From positions 19,584-83,583 of the IMG/VR virus record IMGVR_UViG_3300021963_005690: a stretch of 64,000 nucleotides of DNA. One strand, 5' to 3'. Source of the stretch: a virus. This document shows, one piece after another, positions 1 to 64,000 of this stretch. Each line of letters opens with the position of its first letter. The stretch's first letter is position 1. The notes beneath the pieces are model-generated. The model searched no databases. It was not told where the DNA came from and saw only the letters and a list, made by a program, of their open reading frames with translations. The position numbers and the translations under genes were made by a program.

Positions 1-160
1 GCTATCAATTGATGCCCGCCTGGATCTAAAACTTGAATACATTCCTTCACAATCAATTCGGCAAACTTTTCAATAGCCTTACGGTCATAGTCATCCATTT
101 CATCCCAGCATCCTTGTGCTGTAAGTCCTGCATGATACATCAATTTTTCAATTTGTTCGT

Positions 161-391
161 TCATTCTTCAACTCCAAAATGTATCTTTGTATTCCAAATA
201 GCATCACTAAGACGCAACTTAGAATCACTAGCATCAGTCATAATTGTTACGCATTCCTTCACAATCAATTCGGCGAACTTCTCCTTAAAAATTTCGTACC
301 TCAACATACGTTGATAGTGTGTATAAGGAGCATGTTGCTCTGCCGCATAATCCTCAGCCTGTACAATAAGTTCTTTAATTCTTTCGTTCAT
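161..391 (-). CDS. hypothetical phage protein (EKFAELIV family); an apparent paralogue begins just downstream (about 33-164)
   Basis: 76-aa ORF; 'cattccttcacaatcaattcggc' occurs at both ~40-62 and ~253-274. Confidence 0.75.
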   Translation of the reverse strand: MNERIKELIVQAEDYAAEQHAPYTHYQRMLRYEIFKEKFAELIVKECVTIMTDASDSKLRLSDAIWNTKIHFGVEE

Positions 392-729
392 TACTTTACT
401 CCAAATGTGTTTAATGCTGGTTGCAATGTGTTAATTAATTCTGTTTCACGGGCATGTGCAGGACGCTTACCACGGACAACTTCCAATGTTCCAAATATAA
501 AACGTTCAGCACCACGCTCACGCAAAGCACGACTCAGACCCCAGTTTTTGTTTTCTGTCATAGCACGTTGCATATGTTTTTGCATACGACGGCGTAGTGT
601 CAAAAACACGTTGCCTTTGTATGAAAGTGCTGTTAAACCGATGTAGTACTCAAGTGTTACTGTATCACGGATATAGTATATCACTTGATTGCGATCTGTT
701 CTGCGTTTGCGGACGATTTTTGAGTTCAT
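391..729 (-). CDS. GIY-YIG domain protein
   Basis: VIYYIRD...YYIGLT motif, R and E..IN.LN spacing; promoter directly upstream. Confidence 0.75.
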   Translation of the reverse strand: MNSKIVRKRRTDRNQVIYYIRDTVTLEYYIGLTALSYKGNVFLTLRRRMQKHMQRAMTENKNWGLSRALRERGAERFIFGTLEVVRGKRPAHARETELINTLQPALNTFGVK

Positions 730-735
730 AGATGA

Positions 736-764
736 ATTATACGCCCAAATTGATTATTTGTCAA
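736..764 (-). promoter_or_regulatory. sigma70-type promoter
   Basis: TTGACA-17 nt-TATAAT on the minus strand. Confidence 0.85.
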
Positions 765-781
765 ATTTAGGCGTATAATAC

Positions 782-952
782 TTATTTCTTACGCTTGATA
801 ACTTCTAGGATCTTAGCTTCAAAATGCTCTGAATAGTGGCGCTCATCCCTTGAGTTTTCGCTGTTGGGATATTCCAAACATGTACGGAGACTATCAGCAA
901 GTTCCAAAATCTCTTTGACTTTGGGATTAACAATGAAAGTATACTTTGACAT
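782..952 (-). CDS. hypothetical protein, 56 aa (MSKYTFIVNPK...)
   Basis: ATG at 952 preceded by AAGGAAG; promoter upstream. Confidence 0.65.
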   Translation of the reverse strand: MSKYTFIVNPKVKEILELADSLRTCLEYPNSENSRDERHYSEHFEAKILEVIKRKK

Positions 953-981
953 ATCGTCTTCCTTTCTTCTACTGTAAAGAC

Positions 982-1010
982 AGTGTAGCATAAAGCCCAT
1001 TTATTGTCAA
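982..1010 (-). promoter_or_regulatory. sigma70-type promoter
   Basis: TTGACA-17 nt-TACACT with extended TG. Confidence 0.75.
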
Positions 1011-1019
1011 ATATTGGCA

Positions 1020-1088
1020 AAAATCGCTAGAAGTGTATCAGAGTGTATACCTGAGTATTCTAGCGATTTTGAAGCCCCTGAGGGGGCT
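1020..1088. repeat. nested inverted repeats / hairpins
   Basis: AAAATCGCTAGAA (1020-1032) pairs with TTCTAGCGATTTT (1058-1070); second hairpin AGCCCCTGAGGGGGCT at 1073-1088. Confidence 0.7.
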
Positions 1089-1129
1089 AAATGAGTACTT
1101 TTGTTTCTTAAAAATGTAATACTTAAGTA

Positions 1130-1423
1130 TTAGTGAATTACTTGACCTACACTTGTATTAAGCCACGTTTTAATTTCTTTACGTAATTCTTTTTCTGTAT
1201 AACCCATTTCTCCTAAACGGGCTATTAATGAAACAAATAATCCATGACTTGCAATACCATATATATAAGTATCATCATCATTATCCAGTTCAAATTTATC
1301 TAATTGAGATAATAATACATCATTAATGAATTCTGATGCGATAATGGCACTATGTTCAAATTGCCACATTTCCGGATCGTCATCTTCTACTTCTTTAACT
1401 ATTAATAGATTCTCTTTGCTCAT
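1130..1423 (-). CDS. hypothetical acidic protein
   Basis: 97-aa ORF with GGAG RBS. Confidence 0.75.
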   Translation of the reverse strand: MSKENLLIVKEVEDDDPEMWQFEHSAIIASEFINDVLLSQLDKFELDNDDDTYIYGIASHGLFVSLIARLGEMGYTEKELRKEIKTWLNTSVGQVIH

Positions 1424-1895
1424 TATTATTCTCCGAGTTATTATCTGTATTTACTATCGGTGTATATTCATAATTAATTGTTTCTATATTCTCTCTAAAA
1501 ATAATAGCCCCATTACGTAAATGAAATCTCCTAGCCATATTAGTTTTAGGACTTAATGTTACAAATCTAGTAACACTTGGATATTGTTCCTGAATGCCCT
1601 TAACCGCTCTATATAATAACTCAGCACCTTTACCGGCTTTATAACTCCATATAGTATAGAATACTGCGGTTGTCGGTACTTGTGTAGTGTTATCTAAATC
1701 TTTTACATTTTCTGGAATAAAATCATGGAAACTAACACATACCATAGCGTCCGGATTATCTTGTGATTCATCGGTTAATGCGGCAACTAATCTCCCATTA
1801 CTAACTCTAAAATCGGCTGAAATTTCAGGTCTTACTGGGTCGTCTTTAATAAATTCTAATAGTTTGTGTGTGATATCTTTGATAAAGTGTAGCAT
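1395..1895 (-). CDS. GNAT-fold protein resembling the malonyl-CoA decarboxylase catalytic domain
   Basis: TAVFYTIWS..G.G..L...V..IQ..YP.VTRFVTLSP motif. Confidence 0.55.
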   Translation of the reverse strand: MLHFIKDITHKLLEFIKDDPVRPEISADFRVSNGRLVAALTDESQDNPDAMVCVSFHDFIPENVKDLDNTTQVPTTAVFYTIWSYKAGKGAELLYRAVKGIQEQYPSVTRFVTLSPKTNMARRFHLRNGAIIFRENIETINYEYTPIVNTDNNSENNNEQRESINS

Positions 1896-1983
1896 TTTAG
1901 CCTCAGAGTTGTGTTATTCGTATTTAGCATAAATTCAAAATATGCTATTATTTAGCGACTTTTTTTAACCACTAAATATTATC

Positions 1984-2892
1984 ATGAAAAATGTTATTGA
2001 ATGGAATGTTGGATTAAATGGGTTCAAGAAATGTACACTAGAATTAGGAGAAAATTCTCATAAATTTACCACAGAATTATTAGATGTTCCATTTGAATAT
2101 GGTCGTGATATTACGGACATATTTAATGACCATTTATCAAATAGACAGACCAAATATGTAGAGGTATTATATAGTGGTGGATTAGATAGTGAATTAGTAT
2201 TGTTATCCTGTATTAAAAACAGTATACCAGTGATAGCAATGACATTAGTTATTAAAATAGAAGGGTTAATCATTAATACACATGATTTATATTATGCTGA
2301 GAAGTTTTGTAGAGAACATAATATAATTCATAAACTTGTTGAATTAGATGCCGATAACTTTTTTCAGAATGGTAAACATTTACCTTATTTGACACCTTAT
2401 TATATCACAGAACCTCATGTAGCAACACATTTATGGTTAATTGAACAATGTAATTATTTCCCTATTATGGGCGGTGATTGGCCTTGGGTACAAATCAATA
2501 AAGAAAATAAAGTATTATCACCTAGTAGACTAGAGTTTTCTAGTTATGAAAGATTTATGACTGATAAAGGTATACACGGAATTGGAAATATGGTTGGGTA
2601 TAGTTTGGAATCTAGTTGTAAACTAATACAAATACATTTGAACAATCATACAGTTAATGAATCATCCGTATCTAATTTCAAATCAAGGATGTACCAAACT
2701 ATGTACTCTGAATTAGAACCTAGATTAAGAAGTTATGGATGGGAACATAATAAAACTAATTCATTTAATCTAATAAAGTATAAAATAGAGTTAATTAAAC
2801 AATTAAAACCTACTATCCCACTTATTAAATGGAATAACACCATTAAAACACTATTAAACACACCTGTAACAGAAAATGACAAATTCAACTAA
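1984..2892 (+). CDS. PP-loop (adenine nucleotide alpha-hydrolase / Asn-synthase-like) ATP pyrophosphatase
   Basis: VLYSGGLDSE motif. Confidence 0.75.
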   Translation: MKNVIEWNVGLNGFKKCTLELGENSHKFTTELLDVPFEYGRDITDIFNDHLSNRQTKYVEVLYSGGLDSELVLLSCIKNSIPVIAMTLVIKIEGLIINTHDLYYAEKFCREHNIIHKLVELDADNFFQNGKHLPYLTPYYITEPHVATHLWLIEQCNYFPIMGGDWPWVQINKENKVLSPSRLEFSSYERFMTDKGIHGIGNMVGYSLESSCKLIQIHLNNHTVNESSVSNFKSRMYQTMYSELEPRLRSYGWEHNKTNSFNLIKYKIELIKQLKPTIPLIKWNNTIKTLLNTPVTENDKFN

Positions 2893-3466
2893 ATTTGATA
2901 CACATGAATCTTTTTATCATGGATTAATTAAAAGCAAAATATGGTTATGTGAGGAACTAGAAACAGCTATATACCGTGAATGTATTAGCAAACCCTCATT
3001 ACATATTCTTGGATGTTGGGATAATCTATTAGCATTCATGCTACTTACACGTAAACCTACATTCTATTATGAAGTTCATGGTTATGATATAAATCCAGAA
3101 GCAATAAGTAATGCCAATAAAGTATGTGACATGTGGAAATATGAATCTCCTAAAGTTTATAATCATGTACAGGATGTGAATAACTATGATTATAGTACAT
3201 GTGTAAACAGTATCTTTATCAATTGTAGTATAGACCAAATGGATAGCAATAATTGGTATAATTCAGTACCAAAAAGTAGTTTAGTATGTGTTCAAACTAC
3301 TAATATGAAAGATCCAGACTTTCCGTGGTTTATTAAACAAACAACAAATAGTTTGGATGAATTAGTTGAACGGTTTAATCTGAGTAATTTGATATATTCC
3401 GGTGTGACAAACATACAATATGAAACTAATGGTTATAAACGCTATATGATTATAGGACGTAAATGA
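2876..3466 (+). CDS. class I SAM-dependent methyltransferase-like protein
   Basis: ILGCW motif I, GYDINP, INCS..., YKRYMIIG. Confidence 0.65.
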   Translation: MTNSTKFDTHESFYHGLIKSKIWLCEELETAIYRECISKPSLHILGCWDNLLAFMLLTRKPTFYYEVHGYDINPEAISNANKVCDMWKYESPKVYNHVQDVNNYDYSTCVNSIFINCSIDQMDSNNWYNSVPKSSLVCVQTTNMKDPDFPWFIKQTTNSLDELVERFNLSNLIYSGVTNIQYETNGYKRYMIIGRK

Positions 3467-3488
3467 TTAGTAAAGAATAAATACATAT

Positions 3489-4394
3489 ATGGATGATTAT
3501 AAGCATTTTTCACAATTATGCGAAAGCATAGTTTCAGAAGTCAGTACCGCAATGGCACAATTTACTGGACCGGGCGCACAGGAAGTATTAAAACAACTAC
3601 ATTCTAAAGAAGCTTTGGGACATGATGTTGAACCTGAACCTGCAGTCAGACCTAAATGGACTGATCTCAAAGATAGTCCTGGCACATGGTTGTTAATAGC
3701 AGGTAATAAAGGATTTGGTGCAGTAAGATTTATGGTATCTGATACTTATGGTAGAAGGGCATCAAAGTCTGGTTCGTATCAAATATTTACTAGTAATGGT
3801 AGACCTGATCCGGATGAAGGCAATATGGTATATTCTACCTTTGCAGACAATGTTACTGATGCTAATGGTTTGTTAAAAAGTATTATAGGTGATGCTAGAA
3901 AATTTTACTTTGTAGATAGTGAGTACTCTAAACAATTAAATCAAACTCGTGGTGAAAATAAACCTATATCAGACTTTAACTCTGTTAATGTAACCACCTT
4001 GACCAAACGATTTAAACCACTTTTTAGAAAAATATTAGTTGCTTCTAAAGCTGATATTAATGGTGTTATTGCTAGTATGGCAAAAAATGATGCTCATCAC
4101 AAAGTAGATAAAAAAATTGACCAAGTAAAATTAATTGACCAGGCAATCCAGGGTTTAGATAACAATGAGATAAGTGACGTCCTTGGCAATGCAGTTAGTG
4201 CTAGCGTAATATTAACAGCAAGATATTACTATCCGCAACTTACTGGTAATGTAACTAGTGGTTATAGATATCGTGATAATGGTTTAATGGCAGAAAGAAA
4301 TGACGGTGTGATAAAGGTATTAGCAGATATATCTAACGGAGATAGAGAGAAATTAAGTGCTGTTCTCGCATATCTAAAAAGGAGTTTAGTATAA
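3489..4394 (+). CDS. hypothetical protein, possible virion-internal protein
   Basis: 301-aa ORF after an ATAAATA motif. Confidence 0.75.
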   Translation: MDDYKHFSQLCESIVSEVSTAMAQFTGPGAQEVLKQLHSKEALGHDVEPEPAVRPKWTDLKDSPGTWLLIAGNKGFGAVRFMVSDTYGRRASKSGSYQIFTSNGRPDPDEGNMVYSTFADNVTDANGLLKSIIGDARKFYFVDSEYSKQLNQTRGENKPISDFNSVNVTTLTKRFKPLFRKILVASKADINGVIASMAKNDAHHKVDKKIDQVKLIDQAIQGLDNNEISDVLGNAVSASVILTARYYYPQLTGNVTSGYRYRDNGLMAERNDGVIKVLADISNGDREKLSAVLAYLKRSLV

Positions 4395-5611
4395 TGAGAG
4401 CAATACACTTTTTAGCAGAAGCTGATATCAGCACTAATATAATGAAAGATCCTAAGCTAGCAAAAATGTTAGCTATAGCTGTCAGACATGATAGAACATT
4501 CCCAAAAAATGAAATAGCAGATATGGGTCCAAGACCTACTGTTGCTGATTATGTTCAAGCTTGGAGTAAATTAGTTAATCAAACACTAGCTAAGAATGAC
4601 TACGGTGATCTAAGTAAAGAAGGTAAGTTTGATAATTGGTTATTAAAACTATATAATAATCACGCAATAGATTATGAAGATTTGAATGGTGAAGGTGGTG
4701 ACGCATTGGGTGCATGGCAAGCATTAAGCACACGTGGTTTATTAAAGAAGCCAGACCAAGACTTTAATAAGTTTTCTAGTATACGGTCATTACAACAGGC
4801 AATGGAAAAAGACGAGTATCGTAATACTCTAAGAAGAATCAAAGATGCTGAAGCATTAGAAAAACATAAACGCACTAGAAAAGAAATAGTACTATTAGAT
4901 AATGACAGATTTCATGTTATAATGCCATTAAACTATGGTGCTTGTTATACATTTAATAATCAAACAGGACACATGAGTAATTTCTGTACCGGTGGTTCTA
5001 GTGGATTGAATTGGTTTAATAATTATGCTCCTGATGGTCCTATCATTAGTATAATTGATAAACAAAATGTTGATAATAAGAACGGTAAGTGGCAACTACA
5101 TGCGCCTACTAGTCAACTTGTAAATAGTACGCAGGATCAAAGATATAACAGAACTGGAGCCGATCTTGAGTTTTCTAAAAGATTCCCTGGTTTAATGAAA
5201 GAAATTGTTAGAGCTATGCTTACAAAAGCAGGTGAAGTAAAAACCGGCAGTAAAGAAATTAGTCCACCTGATGGATATGATGTTAGAGAAGCGGCTAAAC
5301 AAATAGTAGCAAAATTTCCTCAAAGTTATAAATCAGTACCAGGTGCGCCGGGCAAAGAAGAAGTGCCTGATAATGTTTTTGTAAATCAACCAGCAGAACC
5401 GGAACCAACTCAGGCAACGCAACCTACTGAGCCTGAAGGTCCACGTATAAGTGATTGGAGAATCTATAATGCAGGAAGACAGGTTGCTACAGCAGTAAAT
5501 AAAACACAACAGCAAGCTATGCAAGAACTAGAAAAATATGCTGTAAAGAATAGAATACCTAGAGGTCGTATGTATATGAGTGATTATTCTAACAATCAAA
5601 TAGTCAGATGA
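4394..5611 (+). CDS. hypothetical protein, possible virion-internal protein
   Basis: 405-aa ORF, translationally coupled (TAATG); MRAIHFLAE N-terminus; FCTGG...WFNNY...GP...KWQLH core. Confidence 0.75.
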   Translation: MRAIHFLAEADISTNIMKDPKLAKMLAIAVRHDRTFPKNEIADMGPRPTVADYVQAWSKLVNQTLAKNDYGDLSKEGKFDNWLLKLYNNHAIDYEDLNGEGGDALGAWQALSTRGLLKKPDQDFNKFSSIRSLQQAMEKDEYRNTLRRIKDAEALEKHKRTRKEIVLLDNDRFHVIMPLNYGACYTFNNQTGHMSNFCTGGSSGLNWFNNYAPDGPIISIIDKQNVDNKNGKWQLHAPTSQLVNSTQDQRYNRTGADLEFSKRFPGLMKEIVRAMLTKAGEVKTGSKEISPPDGYDVREAAKQIVAKFPQSYKSVPGAPGKEEVPDNVFVNQPAEPEPTQATQPTEPEGPRISDWRIYNAGRQVATAVNKTQQQAMQELEKYAVKNRIPRGRMYMSDYSNNQIVR

Positions 5612-5616
5612 TAGCC

Positions 5617-5646
5617 AAAAAAATAGACCCCGAAGGGTCTATTTTA
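5617..5646. terminator. bidirectional intrinsic terminator between convergent genes
   Basis: AAAAAAATAGACCC-CGAA-GGGTCTATTTT. Confidence 0.8.
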
Positions 5647-6246
5647 CATTGCAGGTCCATTCCCGTTCTTGAATCCTACACTACCACCTTCTGCTTCAAT
5701 ACGTTTGATAACATCCTCAAACAGTATAGGTCTATAGTCTGTATGCTCAACACAAACACAATGATAACGAACATCAATATAATGTCTAGTACCACGTTGG
5801 TGAAACTCATGTAATGTTTCAACATGTTTCATTACACGATTAGCATGTAAGTGACCGTGAATGTTAGTGCCAAATCGACCCAATGATTCAGTATGAATTG
5901 GTATATGACTTAATATCATACCGTTCATAACATGATACGCACGTAGTTCACGGAAGTACTGTCTATATTCATCATCACGGAAGATATCGTGGTTACCACG
6001 AATCAATACTTTATCACCGTTTAAACGACCCATAATCTTTAATGCTTTTCTATTGATAACAACATCACCACAATGATATACTTTATCATTAGGTCGTACT
6101 GTTTCATTCCAACGCTTAACCATTTCTTCATCCATTTCATCTGGGTCAGTCCATGGTCGAAGTTTTGTAACACCGTCGTTACGTGTAAAATGACATACTC
6201 CGGCATGCCCGAAGTGTGTATCCGATACTAAAAATACTGCGGGCAT
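5644..6246 (-). CDS. calcineurin-like metallophosphoesterase
   Basis: SDTHFGH, GDV, GNHD, SHIP, HGHLH motifs. Confidence 0.9.
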   Translation of the reverse strand: MPAVFLVSDTHFGHAGVCHFTRNDGVTKLRPWTDPDEMDEEMVKRWNETVRPNDKVYHCGDVVINRKALKIMGRLNGDKVLIRGNHDIFRDDEYRQYFRELRAYHVMNGMILSHIPIHTESLGRFGTNIHGHLHANRVMKHVETLHEFHQRGTRHYIDVRYHCVCVEHTDYRPILFEDVIKRIEAEGGSVGFKNGNGPAM

Positions 6247-6260
6247 ATAATTCCTTTATT

Positions 6261-6337
6261 TGGCATCCCCGGACCGAATTGAACGGCCAACCTTTGAGTT
6301 TGGAGCTCACTGCTCTGCCTAATTGAGCTACGGAGAC
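6261..6337 (-). tRNA. tRNA-Trp(CCA)
   Basis: cloverleaf, loop CTCCAAA, G73, encoded CCA. Confidence 0.9.
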
Positions 6338-6340
6338 ATA

Positions 6341-6955
6341 TTACTTTTGTTTTCTAGGCATACCACCTTTTTTCCAGCCTAGATTTTCATATTCTAAGAG
6401 TTCGTTTTTATCTATGCGTTTGGCACAATTACCGTTATTAACCAGTATTTTACCTAAATTTGCTTCAGCTACTTTAGTATTATGTGCATCAGACCTAGAC
6501 ATTTTAGCGATTGTCTGCATATGAAGGCGATGTGCTTCAGGATCCTTTTTAGACCAATTATTATCAGAAAGTTTTTTCCTAGTTTTGTCAGTAATTTTTT
6601 GTTTCAATGATGCCTGTCTTTGTTTTTCTTTAGTGGCATCGGTGTGCTTTAATCCAGTAAAGGCTCCCACGATACCTGGATTTCCACCACTGCCTCCTAT
6701 TTTTAAATTATATGATAGAGGATCATTTATTAAATTTTCAGTAACAATTTGTCTTTCTAAATCAAACATTTCAATCTTTGAATTTGCAAAATGCAATATT
6801 TCCACTTTAAAATTCTCATGCCCATATTTTTTTATGGCATGTTTTAAATGTTTGCCGGATCCTAAATAACCATCATTAATATTTGCAGTTTGATGACAAC
6901 CCACATAATATTTATTATTGATTAAATTTGTAGTTCTATATATTATATAATGCAT
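6341..6955 (-). CDS. GIY-YIG homing endonuclease with NUMOD3-like repeats (Seg-like)
   Basis: IIYRTTNLINNKYYVGCH, YLGSG, YNLKIGG, HTDATKEK. Confidence 0.9.
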   Translation of the reverse strand: MHYIIYRTTNLINNKYYVGCHQTANINDGYLGSGKHLKHAIKKYGHENFKVEILHFANSKIEMFDLERQIVTENLINDPLSYNLKIGGSGGNPGIVGAFTGLKHTDATKEKQRQASLKQKITDKTRKKLSDNNWSKKDPEAHRLHMQTIAKMSRSDAHNTKVAEANLGKILVNNGNCAKRIDKNELLEYENLGWKKGGMPRKQK

Positions 6956-6980
6956 AATCTATTTATGCATTTAACAAAAA

Positions 6981-7010
6981 ACCGGTATGCTGCCATTACA
7001 CTAGGGAGAT
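6981..7010 (-). pseudogene. 5' half of a tRNA gene, probably Trp, truncated before the anticodon loop
   Basis: ATCTCCC-TA-GTGT-AATGGCA-GCAT-A-CCGGT then a T run; acceptor strand complementary to the GGGGAT end of the downstream tRNA-Trp. Confidence 0.65.
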
Positions 7011-7015
7011 TTTGT

Positions 7016-7237
7016 TTATAAATTTTTTCTAATACGTTTGAGATATTCTCGTCCAACAAGTCCTTGCTCAATTTCTTCTAATGCAGTTACCATTGGTCCT
7101 GATTTAGTATTGAGGGTAGAACGATGACCACGCTTTAATTCTCTTACTCTTTGTGATGCTATAAGAACTAAATCAAAACGATTACCAACCATGTTTGCGG
7201 CTTCTTCACTTGTATATCTTGCTCTGCTTTGTGACAT
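7016..7237 (-). CDS. rpoZ: RNA polymerase omega subunit homologue
   Basis: AR.T.E.A...VGNRFDLVLIASQRVREL..G ... P.VTALEEI..G. Confidence 0.85.
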   Translation of the reverse strand: MSQSRARYTSEEAANMVGNRFDLVLIASQRVRELKRGHRSTLNTKSGPMVTALEEIEQGLVGREYLKRIRKNL

Positions 7238-7246
7238 ATTTTTCCT

Positions 7247-7387
7247 TTATCTTGTTACTTTTCTAATTAATTTATACCAATAGTATTTGAAACCACGGAA
7301 CACTATGATATCAAAAGTAATTACAGGAGTAACTTCTTTTACAATGTGTCCGTATGCTCTATTGATTACATCTTCACTTTTGCTCAT
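7247..7387 (-). CDS. small hypothetical protein
   Basis: 46 aa, AAGGAG RBS. Confidence 0.65.
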   Translation of the reverse strand: MSKSEDVINRAYGHIVKEVTPVITFDIIVFRGFKYYWYKLIRKVTR

Positions 7388-7402
7388 ACTTACTCCTTTA
7401 TT

Positions 7403-7478
7403 TGGTGGGTCGTGACAGGCTCGAACTGCCGACATTCTGCGTGTAAGGCAGACACTCTACCAACTGAGTTAACGACCC
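7403..7478 (-). tRNA. tRNA-Val(TAC)
   Basis: TCTGC-CTTACAC-GCAGA; CCA end. Confidence 0.95.
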
Positions 7479-7483
7479 GATTT

Positions 7484-7663
7484 TTAACCACCTTGGTTAC
7501 TATCTTTAACTTCTGATTGACTAGCAATTTTTTCAAATGCTTCATCTTCATTCTTTTGATCCTCAATTATTCTTGGATCAGGCTTACGAAAGATATTATC
7601 CCAGTTGTTATTAAACGTTTTTAAATCAACACTATAGGGTCTTGGTAAGCTACCTTTACTCAT
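7484..7663 (-). CDS. small hypothetical protein (MSKGSLPRPYSVD...NWDNIF)
   Basis: 59-aa ORF read manually; ATGA-coupled to the upstream ORF. Confidence 0.65.
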   Translation of the reverse strand: MSKGSLPRPYSVDLKTFNNNWDNIFRKPDPRIIEDQKNEDEAFEKIASQSEVKDSNQGG

Positions 7664-7827
7664 TTACTATTATCCTTACGAGAACTTGTACGTGAATTGC
7701 TTTTTTCAATCTCAACATAACTACGAATAAAATCCCCACGTACATGTGCATCACGAATTAGTGTTGCCGCACGTTTAACTGCTTTAGGGATTTTAACTGC
7801 CCTTGAATCATAACCTCTACATGTCAT
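7660..7827 (-). CDS. small basic hypothetical protein (MTCRGYDSRAVKIPK...)
   Basis: 55-aa ORF with AAGGAAA RBS. Confidence 0.6.
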   Translation of the reverse strand: MTCRGYDSRAVKIPKAVKRAATLIRDAHVRGDFIRSYVEIEKSNSRTSSRKDNSK

Positions 7828-7850
7828 ACTATTTCCTTTTTAAAAATTAT

Positions 7851-7927
7851 TGGTCGGAATACAAGGATTCGAACCTTGGACCTCTTGCTCCCAAAGCAAG
7901 CGCACTACCAGGCTGTGCTACACTCCG
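7851..7927 (-). tRNA. tRNA-Pro(TGG)
   Basis: CTTGC-TTTGGGA-GCAAG; CCA end. Confidence 0.95.
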
Positions 7928-7929
7928 AA

Positions 7930-8079
7930 TTAACTTGGTATTATATGCGGTATATATGGAACATTACGTGGACCATGTCGTTGTTCAAGTAGTTTTTTAG
8001 CTTCTTGCACATTTGGTGCGTACACTTTGTCCTTCTTATCACCTTCCGGTGTTCTTACTGTTGCTTCATACATTGGCAT
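7930..8079 (-). CDS. small hypothetical protein (MPMYEATVRTPEG...)
   Basis: 49-aa ORF, AGGAG RBS. Confidence 0.65.
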   Translation of the reverse strand: MPMYEATVRTPEGDKKDKVYAPNVQEAKKLLEQRHGPRNVPYIPHIIPS

Positions 8080-8093
8080 ATAATTCTCCTATT

Positions 8094-8168
8094 TGGATGC
8101 GGGGGACGGATTCGCACCGCCGATCTTCAGGTTATGAGCCTGATGAGTTACTACTTCTCCACCCCGCG
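8094..8168 (-). tRNA. initiator tRNA-fMet(CAT)
   Basis: CGCGGGG start, C1:A72 mismatch, loop CTCATAA. Confidence 0.85.
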
Positions 8169-8170
8169 GT

Positions 8171-8381
8171 AATTAGTGAGACTGCTACTACACCACATAG
8201 CCCAATCTCTGAGTTGTTACACTGTCCATAACATTTATTCTTTTGGAAAGGTGTTATACCTCACCTAATGCGTTCCCGCCACTCCTTCACAGAGTACAGA
8301 TGGTCAATGCACTACATACCTAGCACTTTCTTTGGTGACTGCCCCACCCACTTTATAACGTTAAAGTGTAAACGGGTTTCT
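8171..8381 (-). ncRNA. putative structured ncRNA, copy A (trailer of tRNA-Ala)
   Basis: shares ordered sequence blocks and compensated hairpins with 11818-12012. Confidence 0.65.
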
Positions 8382-8457
8382 TGGTGGAGGAGACAGGGAT
8401 CGAACCTGCGACCTACTGGTTGCAAACCAGTCGCTCTCCCAACTGAGCTACACCCCC
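8382..8457 (-). tRNA. tRNA-Ala(TGC)
   Basis: ACTGG-TTTGCAA-CCAGT; G3:U70. Confidence 0.95.
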
Positions 8458-8466
8458 TAAATATTT

Positions 8467-8551
8467 TGGTGCCCTAGGTCGGACTCGAACCGACACATAT
8501 TTCTACGCCAGAACCTAAATCTGGTGCGTCTACCAATTTCGCCACCAGGGC
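8467..8551 (-). tRNA. tRNA-Leu(TAG)
   Basis: CCAGA-TTTAGGT-TCTGG, long variable arm. Confidence 0.95.
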
Positions 8552-8614
8552 ATTTAACTATTATATTAGAAAACTATTTATCTGTCTAGTACTTTTGGGT
8601 AGCTAAATAAATTT

Positions 8615-8893
8615 ATGCTACAAAAGAAAGAACGTATACCTCTTAACCTACGCAGTAGAGTTATTGAAAGGGACGGTAAATGGTGTGTCTATTGTGATGA
8701 AGACTTGTCCGATAAAGAAATACACATGGATCATGTTATTGCTGAATCTAAAGGTGGAGAAACCACATACAACAATCTTCAAGTAACTTGTAGAAAATGT
8801 AATCTTGCTAAAGGTGTATTAACTGAATCAGAATTTGTTGACCAGTTAAGAACCAGAGCAATGAACATTTTAAATAGAATTGGAGCGGGATAG
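8615..8893 (+). CDS. small HNH endonuclease
   Basis: CVYC...DHVI..SKGG.T..NNLQVTCRKCN..KG. Confidence 0.9.
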   Translation: MLQKKERIPLNLRSRVIERDGKWCVYCDEDLSDKEIHMDHVIAESKGGETTYNNLQVTCRKCNLAKGVLTESEFVDQLRTRAMNILNRIGAG

Positions 8894-8955
8894 CGGATTC
8901 GAACCGCTGACGAACAGCTTGGAAGGCTGACACTCTACCCCTGAGTTAATCCCGC
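8881..8955 (-). tRNA. tRNA-Gly(TCC)
   Basis: CAGC-CTTCCAA-GCTG; U73. Confidence 0.95.
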
Positions 8956-8960
8956 AAATT

Positions 8961-9038
8961 TGGAGCACAGAGTGAGATTTGAACTCACGGTTTTACGGAT
9001 TTGCAATCCGTCGCATTTGACCACTCTGCCACCTGTGC
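8961..9038 (-). tRNA. tRNA-Cys(GCA)
   Basis: ACGGA-TTGCAAA-TCCGT; U73. Confidence 0.95.
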
Positions 9039-9051
9039 ATATAAATACATT

Positions 9052-9597
9052 ATGAAATATTATTCACCTATCTATTTAGAAAATATTAAAATCATTCAAG
9101 AAAAGATTTTTGATGTATTTCCTAAAACTGAATTATCAAGTAAAGAAAACTTATTCTATATACCTGATAATCTAAAATTATTTTTTGATATACCAGAATT
9201 AAAATCTGAATTAGATAATATGAACTGGTCACAATATGTTCATTCGTTTGGTTTTTATGTAATTAACAAAACATACGGCACACCTATACATATTGATAGT
9301 GGTAATAGTCTTTATAGTTTTAATATACCAATACTAAATTGTAAAAATACTTTTGTTAATTTTTACAAAACAGATAAAGAACCTGTAAAGAAATCATATG
9401 TTACATATAACAAGATTATAGACTATTATAGTTTTAATCCTACCGAATGTGTATTACAAGATAAATTAGAAATGACCACTCCACATGTCATAAAAGTCAA
9501 AGAGGTACATAATGTAACTAACATTAACGATTTACCACGCATTACATTATTAATCAGATTAAAAAAAGAAATTAACTTGGATTACTTATTTCAATGA
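9052..9597 (+). CDS. hypothetical protein, probable cupin / 2OG-Fe(II)-like fold
   Basis: PIHID...H.V.N....R pattern; TATAAATA directly upstream. Confidence 0.6.
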   Translation: MKYYSPIYLENIKIIQEKIFDVFPKTELSSKENLFYIPDNLKLFFDIPELKSELDNMNWSQYVHSFGFYVINKTYGTPIHIDSGNSLYSFNIPILNCKNTFVNFYKTDKEPVKKSYVTYNKIIDYYSFNPTECVLQDKLEMTTPHVIKVKEVHNVTNINDLPRITLLIRLKKEINLDYLFQ

Positions 9598-10031
9598 AAT
9601 ATATAGAATACTTAGATTTACCACCAGTACCCGAAAACTTAATTGAATCAATTACGGATATCATTAATAAGCCACCTAAAGCTTATAGTACAGTACCGGC
9701 TGAATATAACTTTTTCAAAACTAGAAATGTTAATGATGATTTAGCAGAATGGTTACAATCTATAGTTGAATACAAAATATATCCACAATATCAATTAATA
9801 TATAACGGTTTACCTATACATATAGATAACGGTAACAGAATTAATGCCTATAACTATTTGTTAGATACAGGAGGAAAAAATGTTAAAACGGTTGTGTATA
9901 ATGAAAACTACAAACCATTACAAATTGAACAGCTTGAGCTAAAAAGATGGCACCGTATTAATACGGGCATGTTACACGGTGTTCATGGAATTGAACCTGA
10001 TAAAGTTAGAGTTGCTATTAGCATAACATAA
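9594..10031 (+). CDS. hypothetical protein, probable cupin / 2OG-Fe(II)-like fold
   Basis: PIHID...NYLLDTGG...HGV....RVAISI. Confidence 0.6.
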   Translation: MKYIEYLDLPPVPENLIESITDIINKPPKAYSTVPAEYNFFKTRNVNDDLAEWLQSIVEYKIYPQYQLIYNGLPIHIDNGNRINAYNYLLDTGGKNVKTVVYNENYKPLQIEQLELKRWHRINTGMLHGVHGIEPDKVRVAISIT

Positions 10032-10050
10032 TCATTTATTTGTGCATAAA

Positions 10051-10135
10051 GCATATTGAAACACACTAACTACCTTGGTATGTACTAAAGTTCAATGAAC
10101 CGCTACGACCCAATCTTTAATGTATTTCAATATGC
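10051..10135 (-). ncRNA. long-stem RNA element 1
   Basis: 19-bp closing stem GCATATTGAAATACATTAA/TTAGTGTGTTTCAATATGC with G:U pairs only on the minus strand. Confidence 0.6.
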
Positions 10136-10332
10136 TCTGCATCCCCCGGCGGTAATTATAGTACAGAAAGATATGACGCTATCATACCCCTCACTCGTAC
10201 CTTCCACCCGCTTCCCGACAGGGACCGTTCTCGCATTGCTAGCGGCCTTTGGGTTTAAAGACTACCACCCGTAGTTGTCACACTACTTCTCATCGTGCGG
10301 GTCACACTATCCGAAGACACTCGGAACGTTCT
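10136..10332 (-). ncRNA. putative ~195-nt GC-enriched structured RNA
   Basis: hairpins TCCGAG-TGTC-TTCGGA, GTAGT-GTGACA-ACTAC, GGGT...ACCC; GC-rich relative to flanks. Confidence 0.5.
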
Positions 10333-10346
10333 TTTATAAATACAGT

Positions 10347-10529
10347 ATGGAACTACAAAACTGTATTGATGTTGTTGAAAAGTTGTTGCGTCAAAACAAC
10401 CGTAAATATAAAGATAGCCACGAACAATTATTATATGAACGAGGCTACCTTACTGGTTTACTAGCTAGGATGATGAGTGATGACCCTCACATTTTACATC
10501 AAGTCATAAACAAAGCAAACCATCGCTAA
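10347..10529 (+). CDS. small hypothetical protein (MELQNCIDVV...)
   Basis: 60 aa after TATAAATA. Confidence 0.65.
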   Translation: MELQNCIDVVEKLLRQNNRKYKDSHEQLLYERGYLTGLLARMMSDDPHILHQVINKANHR

Positions 10530-10530
10530 T

Positions 10531-10622
10531 TGGTGGAGACGGTGAGATTCGAACTCACGGTACATATTACTACATACGACAGGTTAGCAACCTGCTGCCT
10601 TAGGCCACTCGGCCACGTCTCC
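10531..10622 (-). tRNA. tRNA-Ser(GCT)
   Basis: CAGG-TTGCTAA-CCTG, long variable arm. Confidence 0.95.
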
Positions 10623-10628
10623 TATGTT

Positions 10629-10706
10629 TGGTGCCTCCACCTGGACTCGAACCAGGAACCTAGCGATTATGAGTCGCTTGCAACTAACCAATTGTGCTAT
10701 AGAGGC
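10629..10706 (-). tRNA. tRNA(CAT), probably Ile2 (lysidine type)
   Basis: AGCGA-CTCATAA-TCGCT, Ile2-like anticodon arm. Confidence 0.8.
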
Positions 10707-10711
10707 AATAA

Positions 10712-11326
10712 TCAAATACTCAACTCAAATTTATTTCGTTGAATATTTATTATATCTTGTTTTTGAACTACTAACAACTGTTCTGGGAATTGTACCCACT
10801 TTGCGGTGTCTCGTTCAGTCTTATATCCTTTGACTTCTACATACACTTTTTTTTCAGGCAAATAGAAATCAGGGAAATATGTTCTGGAGCCATTCCATTC
10901 ATACGGAAATCCTTTTGTATTCCTAATACAAGGAATATTATTAGCGAGACACCATTTATAAAAATTAAGTTCCCAATTTCCTTGAAATTTAATTCCATTA
11001 AAAATAATTTGCTTTACTCTTCCCCTATTAGAAGATGAGTATGCTTCTGGATTATTTTCAACTGCTTGTTTCATACTTGATGACAGTTTATTTTTAGATT
11101 CGTCAGACCAAACTCTATTACGATTTGAATTACGAATAATATCTCTGCCTGTTTCCGTCATAGGAGTAGCAGTGCCTTTAATAAACTGATTACTACCTTG
11201 TTTCCCTAACATCCCCATTGATGCTTTTTTAACTTTAGCATCAGGATTAGATTTACAATACAGTTCGTGTTGAGCCTTACTGTTGGGTGATTTTTCATCA
11301 CGGTTACAAAAATTACATTTTAACAT
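10712..11326 (-). CDS. putative homing endonuclease, PD-(D/E)xK type with NUMOD3-like segment
   Basis: N-terminal CxxC..HxxxC, WSDESKNKLS, YFPDFYLP...VEVKGY. Confidence 0.8.
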   Translation of the reverse strand: MLKCNFCNRDEKSPNSKAQHELYCKSNPDAKVKKASMGMLGKQGSNQFIKGTATPMTETGRDIIRNSNRNRVWSDESKNKLSSSMKQAVENNPEAYSSSNRGRVKQIIFNGIKFQGNWELNFYKWCLANNIPCIRNTKGFPYEWNGSRTYFPDFYLPEKKVYVEVKGYKTERDTAKWVQFPEQLLVVQKQDIINIQRNKFELSI

Positions 11327-11369
11327 AAATGTATTTAGTCCTAAAGTTCATTGCTCTAACCTTCTATTT

Positions 11370-11454
11370 TGGTGCGAGTGCCCGGAATCGAACCGGGATG
11401 CCGTTAAGCGAGAGATTTTAAGTCTCTTGTGTCTACCTATTTCACCACACTCGC
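11370..11454 (-). tRNA. tRNA-Leu(TAA)
   Basis: AGAGA-CTTAAAA-TCTCT. Confidence 0.95.
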
Positions 11455-11466
11455 ATTATTGTTATC

Positions 11467-11495
11467 ATTATATATCATACAATGATTGTAGTCAA
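11467..11495 (-). promoter_or_regulatory. internal sigma70-type promoter of the tRNA array
   Basis: TTGACT-17 nt-TATAAT. Confidence 0.7.
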
Positions 11496-11514
11496 ATAAT
11501 TTGGTCAACTAACT

Positions 11515-11589
11515 TGGCGGTCCCAGCGGGTAACGATCCCGCTCCTCATGCGTGACAGGCATGTATGCGTCCATGAACACTTTGAGACC
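11515..11589 (-). tRNA. tRNA-Asp(GTC)
   Basis: CATGC-CTGTCAC-GCATG; G73; atypical T-loop ATCGTTA. Confidence 0.88.
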
Positions 11590-11662
11590 TAACACTGAAT
11601 AGGACACCCCTTTGGCCTAGGTCGTTTAAGAGTACGCCTGCCCAGCGACTCTCCTATATTCT

Positions 11663-11747
11663 TGGTGGAGATTACTGGGATCGAACCAGTCGTGCTATAA
11701 AGCGGCGGATTTACAATCCACTGCATCACCATTGATGCTTCATCTCC
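11663..11747 (-). tRNA. tRNA-Tyr(GTA)
   Basis: GTGGA-TTGTAAA-TCCGC, long variable arm. Confidence 0.93.
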
Positions 11748-11817
11748 AAGATGAGTTACGGTTGCAAGACCTAGTGTCTCATTACTGAGAGAAGTGTCAG
11801 GGCGATGTAACTCAAAA

Positions 11818-12012
11818 AATTAGTATAAGCTACTGGGTTCCACGCCAGCCCTTAATTGAGCGGTTACTCTGTCCATCTCTTTTATTCTAACGTCTGTGTG
11901 CAGAGAGATACTGCCTATCAGATTCAGAGGATTTCCCTCGCTAACGGTCTTCTGCCACCGGAACTCTATCGCTATTCAAACGCTATTTTAACGAAAATAG
12001 TAACGGGATTCT
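11818..12012 (-). ncRNA. putative structured ncRNA, copy B (trailer of tRNA-Glu)
   Basis: paralogue of 8171-8381. Confidence 0.65.
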
Positions 12013-12013
12013 T

Positions 12014-12088
12014 TGGAAGAGCATAGGAGAATCGAACTCCTCTTCTTAGGATGAAAACCTAATGTCCTAACCGATAGACGAATGCTCC
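12014..12088 (-). tRNA. tRNA-Glu(TTC)
   Basis: TTAGG-TTTTCAT-CCTAA. Confidence 0.92.
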
Positions 12089-12090
12089 AT

Positions 12091-12216
12091 GTTATTAGTT
12101 TTGCTGACGCACTATTTGCTATGCTCAACGGAATTGCCAGCTGGACGTACCGTTTATATACATAGTTAGTTAGAGTTGACGTTTACTCAGGCGCTTACAT
12201 CAGCAAAACTAATAAC
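12091..12216. repeat. 17-bp perfect inverted repeat enclosing about 90 nt
   Basis: GTTATTAGTTTTGCTGA ... TCAGCAAAACTAATAAC. Confidence 0.8.
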
Positions 12217-12219
12217 ACA

Positions 12220-12425
12220 CTATATGAAAACACACTATGGGAACTACACTTCTAATATAAGACCGTCTCTTATATTTTTAGTTTTGTCATTACTTCCTAC
12301 ATACTCCGTCGCTTCTCCAGAGCCTAAGCCCCTATTTCATGTACTTAGCTTGAGCGTGGGCGGCCCCACAGTCCTCGCCTTAAGTACCTAACGGTGTAGG
12401 TAACCCTTAATATGTTTACATATAG
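12220..12425 (-). ncRNA. long-stem multibranch RNA element 2
   Basis: closing stem CTATATGTAAACATATTA/TAGTGTGTTTTCATATAG; inner CTACAC/GTGTAG, GTACTTA/TAAGTAC, GTGGG/CCCAC, AATATAAGA/TCTTATATT. Confidence 0.6.
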
Positions 12426-12462
12426 TCCCTGTAACTTAAACAGGGCTATATGATAACTTAAC

Positions 12463-12475
12463 TTTTTAAAGAACT
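12463..12475 (-). promoter_or_regulatory. boxA-like antitermination element
   Basis: AGTTCTTTAAAAA versus rrn boxA TGCTCTTTAACA, just downstream of tandem promoters. Confidence 0.55.
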
Positions 12476-12512
12476 CTTTGCAACTGACTCTATCGTTTGT
12501 TGCTATGTGTCT

Positions 12513-12541
12513 ATTATAACACCGTTTTGATTAATTGTCAA
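12513..12541 (-). promoter_or_regulatory. sigma70 promoter (P2 of tandem pair)
   Basis: TTGACA-17 nt-TATAAT with extended TG. Confidence 0.9.
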
Positions 12542-12594
12542 ATTCTTTTTTGTGTCTCTGTTTCCAAGAACTTCTTCAATCAATCTATACATAG

Positions 12595-12623
12595 AGTATA
12601 GCACTATTTGGATTTATTGTCAA
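12595..12623 (-). promoter_or_regulatory. sigma70 promoter (P1 of tandem pair)
   Basis: TTGACA-17 nt-TATACT with extended TG. Confidence 0.85.
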
Positions 12624-12652
12624 ACTATTAGTTGTTGTAAATAAACAACATT

Positions 12653-12727
12653 TGGTCCGGGGTACAGGAATCGAACCTGTATTGACTGCTTAGAAGGCAG
12701 CTGTATTATCCATTATACTAACCCCAG
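12653..12727 (-). tRNA. tRNA-Arg(TCT)
   Basis: CTGC-CTTCTAA-GCAG. Confidence 0.93.
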
Positions 12728-12796
12728 ATAAATTTTCAACTTGTCTCTATTGAAGTAGAATTTTGATTTATTGTCAACCTATTACTAAATATCTCT

Positions 12797-13426
12797 ATGA
12801 TATCATTGTTAAACTTACCCAAACCATCTAATGCGGTGTTAGATATGGTCACTCATAACATCAATACATTACAAATAAACAACTCCTCAAAAAAATATTT
12901 TGATGGTTCTCAACACAATAAAATGAACTGTATTGCAGGTCAAACCTTTGTATGCGATATTCCTATATATTTACAACTTTTTAAAGAGTTTAAATTTTAT
13001 ATTACTGATAGATTTCAAGCTAGTATTGGCATATTTAAAAATGTTGATACTAGTAAACTATCGTACTTGCCACCGCATATTGATAATGTACGAACACTAA
13101 GTTTAAATTATGTTATTAGTGAAGGAGGAAAAAATGTATTGACTACTATGTACAAAACTACTGCACAAAACGTAACTAAAAGTGCTATTCAAATGGAACT
13201 ATATGACAATTTAGAAATAGATGTTGCAGTAAAAACAGTTGCTAATAACTGGTATGCAATAGATATTCAAAACTATCATAGTGTTGACCATATTGAAAAT
13301 CAACGTGTTATTCTAACGTTAAGTTTTAATCATATAAACTATGATTATTTTACAAGCAAATATGAACATTTGCTTGTAAAAGATTGGCTCCCCAGGATGG
13401 GATCGAACCACCGACACCCTGATTAA
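12797..13426 (+). CDS. hypothetical protein, cupin / 2OG-Fe(II)-like; C-terminus runs antisense into tRNA-Asn
   Basis: PPHID...LNYVISEGG.NV.T...HSV....R; same family as 9594-10031. Confidence 0.65.
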   Translation: MISLLNLPKPSNAVLDMVTHNINTLQINNSSKKYFDGSQHNKMNCIAGQTFVCDIPIYLQLFKEFKFYITDRFQASIGIFKNVDTSKLSYLPPHIDNVRTLSLNYVISEGGKNVLTTMYKTTAQNVTKSAIQMELYDNLEIDVAVKTVANNWYAIDIQNYHSVDHIENQRVILTLSFNHINYDYFTSKYEHLLVKDWLPRMGSNHRHPD

Positions 13427-13460
13427 CAGTCAGGTGCAACTGCCGCTGTGCTACTGGGGA
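13385..13460 (-). tRNA. tRNA-Asn(GTT)
   Basis: CCTGA-CTGTTAA-TCAGG. Confidence 0.95.
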
Positions 13461-13554
13461 ATAAATTTGGGGCAGGGTTCAAACCTACCGCGTTACATAC
13501 CGTTATCGTTGTAACTCTGCACTATGTTATAGCCATTGTGTGCCTGCGTTTTCT

Positions 13555-13629
13555 TGGTGCCCCAGGTTAGAATCGAACTAACTACCTACCGCTTACAAGG
13601 CGGGTGCTCTACCAGTGAGCTACAAGGGC
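13555..13629 (-). tRNA. tRNA-Thr(TGT)
   Basis: CCGC-CTTGTAA-GCGG. Confidence 0.93.
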
Positions 13630-13654
13630 ATTGTTTATTTAATAGTATTATACA

Positions 13655-14215
13655 CTAGCTTAATAATATTCTACTATGTTTTGGAACACCTGCTAACAAA
13701 TATTCCATTTGGTCAGCAAGAATTGTTCTATGTTGTAGAATCATATTCTCGTAGTGATTAGGTACATAAGGTGTATATAGTAATTCCATACGCACTTCTT
13801 TCAAACTCTTATGTCCTTTTTTGCTGTTACAATCTTTACATGCTGTAACAACATTCATCCAAGTGTTTTCACCGCCCTTACTTCTAGGGACAATGTGGTC
13901 ACGACTTAATAGATGATAGTTAGGAAAGTGTTCGCCGCAATAAGCACATACATGTCTATCACGACCAAACAATGTTTTATTAGTTAGTGCTACACATGAG
14001 TGTTTGTATGGATTAAATCCGTGACCTTTGATAGCAATGATACTACTAGCTTCTAAGTAACTTAGTGTACCGTCATTTTGTATGCCACCACGATATCTAG
14101 CCACAATATTACCCATTGACCATGCTATGGCATCTTTTGCTTTATAGGTAATTGCGTCATCATTTGAGATCCATTGCCGGGGAACTCCCGAGATATCTAG
14201 TGCTAATACTGACAC
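13655..14215 (-). CDS. HNH endonuclease (McrA-like family)
   Basis: RD..VCAYCG...SRDHIVPRSKGG..TW.NVVTACKDCNSKKG. Confidence 0.9.
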   Translation of the reverse strand: MSVLALDISGVPRQWISNDDAITYKAKDAIAWSMGNIVARYRGGIQNDGTLSYLEASSIIAIKGHGFNPYKHSCVALTNKTLFGRDRHVCAYCGEHFPNYHLLSRDHIVPRSKGGENTWMNVVTACKDCNSKKGHKSLKEVRMELLYTPYVPNHYENMILQHRTILADQMEYLLAGVPKHSRILLS

Positions 14216-14265
14216 GACAAACTCCTTAAAAAAAAGATAAATAAGTATATCACAAAGGGTACACT

Positions 14266-14931
14266 ATGTCTATTTACACAGGTAACAATTATAGAAAAAT
14301 TTATGAGTCACACTTTGGTCCCATACCAAAAGACGACCAGGAAAGATCATATGAAATACATCACATTGATGGTAATCGCAAAAATAATGACCCTTCAAAT
14401 CTACAGTGCCTCGCTATTCAAGAGCATTATAACATACATTTTAATCAATCAGATTGGGGCGCATGTTATTTAATTGCTAGAAAAATGAAACTGTCGCCAG
14501 AAGAATTGTCAACCTTATCTAAAAAAGTTAATCAACAAAGAATACAAACAGGCGAACATCAATTCTGTGGGGATAAGAACCCGCAAAAACAAGAATATAA
14601 TCGTATTAAATCATCTAAGAAGATGAAAGCACAATATGAAACAGTTTGGAAAAATAATCCTGAAAACAAAAAAATGCGCTCAGTGTGGGGCAAAAAAGGT
14701 TCTGAATTTATGAAGTCTGCTGAAGGTAGATTACTGGCTTCTAGCAAAACACAATCAAAAAATCCAAATTACGACCATACGATTCTCACATTTGAACACA
14801 CTGAAACAAATACACAATTCACAGGAACTATGTACGACTTTAGAACAAAATTCATGTTACGACAGTCATCAGTGAGTATGGTTGTTGCCGGTAAGCGACA
14901 AACAGTTTCTGGTTGGAAACTTGTCATCTGA
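14266..14931 (+). CDS. HNH homing endonuclease
   Basis: YRKIYE.H.GPIP...EIHHIDGNRKNNDPSNL.CL...EH...H. Confidence 0.9.
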   Translation: MSIYTGNNYRKIYESHFGPIPKDDQERSYEIHHIDGNRKNNDPSNLQCLAIQEHYNIHFNQSDWGACYLIARKMKLSPEELSTLSKKVNQQRIQTGEHQFCGDKNPQKQEYNRIKSSKKMKAQYETVWKNNPENKKMRSVWGKKGSEFMKSAEGRLLASSKTQSKNPNYDHTILTFEHTETNTQFTGTMYDFRTKFMLRQSSVSMVVAGKRQTVSGWKLVI

Positions 14932-14956
14932 CTGTCTACATTTATTTAATGCCAAG

Positions 14957-15031
14957 TGGCGGGTCCTGTAGGAATTGAACCCACATCCCGAAGTTCGAAG
15001 CATCGTATTCTATCCATTGAACTAAGGACCC
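14957..15031 (-). tRNA. tRNA-Arg(TCG)
   Basis: CGATG-CTTCGAA-CTTCG with one U:U mismatch. Confidence 0.85.
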
Positions 15032-15039
15032 GATAAAGG

Positions 15040-15187
15040 TGGGAGCCTAACTATCTTATTGTTAGTAAGCCTCGTTAGATTGTCTCGTATAGGCAAGTTT
15101 ACACACCCGTCAATCATACTATAGTGTCATCACAGTTAACCCCACTGTGACTAGATTGACAGGGACTCAAACCTATCGTCTATCCCA
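15040..15187 (-). ncRNA. putative structured RNA (trailer of tRNA-Gln)
   Basis: TGGGA/TCCCA closure; CCCTGTCAATC/GATTGACGGG; TCACAGT/ACTGTGA. Confidence 0.5.
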
Positions 15188-15191
15188 TAAC

Positions 15192-15265
15192 TGGCAGAGG
15201 GTACAAGAATCGAACTTGTGATCTCGGAATCAAAATCCGATGTTATGCCATTTAACTAACCCCCA
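15192..15265 (-). tRNA. tRNA-Gln(TTG)
   Basis: TCGGA-TTTTGAT-TCCGA. Confidence 0.93.
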
Positions 15266-15285
15266 ATAATCTTGCTAAATAATTG

Positions 15286-15918
15286 ATGTTTAATATTACA
15301 AAAACCCCAATCTTAATTATTTCATCACCTAGAACAGGAAGTTCAGTGTTAGGTTCATATCTACAAACTTTGTGTGACGTGCCTTACTTTAAAGAACCTG
15401 ATTACACCGGCGGCAAAGAAATGACTGACTTTTATGATTATTTCTCTCAGTCAAAAAACTTTATTCTTAAATTCCATTATATCCATTTAAATAGATACAG
15501 AAGCGATATATCCAATTATCTTATTGAAAATTCTTATAAAATAAGAATTAGAAGAAAAAATATTGTTGAACAAATTGCAAGTTTTTACATTGCGACTGAA
15601 AGAGATTTTAAGTGGCATTTTAGAAACACCGATCAACTAAATTTAGTTGACACTCTTAACATTGATATAGCAAAAATTAAACAAAATATTTTATATATTA
15701 AATACGCAAATTATAGATTAAACTCAGCACCTATTAAGTTTGATTTAGACTTATATTACGAAGACTTACCCAAAATAAATGATGTAAATTATTATATTGT
15801 TCCTAAACCTTCTAACTATAATGAGTTGTTATCTACGATAACAGAATTGGTACCGCCACCTGGATTTGAACCAGAGACCTACGCCTTATCAAGGCGGTGC
15901 TCTACCACTGAGCTATAG
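15286..15918 (+). CDS. sulfotransferase-like P-loop protein; C-terminus antisense to tRNA-Ile
   Basis: SSPRTGSS, EP, R.N..EQIAS, YYED. Confidence 0.7.
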   Translation: MFNITKTPILIISSPRTGSSVLGSYLQTLCDVPYFKEPDYTGGKEMTDFYDYFSQSKNFILKFHYIHLNRYRSDISNYLIENSYKIRIRRKNIVEQIASFYIATERDFKWHFRNTDQLNLVDTLNIDIAKIKQNILYIKYANYRLNSAPIKFDLDLYYEDLPKINDVNYYIVPKPSNYNELLSTITELVPPPGFEPETYALSRRCSTTEL

Positions 15919-15922
15919 CGGT
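15848..15922 (-). tRNA. tRNA-Ile(GAT)
   Basis: CGCC-TTGATAA-GGCG. Confidence 0.95.
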
Positions 15923-15926
15923 GAAT

Positions 15927-16001
15927 TGGTGGATGTAAGTAGATTTGAACTACTAACCTATTCCGTATGAAGGAATTGCACTACCCTTGTGCTATACATC
16001 C
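15927..16001 (-). tRNA. elongator tRNA-Met(CAT)
   Basis: ATTCC-TTCATAC-GGAAT. Confidence 0.85.
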
Positions 16002-16002
16002 A

Positions 16003-16079
16003 TGGGGTGCTTGATGGGATTTGAACCCACGCATATCGGAATCACAATCCGAGGTCTTAACCGCTTGACGACAAGCACC
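16003..16079 (-). tRNA. tRNA-His(GTG)
   Basis: TCGGA-TTGTGAT-TCCGA; G-1:C73. Confidence 0.95.
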
Positions 16080-16085
16080 GTATAT

Positions 16086-16177
16086 TGGTAGAAACGGTGA
16101 GATTCGAACTCACGGGACCATTGCTGATCCGTCTGATTTCAAGTCAGGTGCATTAAACCGGGCTCTGCCACGTTTCC
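16086..16177 (-). tRNA. tRNA-Ser(TGA)
   Basis: CTGA-CTTGAAA-TCAG, long variable arm. Confidence 0.95.
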
Positions 16178-16185
16178 TTTTATTA

Positions 16186-16261
16186 TGGTAGGACCAGGGC
16201 GGTTCGAACGCCCGACCAACGGATTAAAAGTCCGCTGCTCTACCGACTGAGCTATGGTCCC
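16186..16261 (-). tRNA. tRNA-Lys(TTT)
   Basis: GCGGA-CTTTTAA-TCCGT. Confidence 0.95.
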
Positions 16262-16267
16262 ATATAT

Positions 16268-16344
16268 TGGTGCGACCGGAAGGACTTGAACCTCCGACTC
16301 CCTATTTCGTAGACAGGTACTCTAATCCACTGAGTTACGGTCGC
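16268..16344 (-). tRNA. tRNA-Arg(ACG), first tRNA of the array
   Basis: CCTGT-CTACGAA-ATAGG. Confidence 0.93.
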
Positions 16345-16425
16345 ATTCTAAAACACACATAGTACACTCTAGTCATCAAAGTTGCCCTCTTGGCCTTATT
16401 TTCCACTATGTATGCTTTAGAATGC
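16343..16425 (-). ncRNA. long-stem RNA element 3
   Basis: 22-bp stem GCATTCTAAAGCATACATAGTG/TACTATGTGTGTTTTAGAATGC with G:U pairs. Confidence 0.6.
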
Positions 16426-16570
16426 CGTGTATCTCTACACGACATGATAGGGTCAATACCCTACCCAGTAGTCTTACTAACATGTTGTCTCCATGCTTTC
16501 ATATATACTGTCCGCCCATTCTATACATTTTGCGCTGTATTACGGCTCTCGTTGCCTATTCACGCTGTCA

Positions 16571-16738
16571 TCAATCAGTGTAAGTCAGTTGGTTAACTTT
16601 CTTAGTAGCCTCATGATGGACTCTAGCACGTTCAAGTTTATTTTCTATCAACTGTGCTACTTGTTCCTTAGTCAAAACATGATTGCTAAACCAATCTTGT
16701 TTGTTTTCAGAAGTTTTGTATTGTATCTGTTCATCCAT
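16571..16738 (-). CDS. 55-aa protein, first gene downstream of the attenuator terminator
   Basis: MDEQIQYKTSENKQDWFSNHVLTKEQVAQLIENKLERARVHHEATKKVNQLTYTD; AGAGAGG RBS. Confidence 0.6.
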   Translation of the reverse strand: MDEQIQYKTSENKQDWFSNHVLTKEQVAQLIENKLERARVHHEATKKVNQLTYTD

Positions 16739-16748
16739 TTATTGTCAA
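16720..16748 (-). promoter_or_regulatory. possible sigma70 promoter overlapping the start of the 55-aa gene
   Basis: TTGACA-17 nt-TACAAT. Confidence 0.55.
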
Positions 16749-16760
16749 ATCCTCTCTGTA

Positions 16761-16799
16761 AAAGCAAAAACCCCTGAGACTTTTTAGTTCCCAGGGGTT
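16761..16799 (-). terminator. intrinsic terminator of the putative attenuator
   Basis: AACCCCTGGGAACT-AAAA-AGTCTCAGGGGTT followed by TTTGCTTTT. Confidence 0.9.
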
Positions 16800-16844
16800 A
16801 GATAAATGTAGTTATGATGTTAACTTGTTACCTAGTCCCCGGGC
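16790..16844 (-). promoter_or_regulatory. antiterminator hairpin, mutually exclusive with the terminator
   Basis: CCC-GGGG-AC-TAGGTAA pairs with TTATCTA-A-CCCC-T-GGG; apical AGTTA/TAACT. Confidence 0.75.
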
Positions 16845-16965
16845 CATGTTCTTGTGAATCATTATTGCCGCGAATACTTGTTGGATATGCTGGTACAAAG
16901 GATACACTGGCTAATGACAGCCACTGTCCGGTATGTTTCAACATGTTACAAGTTTTATTCATCAT
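16828..16965 (-). CDS. putative attenuator leader peptide containing all 20 amino acids
   Basis: MMNKTCNMLKHTGQWLSLASVSFVPAYPTSIRGNNDSQEHGPGTR*; stop codon lies inside the antiterminator 5' arm. Confidence 0.72.
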   Translation of the reverse strand: MMNKTCNMLKHTGQWLSLASVSFVPAYPTSIRGNNDSQEHGPGTR

Positions 16966-17041
16966 AGTCTTTTATTTAGTCCTGGTTTTAAATTAGTGTA
17001 AACAACGGATGTTTTTTACACCTTTTCTCAATTCATGCTGA

Positions 17042-17070
17042 AGTATAGCACGGTTTTGAATTAATGTCAA
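17042..17070 (-). promoter_or_regulatory. sigma70 promoter driving the leader and tRNA array
   Basis: TTGACA-17 nt-TATACT with extended TG. Confidence 0.88.
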
Positions 17071-17114
17071 ACTTTCGTTCGCCCATTTTTGCAATTATTT
17101 TTTAATACTTATTG

Positions 17115-18575
17115 TTAAATTTGTCTGTGGGCAAGCTTTTTTGCAATATAGGTTTTTATTATGTATCTTAAATTATTATGAACTTTACCTTCATCGTCTA
17201 TTACAACCACTGGTTCTTCCCTCATTTCTGTTATAGGATTTTTATTATCATACAAGCCTTTTATTGATTCATTAAATTTAGTTTGAAGTTCACTTGCTAA
17301 TTTAGAAGCTGATGAGTTTGACATATGTTCTGTTTTCCACTGCAAATTTTTGTATAAAATTTTGTTAGTAATTGTATATCCATATTTTTCTGGATTGGAT
17401 GCAAACTTACTAGAGAACATTCTACCTTCTGAATTACGAATTCCCAAAGAACCAACTTTTACATGTTGAGTAAGCGTAGGATTATCAATGAACCATTGAA
17501 CTGTATCTCTTGCAGTTTCTTCAGTGTCATGGGGTAGGCCTAATATTAAATTAATTTGAAATTTATTATCGGGAAATCGTTCTCTTAATTGTAATAAAAA
17601 TGATTTTAATTTGTTGGGATCAGCTCCTTTACCAACAGCCTTACCACTATCTCGGTTGAAAGTTTCAACACCAAATGTCATTGACCTCCAACCTATTTCA
17701 GAAATTAAATCAACTTGTTCAGTTTTGGATGCAAGCAAATCTAATCTACAATATGCCCAAAATTGAAAATCAATGTTAGTTTCTTCTCTAATTTCTTTAA
17801 TCATTTGCATTTTTTCAATGCTATCGTTAAATGTATCGTCTACAAAAATAAATCTAGTAGATCCATACTGGGTGTACCTATCTACTATATCTCTTTTAAT
17901 ACTTTCTTTATCACGAATGTAGGTTCCTAGTTTTTTACCCAGATGGGCAAATTCACAAAAAGCACAATGAAAAATGCAACCTCTACCTATCTCTATAGGA
18001 AATACTTCATTGTCACTTATAAAATCAGTATAATCATAGTTTGTTTCTAGATCGGACAAATCAGTTATCGGGTAATCACGATCACTGTTTACCACTTGCA
18101 TTCCGTTATATGATTCACTAATCAAAGTACCGTTGTTAACCAGATAATTATGTATTGCAATTACAGAGACATCGGAATATCCCATACATACAATATCAAA
18201 ATCACTTGTCATGTGTCTAACTAGTTCTGCGTTAGGACCGCCCAATACAAGTTTTTTCTTTCTACTTTTTATATATGAAATTAATTTGTTTTCTCCTTCT
18301 ACAGAAAAACGAGTGAATAATCCTGAACCTTCTATATTTCGTTGTGTTAGATAACTTTGTACACTAAATCCGGGTTGATAGAACTTAGTACTGAATCCAA
18401 ACCATTCAATGTTTTCAATACTATCTAGATATTTAAACAATATATCTAGATCCCAGTGTGATAGGTAATCTATCACTTCTACCTCTAAACCCTGTCTGCG
18501 TAATACTGTGGCGATCCTATAAATCCCAATGGATCTGTTAGGCACGTTAGGACTTTCATTGAATAATATAATCAT
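17115..18575 (-). CDS. B12-binding-domain radical SAM protein
   Basis: GRGCIFHCAFC (CxxxCxxC), DDTFND, FGVET, LVLGGP. Confidence 0.88.
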   Translation of the reverse strand: MIILFNESPNVPNRSIGIYRIATVLRRQGLEVEVIDYLSHWDLDILFKYLDSIENIEWFGFSTKFYQPGFSVQSYLTQRNIEGSGLFTRFSVEGENKLISYIKSRKKKLVLGGPNAELVRHMTSDFDIVCMGYSDVSVIAIHNYLVNNGTLISESYNGMQVVNSDRDYPITDLSDLETNYDYTDFISDNEVFPIEIGRGCIFHCAFCEFAHLGKKLGTYIRDKESIKRDIVDRYTQYGSTRFIFVDDTFNDSIEKMQMIKEIREETNIDFQFWAYCRLDLLASKTEQVDLISEIGWRSMTFGVETFNRDSGKAVGKGADPNKLKSFLLQLRERFPDNKFQINLILGLPHDTEETARDTVQWFIDNPTLTQHVKVGSLGIRNSEGRMFSSKFASNPEKYGYTITNKILYKNLQWKTEHMSNSSASKLASELQTKFNESIKGLYDNKNPITEMREEPVVVIDDEGKVHNNLRYIIKTYIAKKLAHRQI

Positions 18576-18592
18576 TTTTTTATTTGTTGTAG

Positions 18593-19753
18593 TTAAGAAT
18601 ATGTTCCTAAATAATGCCATTTTGTAGCAGTAGGTAAAAACTCTCCATTTTCCATAATACTAGGGATAGAACGGTCTAACATGTTATCGTATGATTTCCA
18701 ATAATATCTCCATTTTGCCTTTAGATCAGCAAGCTCAGGTAACGTTTCAATTATTACATCACCCGGTCGCATATCGCTTTTTATACCCCATGAAGGTTTT
18801 TCTACTTGAAACTTATTTTTATCCCATGTTGAGTACAATACTGTACCTGTCAGGTCACAAAATTTTTGCCACTTGGCATGTCCAACTGTATGACCTTGAC
18901 CAGGCATCTTTTGAATTACATATCTTAAATCTTTGTTAATGTCAAAAAATTTAAAAGTTTTGTATGCCATTTCCCATGCTAACTCTGGCATGTCAGGTGA
19001 CCAATAAAAATACTCAGTACCATTAGGATTGTGAATTGTAGGACTTGATATAACCATTGGCTTATCTTTAAGATTCATATAGACTTTATCGCCGGATTCT
19101 GTTCCTAACGATATTAGTCTAGGTTTATCGATTCCCCACATTAGAGCTACACTTTTTCCTTTATCTAACATCTCTCGTTCACCTGGATCCACCGCAAAGT
19201 TAGCAGACCTAAGCATACTACCTAAAAAGTAACCACCCCTAGGATCTATAAACGAATCTTCTTTTAAAGAATTCATAGCAGATTCATCTAACCAATCTAA
19301 TAATACTATTTTAGTATACGGATGATTTGTTGATACCCATTCAAGCATTGGTTTTATTGTAAAATCCCATTCGCTGTATCGGTTTAATTGTGAAGTATCG
19401 TTTTGATTTGGTTTATGAATATTATTATTTAACGCACTAAAAGGTAGTCTGACTGTTATTTGATCTAACTTAATGTTATTGTTAAGGTAAGTCATCAAAA
19501 TGTTATGACTATCTGAACCACCACTGTAGTTTAGTATAAGATAGTCATACGCATCTCTTAGTTGTAACGCTCGTTGCTTATAGAAAAAATCTAGAGGAAA
19601 TTTTCCTAAATGTTCTCTGTTTACCTTTTCAAAGATATCCTCATGATAAAACCAATATATTGGTTGTTTATTTTTTGAGGCTGCAATGTGCGCTAACATA
19701 CAGCTATAATGTTTTTCTTCTCCTACTAAGTAATATCCATATTTGGTAAACAT
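18593..19753 (-). CDS. PP-loop ATP pyrophosphatase (Asn-synthase-like), paralogue 1
   Basis: RALQLRDAYDYLILNYSGGSDSHN, GIDKP, EYFYWS. Confidence 0.78.
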   Translation of the reverse strand: MFTKYGYYLVGEEKHYSCMLAHIAASKNKQPIYWFYHEDIFEKVNREHLGKFPLDFFYKQRALQLRDAYDYLILNYSGGSDSHNILMTYLNNNIKLDQITVRLPFSALNNNIHKPNQNDTSQLNRYSEWDFTIKPMLEWVSTNHPYTKIVLLDWLDESAMNSLKEDSFIDPRGGYFLGSMLRSANFAVDPGEREMLDKGKSVALMWGIDKPRLISLGTESGDKVYMNLKDKPMVISSPTIHNPNGTEYFYWSPDMPELAWEMAYKTFKFFDINKDLRYVIQKMPGQGHTVGHAKWQKFCDLTGTVLYSTWDKNKFQVEKPSWGIKSDMRPGDVIIETLPELADLKAKWRYYWKSYDNMLDRSIPSIMENGEFLPTATKWHYLGTYS

Positions 19754-19754
19754 A

Positions 19755-20660
19755 TTAGAGCAAAGATTCTAAAAACATTAATTCTCGTAGGAACTCTTTT
19801 TGACCAAACATTGCATCAGAACTATTTAAGTAAACCTCATTAAATTTTGATTTGTGAGTTTGTATGAACTCTTTAGATATGTCAGTATAAAAATTTATTA
19901 CATGAGGTGGTGTTCCTTTTGGAACTACGATCCCTATTAATGCACCAAAATCTTTACCCAATGGATTAATTTTTGAGCTGAACTCAGGTACATTAGTTCC
20001 TGAAGCAGTAGTTGCAATTGCTACCATTTTTCCTTGTTGAATATAAGTACCAGTTGAAGCCTGTGTTGATATTGCATAGTCAATTATGCCACCTAATAAG
20101 TCTCTTGTCACATCACTATTGTTTTTGTAGGGTACAACCACTACATCATGATTTAAGGTTTTTGCAAGAGTTTTAGCTAAAATTTCTTGTGTCTCGGTTG
20201 AATATGCAATACTAATCTTCTTTCTAGGTAAAGCTATTAATTGATTGATGGTTTTAACCGAGTTATCAGACCGTGTAACTAAGAACGAAGGTACTTTACC
20301 AACTATAGTGATAAGTTCAAAATCTTTATATGAATGCTTTTTTGACATATATGCGGCCTCATCAGGGTGAACCATCATTCCTAGACCCAATGTCATTAGT
20401 AATGAATATCCATTGGGTTGTTGTTGACTTAAATGTGCTGTTGCTATTTGTCCTTTAGCCCCTTGTTTAACATCAACAAATGCAGTTATACCTTTTGATG
20501 ATAAAAATCTCTCAAACCAAGTTGCAACAAGATGTGTTGTTCCGCCCGGTCCATGGCCACTTATAACTGCAACTGTTTTGTTTTTATCTGGTATCCATTC
20601 GGCATGTGCAGAAGTAGTTATATTTAATAACACGGTTAATAATACAAGTATTTTAATCAT
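19755..20660 (-). CDS. Bug/TctC tripartite tricarboxylate transporter substrate-binding protein
   Basis: signal peptide, GPGG.T, GAKG.IA, PNGYSLL, VPYK, DLLGG.ID, PKGTP. Confidence 0.88.
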   Translation of the reverse strand: MIKILVLLTVLLNITTSAHAEWIPDKNKTVAVISGHGPGGTTHLVATWFERFLSSKGITAFVDVKQGAKGQIATAHLSQQQPNGYSLLMTLGLGMMVHPDEAAYMSKKHSYKDFELITIVGKVPSFLVTRSDNSVKTINQLIALPRKKISIAYSTETQEILAKTLAKTLNHDVVVVPYKNNSDVTRDLLGGIIDYAISTQASTGTYIQQGKMVAIATTASGTNVPEFSSKINPLGKDFGALIGIVVPKGTPPHVINFYTDISKEFIQTHKSKFNEVYLNSSDAMFGQKEFLRELMFLESLL

Positions 20661-20725
20661 CTAAGATTCCTTTGTGAGTTAATTATTTAGTGATGATAAA
20701 TACATTATTAATAAAAGGAATAGCA

Positions 20726-21022
20726 ATGTACAAATATCGTATTGTTACTATAAAAAATGTCAATATTGAATGGTATCCAAAAGATCCTTCGCTGGAAACA
20801 CATTTAAATGAAACCTACATAAATACAGGAATAATGTCATTAGTCACTATTAGTAATGAATCATCTAATAGTACAGATATATTGACCAAAGAAGTGACAT
20901 TTATAAATGAGGAATCATTTGTTAGATATAAAACGGATCCATTAATAGTAGAATATATTGTCGGACGCAATGCGTATGAAGCTAATAATTCAATTGTGAG
21001 AATCAAAGAAAATATTGTTTAA
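20726..21022 (+). CDS. hypothetical protein
   Basis: 98 aa, AAGGA RBS, ATAAATA upstream. Confidence 0.65.
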   Translation: MYKYRIVTIKNVNIEWYPKDPSLETHLNETYINTGIMSLVTISNESSNSTDILTKEVTFINEESFVRYKTDPLIVEYIVGRNAYEANNSIVRIKENIV

Positions 21023-21036
21023 TATACAAATCAGTG

Positions 21037-21939
21037 TTAATAAGACTTTGCGATGAATGTCTTAACCGTCTCTTCCGCTTTTTGCGGATCACTAGAAACT
21101 AATTCAATGTTATCTCTTTTAAATTCATCCAATGTTGCAGGATCGTTAAGGTATTGATTAATAAAAATAGTCCAAGCTTTTATTACTTCAGTAGTTGTGT
21201 CCGGCGGTGTAATCAAACAATACCAGTCAAAATCTTCCCATTGAACATAATGTTTTTGCAATAACATTGAATTTGGACTATTTTTTGGCACCGTTGATGA
21301 GTTAATAGCAATTATTCTAATGGTGTCTGTATCTGCATATGTTGATATAATATTATACGGTAGTAATGCAGATGTAATATGACCCCCCAATAAATCTGTT
21401 ATAACATTTGAACCACCCTTGTATGCTATATTAATGGGTTCATTTCTTATCTTCATTAATTCAGTTAATTGACTGAAATACATTCTTTGCGCAGGTGCGG
21501 CAAATCCAAAACTAAACTTTGGATCATTCTTTATTGCATTTTCATAATCGGCTAATGTTTTAATAGGGGATTTAGCATTTACAATCAATGCTATTGGTGC
21601 ATTTCTAATTCCTATTATAGGTTTAATATTATCTGTGTTATTTTTCATTCTATATATAGCGATGTTACCGGTAGTAACTATTCCAACTGTATACCCGTCA
21701 TTTTTTGACTTAGCTAATTCATTCATACCTATCAATCCCTCTGCGCCGGGCCTGTATACAGGAACTAATTTTATATTATGTTTAGTAGCATAGTTCATAA
21801 TACTTTTGAATGTAGCATCTACTCCGCCTCCCGGAGAAAACGGTATAACAACTTTAATTGGTTCTTTTGTTAAGTCAAATGAGTGTGACATTGTAGTTAC
21901 TAATAACATAGCAACTACGATTAATATTTTTTTTATCAT
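21037..21939 (-). CDS. Bug/TctC substrate-binding protein, paralogue 2
   Basis: PIKVVIPFSPGGGVD, RPGAEGLIG, DGYT, YKGG...DLLGGHI. Confidence 0.9.
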   Translation of the reverse strand: MIKKILIVVAMLLVTTMSHSFDLTKEPIKVVIPFSPGGGVDATFKSIMNYATKHNIKLVPVYRPGAEGLIGMNELAKSKNDGYTVGIVTTGNIAIYRMKNNTDNIKPIIGIRNAPIALIVNAKSPIKTLADYENAIKNDPKFSFGFAAPAQRMYFSQLTELMKIRNEPINIAYKGGSNVITDLLGGHITSALLPYNIISTYADTDTIRIIAINSSTVPKNSPNSMLLQKHYVQWEDFDWYCLITPPDTTTEVIKAWTIFINQYLNDPATLDEFKRDNIELVSSDPQKAEETVKTFIAKSY

Positions 21940-23063
21940 ATTAAATTTCCTATTTTAACCCACGGCGATATACAAATACGCTGACAGGTATGATTAAACG
22001 TTAATAAGTTTACATCTATAGTTGAATACCAACTTGAAAAGTTATAATCCCATCTCTCTTTGTATGATTTAAAATCATTATGGTTTAAGTATATCAAATC
22101 TCTAGTACGGCCCATAGTAGAAAGTTCACTAGTTTTTCCTACTTGAAATTTATAGTCCCATGTATTATAAATTATGGGTATAAAAAAGTTTCTACTTTCA
22201 TCATGTGTTGCCGATGATATTAATCGTTTAACCTCAAATAGTGCTCTATTAGTAGGATCTTTATTTAATTGTTCTAATATAGCTCTAGCCTGTGCATAGA
22301 AAATTAAAGGACAATCTACTGACCAATAAAATAATTCAGTAGAAGCGTTAGTATCTGATGAATATATCTTATTGGCAACATTAACAGCACCGTCTGTGAA
22401 GAATCCAAATAACGTATTTTCTTTAATTACAAGATGAGGTTTGTCTATCCCGTAAATGTCTGCTACAGTTTTACCTTTATCTAAACATTTTTGTATTGAA
22501 TCAGAATATGATGATTGTCTTAATATTTCAAAAACACCTAAATAATGCCCGGCTCTATCACCTATATCATCATATACCTTTAAGGATTGTGTTTGAAAAA
22601 TATCATGTATGTTTATTTTAATATCAGGGTACTCTTTGGCTATCCACTCTAATGTAGGTTTAATTGTGAAGTCCCATTCGCTAAACAGATTTGCGGCTGT
22701 CAAATCTGCCTTATTTGGAGTATATATCTTTTCATCAACTGTAGAACTACGCTGAACATATATTTCATCTAATTTTATGTTATTAGATAGAAATGACATT
22801 AAAACATTATGACTGTCTGCACCGCCACTATAATTTAAAATCAAATAATCATATTTGTCTCTCAACTGGTGTGCTCGTTGTTTATATAGTTCATCCAACG
22901 GCGGTATGTATATAGGAGATTTCCTATAATTTTCATACAAATCAAACCAAATCTCATCATAAAAATACCATTTTAATGGAGATTTACTTTCTGATGCTTT
23001 GTATGCCGCTTTGCTTTTGCTATGAAATATTTCACCGTTAACGGTATAATGTCCAAGTGTCAT
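21936..23063 (-). CDS. PP-loop ATP pyrophosphatase, paralogue 2
   Basis: RAHQLRDKYDYLILNYSGGADSHN, GIDKP, ELFYWS. Confidence 0.78.
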   Translation of the reverse strand: MTLGHYTVNGEIFHSKSKAAYKASESKSPLKWYFYDEIWFDLYENYRKSPIYIPPLDELYKQRAHQLRDKYDYLILNYSGGADSHNVLMSFLSNNIKLDEIYVQRSSTVDEKIYTPNKADLTAANLFSEWDFTIKPTLEWIAKEYPDIKINIHDIFQTQSLKVYDDIGDRAGHYLGVFEILRQSSYSDSIQKCLDKGKTVADIYGIDKPHLVIKENTLFGFFTDGAVNVANKIYSSDTNASTELFYWSVDCPLIFYAQARAILEQLNKDPTNRALFEVKRLISSATHDESRNFFIPIIYNTWDYKFQVGKTSELSTMGRTRDLIYLNHNDFKSYKERWDYNFSSWYSTIDVNLLTFNHTCQRICISPWVKIGNLI

Positions 23064-23779
23064 GTTAATAAATGATTAATATCTTCAGTGCCATTGATAG
23101 ATATCATAAAAGTATATCTATCATGCTTACTAAAATTAGTTACTGCATGTTTATACCCAGTATTCAAGAAGTATGCATTTCCTGGAGTAAACAATACTGA
23201 TTCAATATTATTTTTAACCCAAAACAAGTTAACACACTCTGGTTCAGCGAATATAGGAATGATAATTCTAACTGCGTAACTAGGGTCATAATCAATATGT
23301 GGGGTAATATTATTACCTGCTTCTAATTTTACTAAACGAATTCTAGTAGGTGTACCTTTAAATTTGCTCAAAACTTTATCAAATATAGTTGCATATTTTT
23401 TGTAGATTTCCGTTTTATGAACAAATGTTGCTTCATTATGAATACTACTTACGTCGGTACTTAACATCTTTTTTTGACGCATGCCTTTAATCTTACCCTC
23501 TTTATGAAAGTCTTTAGCTATCATTTCTAACTCATCAATAGAGACTTCTTCGTTTGGTAATTCGCTATCGGTTAGACTTATTTGAAAGAAGTTTTTATAA
23601 ACATCATTAGTTAAATCATAATGTACTCCGCATAACTTTTTGTTTACTTTCAGTGCAGACTTGAACTCTGTTTCTAAATTACGTACACAGGTTTGTAGTT
23701 CAGAAAGTAAGGTTGAATCTAATTTCAAATGTTCTAAAATACTATAGGTTGGTAATAAATGTTTTATTTTTTGTGTCAT
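23060..23779 (-). CDS. aspartyl/asparaginyl beta-hydroxylase-like 2OG-Fe(II) oxygenase
   Basis: RIRLVKLEAG..ITPHID, YFLNTG.KH.V.N....R. Confidence 0.8.
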   Translation of the reverse strand: MTQKIKHLLPTYSILEHLKLDSTLLSELQTCVRNLETEFKSALKVNKKLCGVHYDLTNDVYKNFFQISLTDSELPNEEVSIDELEMIAKDFHKEGKIKGMRQKKMLSTDVSSIHNEATFVHKTEIYKKYATIFDKVLSKFKGTPTRIRLVKLEAGNNITPHIDYDPSYAVRIIIPIFAEPECVNLFWVKNNIESVLFTPGNAYFLNTGYKHAVTNFSKHDRYTFMISINGTEDINHLLT

Positions 23780-23780
23780 T

Positions 23781-24488
23781 TTATTTGACCTTAAGTAACG
23801 AATGGAAATGTCCACCCCAATCAGCCCAGTGTCTAAATGACGGATTAGCAGGTTGGTCGTGATGGTTTTTGTGCCAACCTTCACCTCCGTTTAAGAATCC
23901 TAATACTGGTACATTTGTGGGTCCGTTCTTGTCATGGCAGAATATGTTAATTAAACTTCCACCTAACCACATTAGTACTCCGGGCACTACAAGTAATATC
24001 CAATACCATTTCAATGGTAAAAAGATTAATCCTAATAGGTGAATAGAATACAATACATGAAAATAGTATTTGTGTTGAAACAGATATAATGGTTTTCTTA
24101 GCAAGTCAGGAACATATTTTACAATATCTTTGTCATTATCTGACATTTGCCAATATGCTCTAAAACGTCCCATAAACTTAGGACTATGTGGGTCTTTTTC
24201 TGTGTCACTATATCTATGATGTTTTCTATGGACACCTGCCCAAGCTAATGCAGATGAGGTTGCACCTAACCAAGATAACGTTACTAGTATTTTTTCAGCT
24301 AACGGATGAATGTCATTTTTATGTGATACTGTTCTATGGAATAGCATAGTACCACACAACCCAACATATAAAATCTGCGATAGAACAAGTGTGGGTATTG
24401 TTATGTACCACGGGTAATATAATAACCCTATTACAAATAAAATATGTAAATAAATCTGTGTTATAATGAGTTTTTGTTTGTATGTCAT
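23781..24488 (-). CDS. delta-9-type fatty acid desaturase
   Basis: His boxes HRTVSH, HRKHH, GEGWHKNHH; SDTEKDPHSP. Confidence 0.93.
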   Translation of the reverse strand: MTYKQKLIITQIYLHILFVIGLLYYPWYITIPTLVLSQILYVGLCGTMLFHRTVSHKNDIHPLAEKILVTLSWLGATSSALAWAGVHRKHHRYSDTEKDPHSPKFMGRFRAYWQMSDNDKDIVKYVPDLLRKPLYLFQHKYYFHVLYSIHLLGLIFLPLKWYWILLVVPGVLMWLGGSLINIFCHDKNGPTNVPVLGFLNGGEGWHKNHHDQPANPSFRHWADWGGHFHSLLKVK

Positions 24489-24500
24489 GTTACTATTTAT

Positions 24501-25031
24501 TCATAGCTCTAATGTTAACAACCATTGTTCTACACCATTAAACATTATAGGTTTGGATGACGCAGTAAAGGTGTGTTCGGGCAATGCCTTAGGTAACATA
24601 TATTTTTTTGTTAATTCAAAAAGTTTATAATTGTAATCATTAAATGAAATAATTACACTATGACAACCTAACTCTTTGGCTCTTTCAATTTGGTATTTAG
24701 TATTATGAAGGTGTGTATATGATTTTACACCTAAACCCTTATGCCTATTATCAGCATCGGAAAAACCACGAAACACCGCCTGATATACTTTATTACCGTT
24801 GAACTCTCTGACTATGCCACCAGTTGCAGTCCAAAATTTCTCATTAACATACAATAATTGATACGTATCAATTGCATCATCCCTTAATAAACTTAACAAG
24901 CTCCATGGGTGAGTATAATTGTAATTTTCTGGAATCTCTTCTCCAAACTTATCAATCAATGCACGTTTAAGCATGTCAACAAATTTATCTTTATTTTCTT
25001 TAGAGAGTGTTATCATTACTACTGTGTCCAT
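24501..25031 (-). CDS. hypothetical protein, possibly GNAT-like
   Basis: 176-aa ORF, HKGLG segment. Confidence 0.6.
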   Translation of the reverse strand: MDTVVMITLSKENKDKFVDMLKRALIDKFGEEIPENYNYTHPWSLLSLLRDDAIDTYQLLYVNEKFWTATGGIVREFNGNKVYQAVFRGFSDADNRHKGLGVKSYTHLHNTKYQIERAKELGCHSVIISFNDYNYKLFELTKKYMLPKALPEHTFTASSKPIMFNGVEQWLLTLEL

Positions 25032-25885
25032 GACAATCTTTCTATCAAATCAAAATACTCATGATTACTTGACCCCCACCATTTATCTTTCCAACTTTTA
25101 ACTAATTGAATATCGGGATGATTGAATATTGGACTTTTTTCTACAACTTCATATCCATGTTGCTTTTGTCGTTGCTCTAATTTAAATTTAACTTGATTAT
25201 TATAAACATAAACTTTACTTGAGTAAGATCCTGTCTTACCTGATATACGATTACTTGCTAATAATAACATTGTAGGGTCAGTAAGGAATGCAAAGTATTG
25301 TTCAGAATTATAACTTAAAAAGAAAGGTGTACCGTGTATATTATTTTTTTTAAAGAAATCAAATTGTCTATATATAGGTTCTATCTCATCTACATACCAT
25401 TTGCCATTAATGTCTAATAGTAAGTGAGGGTCAGAATCACCGGTAATAACTGTTCCTTCTAGTTGAGTAAGTAACCACAAATTGCTAGGCATTTGGTATG
25501 CGGCTATTTTATACTCTGTTGCAATTTTTAAAAATTCACCGGACTCTACAAACTTATCATAATCTAAATCAATAATAATTGGAGTAATGCTATTTTCATC
25601 ACAATATTTAAATGCATATTGTATATCATGGTGATTATATTGTGTACGCATAATCACAGGAGATATCGGCATACCCAAAGTCCTAAACACAGCTAGTACA
25701 TATTCGCTATCAAGACCCCCACTATAACATAAATGAATTTTTCCTTGTTTTTCTGCCCAAATTTTTTCAGCTACTAGTACAGTTTCTTCATAAAAAGATT
25801 TAATGGGGCGACTTACCGAGTTGATGTTTACACACCAACTTGAGCCGGTACCAGACCAAGTTAAATAGCCACTCTGTAAATTCAT
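25019..25885 (-). CDS. PP-loop ATP pyrophosphatase, paralogue of 1984-2892
   Basis: LCYSGGLDSE, D..YA.KYC. Confidence 0.75.
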   Translation of the reverse strand: MNLQSGYLTWSGTGSSWCVNINSVSRPIKSFYEETVLVAEKIWAEKQGKIHLCYSGGLDSEYVLAVFRTLGMPISPVIMRTQYNHHDIQYAFKYCDENSITPIIIDLDYDKFVESGEFLKIATEYKIAAYQMPSNLWLLTQLEGTVITGDSDPHLLLDINGKWYVDEIEPIYRQFDFFKKNNIHGTPFFLSYNSEQYFAFLTDPTMLLLASNRISGKTGSYSSKVYVYNNQVKFKLEQRQKQHGYEVVEKSPIFNHPDIQLVKSWKDKWWGSSNHEYFDLIERLSWTQ

Positions 25886-25891
25886 CAGTTC

Positions 25892-26020
25892 TTAAATAGT
25901 TTCGTAATCAGCTTTAAAACCACCGCACTCTGGGCAAGGAAAGTCTTCTGGCAAATCATCCCATTTACCTTCTGTTTCTTCATCGTGGACATGTCCACAA
26001 ATTACGCATACATGATCCAT
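25892..26020 (-). CDS. rubredoxin
   Basis: MDHVCVICGHVHDE...WDDLPEDFPCPECG (42 aa, not in ORF track). Confidence 0.9.
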   Translation of the reverse strand: MDHVCVICGHVHDEETEGKWDDLPEDFPCPECGGFKADYETI

Positions 26021-26484
26021 TATACTGCTCCCTTTGTTAGTTCATCAAGTTTAACTTGATATGCTTCAGCATGGCGCTTCTCTACTTTAGCAAGAGCCGC
26101 AAAACGCTTTTCAGCTTTCTTTAGTATTTCTTGAAACTCACTAGCATGACGCTGTGATTCTTCAATTTGATGTTGTGCTTCTTTTGCCGCAAGTAAATTG
26201 CCTTCAAATTCTGCAATCTCACGAAACTCAGGATACATAACTTGAAATTCATAAGTTTCACCTTCAATTGCCATCTCTAAACATTGTTTAGTATCTGGCT
26301 TCTTAATAAGCAATTCTAAATGACCCCAGGCATGTAGTAGCTCTTGGTCTGCTGTATGCTCAAAATGTTTTGCAATATCCTCATATCCTTCAGCACGTGC
26401 TATTTTTGCAAAATATTTATATTTTACATGTGCTTGGCTTTCACCGGCTAGTGCCCCTTGTAGGCTAGTTATAGTTTCTGACAT
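26020..26484 (-). CDS. rubrerythrin (ferritin-like domain)
   Basis: AGESQA..KY..FA..AR.EG, E..HA, GETYE...MYP.F. Confidence 0.92.
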   Translation of the reverse strand: MSETITSLQGALAGESQAHVKYKYFAKIARAEGYEDIAKHFEHTADQELLHAWGHLELLIKKPDTKQCLEMAIEGETYEFQVMYPEFREIAEFEGNLLAAKEAQHQIEESQRHASEFQEILKKAEKRFAALAKVEKRHAEAYQVKLDELTKGAV

Positions 26485-26505
26485 AGTTTCTCCTTTGTGT
26501 GTAAA

Positions 26506-26808
26506 TCATTCATCAGTGGGTTTTAATCCATTACTGTGTTTATCTGTTGTTTTTTCAATATCCTGAAATAAACGTTTCTCTTGTGCTGTTAGTTTATCTT
26601 TATGTGACCTGCGTGGGTTACCACATATATAACATTCTTTATTACCACAATCCATAACATGATGTTTTGCTAAACGGTGTGGTTCTTTTATTGCTTTATC
26701 TTTATGTGTTAACCCATGTGCTTTTGCTATCTTAACTTGTTTCTTAACTGCTGTTTCATCCCGATGACGGCGTTGTGAGTTTAAAAATTTTGCTAATTCA
26801 TTGGCCAT
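26506..26808 (-). CDS. hypothetical basic protein with a Cys cluster
   Basis: DCGNKECYICGNPR. Confidence 0.75.
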   Translation of the reverse strand: MANELAKFLNSQRRHRDETAVKKQVKIAKAHGLTHKDKAIKEPHRLAKHHVMDCGNKECYICGNPRRSHKDKLTAQEKRLFQDIEKTTDKHSNGLKPTDE

Positions 26809-27187
26809 TATATTTCTTTCTATAATCTTCTACTGCGGCTTTGATGGCGTCTTCGGCGAGGATACTGCAGTGGATTTTGACTGGGGGGAGGGCAAGTTCG
26901 TCTGCGATCTGGGAGTTTTTAATGGATGAAGCTTCATCCAATGTTTTACCTTTGACCCAGTCTGTGACAAGACTTGAAGAAGCAATTGCCGACCCACACC
27001 CATATGTTTTAAATTTGGCATCTGTTATTATTCCTGTTTCTTTATTTACTTTAATCTGTAACTTCATTACATCCCCGCATGCAGGGGCTCCTACCATACC
27101 TGTACCTACATCATCCTCATCTTTACTAAAACTTCCCACATTTCTTGGGTTTTCGTAATGGTCTATCAACTGCGGCGAATAACTCAT
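26798..27187 (-). CDS. iscU: Fe-S cluster scaffold IscU
   Basis: DHYENPRNVG, GAPACGDVM, GCGSAIASSS, LPPVKIHCS. Confidence 0.97.
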   Translation of the reverse strand: MSYSPQLIDHYENPRNVGSFSKDEDDVGTGMVGAPACGDVMKLQIKVNKETGIITDAKFKTYGCGSAIASSSLVTDWVKGKTLDEASSIKNSQIADELALPPVKIHCSILAEDAIKAAVEDYRKKYNGQ

Positions 27188-27815
27188 ATAATTTCTCCAA
27201 TGTTATGGAACATTTAGTCCCTTTTCTTACATTATCAGTACTCAATAAAAATTCTAAATTATATACACTACCAATAATATTGGGAGAAACTTTGTTTTTA
27301 AATCCTTCTGATATACTATATTTATGATCCAAATGATACTCAGTTTTGCTTCTTTTATCAAAGTTTGCTAACATAGTTAAATCGTTTTTTGAAGTCCAAT
27401 AATAAACTTTTCTACGATACTTTTTAAATTCTAAATATTCAGGATCATCTGGTTTCCACCAAAGACCTTTAGCAATACAGGTATCCTTACGTTTTTGTAT
27501 AGACTGCTCAGTTACTATTTTGCCAGTTAGTGTATTAGATCGTTTTTTGTTTGACTCTACTGATTGCTGTTTTCCGGTCCATGCACTTCTAGTTAGATTA
27601 GCAAGGCTATTACTATTAGTCTGTCTTACTCCAAACATTGGATTGTTTTCTCCTTGTTTAGCTATACTATTCTTTTCTTTCCAGGATTCAGTACGATTAT
27701 TTGCTGCCCATCGTCTAGAACAAATTGGTCCACAAAACCTTCTTTTTAAATTTTTTTGATGTAGATTGGGTAATGTAAATTTGATATTACAATGTTCGCA
27801 AATTTTAGTTAGCAT
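27126..27815 (-). CDS. HNH-type homing endonuclease with Zn-ribbon and NUMOD segments; overlaps the iscU start
   Basis: CEHC..FCGPIC, GENNPMFG, YHLDHKYS...NL....N..K. Confidence 0.78.
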   Translation of the reverse strand: MLTKICEHCNIKFTLPNLHQKNLKRRFCGPICSRRWAANNRTESWKEKNSIAKQGENNPMFGVRQTNSNSLANLTRSAWTGKQQSVESNKKRSNTLTGKIVTEQSIQKRKDTCIAKGLWWKPDDPEYLEFKKYRRKVYYWTSKNDLTMLANFDKRSKTEYHLDHKYSISEGFKNKVSPNIIGSVYNLEFLLSTDNVRKGTKCSITLEKLYELFAAVDRPLRKPKKCGKF

Positions 27816-27853
27816 AATAGGACTTTCGTTGTGTTCTATTATTTAGTCCTTTA

Positions 27854-27970
27854 TTAATCTTTTTTGAACATAGTCAAAATTTTTGCTTGTATATTCTTTG
27901 CAAACTGAGGCTGTGGGAAATTCCAACCAATAAATGCACCTAGTGCTAACCAAAATAATGTTTCTAACAT
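27854..27970 (-). CDS. small membrane protein (MLETLFWLALGAFIGWNFPQP...)
   Basis: 38 aa, AAGGAG RBS. Confidence 0.7.
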   Translation of the reverse strand: MLETLFWLALGAFIGWNFPQPQFAKNIQAKILTMFKKD

Positions 27971-27997
27971 AATGAGTTCTCCTTGTATGTACTGTAT

Positions 27998-28567
27998 TTA
28001 GTGTTCATCAGTATTGTCTATTACTATCCAACCTAATTTCAACAAATCTTCTCTTATCTCATCAGTTACTACACTTTCAGGTACAAACTTCTTACTTTGT
28101 ATATAGTATTCTTGTTGTTCTTTTGTAAGGGCACGAAATTCATCATCATCTAATATCTTACTATCTCTGATACCACTACAATACCAATCAATGTAATCGC
28201 CCTTCTCTTGCATATCAGCAATGATACCACCAGCATGTCTCCAACTACAACTCCACTTTTTCTCAGTTAAGATTGGCCATACATCATTCTTAGTAAAATC
28301 ATTGTTACACATAGAGGCATACAAATTTTGTGCATATACTTCATCACCTTTAACTTTGTCAATGATCCATTGCGTACTACGTAGGTCATACTCCATGTTA
28401 TCTTTTTTCCACTCATCAGTTTCTTCAAGTTCAAGAGTTTGCTGGTGCCATTCCTCATAGAATTTAATCATTTCTTGTGCTAATTCGGGTGTTTTGGTGC
28501 CCTCTTCAACACGCTTTAATTGAGATTTAATTTGAAATGTACCTTTTTCTGGACTTTTATTTATCAT
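27998..28567 (-). CDS. conserved phage hypothetical protein
   Basis: YAQNLYASMCNN...WSCSWR.AGGIIAD...GDYIDWYCSG. Confidence 0.8.
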   Translation of the reverse strand: MINKSPEKGTFQIKSQLKRVEEGTKTPELAQEMIKFYEEWHQQTLELEETDEWKKDNMEYDLRSTQWIIDKVKGDEVYAQNLYASMCNNDFTKNDVWPILTEKKWSCSWRHAGGIIADMQEKGDYIDWYCSGIRDSKILDDDEFRALTKEQQEYYIQSKKFVPESVVTDEIREDLLKLGWIVIDNTDEH

Positions 28568-29033
28568 CTTCTACCTCTATCCAAGTGTGATCACCTAACC
28601 ATTTAACTTTACATATATATTCGTAATCAACTGGTTTACCAGCAGACCAATCATTGGGTCCATGAATACTTAATCTAGTAAACTGTTTACGTGTATCAAA
28701 CAACAACCAATATATATTACCATTTGCTAATTGAAAGTCGTATTTTGCGGCATGAACCATATCAGTTAAATCTAATCTATGTTTAATCTGTTCTGCTTGT
28801 TTTTGTAACACATTTACCAGTTCCATTATTCTATCATATTCTTGTTTGGCGTGTAATCTAGCAACATTAAGCATAATATCTTTATGCTTTTCAACAGGAA
28901 CTAAATCAAACTTAGGTCCACTACTTTCTGTAGCATAAGGTGTTACATTACGGTTAAAGAAATGAATTAGTGAACCTGTACCAGTAGAATCATAACTACT
29001 GACACCATTAGCTGAATTTGGTTTGTCACTCAT
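28557..29033 (-). CDS. DUF2452-like protein
   Basis: coiled segment, AKYDFQ...G.IYWL, LSI.GP.DW, D.TW. Confidence 0.6.
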   Translation of the reverse strand: MSDKPNSANGVSSYDSTGTGSLIHFFNRNVTPYATESSGPKFDLVPVEKHKDIMLNVARLHAKQEYDRIMELVNVLQKQAEQIKHRLDLTDMVHAAKYDFQLANGNIYWLLFDTRKQFTRLSIHGPNDWSAGKPVDYEYICKVKWLGDHTWIEVEDDK

Positions 29034-29039
29034 TAGCTA

Positions 29040-29636
29040 TTATATATCATTTTCTGATTTAACTATAATCTTTTGGGTAGGCTTTTTAGCCTTACTGTAG
29101 AATATATGATTGCCAATTTTTGCTACTTGTTTATAAGGCCACAATGGGTCTACACTTAAATTGTGAAAAAATAGTGTTGATTTTGGTACTACATCAGTAT
29201 ATGCATCATGTGCTAATACATCGTATGCTACTTGTTCTGCTTGTTTATATCTTGTGCTGTTTTTATTTGGCTCACCTTTCCCCTCACATACCCAACTAAA
29301 CTGACATAGTTTTACCTTTTGCATTTCATCGTCTATTAGTCTATCTACATGTGATGCTTGATATATTACAGCGCATGGATCTTTGCCAAAGCCATGTGCT
29401 ATTCTATTCATTACAACACGTGCTACTGCCGCTTGCCCATTTAATGATTCACTACCTGCTTCATAAAATATATTCTTAGCCATACATGTTAATTGATTTG
29501 GATCTACTGCTTTTGCAATTTTAGTTTCTGCTATTATTAAATTAGTTTCTACTACATTTGTCATTTGGTCAATTATAAAAACAATTGTTAAAAACAATAA
29601 TGCTATTAAAATTTTAATAGGTTGGCTTAAATTCAT
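29040..29636 (-). CDS. SleB-like cell wall hydrolase (Hydrolase_2)
   Basis: CMAKNIFYEA..E...GQ.AVA.VVMNR, CQFSW, IGNHIFY. Confidence 0.92.
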   Translation of the reverse strand: MNLSQPIKILIALLFLTIVFIIDQMTNVVETNLIIAETKIAKAVDPNQLTCMAKNIFYEAGSESLNGQAAVARVVMNRIAHGFGKDPCAVIYQASHVDRLIDDEMQKVKLCQFSWVCEGKGEPNKNSTRYKQAEQVAYDVLAHDAYTDVVPKSTLFFHNLSVDPLWPYKQVAKIGNHIFYSKAKKPTQKIIVKSENDI

Positions 29637-29672
29637 AATTTATCCTTTCTGCTTATTTCTAAGCTATGGAAT

Positions 29673-31190
29673 TTAAATGTTATCCCAACAATCGCAATTG
29701 CAACGAATTACTTCGTCTATTGCTTCTTGTACAGAATAAGTTGCAGGTAATAATATGTCAGATGCATATATTACTGATAGCTGAGGTGGTATTAAATTAC
29801 TATATCTTGATCCTGCAAAACTACCCGGCTCAACTGCTTCACCTATATCTATTGCAACACCATCACTATAATAACGGTCATCAACTGGATCATAATATCC
29901 AAAAGGTACGGGTGATCCAATTTCAGTTGCTAATGTTGCAGGTACACTGCCGCCTAATATTCCATTAGCAATTAACTCTGATTCTTGTTGTTTAGTTAAT
30001 TTGTTAGCTATGTTGTTATCTACCGGTATACCGGCTTCTTGCAATCTAGCTTGATTACGAGATTCACGTAACATTGCTACTATACTTCTTCCGCCAACAG
30101 TATTATAATTAGCAATAGCTTCTAAGGTTTGTGAATACATATGCGGTTGAGTAAATGTAGCATATCGTGGTATACTATCTACAAAAGCATATTGTGTACT
30201 AGGAAATGCCGCTATCGTTGGTTCTCTTAAATAGCTTGGTGAACTGTTAGGTACACCTATTGTCATACCTGTGGCAATTGCACGTTGTTCTACTGATAAT
30301 AATGTTCCAGTAAGTTCCCAATTAGTAATTAACTGTTGTGCTAAAGCCGGCTGACTATTTTTAATTGATAGTATCTCAGCGTTGGCAGCATCAATATAAC
30401 TTTGAATAACTGTATTCATGGTTGGCCAACCACCACCGGGAGGAGGATTTATTACTACAGTACCGGCTGCACCTGAATAACTAATAGATATAATCCTACC
30501 ATATGTAGTTATATCCGTAGAATCAGTACCTATTATAGCAGTTGCTGGATTACCACCTACAGTTACGGTGGGTGCGCTTGCATATCCACCACCTTTATTA
30601 GTGTAAGTAAAAGATGTACCATTCCATGTAGCAGTAGCCTGTTCCCATGTAACTGCTAGATATATATTTTTATAAATGTCAGACAGTGTAGTTGTTTGTA
30701 CGTTCTTTATTAAACCGTCGATATCTATACCAAGATAAGGTAATCCACTCATACATCCTAAGAAATTACTCATTGTGTACGTACCATATGGACCATTACC
30801 TAATGCAATTAAGGCTAATCCTTGAGTTGCTAATGTAGTATCAGTTGGCACACTAGTACCATTCACATTTAAGTTTTTATTTGTTTCTAAACTATTAACT
30901 ACTTGTGCAAACTTTTCAATAGGCACACTAGAAATGTTTTTAATCTGTTGCATTGATACACTAAATGATCCAGCCGCTTTAGCAATATCAGGTGGCAATA
31001 TACCATCTAAATATGCACCAAACCCTTGTGGTATGGCTTGTACAGTTAATGGATTAGGTTGTGTAATCTGTTCTGTACTAGATTGAGCAACATTTGTACT
31101 AGCTGTGGTAGTTTCATACGCATTGCTAGCAGGTGCATCCATGTCATTACGTTCTGAAGTTAATCTAAGATTTTGAAAAATGCCGGCCAT
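29673..31190 (-). CDS. hypothetical structural protein (baseplate/tail associated)
   Basis: 505 aa, cotranscribed with PAAR; GGGYASAPTVT segment. Confidence 0.6.
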   Translation of the reverse strand: MAGIFQNLRLTSERNDMDAPASNAYETTTASTNVAQSSTEQITQPNPLTVQAIPQGFGAYLDGILPPDIAKAAGSFSVSMQQIKNISSVPIEKFAQVVNSLETNKNLNVNGTSVPTDTTLATQGLALIALGNGPYGTYTMSNFLGCMSGLPYLGIDIDGLIKNVQTTTLSDIYKNIYLAVTWEQATATWNGTSFTYTNKGGGYASAPTVTVGGNPATAIIGTDSTDITTYGRIISISYSGAAGTVVINPPPGGGWPTMNTVIQSYIDAANAEILSIKNSQPALAQQLITNWELTGTLLSVEQRAIATGMTIGVPNSSPSYLREPTIAAFPSTQYAFVDSIPRYATFTQPHMYSQTLEAIANYNTVGGRSIVAMLRESRNQARLQEAGIPVDNNIANKLTKQQESELIANGILGGSVPATLATEIGSPVPFGYYDPVDDRYYSDGVAIDIGEAVEPGSFAGSRYSNLIPPQLSVIYASDILLPATYSVQEAIDEVIRCNCDCWDNI

Positions 31191-32278
31191 TAAATTACTA
31201 CTCCATTTTGTTGTACTGCTGTAGGTGATCTTAGCTGACTATTCAATCCATCATTAACATATATAGGATAATATATTTTACTATTAGCAGGTCCACCAAT
31301 TGTATTATACACTGGAACTGTTAATGTTGCATAGCTATTAGGAAATAACTTTAATGGATTTAATAAATCTGCTAATGATTCTAAACCAACTGTCTTACAA
31401 TTTAATGATACTAATATATCTTTTAAATCTTGTCCTAAAATAATACCAAATGCTCCGTATATCTTACGTTCTTGTTCTTTGGTTACAGATGAAATATTAC
31501 CTAATATCTGTTCTAACTCTGATACCGTTATATTGCTTGCAATTAGTGCAAGACTTACTGATTTAGTAATAGCATTATTTTTCTGTAGAGTAAATAATAG
31601 ATTACTAGGCAAACCAAATGTAGCAATTGTTTGTAAATTTATTGCTTTTCCACTGGCAATTAAATCTTGACCAAATATAGTAGTTGCTACACTAACACCA
31701 GTAATATCACCCGTAGTTAAATCGTCCATATTACTATATGTACCATCTAAAAATTCTTGTGAATTGTTTACTGCTAGTATAGCATCATTACTAGATTCAA
31801 TAAAACTGCAAGTTGACATAAAGCCAGATAAGAAATCTTTATATGCTCCGGCATCGGCTGATAAACCGCTATTGTAATTAAATTCGTTATAACCCTGTAA
31901 TGCAAACAATCTCACATAACCCCAACGTGTTACTTCATTAGTATATGTGTAATTGCTAGCCCAATTGGGATATCCACTCCAATTAAATGTTGATGGTGGA
32001 CTATTACCTAATGCAGGTATAGTAGTAGAACCAATGGATATTAAATTGTTATAGGTTGTACTATTAACTTGTCCTCTACTATACGCATCATTGATTGAAT
32101 ATGTTAGTAATCGTAAACAAGTGTCATTAACAATTTTACCTAATTGTGTAGCAGATGACACACTGGTACTAGAACCAGTAAAGTCTATCATAATAGGGTT
32201 AATATTAAATCCAATATTTTGTAATAGTGAACTTAATGTATTAACACCTAATGGGCTTTGTTTTCCTGTATCACTCAT
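31190..32278 (-). CDS. hypothetical structural protein
   Basis: 362 aa, coupled to the PAAR gene. Confidence 0.6.
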   Translation of the reverse strand: MSDTGKQSPLGVNTLSSLLQNIGFNINPIMIDFTGSSTSVSSATQLGKIVNDTCLRLLTYSINDAYSRGQVNSTTYNNLISIGSTTIPALGNSPPSTFNWSGYPNWASNYTYTNEVTRWGYVRLFALQGYNEFNYNSGLSADAGAYKDFLSGFMSTCSFIESSNDAILAVNNSQEFLDGTYSNMDDLTTGDITGVSVATTIFGQDLIASGKAINLQTIATFGLPSNLLFTLQKNNAITKSVSLALIASNITVSELEQILGNISSVTKEQERKIYGAFGIILGQDLKDILVSLNCKTVGLESLADLLNPLKLFPNSYATLTVPVYNTIGGPANSKIYYPIYVNDGLNSQLRSPTAVQQNGVVI

Positions 32279-32559
32279 GGGACAAACACATCAGGACTAC
32301 CTTGTACGATACTATGACCGCAAGTGTTTCCTGATCCTACTCTAAGTACTGGTACCCCCTCACAAAAAACAGTTGGACTACCATCAGTAGTTGTTGCTGC
32401 CTTATGCGGCGGATGTCCTTTTCTACTCCATGGCGCGTGTGGTGTAATCTGACTAACATGTAATCCAACTTGAATTCCATTTGCAAATACAGTGCTAGCA
32501 CCACGAATTATAGTGCCACCCTCTTGATTTGCATCTCCCACACGACTTAATTTTGCCAT
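32275..32559 (-). CDS. PAAR-domain spike tip protein (gp5.4-like)
   Basis: RVGD, G..TVFANG, H...H, GSPTVF.EG.PV.RVG...CGH. Confidence 0.9.
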   Translation of the reverse strand: MAKLSRVGDANQEGGTIIRGASTVFANGIQVGLHVSQITPHAPWSRKGHPPHKAATTTDGSPTVFCEGVPVLRVGSGNTCGHSIVQGSPDVFVP

Positions 32560-32560
32560 T

Positions 32561-32866
32561 TTATCCCAATACGATTTTTTTACTAGGTACTTTAATACCA
32601 GTTGTTGCTTCTAGGTACTTATCTTTAATACTATCATCTGTTTCTGCATACATTGCAACATTAGTAGTATTTAGCTTAAATTCACCCTTCGGATTTGCAG
32701 TGAAAATGCTTGGAATCATTTGCATACCCTGTTGTGATGGGGCAATAGATACTGGTTCTTCAATAGTGATGAACCCATTTTCATCGGATACACTAGTCAC
32801 TTTAGCTATTAACTCTTCTCCACTATTCATTTTTATTGTCATGACCGACCCTGTTATAAATTTCAT
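32561..32866 (-). CDS. Sm-like domain protein
   Basis: TIKMNSGEELIAKV...P, Y...TTGI.VP. Confidence 0.65.
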   Translation of the reverse strand: MKFITGSVMTIKMNSGEELIAKVTSVSDENGFITIEEPVSIAPSQQGMQMIPSIFTANPKGEFKLNTTNVAMYAETDDSIKDKYLEATTGIKVPSKKIVLG

Positions 32867-32948
32867 TTTTATCCTTTGTGTATAAATAATAGTGTAGTTC
32901 GCGGAATTAGAGTTCCCAACTACTCTAACGCTATGGAGAGCAATCAGC

Positions 32949-33533
32949 ATGAGTATTTATTCACTATATATCAAGACCCATAAAAAGACAGGTCTTAAAT
33001 ATTTCGGTTACACTAAACAAAATCCTCACCTATATCCAGGATCAGGTACTGACTGGAAAATTCATTTAAAGAAACATGGTTATGAAGTCCATACTGAAGT
33101 TTTATTACAAACTACCGATAAGGCTGAAATAGTAAGTTGGGGAATATTATATAGTTCTAAATGGAATATAGTAAACGCACAAGATGATTTTGGTAATAAA
33201 ATTTGGGCCAACAAGATACCGGAAACAGGTTCCGGGGCAGGTAGAAAGATTGGATCAATTATGCGGTCAGAATCAAAGGAATTGATTAGAGCTAAAGCAA
33301 TTGGTAGAAAACAATCCAATGCATGTGTTGAAAAGAGAAGATTAAAAATGTTAGGCAAGACTGTATGGAATAAAGGCAAGTCAGGATATAAACTACCACA
33401 GTGTGCTAATAAGGGTGAAAAGAATCCCATGTACGGAAAATCAGTACCTAAAAAAATATGTCCACATTGCAATAAAGAGGTGGACATAAGGAACTTTGCT
33501 AGATCACATGGTAATAAGTGCAAGTTTAAATAA
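32949..33533 (+). CDS. GIY-YIG-like homing endonuclease
   Basis: LYIKTHKKTGLKYFG.T, Y.GSG, WAN..PETG, GEKNPMYGK, CPHC. Confidence 0.85.
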   Translation: MSIYSLYIKTHKKTGLKYFGYTKQNPHLYPGSGTDWKIHLKKHGYEVHTEVLLQTTDKAEIVSWGILYSSKWNIVNAQDDFGNKIWANKIPETGSGAGRKIGSIMRSESKELIRAKAIGRKQSNACVEKRRLKMLGKTVWNKGKSGYKLPQCANKGEKNPMYGKSVPKKICPHCNKEVDIRNFARSHGNKCKFK

Positions 33534-33764
33534 CTACGTTGCCTTTGTTAAAAATTGTTTAAGTTCATTAAATCCACCAATCAATTCACCATCTAAAATG
33601 ATTTGGGGTACTGTTCTTGCTGACGGGATTGCTTCTAGCAATTCTTCTTTGGTATATCCGTCTCCAATTTTCTTTTCTTCAAACGGAATACCCTTTTGAT
33701 GTAACAAGGCTTTTGCTTGGTCACAGTAGGGACAATGGTACTTCGACCAAATAACTGCTTTCAT
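33534..33764 (-). CDS. glutaredoxin
   Basis: CPYC, TVPQI, IGGF. Confidence 0.95.
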   Translation of the reverse strand: MKAVIWSKYHCPYCDQAKALLHQKGIPFEEKKIGDGYTKEELLEAIPSARTVPQIILDGELIGGFNELKQFLTKAT

Positions 33765-33776
33765 TTTTTATTCTCC

Positions 33777-34877
33777 TTAAATATTTGGTAAATCATCATA
33801 GTTTAATGATTCTGACATTACGCCTATAACGTAATTTGTTGATTCAGTTTCCTGCAATGCAGATTGTTTCTTACTGGTATCACTATGTTTAGTGAACCAG
33901 GGGATAGGTGTACTCTTTGGGGCAGGATTGTTATATCTTATTCCAATTTCTTTCAATGCACCTACAGCAGTATAATCAACAAAGTCTTTTAATACTGCGG
34001 CATTTAATCCAATAACCGGACCCATCTTAAACAAATAATCTGCCCAATCTTTTTCTTCTTTAATCACATCCATATAAAGTTGATAGACTTCACTTTCACA
34101 CTCTGATTTAACTTGTGCAAAACGACTATCTTCTTTAACTACTTGATTGATAAGGTAGGCAGTCCAGCCTTTATGTAACAATTCATCTTGGAGAATTAAA
34201 CTGATAATGTTGCCATTACCAATAAAGATTTTGTTTTCAACCATTGCTAACGATGTAGCAAATGATACCATAAATCTAAATGCTTCTAATGCGTAACTGG
34301 CATGTAGTGCCATATAAATTGCTTTGATATGTTCTTTTTCATTAACATTTTCATCCAACTCTTTACGACAATTTACTTTGTGTAATTCATCATAATATCT
34401 GCCAACACTACTTGCCATGTCAACAATCTCTTTTGTGTCATGGATAGTATTGAATACATCTTTAGGTACGTTATAGATATTACGAATGATATGACTATAG
34501 CTACGACTATGAATGTTAGTTTCAAAGAATGACCAATTGTATATCAATGCTTCTAATTCAGGTAAACTTACTACTGGAGTAAACACTTGACTAGGTGCAC
34601 GTCCTTGTAAACTATCTAATGCTGTTTGACGCAATAGGTTACTGGTAAAGATATGTTTTACTGCGTCACTTGCATCTTTGAAATCATTGGCATCCTTGGT
34701 TAGAGAAATTTCTTCTGGGACCCAAAAGAAACCACGGGCCGTTGTTTCAAAGTCTGCAATCTTTTTATATTTTACTTCTTCAAATCTTTGAATGGTTACG
34801 GGACCTTCCGGATCCAAAAACATTTTTCTATTCAAATAATCTGTCTTAGTGTGTAGGTTGTATTGTTGTTTACTCAT
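33777..34877 (-). CDS. nrdB: ribonucleotide reductase class Ia beta subunit
   Basis: FFWVPEEISL, QTALDSLQGR, ETNIHSRSY, DELLH, QETESTNY. Confidence 0.97.
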   Translation of the reverse strand: MSKQQYNLHTKTDYLNRKMFLDPEGPVTIQRFEEVKYKKIADFETTARGFFWVPEEISLTKDANDFKDASDAVKHIFTSNLLRQTALDSLQGRAPSQVFTPVVSLPELEALIYNWSFFETNIHSRSYSHIIRNIYNVPKDVFNTIHDTKEIVDMASSVGRYYDELHKVNCRKELDENVNEKEHIKAIYMALHASYALEAFRFMVSFATSLAMVENKIFIGNGNIISLILQDELLHKGWTAYLINQVVKEDSRFAQVKSECESEVYQLYMDVIKEEKDWADYLFKMGPVIGLNAAVLKDFVDYTAVGALKEIGIRYNNPAPKSTPIPWFTKHSDTSKKQSALQETESTNYVIGVMSESLNYDDLPNI

Positions 34878-34909
34878 ATTTTCTTTCTTTTTATTCGTTC
34901 ATTCGCCAT

Positions 34910-35599
34910 TTATTTTCTATCACCAAACAGTTGTAATAGATTTATAAACAGATTAATAAAGTCCATATATAGTGTTAATGCACCACGTACTTCTGCAACG
35001 TCATTAGCTTGTACACTTAGTTCTTCACGGATCTTTTGTGTGTCATATGCAGTTAATCCAAGAAAGATGATAATAGCTAATGCACTAATTACCATCTGCA
35101 TAACTGTACTGCCAATAAAGATATTAACAATGCTGGCAATGATGATAGCAATCAATCCTACAATCATAAACTTACCAACACTATCTAAACTTTGTTTAGT
35201 AAAGTAGCCATAACCACTCATAACACCAAATAAGATACCTGCACCCATAAATGCTGACACAATACTACCCATAGTGAATACCGCAAAGATTGTAGCAAAG
35301 CTTAATCCCATTAATGCGGCAAAGCCATGTAAACATAATTGTGCTATACTTTTACTTGGATTGTTAGCTAATACATAGCTAACACCAAAGATAGCTAATA
35401 GTGGTGAGAAAATCACAAGCCACTTTGTCCAGCCTGTAAAAAATAATTGTAGCAACTCTGGGCTAGTGCCTACAAAGTAACTGACAAACATTGATACAAT
35501 AACAGCAATACTCATATGTCCATAGACACGACCCATTGCTGAGTTAATTTCGCTGGCGGAACGATATGATATTCCATTTTGATAAGTTGTTTCAAACAT
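34910..35599 (-). CDS. Bax inhibitor-1 / YccA-family membrane protein
   Basis: multiple TM helices, TAYDTQKI, ALTLYMDFINLF..LL. Confidence 0.93.
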   Translation of the reverse strand: MFETTYQNGISYRSASEINSAMGRVYGHMSIAVIVSMFVSYFVGTSPELLQLFFTGWTKWLVIFSPLLAIFGVSYVLANNPSKSIAQLCLHGFAALMGLSFATIFAVFTMGSIVSAFMGAGILFGVMSGYGYFTKQSLDSVGKFMIVGLIAIIIASIVNIFIGSTVMQMVISALAIIIFLGLTAYDTQKIREELSVQANDVAEVRGALTLYMDFINLFINLLQLFGDRK

Positions 35600-35609
35600 A
35601 GTTTTCTCC

Positions 35610-36260
35610 TTAAAATTTACCTGAAGCAAGTACAATCTTGCAAATGTGTTCTAATCTTTCTATATGCTCGTAAGCACGCCATGGGCTTGTGTCAATGGCA
35701 ACTACACCGTGTCCTTTAATGCCTACAATATCATAAGCAATATTGCCGTCTTTATCTAACTGTAAATTCTTATGACACTTATCTGCTAATTCTTGACTGA
35801 TGGGAGGAACATCACCTACATTTGGTGCTACTTTAGTATAACGATTGAGTTCAGGGAATGAATCACATATTGTGTTTAAATCAATACCGGCATGCATTGC
35901 CGCAATACAATAAGTAGGGTGTAAATGAACTACAACTCTTACATCATTGGCGTGTTGTCCTAATTCTCGTTGTAAACCAAAGTGTAGTGGTATTTCTCCA
36001 CTAGGTTTTAGTTTCTCACTAATGTCTGTATATGCCAATTCTTTCCAAGAATAGTATGGTTTAGGAGGTTGGTCATAGTAGCCTTGTTCAATGCCAATCT
36101 TCTTAAATTGATCAGGTTGCATTGTCTGCTTACGCACACCACTGGGTGTGATGTAAAAATGGTCACGGTCATGATGGCGAATACTTACATTGCCGTCACG
36201 ACTAGTAATCCAATTACGCTTATAAGCGTCTACCATAATATCACAAATTGTTTCTAACAT
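35610..36260 (-). CDS. class II aldolase/adducin family protein
   Basis: DGNVS, ITPSG, PSGE.PLH, HLHPTY, GHGVV. Confidence 0.92.
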   Translation of the reverse strand: MLETICDIMVDAYKRNWITSRDGNVSIRHHDRDHFYITPSGVRKQTMQPDQFKKIGIEQGYYDQPPKPYYSWKELAYTDISEKLKPSGEIPLHFGLQRELGQHANDVRVVVHLHPTYCIAAMHAGIDLNTICDSFPELNRYTKVAPNVGDVPPISQELADKCHKNLQLDKDGNIAYDIVGIKGHGVVAIDTSPWRAYEHIERLEHICKIVLASGKF

Positions 36261-38581
36261 TATAATTTGCAGGCTAAGCAATCCTCTTCTTCATCTATAT
36301 CATTAAAGCCACTAGGCAAATCTAATACAGTTTCATCTTGGCTCTTACTACCTGCTTTGTTAATCAAGCTATAGTAGAATGTTTTTAATCCCCACATATG
36401 TGCCTGCATCAAGTTCTTAGCAATCAATGTTGTTGGAACTTTACGTTCAGGGAAATGTGCAGGGTTATAGAATGTATTAGTTGATATTGATTGATCTACA
36501 TAGGCTGCAATAACTGCCGCGGTCTTTAAATAACCATCACAATCTTTTTGATCCCACATCAATTGATATTTATGTTTCAATTTATGATATTCGGGAACAA
36601 CTTGCACAAAACTTCCTGCTTTACTTTCTTTTACTGATATCAAACTCATTGGCATTTCAATGCCATTAGTACTGTTGATAACTACTGAACTAGATTCTAC
36701 AGGAGCCACAGCCATTTGTGTAGCATTACGGACACCATAACTACGCATCATAGCACGTAATCCTTCCCAGTTAAGTTCTGGATCAAAGTTAGTTAATTCG
36801 TTTACACCATTGGCACGTAATTCCCAAGGAAAGATACCTTGCCCATAACGTGTTTTATCGCTATGTTCGCAACGACCACGTTCTTGTGCTAGTTCTACAC
36901 TTGCTTCAGTTAAGTAGAAGGATAGATGTTCCATCCACGTCTTGACTTCAGCCAGGGAATCTTTTTCTCCGTATCTGAGACTTCGTTTGGCGTGCCAGTA
37001 TGCAAGATTAGTAATTCCAATTCCGAGAGGTCTGATTTCATCGTTTGATAGTTTAGACTGAATGGATAGAAAGTCTTGATAGTCAAGAATGTTATTGAGG
37101 CTACGATGCAATATGCGACAAGCACGGCGCATATCTTCTGGGTTACGGAACGCACCCCAATTGATACTGCCCAATGTGCAAAGAGCGATACGACCATCGC
37201 TGTCATCCAGACGTTTAAAGGATTTAGTAGGTAAAAGAATTTCACAGCATAAGTTACTCTGGTAAATTGTATGATATTCAGGATCAAATGGTCCTTGATT
37301 CATAACATTGTCAACGAACACTAAGTAGATACGACCTGTATCTGTTCGTTCTTTAAGAATGCCCGACTTGAATACTTCTTCAGCACTCATTGTTTTCTTT
37401 CTTAAGTCTTTACGTTTTTCATATTTAATGTATAATTCTTCAAACAATTCAGTATTTGAATAGAAAGCTTGGTAAAGATCAGGAACTTCATTAGGATCAA
37501 AGAAGGTTATTTGTTCTTTGTTTTTAAATCTTCTCCAGAAGAATGCACTAAGAACAACCCCATAGTCCATGAACCTGACACGTGTTTCGTCGGTTCCTTG
37601 ATTGTTTTTAAGTACGATAAGATCATCAAACTGATGATGCCAAATGGGATAAAATACAGTAGCACTTGCATTACGAATACCTCCTTGACTGCAACTTCTT
37701 AAGTCACCGAACCATTTCTTTAAGAACGGAATCATGCCGGTGTGCATAATCTCGCCACCACGAATAGGACTGCCTAATGGTCGTAGTCTACCAATTTCTA
37801 AGCCTATGCCAGCACGTTTGCTAGCATACTTTGCCATCATCTCACCAGAAGCAAATATGCTATCCAGATCGTCGTCACTGCGGATAAGTACGCAACTACT
37901 AAACTGTTTAGTAGGAGTCCCAAGACCAGCGAGAACAGGAGTAGCAAGAGTGAACAACCCATCACTGGCTGCATTGTAATATTCTTTAATATAACGCATA
38001 CGGGCGTTATTAGGTTCTTCTTTATGAAAAACTGTAGCGGCTGCAACCATGTATCTAATTTGAGGTGTTTCATATGTTTGTTTTGTTGAACGATTACGAA
38101 CAAGATATTTTTCAATTAATTGCTCAATGGCGGCATAACTATATTGTTCATCTTTAGAATGGTCAAGCATGTCATCCATCTTGTTCCAATCATCTTCACT
38201 ATACCATTCTAGTAGTTCTGGCGTATATAATCCTGTAGCTACATTAGTTACTACAATATCATAAAGACGGGGAGGTTCATAGTTGCCGTATACTGATTTT
38301 CTCAACATAGATAAACGTTGTTTACCTGCTACATATTGATAGTTTGTATGTCCTACATCTGGATTGTTTTCTACGTCAATCAAGTCAACTACAGCACGTA
38401 ACGTAATTTCATCTATCTCTTTTGTGGTTATTCCATCATAGAAATGTAGTTGACTTTTAATTTCCACCATCGATGGACTAACATCTGCTATTCCTTTGCA
38501 CACTGTAGCAACCTGTGCTTGCCATTTTTCTATCATTAATGGTTCTTTTTTCCCACTTCGTTTAATAATACTAATATTCAT
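36260..38581 (-). CDS. nrdA: ribonucleotide reductase class Ia alpha subunit
   Basis: ATP cone, QFSSCVLI, SNLCCEI, CTLGSIN, KTFYY, C-terminal CLAC. Confidence 0.97.
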   Translation of the reverse strand: MNISIIKRSGKKEPLMIEKWQAQVATVCKGIADVSPSMVEIKSQLHFYDGITTKEIDEITLRAVVDLIDVENNPDVGHTNYQYVAGKQRLSMLRKSVYGNYEPPRLYDIVVTNVATGLYTPELLEWYSEDDWNKMDDMLDHSKDEQYSYAAIEQLIEKYLVRNRSTKQTYETPQIRYMVAAATVFHKEEPNNARMRYIKEYYNAASDGLFTLATPVLAGLGTPTKQFSSCVLIRSDDDLDSIFASGEMMAKYASKRAGIGLEIGRLRPLGSPIRGGEIMHTGMIPFLKKWFGDLRSCSQGGIRNASATVFYPIWHHQFDDLIVLKNNQGTDETRVRFMDYGVVLSAFFWRRFKNKEQITFFDPNEVPDLYQAFYSNTELFEELYIKYEKRKDLRKKTMSAEEVFKSGILKERTDTGRIYLVFVDNVMNQGPFDPEYHTIYQSNLCCEILLPTKSFKRLDDSDGRIALCTLGSINWGAFRNPEDMRRACRILHRSLNNILDYQDFLSIQSKLSNDEIRPLGIGITNLAYWHAKRSLRYGEKDSLAEVKTWMEHLSFYLTEASVELAQERGRCEHSDKTRYGQGIFPWELRANGVNELTNFDPELNWEGLRAMMRSYGVRNATQMAVAPVESSSVVINSTNGIEMPMSLISVKESKAGSFVQVVPEYHKLKHKYQLMWDQKDCDGYLKTAAVIAAYVDQSISTNTFYNPAHFPERKVPTTLIAKNLMQAHMWGLKTFYYSLINKAGSKSQDETVLDLPSGFNDIDEEEDCLACKL

Positions 38582-38584
38582 TTA

Positions 38585-39223
38585 TTACCTTTTATTTTTA
38601 TTTTGACATTTTCCGTTAAGATGCCATCTATTAAACATACCAATACTTGCTAATATGCCACAGGCGTCACATTTTTTCTTTGAGAGTTTTTTACCATAGT
38701 TAGGATTATTTTCTCCTGTTTTACCATACATTGGGTTTTTTGATCCTGATTGATCAAAATTTATTCGTTTAACTCCTACTTTTGATAACTTTATAGCATC
38801 TCTACTTTCGGAAGTATGCTTATAGCCATATGCCGGATGTTCTTCTCTTTTTTTACCATGCATGGGATTGTGTTCTCCGGTCATGTCTGGTCGTTTTTTA
38901 CCATATGCATGGTGTTTTTCTTTTGTTCTTCCAAACATACCATTTTGTTTTCCAATCAAACGAACACCATCTCCTCCATTAGTTTTATTTCTTAAAATTC
39001 CCGTACCCAAATCTATCCTACCATATGTTTTTATTAAATTAATTTCATGTTCCTTTGCTTCGGTATCAGTTAAATTTTCTTGTAATATAACAATACGTGA
39101 TATATCTGTTGGTTTGCCTATTTCATTTTTAGCTTTTGTCCAAGCCCTTTTATCCTTACCCTTACCTATATAGTAAGGGGTACCATCTTCTCGTAAATAC
39201 GCATAAACATAAAACTGATTCAT
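38585..39223 (-). CDS. GIY-YIG homing endonuclease with NUMOD3 repeats
   Basis: FYVYAYLREDGTPYYIGKG, LRNKTNGGDG, NPMYGK. Confidence 0.9.
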   Translation of the reverse strand: MNQFYVYAYLREDGTPYYIGKGKDKRAWTKAKNEIGKPTDISRIVILQENLTDTEAKEHEINLIKTYGRIDLGTGILRNKTNGGDGVRLIGKQNGMFGRTKEKHHAYGKKRPDMTGEHNPMHGKKREEHPAYGYKHTSESRDAIKLSKVGVKRINFDQSGSKNPMYGKTGENNPNYGKKLSKKKCDACGILASIGMFNRWHLNGKCQNKNKR

Positions 39224-39654
39224 CTTATTTTTTCTTTCAATGAGTCTATACTTATTCGGGTTGATAGCGTAAAATCTGTTGTTTTATTGGTTTGTACAGT
39301 GTTAGGCCAATAATTAAGTACATAGGTATCATATACTATAACTAATGAAACATCATCTCCTTGAGAATCAGTAGCTAACACAAACTCTATATCAGTAATA
39401 TCCATTAATAGTAGAGTATAACACATTCCTAGACCTCTTGCAAGCGTACAATAGGTGTTTTCTACCAAAAGTTCCCAAGGACCGGGCCATGTGGGTAAAT
39501 CAATTGGATGTAAATAATGGTTAACTAATGGGGCACGTTGCCACCATTTGTCTATTTCTACACATTGTTGATCTAAATCAAAATCTTTGATTTGATTGCG
39601 TAAATTATACCAGCTTTGTAATCTATTGTCGTAAGACGATTGAAATGAGTTCAT
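39220..39654 (-). CDS. conserved phage hypothetical protein
   Basis: RL.SW..LR, WW..AP, WPGPWELL..N.YC. Confidence 0.75.
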   Translation of the reverse strand: MNSFQSSYDNRLQSWYNLRNQIKDFDLDQQCVEIDKWWQRAPLVNHYLHPIDLPTWPGPWELLVENTYCTLARGLGMCYTLLLMDITDIEFVLATDSQGDDVSLVIVYDTYVLNYWPNTVQTNKTTDFTLSTRISIDSLKEKIR

Positions 39655-39665
39655 TAGATAACTAC

Positions 39666-40442
39666 TTATCTATTTTCAATATTAGCTAGCGTTTTCCTTG
39701 TTTTAGTCATATCAGCACATGTGTATTTCTGATAATTGTTTTTCAATATCTCTGGAATCGGAATTTCAACTACTTTAACATTGAAAGTGTTTGCTATATC
39801 CAAGAAACTCATAGGTTTCCCACTACCTACATTAAATATCCCGGATTCTTTCACATTTAAAAACTTTAAGTGAATATCTATTACATCTTCTACAGGAACA
39901 AAATCTCTCTTATGTTCTGCACTATTTTCAAATACACTAATTTCCCCCGTCTTTGATTGCTGATAAAACTGACTGAAGGGGCTTGCTTGTTTATCTTTGT
40001 GCTCTTCTCCTATACCATTTAATGCATATACATTAAAGTATCTAAATCCTTGTACTATACTTCCTGTAGGATGTTTTTCTACATATCTCTCAAATAAATA
40101 CTTGCTCCAGGCATAAGGATTTCTTGGATCAACTGGAGCAGTTTCAGTAAAATCTGTACCCAATCCATACACACTTGCACTACTAGAATATTGCATATTA
40201 ACTCCAAATGTTTTACATTCTTCATATAAGTCTATGCTAAACTCTGTGTTCTGTCTAAGTATCTTATCAATATCACGTTCGGTTGTGCTACTGATTCCAC
40301 CCATATGAATTACCCAATTAAAATCTATTACACTAGGTCTAATGCCATCCGACCACTCATATGTAGTAACATCATGCTCTGCTAGTGCTTTAAGCATATA
40401 ACTGCCTATAAAGCCTTTATGCCCTGTTAATAATATTTTCAT
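39666..40442 (-). CDS. ADP-heptose 6-epimerase-like NAD-dependent epimerase (GmhD/HldD)
   Basis: TG.KGFIG, SSTTE, SSASVYG, Y..SK, RYFNVY, YQ.YT.AD. Confidence 0.88.
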   Translation of the reverse strand: MKILLTGHKGFIGSYMLKALAEHDVTTYEWSDGIRPSVIDFNWVIHMGGISSTTERDIDKILRQNTEFSIDLYEECKTFGVNMQYSSSASVYGLGTDFTETAPVDPRNPYAWSKYLFERYVEKHPTGSIVQGFRYFNVYALNGIGEEHKDKQASPFSQFYQQSKTGEISVFENSAEHKRDFVPVEDVIDIHLKFLNVKESGIFNVGSGKPMSFLDIANTFNVKVVEIPIPEILKNNYQKYTCADMTKTRKTLANIENR

Positions 40443-40732
40443 TTAAAATATGTACCTACGTTAAATGCTTTATCATCAATCCAAATATCATATGCAGGCT
40501 TACCCGACTTAGCAGTTGTATACTTTACACCCCAATCAGCTAATTGCATTAATGTAAGGTTATCCCAATTTTTTCCACTATTAGCACCACGTGCTGTCCA
40601 ATAATGTATCTCATTACCAGCATCATATAACATATTAAAATGTTGTATACGTGATAGATAAGGTTCAGCATTAGCATAATCACCATTGGTTGTAGTACAT
40701 ATTGTACCATCTATATCTACAATATATTTCAT
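40439..40732 (-). CDS. minimal HAD-family phosphatase
   Basis: DIDGT, TARG, KP..D.WIDDKA. Confidence 0.85.
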   Translation of the reverse strand: MKYIVDIDGTICTTTNGDYANAEPYLSRIQHFNMLYDAGNEIHYWTARGANSGKNWDNLTLMQLADWGVKYTTAKSGKPAYDIWIDDKAFNVGTYFK

Positions 40733-41085
40733 TTTTGACTATCTCCGGGTAGTATTCTATAATTATCTTCTACACTATCGGGTGTACTAACTTCACAAAT
40801 CACACCCTCTTCAATACATATTAACTGATGCGGTAATAATGGTGGGTTATGCCATGTATCACCCTTCTCTAATATATGTTCGTATTGTGTTGCGTTTGCT
40901 GTATTGATACATATAACTTTGAACTTACCGGATACAACATGCCAAGTTTCATCTTTGATTGCATGAAAGTGCATACTAAATTTAGAGCCAGTATTAAAGT
41001 GCAACATCTTTCCGCAATATTTATCATTGGTAGCCCAGATATTTTCTGCTCCCCAACCCTTCTCTACAAATCCTTCAAGTCGCAT
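40729..41085 (-). CDS. cupin sugar-isomerase-like protein
   Basis: KGWG.E, SMHFH..KDETW, H, EVSTPD...DNYR. Confidence 0.8.
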   Translation of the reverse strand: MRLEGFVEKGWGAENIWATNDKYCGKMLHFNTGSKFSMHFHAIKDETWHVVSGKFKVICINTANATQYEHILEKGDTWHNPPLLPHQLICIEEGVICEVSTPDSVEDNYRILPGDSQK

Positions 41086-41830
41086 TTATTTCCTTTAATG
41101 TAGGTGCATATACACCAATGTGCTGTACTGTAATAGAACTAGCTTTAATAGCAAAAGATATTGCTTGTTCCATATCTTTTGTTGTTAAATATCCATAAGT
41201 CAATGCTGATAAGAATGTGTCTCCTGCACCGCACACATCAAATGCATCTACTTTAGGCACGTTGAATGTTTTGTTATTATATGATACACTACTGCCACCA
41301 TGGGTGATTACCATGTTAGAACAATCACTAGTTCTGCTATTATACTCTGTTTCATTGATCTTTACTATACATCCTTCAAACAGTTTTAAATCACGTTTCT
41401 TTGTATCAACAAAGATAGGACCATTATACTGTTGTCTAATGCCAATAATCAATTCTTCTGTAACAAAGCCTTTAGCATAATCAGAAATAACTATAGCATC
41501 ACTATCAGTTATAAATTCTAATATATAGTCTAATTTGCAAGGATGAGATTTCACATCGTCATCAATACGCATTAGTTGTTGTTTAGATTTTACATCTATT
41601 AAGCGTTTCTTTTTAGACGGGTCACCTAAGAAAGATGAAACAGTCAATCCCAATGCTAATAGATTTTCTTTTACATTGCTACCCATGCCTGATTTGATAT
41701 CAGTATGTTTAGGAACAAAAACGGGTACAGGAGCTTCTGGGCTAATTCTATCTACTGTACCATATTGATATTCATCAATGCAAGTGTCGCCTATTAATGT
41801 AATTTTCAATTGTTTTTGTTGTTGATTCAT
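41075..41830 (-). CDS. heptose-7-phosphate kinase (RfaE domain I / HldA, PfkB family)
   Basis: RISPEAPVPV, SDYAKG, DVCGAGDTF. Confidence 0.92.
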   Translation of the reverse strand: MNQQQKQLKITLIGDTCIDEYQYGTVDRISPEAPVPVFVPKHTDIKSGMGSNVKENLLALGLTVSSFLGDPSKKKRLIDVKSKQQLMRIDDDVKSHPCKLDYILEFITDSDAIVISDYAKGFVTEELIIGIRQQYNGPIFVDTKKRDLKLFEGCIVKINETEYNSRTSDCSNMVITHGGSSVSYNNKTFNVPKVDAFDVCGAGDTFLSALTYGYLTTKDMEQAISFAIKASSITVQHIGVYAPTLKEINAT

Positions 41831-42182
41831 CTATCGTTCTATCAAAGAATACTAACTCTTTAGCATACTCTGACCCTATTACTGTTTTATCTTTCCAATC
41901 ACTGCCAACTAGCATTATGTCTGGACTGTATTGTTCAATTATGTTTTCTAATTCAAAATCTGTATTAAAAACTAATACTTTATCAACAGCTTTTAAGTTA
42001 CTAAGTAATGCTATTCTATTATCTATTTTATTGAATGGTCTATCACTGCCTTTTTTCTCTGTTACTCTGTTATCGGAATCAATTGCTACTACAAGATATG
42101 TACCTAAACTCTTTGCATAGTTTAATAGTTCCAAATGGCCTATATGCAATATATCAAATGTCCCGTTAACAAAAACTTTCAT
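41775..42182 (-). CDS. heptose-1-phosphate nucleotidyltransferase (RfaE domain II / HldC)
   Basis: NGTFDILHIGH, KG.DRP, STT. Confidence 0.9.
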   Translation of the reverse strand: MKVFVNGTFDILHIGHLELLNYAKSLGTYLVVAIDSDNRVTEKKGSDRPFNKIDNRIALLSNLKAVDKVLVFNTDFELENIIEQYSPDIMLVGSDWKDKTVIGSEYAKELVFFDRTIDESTTKTIENYINRRHLH

Positions 42183-42970
42183 AGTCCCAATGATTTACGA
42201 ATATTTGTTGCACTTATGGCATGTATTTTGTCATCAAATGTTTCTTGTTCAATCTTATATCCAACATCACGTCCATATGTAATATTCACAATGTTTGGCA
42301 CAACTTGAATCTCATATTGACCTTGATATAATGGATCTAAATCACGTTTAATAAATGATTTGACTTTTTCAATTTCAAATGGGTTACTTCCTTGCCAACC
42401 TTGACAGTCCCGTATTTGAATAACAACCTGTCCTGTCTTATTTATAGCACGTTCAAACAATGCACTATGACCATCATGCCATGGTTGCCACCGTCCTAGC
42501 ATTTGCACCGTTTCTTTTTTCCAATCAAAAATAGGTCTGCGTCTATTGTCATATAGATGTGCAAATATAAACTCACTCCATTTTTCTGAGTTTTGTTCGG
42601 TGATACGGAAATCATATACTTCTGGTGGAATGAATGCTTTGTTAGTATCTTCATAGCGACCCTCTTTTATTGTATCTACCCAAATAGTCCAATCAGCTTT
42701 GAAGTTATTACGCATCTCAACTAGTGGTGCAACAAAGTCACATATAACGTAATCAACATCAGTCATTGCATCTGCTAGTTCACGCATACGCAAACTTTGA
42801 CGTATACGTCCTTCTTTGCTGAAATCCCAATCATTATATTTTTTACGAACATCATCTGCGTTTAGCCAAGCTACACGTTTATTAGCTGTTTGTAAGTGAC
42901 CGAGTAAGTGTTGTGCCAGATAAGTTTTGCCTGAGCCTGGCAGACCCATAATTAGAATACGTTGTGTCAT
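42179..42970 (-). CDS. APS-kinase-like P-loop kinase fused to a nucleotidyltransferase-like domain
   Basis: GLPGSGKT, NADDVR, DFS.EGR; GRWQPWHDGH, ISAT.IR. Confidence 0.8.
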   Translation of the reverse strand: MTQRILIMGLPGSGKTYLAQHLLGHLQTANKRVAWLNADDVRKKYNDWDFSKEGRIRQSLRMRELADAMTDVDYVICDFVAPLVEMRNNFKADWTIWVDTIKEGRYEDTNKAFIPPEVYDFRITEQNSEKWSEFIFAHLYDNRRRPIFDWKKETVQMLGRWQPWHDGHSALFERAINKTGQVVIQIRDCQGWQGSNPFEIEKVKSFIKRDLDPLYQGQYEIQVVPNIVNITYGRDVGYKIEQETFDDKIHAISATNIRKSLGL

Positions 42971-43024
42971 GTTTATCTCCTGATATAAAAATATTTATAG
43001 TAGAGATATATTACCCGTTTATTT

Positions 43025-43405
43025 TTAACTATCGTTAACTTTGCCAAATTTTTCATTAGCTATAGAGATTACTGACGGGTGATGGCCTTTTCTGCAATCA
43101 AATTGTCTACACGCTATGGGTCTATATTCATATATAGAACATTTACCATTTACAAACATATTACAACCTCCACCATTTTTCTTAAAGATTGTTACTATAG
43201 GACCTATATTAGGATTAGCATTACGTTGTTCAAGTGTGGGTGTAACTAAACTTAGTGGATATTTACCTGAACTAATTTCGTCCGGAGTTAAATTAGGAGC
43301 AAGTAATTCACAACATCTAGTACATGTGCCACACGGTACATCCTCAATAGGTTCATCCGTTGTGATAGATGTTAAATTTATAGACAAAATGTTGAAGTGT
43401 TGCAT
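43025..43405 (-). CDS. YkgJ-like CxxCxxCC Fe-S/Zn protein
   Basis: CGTCTRCC...C.....KCSIYEYRPIACRQFDC. Confidence 0.88.
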   Translation of the reverse strand: MQHFNILSINLTSITTDEPIEDVPCGTCTRCCELLAPNLTPDEISSGKYPLSLVTPTLEQRNANPNIGPIVTIFKKNGGGCNMFVNGKCSIYEYRPIACRQFDCRKGHHPSVISIANEKFGKVNDS

Positions 43406-44026
43406 TTATTTCTCAAATGTGATAAAAAATACTTGAGTTAGTCTGCTATCTTCTTTTGTAGTACCAAAATATTTATTTGACTTATGATAGATATCACCTT
43501 TGTATATTACTAACCGATTAAACACATTACCAATTATATCTACCGGGGTGAATAGTTGTTGATATAGTTCAACATCTTCTTTTGTGTTAATTTGTTTTAA
43601 TTTATTATACCCAGCCTGATCATTCATATAGCTTGTCCATTTATCAACATCATTGCAACGATATAACGTTGTACCCGTTGATGGGTCAGCATTTGGATTC
43701 AAGTACAATAATGCGGCATAATCAATATTATTATCTTGATGTACCCAACTGTCACCGTCATTTTCAGTTGTTAGCTGAAAATAAGATTTGATACTTAGGC
43801 CTTGTTTTCCTGTCATTCTTGTTATAATATTTGAAACTGCATTAAGTACGTTATCACCGTATATTTTATCAAGATCGTATACATGATCTGTTCTTGAACC
43901 TGGCCAATCTGTATGTGTATTATATTTTTGTGTAAATTGTTGTGCGTTTAAAAATTCTTGTTGTAATGCCCAAGCCCTAACTTGATTTGGATATGGTAAA
44001 AAATTATTAATTGTTAGAGTATCCAT
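43406..44026 (-). CDS. 2OG-Fe(II) oxygenase-like protein (DUF6445-like)
   Basis: NFLPYP..VR, WPG.R, WVHQD, GT.LY, NRL, RLTQVFF. Confidence 0.75.
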   Translation of the reverse strand: MDTLTINNFLPYPNQVRAWALQQEFLNAQQFTQKYNTHTDWPGSRTDHVYDLDKIYGDNVLNAVSNIITRMTGKQGLSIKSYFQLTTENDGDSWVHQDNNIDYAALLYLNPNADPSTGTTLYRCNDVDKWTSYMNDQAGYNKLKQINTKEDVELYQQLFTPVDIIGNVFNRLVIYKGDIYHKSNKYFGTTKEDSRLTQVFFITFEK

Positions 44027-44720
44027 TATTTAATTCCTTTATTAATAAATCTGCTACATTGATATGTTCTTCTTTTGACCAATATTCTTTATCAGTTTCT
44101 TTACCTGGTATATTTCTAGAAGCATTTAGCAAATTAGTTCCTCTTAATATATAGTTACTTACATCATTGAATTCATTATCTTCACATTGGTCGCACCATA
44201 CGTCAAATGCTAACCACCTACATCCTGCCTTATCTAATACATTTTGACAAGATGTAAACATTACTTTGAACATTTCTTTATACCAAGGTTCAGAATTAAA
44301 CGGCCCGTAAGCTGACCACATAAAGTTTTTAGCATAGTGACAGGTTGTACGATCCATTAAATGGTATGATAATCTTTTAGTTCTTATTCCGTCATCATCT
44401 TCATTTAAATCTGTTATCCTATAATGGATATCCGGATGATTAGGAATAATATCATACTCGTTTGCTAGGCCAAACTCAAAACGGGTAGGCGCTGTCCATC
44501 CTATCAATACAATATCATCTTTTGTTAAAGGCAATGATTGTAATTTTCTAGCGATTCTCCAATTACTAGATGCAGGTAATGAATAATCAGTTAGTGGTTG
44601 ATTTAACTTTTTAGCTAAAACTGCAGGCCATACAAGTTCTTTTCGCTGGTCCTCACTTATACTAGCATCAGTAAAAAAGTTCCAACCCCACATGTAACTA
44701 TCACCAAATGTGTAAATCAT
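44007..44720 (-). CDS. SGNH-hydrolase-like protein
   Basis: FGDSY, WP..LA, SN..I, WT...R; canonical DxxH appears degenerate. Confidence 0.6.
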   Translation of the reverse strand: MIYTFGDSYMWGWNFFTDASISEDQRKELVWPAVLAKKLNQPLTDYSLPASSNWRIARKLQSLPLTKDDIVLIGWTAPTRFEFGLANEYDIIPNHPDIHYRITDLNEDDDGIRTKRLSYHLMDRTTCHYAKNFMWSAYGPFNSEPWYKEMFKVMFTSCQNVLDKAGCRWLAFDVWCDQCEDNEFNDVSNYILRGTNLLNASRNIPGKETDKEYWSKEEHINVADLLIKELNNGYSNN

Positions 44721-46030
44721 TTATGTAACAATTCTTTTAATTCAGCCATAGTAGAATTCCAATTATCATATTCTGTTTGACGTATAATTTGTAAATTGTT
44801 ACTATACCATTTGCTATAATTACCAGGTATTGCCCAAGTGTAATAATTTAAGATAGGTACACATACATATGTTTTTTTATCCATTGCCGCTGCCGCATGT
44901 GCCAATGATGTACAGCTAGAAACAATAATATCCATTTGATCAATATAATCTAAAGTGTCTTCCCAAGAATTAATTTTATCTTTAAGATTGATTACTCTAG
45001 GATGATAAAAATCTTCATCAAGGTGAAACGAGTAAATTGTATAATCTTCTGGTATAGCATTTATTGTATCTTCCCAGGGAATAGTTCTATGCAAGTCTTG
45101 ATCATATTTAGGATTACCCATTGTTTTAATGCCAACTTTTTTATTTCCCGGCAATTGTTTTTTAACACGTAAGGGGGTAATATATGGTCCATACCACAAG
45201 TCCTCTTGTTCAAGTTCTAAATAACAAGGTACGGGCATGGCGTAGCACCATAACCAATCAGGTTTATATTCTTTCAAATTCGTGATTGTTTCAAAACCTG
45301 CACGTCTAAATATACTTGCCAAATCTTCTTTTGTTGTATACCATATAGGTTTCATTCCTTTATCTCTGAGATGTTTTGCAAATCTAACAGATATAATTTC
45401 ATCTCCCATGCCACCCTCAGAACATATAAGAATAGTCTTACCGGGTATTATGGTGCCAGTAAAATTATTTTCTTTTGGTAAATTATAGCTTTCCCATATG
45501 TTTAACTCTCTACCAGCAAGCAATACTTTTCGTAGTCCTGGTCTAAAATTACCAGCACTCAACTCATATGTACCAAGATTAAACGTAACTCTTTTATCAA
45601 CATCTTTTGTTCTAGGTTGAGTTAATATATTTCTAAGTATTTTTTCACCGATTGGTTTTTGATTTAATAAAAAGTAAACCATTGCCTTATCCATTTGATT
45701 TGGGTGGTCATTTGGTTTTTCTTTTTCATTAATCAAAATGTATTCTAATGCTTCTATAGGTTGATTTAAATTCAGATGGGCACGAATAATATTTACACGT
45801 GCAGTATATCGTGTTTCATCATCTGTACATAAGTTATAAATTTTATGAGCAAGTTCTAATGTGTCGTTGAATTCACGAATATCGGCATATAATTTACCAA
45901 TTTGATCTATATGGTCTATTGTACTAGCATAGGGTTTTAGCAAATCTAAAACAATTTTAGCTTTATTATTTTCTTTTAAGTCTATAAAAAATTCAACCGT
46001 TGATAATGGGGTTTTAGCTATTTGAGTCAT
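44717..46030 (-). CDS. TPR-like plus GT9-like (heptosyltransferase fold) glycosyltransferase
   Basis: EGGMGDEI..RF, HR.IP, WEDT...I..MD.IVS.CTSLAH.AAAM, WY. Confidence 0.8.
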   Translation of the reverse strand: MTQIAKTPLSTVEFFIDLKENNKAKIVLDLLKPYASTIDHIDQIGKLYADIREFNDTLELAHKIYNLCTDDETRYTARVNIIRAHLNLNQPIEALEYILINEKEKPNDHPNQMDKAMVYFLLNQKPIGEKILRNILTQPRTKDVDKRVTFNLGTYELSAGNFRPGLRKVLLAGRELNIWESYNLPKENNFTGTIIPGKTILICSEGGMGDEIISVRFAKHLRDKGMKPIWYTTKEDLASIFRRAGFETITNLKEYKPDWLWCYAMPVPCYLELEQEDLWYGPYITPLRVKKQLPGNKKVGIKTMGNPKYDQDLHRTIPWEDTINAIPEDYTIYSFHLDEDFYHPRVINLKDKINSWEDTLDYIDQMDIIVSSCTSLAHAAAAMDKKTYVCVPILNYYTWAIPGNYSKWYSNNLQIIRQTEYDNWNSTMAELKELLHK

Positions 46031-46571
46031 CTTTAATTACCTTTAGTATCATTTCCATAGTACCTATAACATTATTAGTTGTTCTTAAAATATGATTAAT
46101 TTGTTCTTCTGGCATAGTTTTAAACGTTTCTTCATAATAAGGATCATAGTGCAATCTATGTGCTATCATTTCAAAATCCACATTATTAATAATGGCAACA
46201 GGAGTTTCATTTCCATTGTTCATAATATCTCTTAAATTGTGCTTGCGAGAAAACATATTCAATGTTTCTGGATAGATTGGTCTTCTATGAGTCGGATCAA
46301 TTAAAAAAGTATCATGTCTAGGATGAGGTACTTCTATATGTATAGTAGCACCATTCTTACATACCCGATATAATTCTTTCATACAATGAAAAAATCCTTC
46401 ACCTAGATGTTCTAATATATGAATAGCCCTAACTTCATCTACAGTAGAATCGTTAAATGGAAATTCATCTTTTTCAAGATCAACTACGTAATCCGGTTTA
46501 CATGCTGGGCTTGAATCTATATTTACAAATCCAGGTACTTTTTTATATCCTGATCCTATATTAATTTTCAT
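46014..46571 (-). CDS. class I SAM methyltransferase (Methyltransf_11)
   Basis: INIGSG, HILEHL, ELYRVCK.GA, DPTH. Confidence 0.88.
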   Translation of the reverse strand: MKINIGSGYKKVPGFVNIDSSPACKPDYVVDLEKDEFPFNDSTVDEVRAIHILEHLGEGFFHCMKELYRVCKNGATIHIEVPHPRHDTFLIDPTHRRPIYPETLNMFSRKHNLRDIMNNGNETPVAIINNVDFEMIAHRLHYDPYYEETFKTMPEEQINHILRTTNNVIGTMEMILKVIKDDSNS

Positions 46572-47112
46572 TTTTTATTACTTTCATAAACATATGTGTT
46601 TCAATATACACATTATTAAAATTGTCAGATACCATTTGTATTTCTTCCGGGGACATGGATTTAAATCTTTCTTCCCAAACTGGTCTAGCAATATTTCTGT
46701 ATTTTACTACTTCAAAATCTACATTAAGCTTTAATCCAAATCCAGAAGATGAATTAAATTGTTCTATATGCCATTGATTATATGATTTAGAAAATAATAG
46801 AAACTGATCCATTGTCAATGTACGTTTATGAGTTGGGTCCATATGCTGTACATCTGAACGATGATGTGGGAATTTAATATCCAATGACGCATCATGTTTA
46901 CATACACGATAAAGCTCCTTCATTAGATTTAAAAAATTATCACCTATATGTTCTAATACATGATGCGCTCTTATTTCGGATACTGAAGAATCTTCAAATG
47001 GCAATGGTTCATGTTCAAAATCAACAATATAGTCTGGATTTACTAATGGATCGTGGTCTACATTTAAATACCCGTCAAATCGAGTATATCCACTACCTAA
47101 ATTAATTTTCAT
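46561..47112 (-). CDS. class I SAM methyltransferase, tandem paralogue
   Basis: INLGSG, HVLEHI, ELYRVCK, DPTH. Confidence 0.88.
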   Translation of the reverse strand: MKINLGSGYTRFDGYLNVDHDPLVNPDYIVDFEHEPLPFEDSSVSEIRAHHVLEHIGDNFLNLMKELYRVCKHDASLDIKFPHHRSDVQHMDPTHKRTLTMDQFLLFSKSYNQWHIEQFNSSSGFGLKLNVDFEVVKYRNIARPVWEERFKSMSPEEIQMVSDNFNNVYIETHMFMKVIKNEN

Positions 47113-47647
47113 TTGTTTCCTGTTCTGGTTTTTTACCAATCAGTCTATAATATTGTACAAGACCATCTTCAATTGAATGGAATAACCAAGGTCTAAAAAT
47201 AACACCTTGATTAGGTTCTAATCGAATATTCACGCATACATCCCATTCCATCATGTTTCTGTAATTAAACTTATATCCATCTAATGCACTTCTAGCATTT
47301 ACTTTACTTAATGGGCCGGCTTCTAAATGATTGTATAAATTGAATGTAGTAGGTTCAAGAGCTACGATGAAACACCATTCAGTTAAATCATCAAATTCTT
47401 CAAAATGGATAATACAATTCATTGGTCGTCTGAATATACCTGAACGAACCTGATCTACAATAACTTCTTCTCCGATCACGTTACTAAAAACAGGATCTAG
47501 TCCCGGAAAAACTAAATTAAAATTATCTATCTCTAAACCATATTGTTTTTCTACAAATTGTAAATTCCTACTTATCATATATAATTTATGAGCATCATCA
47601 TCTGGAAAAAAATCATCTGCATGTATTAACTTAACTTCTTTACTCAT
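47102..47647 (-). CDS. 2OG-Fe(II) oxygenase-like protein
   Basis: DDFF, IHFE, W.....N...IF....FHS. Confidence 0.6.
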   Translation of the reverse strand: MSKEVKLIHADDFFPDDDAHKLYMISRNLQFVEKQYGLEIDNFNLVFPGLDPVFSNVIGEEVIVDQVRSGIFRRPMNCIIHFEEFDDLTEWCFIVALEPTTFNLYNHLEAGPLSKVNARSALDGYKFNYRNMMEWDVCVNIRLEPNQGVIFRPWLFHSIEDGLVQYYRLIGKKPEQETNEN

Positions 47648-48442
47648 TTATCCCACCAACAGTAACTCATTATCAATCTTATTAAAAAATTCTAATAAAT
47701 CCTTACTTAATATTTGTGTAGGGTCATTACTAGTTTTAGTAATTGTATCTCGTATATTATGTAGATTTTTGAATCCCCATGCATCATCCTTTTGTTCTCC
47801 GCAAGTATTTGAAATATTGTTATATGAATGTTGATATTCAGGTATCCCAAGAAAATTATATATGCGTTTCATTTGTGTTTCAGTATCATTAACTATATCA
47901 TCATAATTAACAATTAACAAATTGTCTCTATGATGTTCTAACCCATATTTTAATGATTCGTATGGGTCATTTGAATAATTATACCAAAGTTTCATTGCTC
48001 TATGATACGTATCGCATGGTAGTCCTAATTCTCTTAATTCCCTATCTACACTGTTGTGTGGGTCTTTTTCAATTAATTTTAAAAAAGAACAAATGTTTTC
48101 AGCGATAGGTCTATATGTACAGATAATTTTTGGATTATCTGTGATATGTGTTTTAATTTGTGTTACATTTCTTGGCCAGCCACGATGTTTATCAATAACA
48201 TATGGTTTATTAATATTAGCATAAAAAGTACTTGGTATATGATATTGAAGATTATTCAATGTTGTTTTTTTATCAAACGTATATTGAACTTCTACTTTGT
48301 TGTAAACCTCTTCAGTTAGACAAAAAATATCCATTAATGGACTTGTTGGTGATACATGTATGTCTGGGTTTTGATTTAAAATAGATCCTAATAGTGTGGA
48401 TCCTGACCGAGCTATACCCGATAAAAAAAACAATTGTTTCAT
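47648..48442 (-). CDS. sulfotransferase family protein
   Basis: GIARSGSTLL..ILNQNP, DK.RGW, R...E...SF, YDD. Confidence 0.88.
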   Translation of the reverse strand: MKQLFFLSGIARSGSTLLGSILNQNPDIHVSPTSPLMDIFCLTEEVYNKVEVQYTFDKKTTLNNLQYHIPSTFYANINKPYVIDKHRGWPRNVTQIKTHITDNPKIICTYRPIAENICSFLKLIEKDPHNSVDRELRELGLPCDTYHRAMKLWYNYSNDPYESLKYGLEHHRDNLLIVNYDDIVNDTETQMKRIYNFLGIPEYQHSYNNISNTCGEQKDDAWGFKNLHNIRDTITKTSNDPTQILSKDLLEFFNKIDNELLLVG

Positions 48443-48531
48443 AATTTACTCACAGTTAGCAGTTATTTAGTGAGTATGTACGTTATTAAAAAAATTAACG
48501 GGCGTACCGTTTTAATTATTTTTACAAAATA

Positions 48532-49716
48532 TTAAAAAGGAGCGTATAGGTAGATCATCCCTATAGCAAAATTTGTTCCAGCTGCTATAGAACTCCAATT
48601 AGTTCCACTTGCTATTGTTTGTACTGGACTTGATCTACTAATATTACTATTATTACCAAGTTCACCACTACCGCCAGTTCCCCACATCCATAATGTACCA
48701 TCTGTTTTTATAGCTCCGGTAAAATTGTATCCAGCCGAAGCCTGTCTCCAACCAGTTCCTCCACTAACAGTTTGCACAGGACTAGAACTATTAATAGTAG
48801 TATTATCACCAAGTTGACCATTATCATTTCGCCCCCAACCCCATAATGTCCCATCTGTTTTAATAGATAACATGAAACTATTTCCGTTACTAATACTACT
48901 CCAGTTAGTTCCACTTGCTATTGTTTGCACTGGACTTGATTGATTAATGGTAGTATTATTTCCTAAATCTCCAGATGAATTTCTACCCCATACCCACAAT
49001 GTGCCATCAGTTTTTATAGCAGCCGACGTGAATGCACCGGCTGCTATCTGATTCCAATTGGTTCCGCCGCCTATAACTTGATTTGGACTTGAAACTTTTA
49101 TTGTTGAATTAGTACCAAGCTGTCCGTAATTATTACCTCCCCATACCCATAACGTTCCGTCTGTTTTAGTTGCTAACGTATGAAGACCTCCGGCTGATAC
49201 ATTAAACCATGATGGGCCACCTGAAATGGTTTGTGTCGGATTTGCTCGTTGTGTTACTGAGTTGTCACCTAGTTGTCCCTGTGTGTTTCTACCCCAACAC
49301 CATAATGTGCCATCAGATTTAATTGCGGTAGTAAATTTATCTGTTGCAAGTCCATTACCAGTTGAACACGACACACTTTTCCAATTTGTTCCACCACTAC
49401 TAGTTTGAATAGGGCTTGATTGATTTGTTCCTGAACTTGCACCAAGTTGACCATAATTATTTCGTCCCCACATCCATAATGTACCGTCATCTTTAACTGA
49501 TCCACTAAATTCAAATCCTGCACTTGATTGTTTCCAATTAATTCCTCCAGAACTAGTTTGCACCGGTGAATAGTAAGTATCACCTATGGTACCAGTTCCA
49601 AGTTGTCCGTAATAATTACTTCCCCACCCCCACAATACACTTTGATTGAAAAAACTTCTAGGTACTAATACAGTATCGAGGTCTTGTCCATTAAATTTGA
49701 ATCCGTTATTTGCCAT
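48532..49716 (-). CDS. RCC1/BLIP-II repeat beta-propeller protein
   Basis: about 7 repeats of IKTDGTLW.WG.N..GQLG...SSPVQT..GGTNW. Confidence 0.92.
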   Translation of the reverse strand: MANNGFKFNGQDLDTVLVPRSFFNQSVLWGWGSNYYGQLGTGTIGDTYYSPVQTSSGGINWKQSSAGFEFSGSVKDDGTLWMWGRNNYGQLGASSGTNQSSPIQTSSGGTNWKSVSCSTGNGLATDKFTTAIKSDGTLWCWGRNTQGQLGDNSVTQRANPTQTISGGPSWFNVSAGGLHTLATKTDGTLWVWGGNNYGQLGTNSTIKVSSPNQVIGGGTNWNQIAAGAFTSAAIKTDGTLWVWGRNSSGDLGNNTTINQSSPVQTIASGTNWSSISNGNSFMLSIKTDGTLWGWGRNDNGQLGDNTTINSSSPVQTVSGGTGWRQASAGYNFTGAIKTDGTLWMWGTGGSGELGNNSNISRSSPVQTIASGTNWSSIAAGTNFAIGMIYLYAPF

Positions 49717-49764
49717 TACGTATTACCTAAATTATAAATTAATATGTTATGATTATTCATATTT

Positions 49765-50988
49765 TTACATATTATACATGTTAAAATCTCTAATTGAGGC
49801 GACGCCTAGGGTAGATGCTGAACATTGTGTCCAATTATATCCACTAGCTATAGTCTGTATCGGGCTTGATATATTTGCGGAGAAACCCGGAGCTCCGGCT
49901 GCTCCAGATTGATTATCTCCCCAAATCCACAATGATCCGTCAGTTTTAATTGCAGCTCTTGGACCGTTTCCCATTGAGATTTGTTTCCAATTTGTGCCTC
50001 CTGATATAGATTGCACTGGGCTAGATTCAGGATTAATAGAGGGATTACTACCGCCGAGTTGACCATTAAAATTTCTTCCCCAAAGCCATAATGTTCCATC
50101 AGATTTTATCCCTGCACAGGCAGTTGGTCCTGCAGAAACTGATACCCAATTTGTTCCGCCGGCAACAGTTTGCACTGGACTTGAACTTCTAGGAGTAGTA
50201 TTAATACCTAGTTGACTGTTTGAGTTTTCTCCCCAACCCCATAATGTTCCATCTGTTTTTATAGCTGCCATAATACCAGTTGTTCCACCGGGCGCTGCAC
50301 CAGCCGCTGAAATTAGTCTCCAATTAGTTCCGCCGGAAATAGTTTGTATTGGACTGGACCTATTAATAGTATTACCGGTACCAAGTTGACCATTATTGTT
50401 TCTTCCCCAAACCCATAATGTACCATCTGTTTTTATAGCCCCCATAAAGAAACCGGAATTTGATACTTGTTTCCAAATTGCTGTACCTGAAACTGTTTGA
50501 ACAGGACTAGAACTATTAATAATAGAATTACGGCCAAGCTGACCATAATTATTGAGACCCCATGTCCATAATGTACCATCTGTTTTAATTGCCGCAGTCG
50601 TACTGTTATTAGTTGAAACTTGTTTCCAATTGGTGCCTCCAGTACTAGTTTGTACAGGACTTGATTGAATTGTAGTGTTTAGATTTCCTAATTGACCATT
50701 GTTATTACTTCCCCACATCCATAATCTACCGTCTGTTTTTATAGAGCCTGTAATTTCTGAGCCACACGAAACTTGGCTCCAATTTGAACCGGAAGCAATA
50801 GTTTGTACTGGGCTAGATACATTTGTTGAGGTATTATTACCTAATACACCTGATTGACCTGTACCCCAAAGATACAATCCAGACATTTTAAATGTATTAA
50901 CTAATTCTGGATATCTATCTATAAGGTATGATTTGGTTACGTATATTTTATCAACATCAGTTCCATTATAATTGAAATTAGTTGGCAT
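49765..50988 (-). CDS. RCC1/BLIP-II repeat protein
   Basis: same repeat, about 7 copies. Confidence 0.92.
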   Translation of the reverse strand: MPTNFNYNGTDVDKIYVTKSYLIDRYPELVNTFKMSGLYLWGTGQSGVLGNNTSTNVSSPVQTIASGSNWSQVSCGSEITGSIKTDGRLWMWGSNNNGQLGNLNTTIQSSPVQTSTGGTNWKQVSTNNSTTAAIKTDGTLWTWGLNNYGQLGRNSIINSSSPVQTVSGTAIWKQVSNSGFFMGAIKTDGTLWVWGRNNNGQLGTGNTINRSSPIQTISGGTNWRLISAAGAAPGGTTGIMAAIKTDGTLWGWGENSNSQLGINTTPRSSSPVQTVAGGTNWVSVSAGPTACAGIKSDGTLWLWGRNFNGQLGGSNPSINPESSPVQSISGGTNWKQISMGNGPRAAIKTDGSLWIWGDNQSGAAGAPGFSANISSPIQTIASGYNWTQCSASTLGVASIRDFNMYNM

Positions 50989-50989
50989 T

Positions 50990-51613
50990 TTATTCCTTTA
51001 TGACAATAGATTCAATAGTTTCAAGTGTTGCTAAATTAATTTCATCATTTTTATTTGATTCCCATTCAAATGATTTTTGAAAGTGATCGACTATTTTATT
51101 AAAAATTATTGATAGATGTTCGTTTGTTAATGTAATCCAAGTGTGTTGATCTATTTTCCAATTTATATTAGTAGCACCGGCTGTTACATAATTAAGGAAA
51201 GACATTCTTGTTAAAGGATCTGTGGGGAACTTATATGTATTACCATTTATTTCTACCTCAACCCCACTATGTAATTTTTCCCAACGTACATCTGCAATTT
51301 CTTGTTTTAAAAAGTTTCTTATAGCTTCTAACGAATATGATTCTACAGTCATACTAGAAATTGCATGTGTATCAGTAAATGTCCAAAAAGGTCCATGTAG
51401 ATATTGTGTTCTTGTATTATATTCAGGATTAGGTTCACTATCAACCGGATATATTTTTATTTCATCATTAACTGTAACAACTTTGTTGTCATCATTTTTT
51501 AAATCTAACACAGTAGATATTTCACAATCGTCATTAATTACTTCTGAAAAGCGCCTGGCATTCCAAATCATTGGTCCTAAAATTACTCTTCCATTATAAA
51601 CTATTACAAACAT
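50990..51613 (-). CDS. DUF4376-like tail-fibre assembly/accessory protein
   Basis: RWEK..SGV.V, TD..TR, NWK, F.WE. Confidence 0.65.
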   Translation of the reverse strand: MFVIVYNGRVILGPMIWNARRFSEVINDDCEISTVLDLKNDDNKVVTVNDEIKIYPVDSEPNPEYNTRTQYLHGPFWTFTDTHAISSMTVESYSLEAIRNFLKQEIADVRWEKLHSGVEVEINGNTYKFPTDPLTRMSFLNYVTAGATNINWKIDQHTWITLTNEHLSIIFNKIVDHFQKSFEWESNKNDEINLATLETIESIVIKE

Positions 51614-51637
51614 TTTTATTCCTTAAAATTATATTTA

Positions 51638-53974
51638 TCAACTTGGATACAAATTATATGCATCATAGAAATATATACCTTGCATAATATATTCACCTAC
51701 TGAAATTGATTTCCAATTATTTCCACCTGCAATAGTTTGAATAGGGCTTGACCTATTAATAATAGTATTATTACCTAGTTGACCTTGGGTATTTTTGCCC
51801 CAGGTCCACAAGGTACCGTCTGTTTTTATTCCAGCTGAAAAATTAGCTCCCATAGAAACAAATTTCCAGTTTGTTCCACCTGAAATAGTTTGTACCGGGC
51901 TTGATGTATTAGCTGTACCATTATTTCCTAAAGCACCATCCGTATTTGAGCCCCACGTCCATAATGTTCCATTTAGTTTTATGGCGGCTGTATTTATATT
52001 TCCGGCTGCAACTTGAAGCCAATCAGTACCACCCGAAACAGTTTGTACTGGGATTGATTTACTAGTTATACTATTATCACCTAATTGTCCTTCATTGTTT
52101 CTTCCCCAAGTCCATAGTGTGCCATCTGTTTTTATAGCAGCCATATGCTGGCCCTGATTAGCCATAGATACCTGTAGCCAATTGGAAGCAACTGCTGGCC
52201 ATGCCGCAGGTATAGTAATATTAGTTGTGACATTAACTAGAATCTGAGTCATTTGACCCTGATTATCCTGAGTTCCCCATAAATATAACGATCCATTTAT
52301 TTTTATTGCCCCATTCATGAAACTACCTAGCCTGATACACTTATTCCAATCTGTACCTACCCCGTTTGCTGTAGTACCAGATGCTTCGTTTGAACCAACA
52401 GGCGTGGGTGTAGTTCTTGTTATTTGAGCACCGTCACCTATCAGAGAAAAACTTCCTAATCCCCAGGTCCATAATGTATTATCTGTTTTTATGGCTGTAG
52501 TGTTGCCCCGACTATTATCTTTTTGAACGTCTTTCCAATTAGTTCCAGCACTGGATGTCTGTACTGGACTAGACCTAGAAATAGTAGTATTATCACCAAG
52601 TTGACCGTAACCATTGTTGCCCCAACTCCATAATCTACCGTCTGTTTTAATTGCGGATGCATTGTAGTTGCCACCTGCTACTTGTCTCCAATTATTACCG
52701 CCGGAAATAGTTTGTACTGGACTGTTTTTACTAATGCCAGTGTTATCGCCAAGGGCTCCTCCAGAGCCATTTCCCCATGCCCATAATGTGCCATCTGTTT
52801 TAATTGCGTAAGCTGTAAATCTGCCAGCAGAACTTCTCCTATTAGTAGACCAATCCCAATTTGTACCCCCTGCAATTGTTTGTACCGGACTTGATCTACT
52901 AGTGTTGGTTCCATCACCGAGTTGACCATAGTTATTAGTTCCCCAAGTCCATAATGTACCGTCTGACTTTACCCCAATAGCATAACTGCCTATAGCAGAA
53001 GGATCACATAGATATATCTGTTTCCAATTGGTTCCGGAACTAATAGTTTGTATCGGGCTAGATACGTCAATATTAGCACCATTACCGAGTTGACCTTCGG
53101 AATTTCTGCCCCAAAGCCACAATGTTCCATCACTTTTTATTCCTGCCGATTGTTGATAACCAGTCGCAATTTGTATCCAATTTGTTCCTCCGGAAATAGT
53201 TTGAACCGGTGAATCAACACTAATCGTATTGTTGGTACCTAGTTGACCTCTAGCATTTCTTCCCCAACCCCATAATGTACCGTCAGTTTTTAAGGCGATA
53301 GTTTGGGTGTTGCAGGTAACTACCTCACTCCAACCTCCTGCCGCTATATCCACTGGTATTTGTTGATTAACAGTATTACCAATACCAAGCTGACCATGAT
53401 TATTGCGACCCCATGTCCATAAACTGTTATTTGTTTTTATGGCTCCGAGTGAGTCAACACCGGTCGTAACTATAGCCCAATTGGTTCCTCCAATAATAGT
53501 TTGAACCGGGCTAGACCTACTGTAGCCATTTGTATATATAGCTAGTTGGCCATAGTTATTTCTTCCCCACGTCCATAGTTGTCCATTTTGTTTTACTGCC
53601 GCAGTATTATCTTGTCCGCATGCGACTGTTCTCCAATTGGTTCCGCCGCTTGTAACTTGATTTGGACTTGATCTATTAATAGTAGTACCGCTACCTAGCT
53701 GTCCGTAATTATTGATTCCCCAAGTCCATAATGTACCGTCAGTTTTTACAGATGCAGCATGGCGTTGTCCACTTACCGCATTTAGCCAATTTGTTCCACC
53801 CGCAGCAGTTTGCACTGGACTGGATCTATAAATAACATTATTAGTTCCTAATAGGCCCGAGAAGTTTTCTCCCCATCCCCACAACGAACCAGTAATAACA
53901 AATTGATTTAAGTACGCTTGAGATATATAATAGTTGTCAAAAGAAGTACCATTTACACTAAAATTTGTTGACAT
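51638..53974 (-). CDS. double RCC1/BLIP-II propeller protein
   Basis: about 14 repeats. Confidence 0.92.
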   Translation of the reverse strand: MSTNFSVNGTSFDNYYISQAYLNQFVITGSLWGWGENFSGLLGTNNVIYRSSPVQTAAGGTNWLNAVSGQRHAASVKTDGTLWTWGINNYGQLGSGTTINRSSPNQVTSGGTNWRTVACGQDNTAAVKQNGQLWTWGRNNYGQLAIYTNGYSRSSPVQTIIGGTNWAIVTTGVDSLGAIKTNNSLWTWGRNNHGQLGIGNTVNQQIPVDIAAGGWSEVVTCNTQTIALKTDGTLWGWGRNARGQLGTNNTISVDSPVQTISGGTNWIQIATGYQQSAGIKSDGTLWLWGRNSEGQLGNGANIDVSSPIQTISSGTNWKQIYLCDPSAIGSYAIGVKSDGTLWTWGTNNYGQLGDGTNTSRSSPVQTIAGGTNWDWSTNRRSSAGRFTAYAIKTDGTLWAWGNGSGGALGDNTGISKNSPVQTISGGNNWRQVAGGNYNASAIKTDGRLWSWGNNGYGQLGDNTTISRSSPVQTSSAGTNWKDVQKDNSRGNTTAIKTDNTLWTWGLGSFSLIGDGAQITRTTPTPVGSNEASGTTANGVGTDWNKCIRLGSFMNGAIKINGSLYLWGTQDNQGQMTQILVNVTTNITIPAAWPAVASNWLQVSMANQGQHMAAIKTDGTLWTWGRNNEGQLGDNSITSKSIPVQTVSGGTDWLQVAAGNINTAAIKLNGTLWTWGSNTDGALGNNGTANTSSPVQTISGGTNWKFVSMGANFSAGIKTDGTLWTWGKNTQGQLGNNTIINRSSPIQTIAGGNNWKSISVGEYIMQGIYFYDAYNLYPS

Positions 53975-53980
53975 TTTATA

Positions 53981-56900
53981 TCACACCTGCTTATTAATAA
54001 GTTGCTTTAATTCATCAATTTGCAATTGTTGTTCTTTTATTGCCTCTACTAGTAAACCAATAACACCGCTATAATTTAATGATAATATACCATTATTATG
54101 TTTTACTGCGTTTGGTAATACTTTCTCAACATCTTGTGCTATCAATCCGGCACTTGATTCATTGCTATCAATAAAATTAAAAGTTACACCGTTCAATGTT
54201 AATACTTTACTTAACGCATTTGTTATTATTTCTATATTACTTTTCTTATTTTTGTCAGAAAGTGAATTGAATATAATAGCATTCAATTGACCACTGAGTG
54301 GATTAAAGTATAAATCAGCGGCTGATACGTTAGCAGTAGCCAATGATCCAGAAGTTATAGTAGATAATATAGGATAATAAGCATTACTATTAGTTGTAGT
54401 ATCATCTGTGATAGTAATGCCTCCACCGCCTCCACTAGCATTAGCCCAAGTTAATACACCTGAACCATTTGTTTGTAAAAACTGATTTGCAGTACCACCA
54501 GTGATAACTACATTTCCCACTGGACCTAAATTACTTTGACCACTTACCTGTAATGTTCCTGCAACATTAACACCCGTAGTTGTAATAGTCATTACATTTG
54601 CAGTGCCACCTACACCAACAGTTACATTGCCACCACTGGCTGCAATATTAACATTACTTGTGCCGTTACTTATAGAAGCACCGCCTCCACCTGATTGTGC
54701 AACCCAAGTTAAATTGCCTGCACCATCAGTTCTTAGAACATATCCAACAGTACCACCGGTTATTTTAACGGTAGTAACATCACCAAATGTAGCAGAGCCA
54801 GCATTTGCAATTAGATTTCCAGTGCCACCTGCACCAACTGTTAAGTCAGTACGTACACCGACTGCACCACCAACACTACCATAATATGGAAATAATGCCG
54901 CTGTACCGTCTAGACCTTGAATACTATTAGCTTTTACAAAGCCTGATGTACCTGATAATGTTATACTACTGTTAGGTCCAACTGTTAACGCAGTCAATGT
55001 ACCAACACTTGTTATATTTGGTTGTGCCGCCGTTGTTACTGTACCAGCAGTTGTTGCACTAGTTGCACTTGGCACTGTACCAGTTACATTACCACCTGCT
55101 AATTGACTTAAACCAGATCCATTACCAGTGAATACTCCTGTATTTGCCGTGATATTTGCGGCAGTTATGTTTCCATTAACATCTAACCCGGTTAATGTAC
55201 CAACACTAGTAATATTACCTTGTGCCGAGGCAGTTACTGTACCTGCTGTAGTTGCACTGCCGGCAGAACCTGATAATGTTCCAACAAATGTTGTGGCTGT
55301 TAATGCTCCATTTGCTAAGTTTGCACTAAATGCAGTATTACTTGCTAATGCATAATTACCATTTGAAGTAGCTGATATGAATGTTGGATAATATGTTCCG
55401 GTTGTTTGTACGTTATTAAGAACCGCACTTGCATTAGTTGCAGATGTTGCACTCGGTACAGTACCAGTTACATTTGAACCTTGAATGTTACTTAAATTAT
55501 TACCACTACCAATAAAGAAATTAGCGGTAGTTGCATTACCTAAGTTTGCATTACCTGCAGTTATGTTGCCACTAGTAGATAGATTACCAGTAATATTTGC
55601 ACCGGTACTTGTAACAGTCATTACATTTGCAGTGCCACCTACACCAACAGTTACATTGCCACCACTGGCTGCAATATTAACATTACTTGTGCCGTTACTT
55701 ATAGAAGCACCGCCTCCTCCACCTGATTGTGCTATCCAACTTAGTGTACCTGATCCATCAGTACTTAGTACATATCCACCAGTACCGCCTGATATATGTA
55801 AATTAGCGACAGCCCCCAATGTAACGTTACCGGTAGTTGTAAAATCAACTATACCTGTTGCATTACTTACTGTTAATCCGGTTAAGCTTCCTACAGATGT
55901 AATATTACCTTGTGCCGCAGTATAAACAGTACCTGCTATTACTGCATTAGCTACTTGTCCAGTAACGTTTCCGCCGGCTACACTATTTGCAGTTGTTGCA
56001 TATGTAGCTAGGTTAGCTGTACCATAAAGATTGCCAGTGAAGAAGTTAGCTGTTACATTATTACCTAAGGTAGTATTGCCAGATACATTTAATGTACCTG
56101 TAATATTTGCACCAGTGCCGGTAACTACAACTATATTTGCATTACCAACTGCACTAATGTTTACATTACCATTAGCACTTGGAATATCTACATTACTATT
56201 GCCATTTACAATAGAAGATGTGTTCGCCGCTCCTGTACCAACAACAGTAAATGTACCACCTAAGGGATTAGTTAATGTAATTCCACTAGCATTAGCAGTT
56301 ATAGTAGCACCATTAATATCAATGGTAGAACCGGAAATATATAAATCTTTAAAACGTTGTGTTGCGCTACCCAAACTGTATGTAATATTAGCACTTGGTA
56401 AAATATTACCTGATACAGTTAAACTACTTAATGTACCAACACTTGTTATATTTGGCTGTGCTGCCGTTGTCAACGTACCGGTAAAGTAATTAGCTGATGC
56501 GGCATTACCTAAACTAGCATTACCAGATGTGATATTACCACTAGCAATAAAAGTATTAGCTGAAATAACATTAACATTGCTAACGTTACCACCTGAACCA
56601 GATGTAACAATATTACCAACAGTAGCATTACCTGTTACTGTTAAATTACTTAATGTACCTACATTAGTTACTTGAGATTGATTTGCATTTACACTAAAAG
56701 TACTTCCAGTTAATGTTAATCCCGTACCTGCTTGATATGTACCAGCACCACTAAATTGGGTGAACTCAATATTATTGCCTACTGTACCAATAGCACTTAC
56801 TGTACTTGTTTGTACCCATCCGGTATTATCATATAATGTACCACCGGTAACAAATACGAAATCGCCGGCTTCTACTTCAGGCACACTATTATAATCAGTT

Positions 56901-59158
56901 GCACGTGTAATTACAGTAGCGTTACTCCATGTATATATACCATTATATACGGCATTTGCTTCGTTCTTAACTAATATACGAGTACCTGATGTTTGAACAT
57001 TAACACCATCTATTAAATTAAAAGTACCGGTTGTAGTTAAATTAGCACCTACTCCACTTGATCCATTATTATAAGTGATTGTACCACTAGTAACGTTTGC
57101 CAATGTATCTGTAGTAGCGGCTGCTACAGCATCGTGTACATTTAGTCCCTGAGCAACATCATCAACATATTGTTTAGTTGCGGCATCTGTACTTGCATTT
57201 GGTGTAGCTAAGTTAGTGATGTTAAAACTATTTAAGTTTACATTACCACTGAATGATCCAGTACCTGATACTACTAGACTTGTTAGTGTACCTACTGAAG
57301 TTATATTTGGTTGTGCCGCAGTTGTTACAGTACCGGCTGTAGTTGCACTTGATGCTGAGTTGGCTGTTCCATAGAAGTTACCAATAAAGTAATTAGCTGT
57401 TACTGCATTACCTAAATTAGCATTACCGGCTGTTATATTACCACTTGCTGTAAAAGTATTTGCACTAATGACATTTGCATTACTAATGTTACCACCTGTA
57501 CCATTACCTGCAATAAAGTTATTAGCTGTTATATTACCACTTGCAATAAATGTATTAGCTGAGATGACATTAACATTACTAACGTTACCTCCTGACCCAG
57601 ATGTAACTATATTACCAACTGTAGCATTTCCTGTTACATTTAATGTGCCTGCGATGTTTGCGCCAGTTCCGGTAACTACAACTATATTTGCATTACCAAC
57701 GGCACTAATGTTTACATTGCCATTAGCACTTGGAATATTTACATTACTATTTCCATTACTAATGTTACTTGTAGAACCAGAGGTTACTGTAGACCATGTT
57801 AATGTTCCTGTCCCATCTGTCTGTAAATATTGACCATTACTTCCACCCGTGATACGAACATTACCTACTACACCCAAAGATACATTAGCAGTATTAGATA
57901 AATTAACAACCCCGGATGAATTGCTTACTGTCAAACCAAGCAATGATCCAACACTTGTTATATTTGGTTGTGCCGCAGTTGTTACTGTGCCTGCTGTAGT
58001 TGCTGTAGTTGCTGAGTTAGCTGTACCATAGAAGTTACCAATAAAGTAATTAGCTGATGCGGCATTACCTAAATTAGCATTACCTGATGTAATGTTACCT
58101 GACGCAGTAAATGTATTAGCTGAGATGACATTTGCATTGGTGATATTACCACCTGTACCATTACCTGCAATAAAGTTATTAGCTGTAATGTTGCCACTAG
58201 CGACAAATGTATTTGCTGATATAACGTTAACATTGCTAACGTTACCACCGGATCCGGATGTAACTATATTACCAACAGTAGCATTACCGGTTACATTTAA
58301 TGTACCCGCAACATTAACGCCAGTTCCAGTAACTATTAAGATATTTGCATTACCAACTGCACTAATGTTTACATTGCCATTTGCTGATGGAATATTTACA
58401 TTACTATTTCCATTACTAATATTGCTTGTAGAACCACTATTTACGGTAGACCAAGATAATACACCAGAACCGTCTGTTTGTAAATATTGACCATTACTTC
58501 CACCTGTAATTTTTACATTACCGACTGGACCTAATGATACATTACTTGCACCAATTAAGTTAGCAGTACCTGTACTTGTTAAACCAGTTAGTGTGCCGAC
58601 ACTTGTTATATTTGGTTGTGCCGCGGTCGTTACAGTACCGGCTGTAGTTGCTGAGTTAGCTGTACCATATAAATTACCAATAAAGTAATTAGCTGAGACT
58701 GCGTTACCCAAATTAGCATTACCAGATGTGATATTACCACTTACACTTAAACTACTTAATGTACCAATTGAGGTTATATTTGGTTGAGCTGCCGTTGTTA
58801 GTGAACCACCCAATGTTGTTGCTAGTACATCTGTGGCACCCAAATTGCCTACATTAGCATTACCTGTACTGTTTAATGTGCCGGATACATTTACGCCCGT
58901 ACCAGTAACAGTGAATATATTACTATTTCCTGCAACACTTGTAGTTACATTTCCGTTAGCAATAACAGTTACATTGCTATTACCATTGACAATAGTATTA
59001 CCCGCACTTACAGTAATACCCGTTAATAAACTACCATTACCAATAAAAAAGTTAGCAGTAGCCGCATTTCCTAAATTAGCATTAGTTGTGGTAATATTGG
59101 CAAAGGTGTAATTAGCGGTTGTATCTAAATTGAACGGTTGTAATTTTGTAATTGCCAT
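53981..59158 (-). CDS. long tail fibre with C-terminal intramolecular chaperone (peptidase S74)
   Basis: G/N/T/S-rich repeats (AAQPNITSVGTL); SD...K.NI, GLIAQDVE.VLP, Y..VIGLLVEAIKE. Confidence 0.92.
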   Translation of the reverse strand: MAITKLQPFNLDTTANYTFANITTTNANLGNAATANFFIGNGSLLTGITVSAGNTIVNGNSNVTVIANGNVTTSVAGNSNIFTVTGTGVNVSGTLNSTGNANVGNLGATDVLATTLGGSLTTAAQPNITSIGTLSSLSVSGNITSGNANLGNAVSANYFIGNLYGTANSATTAGTVTTAAQPNITSVGTLTGLTSTGTANLIGASNVSLGPVGNVKITGGSNGQYLQTDGSGVLSWSTVNSGSTSNISNGNSNVNIPSANGNVNISAVGNANILIVTGTGVNVAGTLNVTGNATVGNIVTSGSGGNVSNVNVISANTFVASGNITANNFIAGNGTGGNITNANVISANTFTASGNITSGNANLGNAASANYFIGNFYGTANSATTATTAGTVTTAAQPNITSVGSLLGLTVSNSSGVVNLSNTANVSLGVVGNVRITGGSNGQYLQTDGTGTLTWSTVTSGSTSNISNGNSNVNIPSANGNVNISAVGNANIVVVTGTGANIAGTLNVTGNATVGNIVTSGSGGNVSNVNVISANTFIASGNITANNFIAGNGTGGNISNANVISANTFTASGNITAGNANLGNAVTANYFIGNFYGTANSASSATTAGTVTTAAQPNITSVGTLTSLVVSGTGSFSGNVNLNSFNITNLATPNASTDAATKQYVDDVAQGLNVHDAVAAATTDTLANVTSGTITYNNGSSGVGANLTTTGTFNLIDGVNVQTSGTRILVKNEANAVYNGIYTWSNATVITRATDYNSVPEVEAGDFVFVTGGTLYDNTGWVQTSTVSAIGTVGNNIEFTQFSGAGTYQAGTGLTLTGSTFSVNANQSQVTNVGTLSNLTVTGNATVGNIVTSGSGGNVSNVNVISANTFIASGNITSGNASLGNAASANYFTGTLTTAAQPNITSVGTLSSLTVSGNILPSANITYSLGSATQRFKDLYISGSTIDINGATITANASGITLTNPLGGTFTVVGTGAANTSSIVNGNSNVDIPSANGNVNISAVGNANIVVVTGTGANITGTLNVSGNTTLGNNVTANFFTGNLYGTANLATYATTANSVAGGNVTGQVANAVIAGTVYTAAQGNITSVGSLTGLTVSNATGIVDFTTTGNVTLGAVANLHISGGTGGYVLSTDGSGTLSWIAQSGGGGGASISNGTSNVNIAASGGNVTVGVGGTANVMTVTSTGANITGNLSTSGNITAGNANLGNATTANFFIGSGNNLSNIQGSNVTGTVPSATSATNASAVLNNVQTTGTYYPTFISATSNGNYALASNTAFSANLANGALTATTFVGTLSGSAGSATTAGTVTASAQGNITSVGTLTGLDVNGNITAANITANTGVFTGNGSGLSQLAGGNVTGTVPSATSATTAGTVTTAAQPNITSVGTLTALTVGPNSSITLSGTSGFVKANSIQGLDGTAALFPYYGSVGGAVGVRTDLTVGAGGTGNLIANAGSATFGDVTTVKITGGTVGYVLRTDGAGNLTWVAQSGGGGASISNGTSNVNIAASGGNVTVGVGGTANVMTITTTGVNVAGTLQVSGQSNLGPVGNVVITGGTANQFLQTNGSGVLTWANASGGGGGITITDDTTTNSNAYYPILSTITSGSLATANVSAADLYFNPLSGQLNAIIFNSLSDKNKKSNIEIITNALSKVLTLNGVTFNFIDSNESSAGLIAQDVEKVLPNAVKHNNGILSLNYSGVIGLLVEAIKEQQLQIDELKQLINKQV
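54587..55717. repeat. ~100-bp exact direct repeat inside the tail fibre gene (54587-54688 and 55616-55717)
   Basis: identical AGTCATTACATTTGCAGTGCC...GAAGCACCGCCTCC. Confidence 0.85.
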
Positions 59159-59237
59159 GCATTGTTTCTCTTATTAGTATAATTAGATTAATTGTATAAT
59201 CCCATATATGTATTTAATCCAATTTGTTCCGTAATAG

Positions 59238-59591
59238 TTACGCTGTCAATTCAATCCAAGACGTAGTTTCTTCATCCCAATTATATATTTTATCATCATT
59301 TGGCATTGGTATAGGAGCTTCCCATAAGCATGTTTCTTCATTTAATACCCAACTATTATATGGTGTCGGAGGTATAAATGCATCTCTAGTACTATCATAT
59401 GTATAGCCTATACCAGCATAGTTTTTACGTAATGGTGTACCACCTTGTGAGTGTACACCAGCATGTGTATTATAGCTTGTTTGAATCCAGCTATTTGGAT
59501 CACCAAATAGACCAGTATCTACAACATCTTGTTCTATTACGATTACTTGTGTAACGACGTTATTTTCATCTATTTGTGCAAAATGACTCAT
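59238..59591 (-). CDS. conserved phage protein, tail-fibre associated
   Basis: MSHFAQID..N.V, WIQTSYN, RKNYAGIGYTYD..RDAFIPP.PY.SW. Confidence 0.8.
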   Translation of the reverse strand: MSHFAQIDENNVVTQVIVIEQDVVDTGLFGDPNSWIQTSYNTHAGVHSQGGTPLRKNYAGIGYTYDSTRDAFIPPTPYNSWVLNEETCLWEAPIPMPNDDKIYNWDEETTSWIELTA

Positions 59592-59609
59592 TTGTTTATT
59601 TTCCTTTAA

Positions 59610-60518
59610 TTAAAATGTTATTGAACCTGAGCTGGTATATTTATATACTCTATATCCACCTGCAGTTGTTATTGTTGGACTACCAGTGGTTGATGTTGCG
59701 GCTGCGTATGTATCTGAGTAACGAATGATTACGATACCAGAGCCGCCGGTTGCACCATATTGTCCTGCATTTCCAGCACCACCATTACCACCACCGCCAC
59801 CACCGCCACCGGTATTTGCGGTACCGGTTGTACCGTCAGAGGTGCCCTTACCGCCAGCCCCACCGCCACCATTGCCACCTGCTCCGGCAGCAGTGGCTTG
59901 GTATCCTGCACCGCCACCGCCTCCTCCACCATAGTATGTTGCTGTACCGGATATTGATGTTTGTATACCTATACCTCCGGCGCCACCGCCTGTAGGATTT
60001 ACACCAGTTGTTCCGTTTGCACCAGCACCACCACCACCTCCGCCGCCGTCAGTATAATCACCATTATCAGATCCATTGCCACCATTGTAGCCTTGTCTAG
60101 GAGGGCCCGCAGTTCCAAGAGCACCGTCACCACCACCTGTTCTATCAGCACCACCTCCGCCGGATCCACCTCCTCCACCGTTACCTGGTCCAGCACTTAA
60201 GTGGCCACCGCCGAAGCCACCTCCCAATGATGTAATAGATCCAAATACAGAATTACTACCGGCGTAACCCGAATCACTAGTACTAGGTGACCCGCCACCT
60301 CCGGCACCAACGGTTACTGTAATTGCAGAGCTTGCAGACACGGTATATCCGGTATTAGTTAAATATCCGCCGGCGCCGCCACCTCCACCATTCCAACCAC
60401 CACCACCACCACCGCCGGCAACTACAAGATATTCTACTGTGGGTGTAACTGCAGGTGCGCCACCGCCCGAAATAGTTAGTCCACCGTCTGATATTGTTAA
60501 TCCACTTAATATTGCCAT
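59610..60518 (-). CDS. glycine-rich domain virion protein
   Basis: VEYLVVAGGGGGG, ANTGGGGGG, GGSGIVIIRY. Confidence 0.85.
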   Translation of the reverse strand: MAILSGLTISDGGLTISGGGAPAVTPTVEYLVVAGGGGGGGWNGGGGGAGGYLTNTGYTVSASSAITVTVGAGGGGSPSTSDSGYAGSNSVFGSITSLGGGFGGGHLSAGPGNGGGGGSGGGGADRTGGGDGALGTAGPPRQGYNGGNGSDNGDYTDGGGGGGGAGANGTTGVNPTGGGAGGIGIQTSISGTATYYGGGGGGGAGYQATAAGAGGNGGGGAGGKGTSDGTTGTANTGGGGGGGGNGGAGNAGQYGATGGSGIVIIRYSDTYAAATSTTGSPTITTAGGYRVYKYTSSGSITF

Positions 60519-60536
60519 AATTTACCTTTATTTTTA

Positions 60537-60587
60537 TTAAAACAGAACCTTACTAATAGTTAGTCCGCCGTCTATTTGTAATGTCAT
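60537..60587 (-). pseudogene. 16-codon remnant of a paralogous fibre gene (MTLQIDGGLTISKVLF)
   Basis: AAGGA RBS; DGGLTIS identical to the N-terminus of 59610-60518. Confidence 0.55.
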
Positions 60588-60621
60588 ATTATATCCTTTT
60601 TATTTTAGTGTGTTGTTAATT

Positions 60622-61263
60622 TTAAGATCCGTAACTTGCGGCTGCAAGATACCATCTAGCAGTACCTACACCTGTTGTATTACTTGCAACAACACCGGTG
60701 TTTGATACTAAATTGGTTATTGACGTATAATTAGTACTATATCCATAACCAAATATTGCTTTATCTGTGCCATAACCTACGGCTGCTAATCCATTTCTAT
60801 CAGTACCACCGCCTGCAGTATCTGTAGAAACAACTCCAGTATTTGATACTAAGTTGGTTATTGAAGTTAATCCAGAATTTTGTTCACCATATCCAAATAT
60901 AGCTTTTCTAACCGGTATTGCTGATTCAGTAGTGATACTATTACTTGATGCACTAGGTACACTTGTACCATTACTATTAGTAGCAGTTACAGTAAATGTA
61001 TAACTTGTACTTGCGGTTAATCCAGAAACAGTAATAGTACCACTGCCGGCTTGACTTAGTGTACCAGTGATACCGCCGGGATTGCTTGTTGCTGTATAAC
61101 TTGTTATAGTACTTGAGCCACCGTTACTTGGAGCAGTAAATGCTACTGTAGCTGTAGTTGACCCTGTAGCTGTTGCAGAACCTATTGTTGGTGCATCGGG
61201 AACAAAGGTTGGTTGAATGTCCCAACCCCCTGATATTGTTATTCCTGAAAAAGTTAATGCCAT
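60622..61263 (-). CDS. fibronectin type III domain virion protein with C-terminal repeats
   Basis: PDAPT...FTAP..GGS.IT.Y, GL...TSYTFTVTATN; two AIFGYG...TNLVSNTGVV repeats. Confidence 0.85.
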   Translation of the reverse strand: MALTFSGITISGGWDIQPTFVPDAPTIGSATATGSTTATVAFTAPSNGGSSTITSYTATSNPGGITGTLSQAGSGTITVSGLTASTSYTFTVTATNSNGTSVPSASSNSITTESAIPVRKAIFGYGEQNSGLTSITNLVSNTGVVSTDTAGGGTDRNGLAAVGYGTDKAIFGYGYSTNYTSITNLVSNTGVVASNTTGVGTARWYLAAASYGS

Positions 61264-61314
61264 TATGTGTTATCCTATACTATATTTAGTATTGCAATCA
61301 TTGATCGTATTACA

Positions 61315-64000
61315 TTAATATGTCGGGAACGCACTTGTTGATGGTGTGAAGTTACTGGTGTAACGTGCATAACCTTTTGTTATTCTTAAATCGTCTAAGT
61401 AACCGTTGATAGGCTCGGATCCGTTATTTGCGGCACCTATTCCTACTGGTTGAACTGTTGCTGAAATATTAACCGAACCAGTATGAGTATTAGTTTGCAA
61501 TACTCCGCCAACAAACATACGTGTTACTCCGGAAGCTCTTGTTATTGCTACGTGCGTCCAAGTATTAGCCGTAATACCAGTGTTGCCCACTAGTGTGATC
61601 GGGACACTATCGCCCGCCCTAAATAACAATACATTCGGTGTACCTGCACGTGTAGCACAGTAGAAATTAACACTACTTGCCCAAGTGAGGTAGCTTGCCA
61701 TCCAAACTGTATCTCCACTGAACGATACTTGATATAACCAGCATTCAATAGTAAAGTCACCTGTTCCAAACGCAAAATTTTGGAACTGTGTTGATGGAAT
61801 ATATAAGTAATCCCCCGTACCATCAAAACTCATACTACTTCCACCAAACTTACTTACTGCTGTACTTAGTTTAGCATCGGCAACAGTTTCCATTGTAGTC
61901 ATCATTGCGGCATCATAAACACCAGCACTGGTCATATTAGATAGTAACGTTGTATTTTGTATTGCTGTTAGTGGTTGTGATGGTGGTACAAAGTTACTGG
62001 TGTATATAGATGTACCTACAACAAATCGCAAATCAGCAATATATCCCGTGTAGGTAATCCCGTTGTATCCAATGGCAATATAGCGAATCGAAAAAGTTCC
62101 AGATTGCGTCCCTTGAGATGTCGTCAAGCTCACGCCATTTACAAACACTTTTACGGTCGTACCTGAACGAGTCATGGCCACGTGATACCAAGTGTTGGGA
62201 ACAAATGTGTACGCTGCAGTCACTACGGTGGCAGAACCAGTGCCAAATTGTGCTTCAACACCTGAAGCATTAATCCCTAGATAGTCACTGGCGCTTGCAT
62301 CAATATTTCCACCACATAACATTCTAAAACCGGACACAGCAATCGTGGTGTTAAACCAGCACTCAAGTGTGAAATCACCGAGGGCAGAAATTAAACTAGG
62401 TACACTTAAATAATCCCCAGTACCATCAAAGTAACCACTACCGCCGATTGTACTAACACTATAGCCATTAGTTGTTGCACTAGTATAACCGAATGGGTTT
62501 TGTTGTGTTGGTTGACTATTACCATACGCTGTAATCGTAAAGTTGTTTGTGCTGTTATCTATAAATGTTGGTGATTGTAATGTTAACAATGATACTTGAC
62601 TTGCGGTAGCACCTTGGCTTGTTGTAGTCAATGGAGTTGTGCTTGGTGTAAATGTAGTAGTATACAGTGCAGTGCCTTTAATAACTCGCAAATTAGAAAA
62701 ATAACCAATAACATCAGATGGGCTATACAAAGGCGAAACACCTATATGGGGAACTGGTGTGTCAGAAAAGTTGTTAGCTTTTGTAAATGTCCCATTTAAT
62801 ACGCCATTTGAAAATAATCTGACTGTTGTTCCACTTCTAGTAACCGCACAATGATTCCAAACATTGTAGTTAAGAACAGTTGAGCCTAAATTAAACCCAC
62901 CATCGGTGTAGAAATTTAACTGATACCCTATACCAGTTGGGTTCATGTTAAAAACAAAACCGGTACTTGTTGATTCAGTTGAGCGCAATTCAATGATCAC
63001 ATCATTGTAAGCATGAACCAAAGGTGTGTTTACCCAACATTCAATCGTAAAGTCGCCTGTACCCATAGCAAAAGCGGAATTGCTAGGCACAGTCAAATAA
63101 TCTCCCGTACCATCAAAATAACCACTATAACTTGTTGGTGTTACTGATGATGGATTGAATGGACTAAATCGTTGTACGGTTGGTGAACCAGTTATAGTAA
63201 CTGCATATGCATTTATACTAGTATCAATAAAACGAGGTGATTGACAAGTCAATAAACTTGTGTTGGTAATTGCTGTTAGTGGTGTTGTGCTTGGTGTAAA
63301 GGTTGAAGTGTAAACTGCCGTGCCGTTAACAATGCGTAAATTACTAATATAACCATTATATCCACCCGATGCTCCGGGATCACGACCAATATATGTAGTT
63401 TCTAAAGCACCAACAGTCGCAGAATTTGTGTAGGTTGATGCATCAGCAACACCATTAATATAAATCTTAGCTATGCCTGAGCTTCTTACTAATGCTATGT
63501 GAGTCCAGGTGTTTAACGAAACAGTAAGAGATGTTGTTATTCTTACTGATGCTGGTGTGTAGTAAACAACTTGCCCACTAGTGTTAACCCACAACTCCCA
63601 TGTCTGTCCAATAATAACACCACTGTTTGCCAAACTTGTTACATACACCCAGCATTCAACTGTGAAGTCAGCAGTCATTGCTTGAATTGTTGTTTGAATA
63701 TAGTTTGATTGGCCGTTATTAAAGTAGTTACTCCAGTTACCACCATAAGGACTAAATGTACCTTGAGTAGTATTACCTGCTCTTGTTACTAAAAAGTTAT
63801 TAGTACTGTTATCTAAGAATACACTATTGTTTACTGATTGATTGTTTTGTAATGTTAATAAACTTGTATTTGCTATAGCGGTTAGTGGACTTGTAGGTGG
63901 GGTGAATGTTGTGGTATAGACTGCTGTACCTTTAACTACACGCAAATCAGTAACATATCCTAACAAGAATCCACCAACACCTTCACCCAAACAACCTATA
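61315..64000 (-). CDS. multi-LamG/concanavalin-A-like domain tail protein, 5' end outside the window
   Basis: repeated FDGTGDYL, DFTIECW, W.H.A..R, GYI..LR...G.A.YT. Confidence 0.9.
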   Translation of the reverse strand, partial: IGCLGEGVGGFLLGYVTDLRVVKGTAVYTTTFTPPTSPLTAIANTSLLTLQNNQSVNNSVFLDNSTNNFLVTRAGNTTQGTFSPYGGNWSNYFNNGQSNYIQTTIQAMTADFTVECWVYVTSLANSGVIIGQTWELWVNTSGQVVYYTPASVRITTSLTVSLNTWTHIALVRSSGIAKIYINGVADASTYTNSATVGALETTYIGRDPGASGGYNGYISNLRIVNGTAVYTSTFTPSTTPLTAITNTSLLTCQSPRFIDTSINAYAVTITGSPTVQRFSPFNPSSVTPTSYSGYFDGTGDYLTVPSNSAFAMGTGDFTIECWVNTPLVHAYNDVIIELRSTESTSTGFVFNMNPTGIGYQLNFYTDGGFNLGSTVLNYNVWNHCAVTRSGTTVRLFSNGVLNGTFTKANNFSDTPVPHIGVSPLYSPSDVIGYFSNLRVIKGTALYTTTFTPSTTPLTTTSQGATASQVSLLTLQSPTFIDNSTNNFTITAYGNSQPTQQNPFGYTSATTNGYSVSTIGGSGYFDGTGDYLSVPSLISALGDFTLECWFNTTIAVSGFRMLCGGNIDASASDYLGINASGVEAQFGTGSATVVTAAYTFVPNTWYHVAMTRSGTTVKVFVNGVSLTTSQGTQSGTFSIRYIAIGYNGITYTGYIADLRFVVGTSIYTSNFVPPSQPLTAIQNTTLLSNMTSAGVYDAAMMTTMETVADAKLSTAVSKFGGSSMSFDGTGDYLYIPSTQFQNFAFGTGDFTIECWLYQVSFSGDTVWMASYLTWASSVNFYCATRAGTPNVLLFRAGDSVPITLVGNTGITANTWTHVAITRASGVTRMFVGGVLQTNTHTGSVNISATVQPVGIGAANNGSEPINGYLDDLRITKGYARYTSNFTPSTSAFPTY

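Follow-up and report, generated by a model that had tools for sequence, protein, structure and literature searches.

The window, a 64,000-nt stretch of the viral record IMGVR_UViG_3300021963_005690, carries on its minus strand two copies (A and B) of a structured RNA. Both are embedded among same-strand tRNA genes with spacers of a few nucleotides, the arrangement of tRNA-operon passengers. The features of the locus are:

8094-8168, minus strand: tRNA-Met (CAU), called by ARAGORN and the Rfam tRNA model
8381-8171, minus strand: copy A, a class-A RNA of about 211 nt
8382-8457, minus strand: tRNA-Ala (UGC), called by ARAGORN; Rfam tRNA 67.1 bits
8560-8588, minus strand: candidate sigma-70 promoter TAGACA-17-TATAAT (11/12), from a consensus scan only
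12013-11818, minus strand: copy B, a class-B RNA of about 196 nt
12014-12088, minus strand: tRNA-Glu (UUC), called by ARAGORN and the Rfam tRNA model

Copy A starts 1 nt past the CCA of tRNA-Ala, and tRNA-Met begins 3 nt downstream of its 3' end. Likewise, the CCA of tRNA-Glu adjoins copy B, whose 5' end lies 1 nt past that gene. The candidate promoter precedes tRNA-Leu, tRNA-Ala, copy A and tRNA-Met; the consensus scan returned no more sigma-70-like sites around the copies than in shuffles. A search of positions 7900-12500, which hold both copies, turned up no terminator-like site on the minus strand. An 18-bit match to the permuted tmRNA model straddles the 3' half of tRNA-Ala.

The initial annotation had placed two copies of a structured non-coding RNA, diverged from one another, on the minus strand here, and position, strand and kinship were all confirmed. 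A class-A covariance model (CM; R1), built from 31 class-A sequences with copy B left out, recognised copy A at 217.5 bits (E 5.5e-60; 185 bits by nhmmer) and spanned the whole of copy B (model positions 1-217; 56.4 bits, E 7.9e-14), which scored 218 bits against the class-B nhmmer profile. Across the family, the same CM detects class B full-length at 28-64 bits. Copies A and B are real family members whose likeness goes beyond chance, and they are paralogous classes of a single, uncatalogued family of phage RNAs with members of about 190-215 nt. Several sequence blocks proposed as common to both copies are present, namely a 5' ..CCCGUU(U)AC, a hairpin with a CGUUA loop on stems that differ between the copies, the string AGAAUAAA....AUGGACAG.GUAAC..CUCA, and a 3' hairpin GGGC..GUGG..GUAGC, again with different closing stems. 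The block GTGGCRG..A..C.TTAG.GAGG is probably not homologous because it falls on differing structural elements: the 3' strand of P_b, a junction and the 3' strand of P_a in copy A, and the P4 hairpin plus a junction in copy B.

The 5' and 3' domains are common to both classes, and the central domain differs by class. At the 5' end, an H-type pseudoknot (PK1) joins the 5' strand to the P2 hairpin loop. A second H-type pseudoknot consists of helices S1 and S2 with a conserved AUAGA linker, and PK3 links a hairpin loop to the 5-6 nt directly 5' of an invariant core, giving three pseudoknots in total. The core, GGACAG.GUAAC..CUCAG, is apparently unpaired. The common 3' hairpin (P7) is interrupted by a GG/UAG internal loop and capped by a loop of the GUGG type. 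The two ends of the RNA are not paired together, the 3' end being a free tail, and the conserved exposed loops are CGUUA, GUGG and GGCAGAAGA. In copy A these elements map as follows:

8359-8374, minus strand: PK1, CGUU (8374-8371) with P2-loop AACG (8362-8359)
8368-8363 / 8354-8349, minus strand: P2 stem
8322-8348, minus strand: second H-type pseudoknot, S1 and S2
8348-8345 / 8337-8334, minus strand: S1, GGUG/CACC
8343-8340 / 8325-8322, minus strand: S2, GGCA/UGCU
8228-8257, minus strand: PK3, loop AUAAC (8257-8253) with GUUAU (8232-8228), 5' of the core
8209-8227, minus strand: invariant core GGACAGUGUAACAACUCAG, from invariant columns in alignments A3 and A6 and from pattern matches
8178-8209, minus strand: 3' hairpin P7, with outer stem, GG/UAG internal loop, inner stem and loop UGUGGUG

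The corresponding elements of copy B are:

11992-12005, minus strand: PK1, CG (12005-12004) with P2-loop CG (11993-11992)
12000-11994 / 11989-11983, minus strand: P2 stem
11961-11982, minus strand: second H-type pseudoknot, S1 CGUU/AGCG and S2 GAA/UUC
11875-11909, minus strand: PK3, loop AUCUC (11909-11905), on hairpin GCAG/CUGC, with GAGAU (11879-11875)
11856-11874, minus strand: invariant core GGACAGAGUAACCGCUCAA
11826-11854, minus strand: 3' hairpin P7, with GG/UAG internal loop and loop CGUGGAAC

Compensatory changes exceeded both shuffled and slid-partner controls, as in a conserved structured RNA. In class A, both sides change in 35 of 42 pairs, 91.8% are paired (72.1% in shuffles), and the covariation of 0.548 versus 0.185 was reached by 0/500 shuffles. 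For class B the values are 17 of 44 pairs, 94.8% of cells paired (88.2% in shuffles; 34-44% with a slid partner) and a covariation of 0.201 versus 0.089, also reached by 0/500 shuffles; over both classes, slid partners pair in 33-51% of cells. The proposal that conserved loops sit on compensated stems is borne out in both classes. In class A, PK1 and PK3 lie outside the model, and both-side changes occur in 4/5 pairs of PK1 (alignment A6), which varies as CGGGC/GCCCG, CGGAC/GUCCG, CGUG/CACG, CGUAG/CUACG, CGCAG/CUGCG and CAGAG/CUCUG, while 4/5 pairs of PK3 are compensated. When PK3 strands were matched with their own or with foreign partners, at least 5 contiguous Watson-Crick pairs formed in 70% of own versus 5% of cross combinations. 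The class-B PK1 pair at columns 21/36 of alignment A2 is CG 43 times, GC 11 times and UG once and is never unpaired; class-B PK3 shows both-side changes in 3/5 pairs and 12 distinct helix versions. S2 occurs in at least eight complementary versions in class A (among them GGCC/GGCU, CCCUG/CAGGG, CCCUU/GAGGG, GGUUG/CAACU, UGCUGA/UCAGCA, UGGC/GCCA and UACAG/CUGUA), and class B holds helices homologous to S1 and S2 with 97.6% of cells paired, S2 reading GAU/AUC, GAC/GUC or GAA/UUC. The P7 hairpin is 99-100% paired at 10/10 class-A pairs, 9/10 with both-side changes, and changes on both sides in 6/8 class-B pairs. Single-sequence folding energies were no better than those of shuffles (z = -0.58 and +0.87), and the fold therefore rests on comparative evidence. 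A further pseudoknot, suggested earlier between GUAAC and GUUAC, is unsupported because GUAAC stays constant while its 5' or loop partner varies uncompensated: members whose loops lack GUUA (CGUAA, CGUC, CGCUA, UGUAU) keep GUAAC unchanged.

We compared the RNA with the Rfam 15 covariance models. Only tRNAs reached the gathering score. At E<=10 over positions 5500-17500 of the window, nothing of weight overlapped copy A or B, and about 16 further family members from 13 loci returned only tRNAs at E<=1. The families without a match include Y RNA, HDV-like, hatchet, glmS, group I, GOLLD, ROOL and raiA. The initial annotation could not match the RNA to tmRNA, RNase P, 6S, SRP or the short theta ribozymes; the Rfam models of tmRNA, RNase P, 6S, SRP and HDV-like RNAs gave no match either.

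The manA RNA (RF01745) of T4-like cyanophages and marine metagenomes resembles the family in its length of about 190-200 nt, its occurrence in large aquatic phages, its several stems, a possible sigma-70 promoter of its own and a series of ordered short words (GAAUAAA, UA(A/G)GG and a short hairpin with a GUGGUG loop). Identity with manA was rejected. Its model, with a membership threshold of 55.2 bits and positive controls at 184.1 (P-SSM4) and 181.6 bits (P-SSM2), had no match at E<=10 in positions 5500-17500 or in the whole 83.6-kb record. In the reverse direction, neither the class-A CM at E<=1 nor the new-family nhmmer profiles at E<=0.01 matched two manA loci (L124, L125), and the long-range GGGAG/CUCCC closing helix of manA is absent here. 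At the one P-SSM4 locus examined, manA lies after pstS and upstream of small hypothetical ORFs, not in a tRNA array, and it has been described in what may be the 5' UTRs of genes for metabolism (PMC2864571).

The new family is large. An exact 26-nt core pattern matches at least 118 IMG/VR phage contigs; among the matches listed there are 86 unique sequences and contigs of up to 347 kb, many from genomes of 150-350 kb. Applied to 185,579 prokaryote genomes, the same pattern yielded no real locus, and the RNA is neither coding nor cellular. Contigs assembled from the metatranscriptome libraries of three studies cover both copies, at depths of 314, 62 and 818 for copy A and 36, 33 and 2262 for copy B; such contigs cannot show starts, ends or strand. 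The ORF stretches 9108-10013 and 10769-11221 have a depth of about 0 in these contigs. The family is made as RNA in nature, in lakes and estuaries.

A start right after a tRNA CCA, as claimed in the initial annotation, holds for both copies in the window but not as a family rule: it applies to 37/56 unique class-B and 15/38 unique class-A copies. Copies that do not follow a tRNA are preceded by an ORF stop codon or by their own sigma-70 promoter, and at one locus (L103) a perfect 12/12 extended -10 promoter lies about 16 nt upstream of the RNA. A tRNA directly follows 39/56 class-B and 7/38 class-A copies, and throughout the family the spacing between GUAAC and the start of the tRNA that follows is fixed, at 45-51 nt.

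We consider a stable, trans-acting RNA, excised from the tRNA operon by tRNA-processing enzymes, the most likely reading. Its context shows that it is transcribed as part of the tRNA operon of a phage or, at the head of one, from a sigma-70 promoter of its own. Known bacterial tRNA maturation suggests that host enzymes would most likely set it free as a separate, stable molecule. Its 3' end would arise where RNase P cleaves the start of the following tRNA (tRNA-Met for copy A), and RNase E cleavage or exonuclease trimming would set the 5' end in the spacer past the upstream CCA, which is 2-5 nt long and A/U-rich. The RNA would probably act in trans, using its conserved loops and unpaired core to bind a putative host or phage factor linked to translation or tRNA metabolism. 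T4 RNAC and RNAD are likewise small RNAs that come from a phage tRNA region and have unknown roles (PMC3014915, PMC9697503). Compared by description only, they resemble the new RNA as non-coding passengers co-transcribed with phage tRNAs and are presumably freed by tRNA processing. They measure about 120-140 nt, and neither is known to contain three pseudoknots.

That the family forms a new catalytic or tRNA-handling RNA class of jumbo phages, with the core as an active or binding site held by the pseudoknots, appears unlikely. The P7 loop UGUGGUG is complementary to the ...CACCA-3' end of tRNAs, and this UGG-containing 3' hairpin loop could dock tRNA 3' ends by analogy with T-box and RNase P RNAs. 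Such an RNA might serve in tRNA processing, protection or sequestering, for instance as a decoy against host anticodon nucleases.

Quite unlikely, in our view, is a ribozyme that self-cleaves, for instance at its 5' edge past the CCA, and aids the cutting of the tRNA operon, or that catalyses another tRNA reaction. With three pseudoknots and an unpaired, strictly invariant core in about 200 nt, the fold would suit catalysis, the RNA adjoins tRNA CCA ends at many loci, and small self-cleaving theta and other HDV-like ribozymes lie directly 3' of tRNA CCA in phage genomes. These, however, are nested double pseudoknots of about 50-70 nt, many copies of the new RNA follow an ORF or promoter rather than a tRNA, and no Rfam ribozyme model, HDV-like ones included, matched at E<=10. 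Host RNase E and RNase P would suffice to process such spacers, and the one RNA-library contig that bridges the tRNA-Ala/copy A junction uncut speaks weakly against cleavage.

It is very unlikely that the RNA is a riboswitch-like cis-acting sensor, as manA reportedly was first read, or a 3'-UTR element acting on the control or stability of the adjoining transcript. Its size and complexity resemble those of large aptamers, and some copies come directly after a promoter. Two copies come after an RpoZ-like gene, and ten class-A copies lie 2-8 nt past the stop of one conserved 191-aa ORF, a position that could point to a role in cis or as a 3' UTR. Yet most copies directly precede a tRNA, not an mRNA, at a fixed 3' tail length, and neither a terminator or sequestered ribosome-binding site downstream nor a conserved alternative-pairing expression platform was seen.

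Equally doubtful is an RNA-only multimer in phage-tRNA-rich cells, with A and B perhaps forming homo- or hetero-oligomers. Its models, GOLLD and ROOL, are elaborate pseudoknotted phage RNAs of unexplained function that likewise occur near phage tRNA islands (PMC12286853), the exposed loops of the new RNA are conserved, and both classes occur together in 13 loci, the window included; but GOLLD and ROOL are 500-800+ nt RNAs that form 8- to 14-mer cages, making the new RNA three to four times smaller, Rfam 15 gave no sequence or model match to them, no covarying A-B loop-loop contact was seen, and three complete genomes carry a single, class-B copy each, so that a two-RNA system is not general.

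The phage family is abundant and expressed, and the niche that it shares with GOLLD, ROOL and T4 RNAC and RNAD is unexplained. The RNA offers an entry to the old question of why phage tRNA arrays carry non-tRNA passengers, and with two natural classes that share their 5' and 3' domains, differ in their centres and covary richly, the family is tractable for structure determination. Complex RNAs of about 200 nt that combine several pseudoknots with an unpaired, invariant core have usually proved to be ribozymes, riboswitches or the cores of RNA-protein machines. Judged by this fold, a ribozyme or ligand aptamer is no worse a fit than a simple protein binder.

The window carries 24 minus-strand tRNA genes between 6261 and 16344, as predicted by ARAGORN, and two structured RNAs lie among them. 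Copy A (8381-8171, minus strand) wholly occupies the spacer between tRNA-Ala and tRNA-Met, and copy B (12013-11818, minus strand) starts one base past tRNA-Glu. The window was taken from an IMG/VR virus fragment of 83.6 kb with a completeness rating of 24%. Among the products of this fragment are ribonucleotide reductase, proteins with RCC1 repeats, members of the TctC family, an RpoZ-like protein and several homing endonucleases. Further features are as follows.

6341-6955, 8615-8890, 10715-11326, 13655-14215 and 14266-14928, both strands: five homing-endonuclease-type genes (GIY-YIG, HNH and others) among the tRNA genes
7016-7237, minus strand: RNA polymerase omega-like protein encoded by the phage (Pfam RNA_pol_Rpb6, E 4e-12), distal end of the tRNA operon
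11666-11747, minus strand: weak 25th tRNA-like gene, detected by Rfam (35.4 bits) but not by ARAGORN
19755-20660 and 21037-21939, minus strand: two homologues of TctC/Bug-family periplasmic binding proteins (Pfam PF03401)

The weak tRNA-like gene has a long variable arm and an anticodon loop reading ..UGUAAAU.., and is probably a tRNA-Tyr (GUA). The presence of TctC/Bug-family homologues in a phage may hint at its host.

The initial annotation had regarded copies A and B as diverged versions of one RNA that share a series of sequence blocks. Indeed, all of the listed blocks are found in both copies with their order kept. A covariance model built from 31 sequences resembling copy A (R1) scores this class A at 88-234 bits and recovers every copy of class B, which resembles copy B, across the full model length at 28-64 bits; copy B of the window reaches 56.4 bits (E 7.9e-14). 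This makes the two classes homologous, in agreement with the initial annotation. Their central domains differ: class A has a hairpin enclosed by a long-range helix and a conserved UGACC junction, and in class B an invariant hairpin, CGGU-GGCAGAAGA-ACCG, is followed by a variable hairpin and a two-part stem. The block GTGGCRG...GAGG, listed as common to both copies, sits in non-equivalent parts of these domains.

An exact search pattern of 21 fixed bases, AGAATAAANNNNATGGACAGNGTAAC, matched at least 118 IMG/VR loci, many of them on contigs of 150-347 kb, which gave 86 unique sequences falling into the two classes. Profile searches of the retrieved loci also recovered diverged copies of class A without the exact pattern. 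A class-B variant with the core GGUCAG rather than GGACAG (L044 7717-7921 / L054 2940-3144) lies some 85 nt upstream of a class-A copy, and the exact-pattern scan therefore undercounts the family. Both classes occur within 15 kb in 13 loci, and a single class-B copy and no class A is present in each of three complete genomes (of 345, 347 and 190 kb). The main pattern had no match among 185,579 prokaryote genomes. A second, independent pattern had two matches: a chance hit inside a gene that reads from its sequence as ABC-F-type (L128), and a phage fragment of 3 kb that had been binned into a cyanobacterial MAG (L127). When copies A and B were compared by blastn with 50,697 isolate phage records (INPHARED), copy A returned tRNA matches only and copy B returned nothing, so no cultured carrier was found among them.

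Class-B RNAs directly follow a tRNA in 37 of 56 unique copies (Tyr 18, Glu 12) and directly precede one in 39 of 56 (Asp 27, Tyr 9); for class A the corresponding counts are 15 and 7 of 38. The distance from the conserved GUAAC to the first base of the next tRNA is 45-51 nt. Other copies begin 2-8 nt past the stop codon of a conserved ORF of 191 aa, or behind an RpoZ-like gene; in two related contigs (L016, L095), a few bases separate the end of such a gene from the class-A RNA that follows. Further copies begin ~16 nt past a perfect sigma-70 promoter. No terminator-like sites were found on the minus strand between 7900 and 12500, a stretch that includes both copies. The 191-aa ORF, which precedes many class-A copies, matches no Pfam or PHROG family and was not found in the 24%-complete source record. 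Its only isolate homologues are in the Caulobacter phages CcrColossus and CcrPW, where ~285 nt of conserved non-coding sequence, closed by a 12-bp helix, come after the ORF (L130 3594-3880 and L131 3606-3900, respectively). Neither R1 nor Rfam matches this region, which may represent a structured RNA that is unrelated but occupies the equivalent site.

We analyzed covariation in each class. For class B, 55 unique sequences were assessed over 44 pairs in 11 helices (alignment A2): 94.8% of the cells were paired, compared to 88.2% after shuffling and 34-44% with the partner slid, 17 pairs had changes on both sides, and the covariation was 0.201 vs 0.089, a value reached by 0 of 500 shuffles. For class A, 38 sequences aligned to R1 were assessed over 42 pairs in nine helices (alignment A6), and because this alignment was fitted to the nested helices the figures are biased toward them: 91.8% of the cells were paired (72.1% shuffled, 33-51% slid), 35 pairs had changes on both sides, and the covariation of 0.548 vs 0.185 was again reached by 0 of 500 shuffles. 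Nonetheless, two pseudoknots that are absent from the model and were counted on the same alignment covary as well. Single-sequence MFE z-scores were uninformative for both copies.

Both classes share three pseudoknots. In the first of these (PK1), a 5' strand made up of CG and 0-3 further nucleotides pairs with the loop of the first hairpin, P2, on the loop's 5' side. Its versions include CGUU/AACG, CGGGC/GCCCG, CGGAC/GUCCG, CGUG/CACG, CGGU/ACCG, CGUAG/CUACG, CGCAG/CUGCG and CAGAG/CUCUG, as well as CG/CG, GG/CC and UG/CG in class B. An automated P2 search for a partner test of PK1 chose wrong hairpins and gave a weak signal, and the support for PK1 comes from column counts instead. The second, an H-type knot (S1/S2), carries a conserved AUAGA-type linker; S2 occurs as GAU/AUC, GAC/GUC and GAA/UUC in class B, and at least eight complementary S2 versions were obtained in class A by listing alone, as the S1/S2 helices of its subclasses could not be brought into a common column register. 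In the third (PK3), the 5-6 nt immediately 5' of GGACAG form a helix with the loop of the hairpin that most closely precedes the core. PK3 exists in 21 distinct helix versions, and at least five contiguous Watson-Crick pairs are formed with the own partner in 70% of cases vs 5% with foreign partners. It is followed by the invariant core GGAC(A/G)G.GUAAC..C(U/C)CAG, for which no covarying partner was found, and by the 3' hairpin P7 with a GG/UAG internal loop, a GUGG/GGGA-type loop and a short tail. Two pairings of GUAAC were discarded. The local hairpin GUUAU/GUAAC suggested by RNAalifold is ruled out by diverged copies in which GUUAU is changed to GUGAU, GUAGC or AAUGU, the compensating change occurring in the upstream hairpin loop and not in GUAAC. 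The pseudoknot of GUAAC with GUUAC put forward in the initial annotation is not supported either, as GUAAC is invariant while its supposed partners vary without compensation.

At gathering thresholds, Rfam 15 identified only tRNAs in the window, and no substantial match overlaps copy A or B even when permissive filters and a cutoff of E<=10 are used. Likewise, ~16 further family members in 13 loci yielded only tRNAs. The manA RNA shares the short words GAAUAAA and UAAGG and a GUGGUG hairpin loop with the new RNA. However, manA is closed by a terminal helix, unlike the new RNA, and in P-SSM4, the single locus examined for context, it follows pstS and precedes small hypothetical ORFs, without tRNAs. 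The Rfam manA model, which scores the reference RNAs of P-SSM4 and P-SSM2 at 184 and 182 bits, has no match on this genome, and R1 has none on the manA loci; membership was therefore rejected, and a very remote kinship is possible. In kind, the new RNA joins T4 RNAC and RNAD (PMC3014915, PMC9697503) and GOLLD and ROOL (PMC12286853) among the passenger RNAs that phage tRNA regions carry for unexplained reasons. It constitutes a new family and has a fold of its own. No matching Rfam family was found, and no description of it turned up in the literature searched; the 10,006 unnamed viral structured-RNA candidates (PMC10690425) may include it.

Parts of the stretch are present in sequencing runs labelled as marine, lake, freshwater and estuary metagenomes. 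Among four metatranscriptome runs from four studies, three provided covering contigs. Depth in these RNA-library contigs was 314 / 62 / 818 for copy A and 36 / 33 / 2262 for copy B, and about 0 over the ORF stretches 9108-10013 and 10769-11221, although depth gaps alone prove nothing. Coverage of the copies next to uncovered ORFs argues for their accumulation as RNA over DNA carry-over. One contig bridges the junction of tRNA-Ala and copy A; the contigs reveal neither ends nor strand.

The family consists of conserved, expressed non-coding RNAs with three pseudoknots, situated within phage tRNA operons. By analogy to established bacterial tRNA maturation, the 3' end would most likely be generated by RNase P cutting at the downstream tRNA, and the 5' end by RNase E or by exonucleases that trim the short, A/U-rich spacer past the upstream CCA. 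PK1 would then tuck the trimmed 5' end into the fold. Through its invariant core and loops, the RNA may act in trans on a factor involved in translation or tRNA metabolism. We regard it as improbable that the RNA is a ribozyme instead; a cis sensor or 3'-UTR element and an RNA-only multimer of the ROOL or GOLLD type are both slightly less probable still.

Further RNAs were noted in the window and in a related fragment. Directly after copy B, a module of ~60 nt (11752-11812, minus strand) is closed by GAGUUAC...GUAACUC and conserved in the related contig L117. The related phage fragment L127 carries at 2361-2451 a tRNA with the anticodon CUA, labelled Pyl by ARAGORN, which is a possible amber suppressor. 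Between ORFs and tRNA-Ser lies a GC-rich, highly paired stretch of ~195 nt (10137-10331, minus strand) that has no Rfam match at E<=10. Depth in the RNA libraries peaked there, in bin 10165-10315 (1637 / 228 / 6799), and the stretch probably represents a further stable, structured RNA of the tRNA operon.

Follow-up and report, generated by a model that had tools for sequence, protein, structure and literature searches.

In the enterobacterial leaders of amino-acid operons (trpL, hisL, leuL, pheL, thrL and the multivalent ilv leaders), a promoter, a short translated leader ORF and an intrinsic terminator precede the regulated genes, an antiterminator (2:3) competes with a terminator (3:4), the ORF finishes at region 2, stop codon included, and a timely ribosome favours termination. 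The phage locus described here is laid out in the same way and may operate in the same way, and no sequence homology to these leaders is claimed. The closest working analogue is the mycobacterial whiB7 uORF, which in M. smegmatis holds 19/20 amino acids and responds when most of them are depleted; its composition decides which amino-acid shortages are sensed, and the whiB7 attenuator is activated by knock-down of tRNAs and tRNA synthetases (PMC10274678). The original prediction, which stated that no described attenuator polls the whole tRNA pool, was thus too strong. In the literature, no paper describing such a 20-amino-acid leader switch before phage tRNAs was found.

The locus lies in a 64-kb window (i.e., the whole stretch of DNA that was analysed) of an uncultured giant phage from lakes and estuaries. 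We propose, with a probability of about 0.65, that the region ahead of its tRNA genes acts as a leader-peptide transcription attenuator, in which the ribosome signals how fast decoding proceeds overall and so controls whether polymerase reads through into the tRNA operon. The arrangement of the sequence suggests that the phage probably transcribes more tRNA genes when ribosomes decode slowly.

Layout of the locus and its relatives

Along the minus strand, promoter P1 is followed by a 45-codon ORF, a terminator, promoter P2 overlapping a 55-aa ORF, a structured RNA and 25 tRNA genes. The first promoter, the 45-codon ORF, the terminator and the 55-aa ORF were all found where the original prediction had placed them. 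The features are as follows:

17042..17070, minus strand: promoter P1, TTGACA-17-TGcTATACT, near-consensus (11/12 matches, with a TG extension before the second hexamer)
near 17036, minus strand: expected start of the P1 transcript
16996..17021, minus strand: hairpin of the 5' UTR, GTGTAAA...TTTACAC, variable
16973..16982, minus strand: box GGACTAAATA, the most conserved stretch of the family, ending 7 nt 5' of the ATG
16828..16965, minus strand: leader ORF, 45 codons and TAA, with all 20 amino acids and 33 distinct codons
16876..16953, minus strand: long hairpin within the leader ORF, ACTTGT...ACAAGT, codons 5-30 (-24.6 kcal/mol, z -3.7)
16828..16843, minus strand: region 2, CCCGGGGACTAGGTAA, covering the final codons with the stop and forming the antiterminator's 5' strand
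16810..16825, minus strand: small spacer hairpin in the antiterminator loop, holding CATCATA (16818-16812), the complement of the start region TATGATG
16790..16805, minus strand: region 3, TTATCTAACCCCTGGG, which has region 2 (antiterminator) or region 4 (terminator) as its partner
16761..16799, minus strand: intrinsic terminator, AACCCCTGGGA / TCTCAGGGGTT, then TTTTTGCTTTT (-20.5 kcal/mol, z -5.2)
16720..16748, minus strand: promoter P2, TTGACA-17-TACAAT, beginning 13 nt past the terminator
16571..16738, minus strand: 55-aa ORF with the motif DWF..HVLTKEQ.AQLI, its ATG within the P2 spacer
16345..16567, minus strand: conserved structured RNA between the switch and the first tRNA, with compensatory changes in 28/39 predicted pairs
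6261..16344, minus strand: tRNA array of 25 genes, with ORFs and promoters interspersed among them

A search for homologous leaders before tRNA arrays had been proposed with the original prediction, and 72 related loci were found in uncultured viral contigs. These provided 55 unique ORF sequences, 52 distinct peptides, 51 unique sequences for the pairing test and 13 representatives below 60% identity. A tRNA gene follows 260-1430 nt downstream in every locus with enough sequence, and the upstream neighbour gene varies among the relatives. In the GenBank phage collection, a sensitive blastn search with the 900-nt region and a tblastn search with the radical SAM protein gave no match, and no cultured relative was found there. 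The possibility that the leader encodes a RiPP precursor of the adjoining radical SAM enzyme was rejected, as the window and L002 are alone in having the PF04055 gene immediately upstream, the other relatives having unrelated genes there. A P1-like promoter (TTGAC-17/18-TAnAnT) was present upstream of 52/55 unique relatives, usually ~75 nt 5' of the ATG. The 5'-UTR hairpin recurs in the alignment as variants of GTGCAAA..TTTGCAC and is absent by deletion in some relatives.

Downstream of the terminator, ARAGORN identified 24 tRNA genes and Rfam one more (11666-11747), in agreement with the expected 25. P2, of the sigma-70 type, is conserved in at least 39/52 relatives, and consensus promoters were found inside the tRNA array, which the original prediction had named as a possible source of basal expression. 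Given P2 and these promoters, tRNA expression in most of these phages is independent of read-through. Six relatives lack any promoter between the terminator and the downstream block of conserved RNA and tRNAs, which begins 15-25 nt past the T-run; there, read-through is the only way into the operon.

The 55-aa ORF, whose ATG lies within P2, could be translatable only from transcripts that read through from P1. It is missing in several clades, shows little third-position bias in its substitutions, and had no Pfam or PHROG family in our scans. The structured RNA at 16345..16567 is present in all clades and had no Rfam match at E values up to 10. Matches in four RNA libraries, available as contigs, were mostly to the conserved tRNA-Lys of other organisms. 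The contigs identical to the window start at or below 16697, weak evidence for P2, and none of them covers the leader, an absence that carries no weight; such contigs cannot show RNA ends. In a relative, a 250-nt contig extends across the leader ORF and resumes past the terminator, possibly through DNA carry-over.

Pairing of the ORF tail with the terminator

The terminator stem is G+C-rich, 9-11 bp long and followed by TTTTTGCTTTT, and its energy given above is that of the fold without the upstream arm; a simple terminator scan missed 16799-16761, the loop being longer than 8 nt. In nine relatives a C-G pair of the stem is changed to A-U with compensation. The original prediction held that this hairpin and the one formed with the end of the ORF are mutually exclusive, and folding bore this out: with CCCGGGGACTAGGTAA included, 16846-16761 folded into the antiterminator with the terminator absent (-24.9 kcal/mol), and without CCCGGGGACTAGGTAA the terminator formed.

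The ORF tail was able to pair with the terminator 5' arm and the preceding 12 nt in 51/51 unique sequences tested, at a mean of -21.0 kcal/mol vs -9.3 for shuffled tails (mean z -4.3), and in the relatives the antiterminator is stronger than the terminator (-11 to -18.5 kcal/mol). The extension helix differs on both strands by clade, i.e., TAGGTAA:TTATCTA, GGAATAA:TTATTTT, GTTTCATAGAA:TTTTATGAAAC and GATGAT:ATCGTC. As the MAFFT alignment of ORF tail and terminator (A1) misaligned the long-peptide clade, per-sequence duplex energies and a partner-swap test were used instead, and own partners were found to pair better than swapped ones (permutation p 0.00025). Alignment A2 had 86% of its cells paired, vs 30-45% with the partners slid, and 17 pairs with double changes; the observed values were reached by 0/500 shuffles. 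The covariation of the antiterminator that the original prediction had proposed to look for was found, between clades and with the terminator 5' arm.

Additional observations concern the RNA itself. The stretch CCCGGGG is kept as nucleotides while its frame differs by clade and gives Pro-Gly or Arg-Gly, and since it is conserved though read in different frames, it suggests a constraint at the RNA level. Helices 4-7, within the long ORF hairpin, carry compensatory changes; this hairpin possibly serves as an RNA polymerase pause and synchronising hairpin. The spacer hairpin appears as helix 9 in the covariation analysis, and the pairing of its CATCATA (in the long clade GTTTCATAG) with the start region is recurring yet weak (mean -7.7 kcal/mol, z -1.5). 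A region 1':2 helix between ATTCGCGG (the SIRG codons) and CCCGGGGA, proposed by RNAalifold, is also weak, with six pairs and a double change in one sequence only. Much of the sequence conservation is explained by RNA structure, namely the long ORF hairpin and the G+C stems.

It had also been predicted that a ribosome at the stop masks the antiterminator. This fits the short clades, in which the stop lies inside the helix, and is not literally true of the long-peptide clade, in which the stop lies 15-22 nt downstream of the arm; masking would there have to come from a ribosome in transit. Of the features of a ribosome-mediated transcription attenuator, the locus has a promoter and short leader ORF, an intrinsic terminator before the genes to be regulated, and, within reach of a ribosome on the ORF, an antiterminator incompatible with the terminator.

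Coverage and predicted translation of the leader ORF

The ORF at 16965-16828 encodes the peptide originally given for it, with all 20 amino acids in its first 39 residues, and the count of 33 distinct codons was reproduced. Completeness in a single case is not striking, since 1.0% of 45-residue windows in the phage's own proteins (3-4.5% at 54-58 residues) and 2/91 small ORFs of the 64-kb window also hold the full set; what matters is its conservation across relatives. Amongst the distinct leader peptides (44-59 aa), 48/52 have 20 amino acids and 4/52 have 19, the missing one being Val or Phe. When each alignment column was kept in a shuffle, 27% of the sequences were complete, vs 13/13 of the representatives below 60% identity. 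When the residues that a sequence has in common with its nearest other representative were fixed, the probability of completing the set was 0.02-0.67 per sequence; 13/13 complete it, and the product is ~1e-11. Cys, His, Lys and Phe differ in placement from lineage to lineage. These patterns argue that the leader ORF is kept by selection to hold every amino acid.

A different explanation is that a conventional small gene, equipped with a promoter and a terminator of its own, encodes a functional micro-protein (e.g., a host-directed factor), with the terminator insulating the P2/tRNA operon from P1 and the completeness simply inherited. The strength of its own promoter, its terminator and the separate P2 for the downstream genes would all suit such a gene, as would the conserved motifs KHxGxW and YPTSIRG, where some changes at Arg and Gly are synonymous, and completeness in one sequence is only a 1-in-100 event. 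We regard this explanation as quite unlikely. The main clade has 1781 non-synonymous vs 883 synonymous differences in the leader ORF with a small third-position bias, which is unlike purifying selection on a protein, and the conserved residues coincide with RNA stems. Retention of CCCGGGG across different reading frames also speaks against a protein-level function, the antiterminator covariation would be needless for a plain insulating terminator, completeness persists over ~40-60% sequence divergence, six relatives are without P2, and Pfam and PHROG scans gave no family for the peptide. The drift of the peptide with completeness kept, as the original prediction had expected of an attenuator, was thus observed. 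A possible resemblance of SIRG in the leader peptide to the SecM arrest motif was considered and dropped.

The folding of the locus also raises the possibility that the ORF is not translated and that the P1 transcript acts as a small structured RNA or as a terminator switch controlled by a protein or an RNA. The whole transcript (~270 nt) folds unusually well (z -3.4), its long internal hairpin and other helices covary, and a well-placed Shine-Dalgarno is lacking. We consider this very unlikely, given that the leader frame is open in 55/55 unique ORFs, against averages of 4.4 and 4.2 stops in the two alternative frames, and that ORFs of 44-59 codons across clades are without exception intact and begin at the conserved ATG. 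Retention of all 20 amino acids would serve no purpose in an RNA that is not translated, and the Rfam search of 16300-17200 (E up to 10) gave chance-level matches only (miRNA families; PK-repBA at 20 bits vs a threshold of 45). It gave no T-box match either, and a T-box riboswitch was rejected as a candidate. For the leader-peptide attenuator, the conserved open frame is what suggests that the ORF is translated.

How translation would start is less regular. The absence of a clear Shine-Dalgarno, pointed out in the original prediction, was confirmed, as AGGA sits 14 nt before the ATG, which is not a normal spacing; the ATG itself is conserved and lies in an A-rich unpaired region. The box GGACTAAATA may serve as a ribosome-binding site (AGGA) at an unusual distance, or as a late-promoter-like TAAATA box from which an almost leaderless mRNA would start. 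TAAATA occurs 3-5 nt before the ATG at 9/74 gene starts vs 0.4 expected. This enrichment and the conserved box 7 nt before the ATG would agree with a timing or coupling device that separates early transcripts (from P1, with a long 5' UTR) from late ones (from the TAAATA box, nearly leaderless) or that reports free ribosomes, with completeness a minor matter; the structure also implies that read-through would follow any delay or failure of the first ribosome. Such a device is unlikely in our judgment, as it leaves unexplained both the completeness maintained through divergence and the constant position ahead of the tRNA array.

Among 45-codon windows of the phage itself, the leader ranks within the highest 0.7% for codon diversity, as might be expected from the original prediction. 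Given the peptide, the 33 codons of the window's leader compare with 30.4 expected (p 0.13), which is not significant, and the family mean has a z of +2.5. Codon diversity was rejected as a sign of isoacceptor polling on account of the non-significant value in the window and of the G+C-rich stems, which force several rare codons. The G- and C-ending codons noted in the original prediction are indeed there, and some of the rare ones are imposed by the RNA stems. Altogether, the computable checks that had been proposed with the original prediction (on folding, relatives, covariation, peptide drift and codon diversity) all came out in its favour.

Proposed function and comparison with known systems

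In the proposed mechanism, host RNA polymerase would start at P1 and transcribe the 45-codon ORF. If the first ribosome keeps pace, it would sit on region 2 while regions 3 and 4 emerge, the terminator would form, and the transcript would end at ~16766. A ribosome delayed at any point of the ORF would instead leave region 2 to pair with region 3, a pairing predicted to be more stable than the terminator, and the polymerase would continue through the 55-aa ORF and the structured RNA to the tRNA genes. Since the ORF holds every amino acid, slow decoding of any one of them would be reportable, and possible triggers are starvation, tRNA loss or cleavage, or a general translation defect. In this way the phage would adjust its tRNA supply by feedback, in addition to the basal level transcribed from P2 and from promoters inside the array. 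We infer the translation of the leader ORF, the change of read-through with ribosome speed and the biological trigger.

As modelled, the switch would sense any delay of the leading ribosome and not tRNA supply specifically. A complete lack of ribosome loading would also give read-through, so the design would report translation in general. The leader has no runs of one amino acid and contains all 20, which fits a general sensor and differs from the classical signature. A further reading, which we hold tentatively and at somewhat less than even odds, is that the leader is a homeostat of the whole decoding set, in which at least one codon per amino acid is maintained by selection, such that the loss of any single host tRNA leads the phage to raise transcription of its own near-complete tRNA set. 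This loss could come from anticodon-nuclease defence, the phage's host shut-off or starvation, and the read-through-only 55-aa protein and the so far undescribed structured RNA would be raised simultaneously.

If this reading of the switch is right, the phage directly senses how much decoding the host can support and responds with its own tRNAs. This would link phage tRNA genes to translation stress and tRNA-targeting defences, and the leader would be nature's clearest example of selection on a leader peptide for complete amino-acid coverage and not for a particular sequence. As the promoter is of the sigma-70 type and the terminator is intrinsic, the switch is testable in E. coli or cell-free, with phage culture not needed.

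Other leader systems share some of these features. In antibiotic-responsive leaders of the ermC, cat, vmlR and bmrCD type, as proposed for the phage leader, a ribosome stalled on a short ORF remodels the downstream RNA and switches on expression. Unlike the phage leader, they rely on a drug-bound ribosome at a specific peptide motif, and many act on translation; we know of none that requires a full amino-acid set. T-box riboswitches also sense the state of tRNA and choose between antiterminator and terminator ahead of translation-related genes, but their contact with a single uncharged tRNA is direct, a leader ORF is absent, and the T-box and specifier elements are conserved.

The whiB7/wblC uORF of Actinobacteria is similar in being a uORF of mixed composition at which stalling at many codons leads to antitermination (PMC10274678). 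It differs in that it controls a host transcription-factor gene of the antibiotic and alanine-starvation response and is alanine-enriched, and its completeness is not conserved, the M. tuberculosis uORF being without several amino acids (PMC10274678). Its sequence is unrelated to that of the phage leader, and its regulated product is not tRNAs.

Compared with the enterobacterial leaders, no strong 1:2 anti-antiterminator was found in the phage leader, the candidates being the weak ATTCGCGG:CCCGGGGA helix and the long ORF hairpin. The enterobacterial leaders have runs of one to three amino acids that match the bacterial biosynthetic operon they precede, whereas in the phage leader every one of the 20 amino acids appears one to a few times, and the leader occurs in a phage and precedes tRNA genes.

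Organization of the locus and its relatives

The source is an 83.6-kb IMG/VR virus record with an estimated completeness of ~24%, which points to a very large uncultured phage. The minus-strand order initially proposed, namely a promoter, a 45-codon leader ORF, an intrinsic terminator, a 55-aa gene and 25 tRNA genes, was recovered at the same positions, with 24 tRNA genes called by ARAGORN and one (11666-11747) by Rfam. tRNA-Phe was not found among the 25 tRNAs that the two tools gave together.

Features of the switch and the start of the tRNA operon (window coordinates)
17070-17042, minus: promoter P1, TTGACA-17-TGcTATACT
5'-UTR, ~70 nt, minus, with a hairpin at 17021-16996
16982-16973, minus: motif GGACTAAATA
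16965-16828, minus: leader ORF, 45 codons
16799-16761, minus: intrinsic terminator
16748-16720, minus: promoter P2, TTGACA-17-TACAAT; its spacer contains the ATG of the 55-aa ORF
16738-16571, minus: 55-aa ORF
16567-16345, minus: ~220 nt without a long ORF; conserved structured RNA preceding the tRNA array
11666-11747, minus: tRNA, 82 nt (Rfam, 35 bits; missed by ARAGORN)
11515-11589, minus: tRNA-Asp (ARAGORN; below the Rfam threshold)

Searches with the 55-aa protein identified 22 viral loci, a search with a radical SAM protein gave one further locus containing the leader unit, and a DNA pattern derived from the conserved GGACTAAATA...ATGA start revealed many further loci among the matches listed. 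At least 72 loci were collected in total, which reduce to 55 unique ORF sequences encoding 52 distinct peptides (44-59 residues). None of these leader loci was found in the GenBank phage collection; near-identical sequence is present in public DNA runs annotated as marine, estuary and freshwater metagenomes. Over the whole unit, the nearest relatives are 84-90% identical, and distant ones remain recognizable. A sigma-70-type promoter lies 5' of 52 of the 55 unique sequences, a terminator follows every ORF having downstream sequence, and a same-strand tRNA gene lies 260-1430 nt downstream in every locus with enough sequence, as expected if homologous leaders precede tRNA arrays in related phages. 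The 5'-UTR hairpin carries compensated substitutions among relatives (GTGTAAA/TTTACAC to GTGCAAA/TTTGCAC) and is shortened or deleted in several of them, and is thus not essential to the switch.

Just upstream of the switch (17115-18620, minus) lies a gene for a 501-aa protein with a radical SAM domain (Pfam PF04055), whose closest relatives lie at scattered positions near the tRNA region in related phages, in some cases on the opposite strand. A role of the leader peptide as partner of this enzyme was ruled out, since the upstream gene varies and the radical SAM gene is adjacent only in the window and in one relative (L002). Additionally, a 524,565-base contig (IMGVR_UViG_3300027749_002876) carries two leader units (L011 and L020) ~290 kb apart, each 5' of its own tRNA array and with complete peptides of differing sequence; the contig represents either a very large phage that has two arrays or an assembly chimera. 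Elsewhere in the window (48532-53974, minus), three neighboring proteins of 394, 407 and 778 aa consist of RCC1-type repeats and adjoin a 1725-aa protein with a terminal Peptidase_S74 (endosialidase chaperone) domain, together probably a tail-fiber or host-recognition module.

Reading frame and amino-acid completeness of the leader

All 55 unique sequences are open in the leader frame; the other two frames average 4.4 and 4.2 stops, and neither is open in any sequence. ORF length ranges from 44 to 59 codons across clades with the frame intact in every variant, and the frame is clearly protected. The peptide itself drifts, as the original prediction supposed it might: non-synonymous differences outnumber synonymous ones in the main clade (1781 versus 883), and variability at the third codon position is only 1.6-fold that at the other two. 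A protected frame combined with a drifting peptide would be the expected look of a leader peptide, unlike that of a folded protein.

The window's peptide does contain all 20 amino acids within 39 residues and uses 33 distinct codons. As 1.0% of 45-residue windows in the phage's own proteins are equally complete, as is one more of the 91 small ORFs in the window, a single complete ORF is not very surprising and the case rests on the relatives. All 20 amino acids are present in 48 of the 52 distinct peptides, the remaining four, which belong to one tight clade, lacking only Val or Phe, and in 13 of 13 representatives with less than 60% mutual identity; the conserved coverage foreseen by the original prediction is therefore there. 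Sequences rebuilt by drawing alignment columns independently, with column conservation kept, were complete in only 27% of cases. When residues common with the nearest other representative were fixed, which allows generously for inheritance, and the rest redrawn according to amino-acid usage in the phage, the set was completed with a probability of 0.02-0.67 per sequence, and the product over the 13 was ~1e-11; the tests are not fully independent, and halving the exponent changes nothing. Rare residues also relocate: Cys shifts from position 6 to ~21 in the MMKN(L/I) clade, and among the related viral loci shifted positions are seen for His (L096, L059), Lys (L104) and Phe (L104, L042).

The proposed codon diversity stood in part. 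The leader lies in the top 0.7% of windows, and its GC3 (0.38 versus 0.22 in phage genes) is raised by rare G/C-ending codons, but the codon count is not significantly high given the window's peptide, and RNA stems fix several of these rare codons.

A clear Shine-Dalgarno is missing, as had been cautioned: an AGGA lies 14 nt 5' of the leader ATG, whereas in other genes of this phage the ATG is preceded by AAGGA(G) at 5-9 nt or by a TAAATA box at 3-5 nt. Among 74 ORFs of at least 100 aa, TAAATA ends 3-5 nt before the ATG in 9, versus 0.4 expected; plus-strand examples immediately precede the ATGs at 1984, 9052, 12797 and 15286. The box looks positioned for leaderless or nearly leaderless mRNAs, or alternatively could be a ribosome-binding signal other than Shine-Dalgarno. 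It resembles the T4 late-promoter box, and a nearly leaderless late mRNA may therefore be a second form in which the leader is made.

Mutually exclusive hairpins

The predicted geometry of two competing hairpins proved real in folding. With the last codons included (16846-16761), the minimum-energy structure is the antiterminator, in which CCCGGGG pairs with CCCCTGG and TAGGTAA, stop codon included, with TTATCTA; the terminator is absent. Folding of 16826-16761, which lacks the 20 nt expected to lie under a terminating ribosome, gives the terminator (-20.5 kcal/mol, z -5.2). In 51 of 51 unique sequences the ORF tail finds a strong partner in the terminator 5' arm and the preceding 12 nt, with a mean duplex energy of -21.0 kcal/mol versus -9.3 for shuffled tails (mean z -4.3). 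The relatives' tail duplex is stronger than their terminator hairpin (-11 to -18.5 kcal/mol), and in the window, too, the antiterminator is the more stable hairpin. The switch would also read through without any ribosome loading and would thus report translation in general.

A GGGG:CCCC core is common to the clades, and the extension helix varies on both strands (TAGGTAA:TTATCTA; GGAATAA:TTATTTT or GAATAA:TTATTC; GTTTCATAGAA:TTTTATGAAAC; GATGAT:ATCGTC). The covariation that had been envisaged is present: tails pair better with their own region 3, the terminator 5' arm side, than with the region 3 of another class (one representative per class; permutation p 0.00025). In a 35-sequence alignment, the long ORF hairpin and antiterminator have 86% of cells paired, versus 30-45% with partners slid 1-3 columns, and 17 pairs changed on both sides; 0 of 500 shuffles reach these values. 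The terminator stem has a compensated C-G to A-U change in nine sequences. The CCCGGGG nucleotides are kept, reading Pro-Gly in the main clade and, with a one-base shift relative to the stop, Arg-Gly in another, so the constraint acts on the RNA.

Masking of the antiterminator by a ribosome at the stop, as originally proposed, fits the stop codon's place inside the TAGGTAA:TTATCTA helix, but not the long-peptide clade, where the arm ends 15-22 nt 5' of the stop. A 78-nt hairpin spans codons 5-30 (ACTTGT...ACAAGT, -24.6 kcal/mol, z -3.7) and carries several compensatory changes; it explains the nucleotide-level conservation of the Thr-Cys, Trp and Thr-Ser codons; like the trp 1:2 hairpin, it might hold RNA polymerase until the ribosome arrives. 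A weak helix between the codons of the SIRG peptide motif and region 2 (ORF tail and stop) is possible, as is a stretch complementary to the start region.

Route into the tRNA array and comparison with known attenuators

At least 39 of 52 relatives keep P2, and the tRNA array itself contains additional consensus promoters, as the original prediction had allowed, so read-through adds to basal expression. In six relatives only 15-25 nt separate the T-run from the conserved RNA, leaving no room for a promoter, and the operon is reachable only through the terminator. The 55-aa protein could come only from P1 read-through transcripts, since its ATG lies in the P2 spacer. The ORF (48-55 aa, DWF..HVLTKEQ.AQLI motif) is kept in many relatives and absent in several clades, shows little third-position bias in its substitutions, and has no family match in Pfam or PHROG.

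In all clades the structured RNA occupies the stretch from the switch (or the 55-aa ORF) to the first tRNA. It comprises a GGC-AACGAGA-GCC hairpin, the invariant GGGCGGACAG, two further hairpins and a long closing helix (TCTAAAACATAC...GTGTGTTTTAGA), with compensatory changes in 28 of 39 predicted pairs and no match in Rfam. Expression data came as contigs from four metatranscriptome libraries. Those identical to the window cover only 16506-16697, 3' of the expected P2 start and into the first part of this RNA, and end at 16506-16516, just past its GGGCGG; one contig from a relative covers the leader ORF and picks up again past the terminator. These are weak hints of an active P2 and no evidence on the switch.

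Altogether, architecture and evolution support reading the element as a putative attenuator of a tRNA operon. It shares its parts list with the enterobacterial leader-peptide attenuators and lacks their runs of one amino acid. Closest in proposed mode of action is the whiB7 uORF, where read-through follows when most amino acids, tRNAs or synthetases are depleted and the composition determines what is sensed; the M. smegmatis version contains 19 of 20 amino acids (PMC10274678). The statement that no described attenuator polls the whole tRNA pool was therefore too strong. Full-text literature searches revealed no publication describing control of this kind for phage tRNA arrays. New here is the setting, in a phage and before tRNA genes, together with the evidence that completeness itself is under selection.
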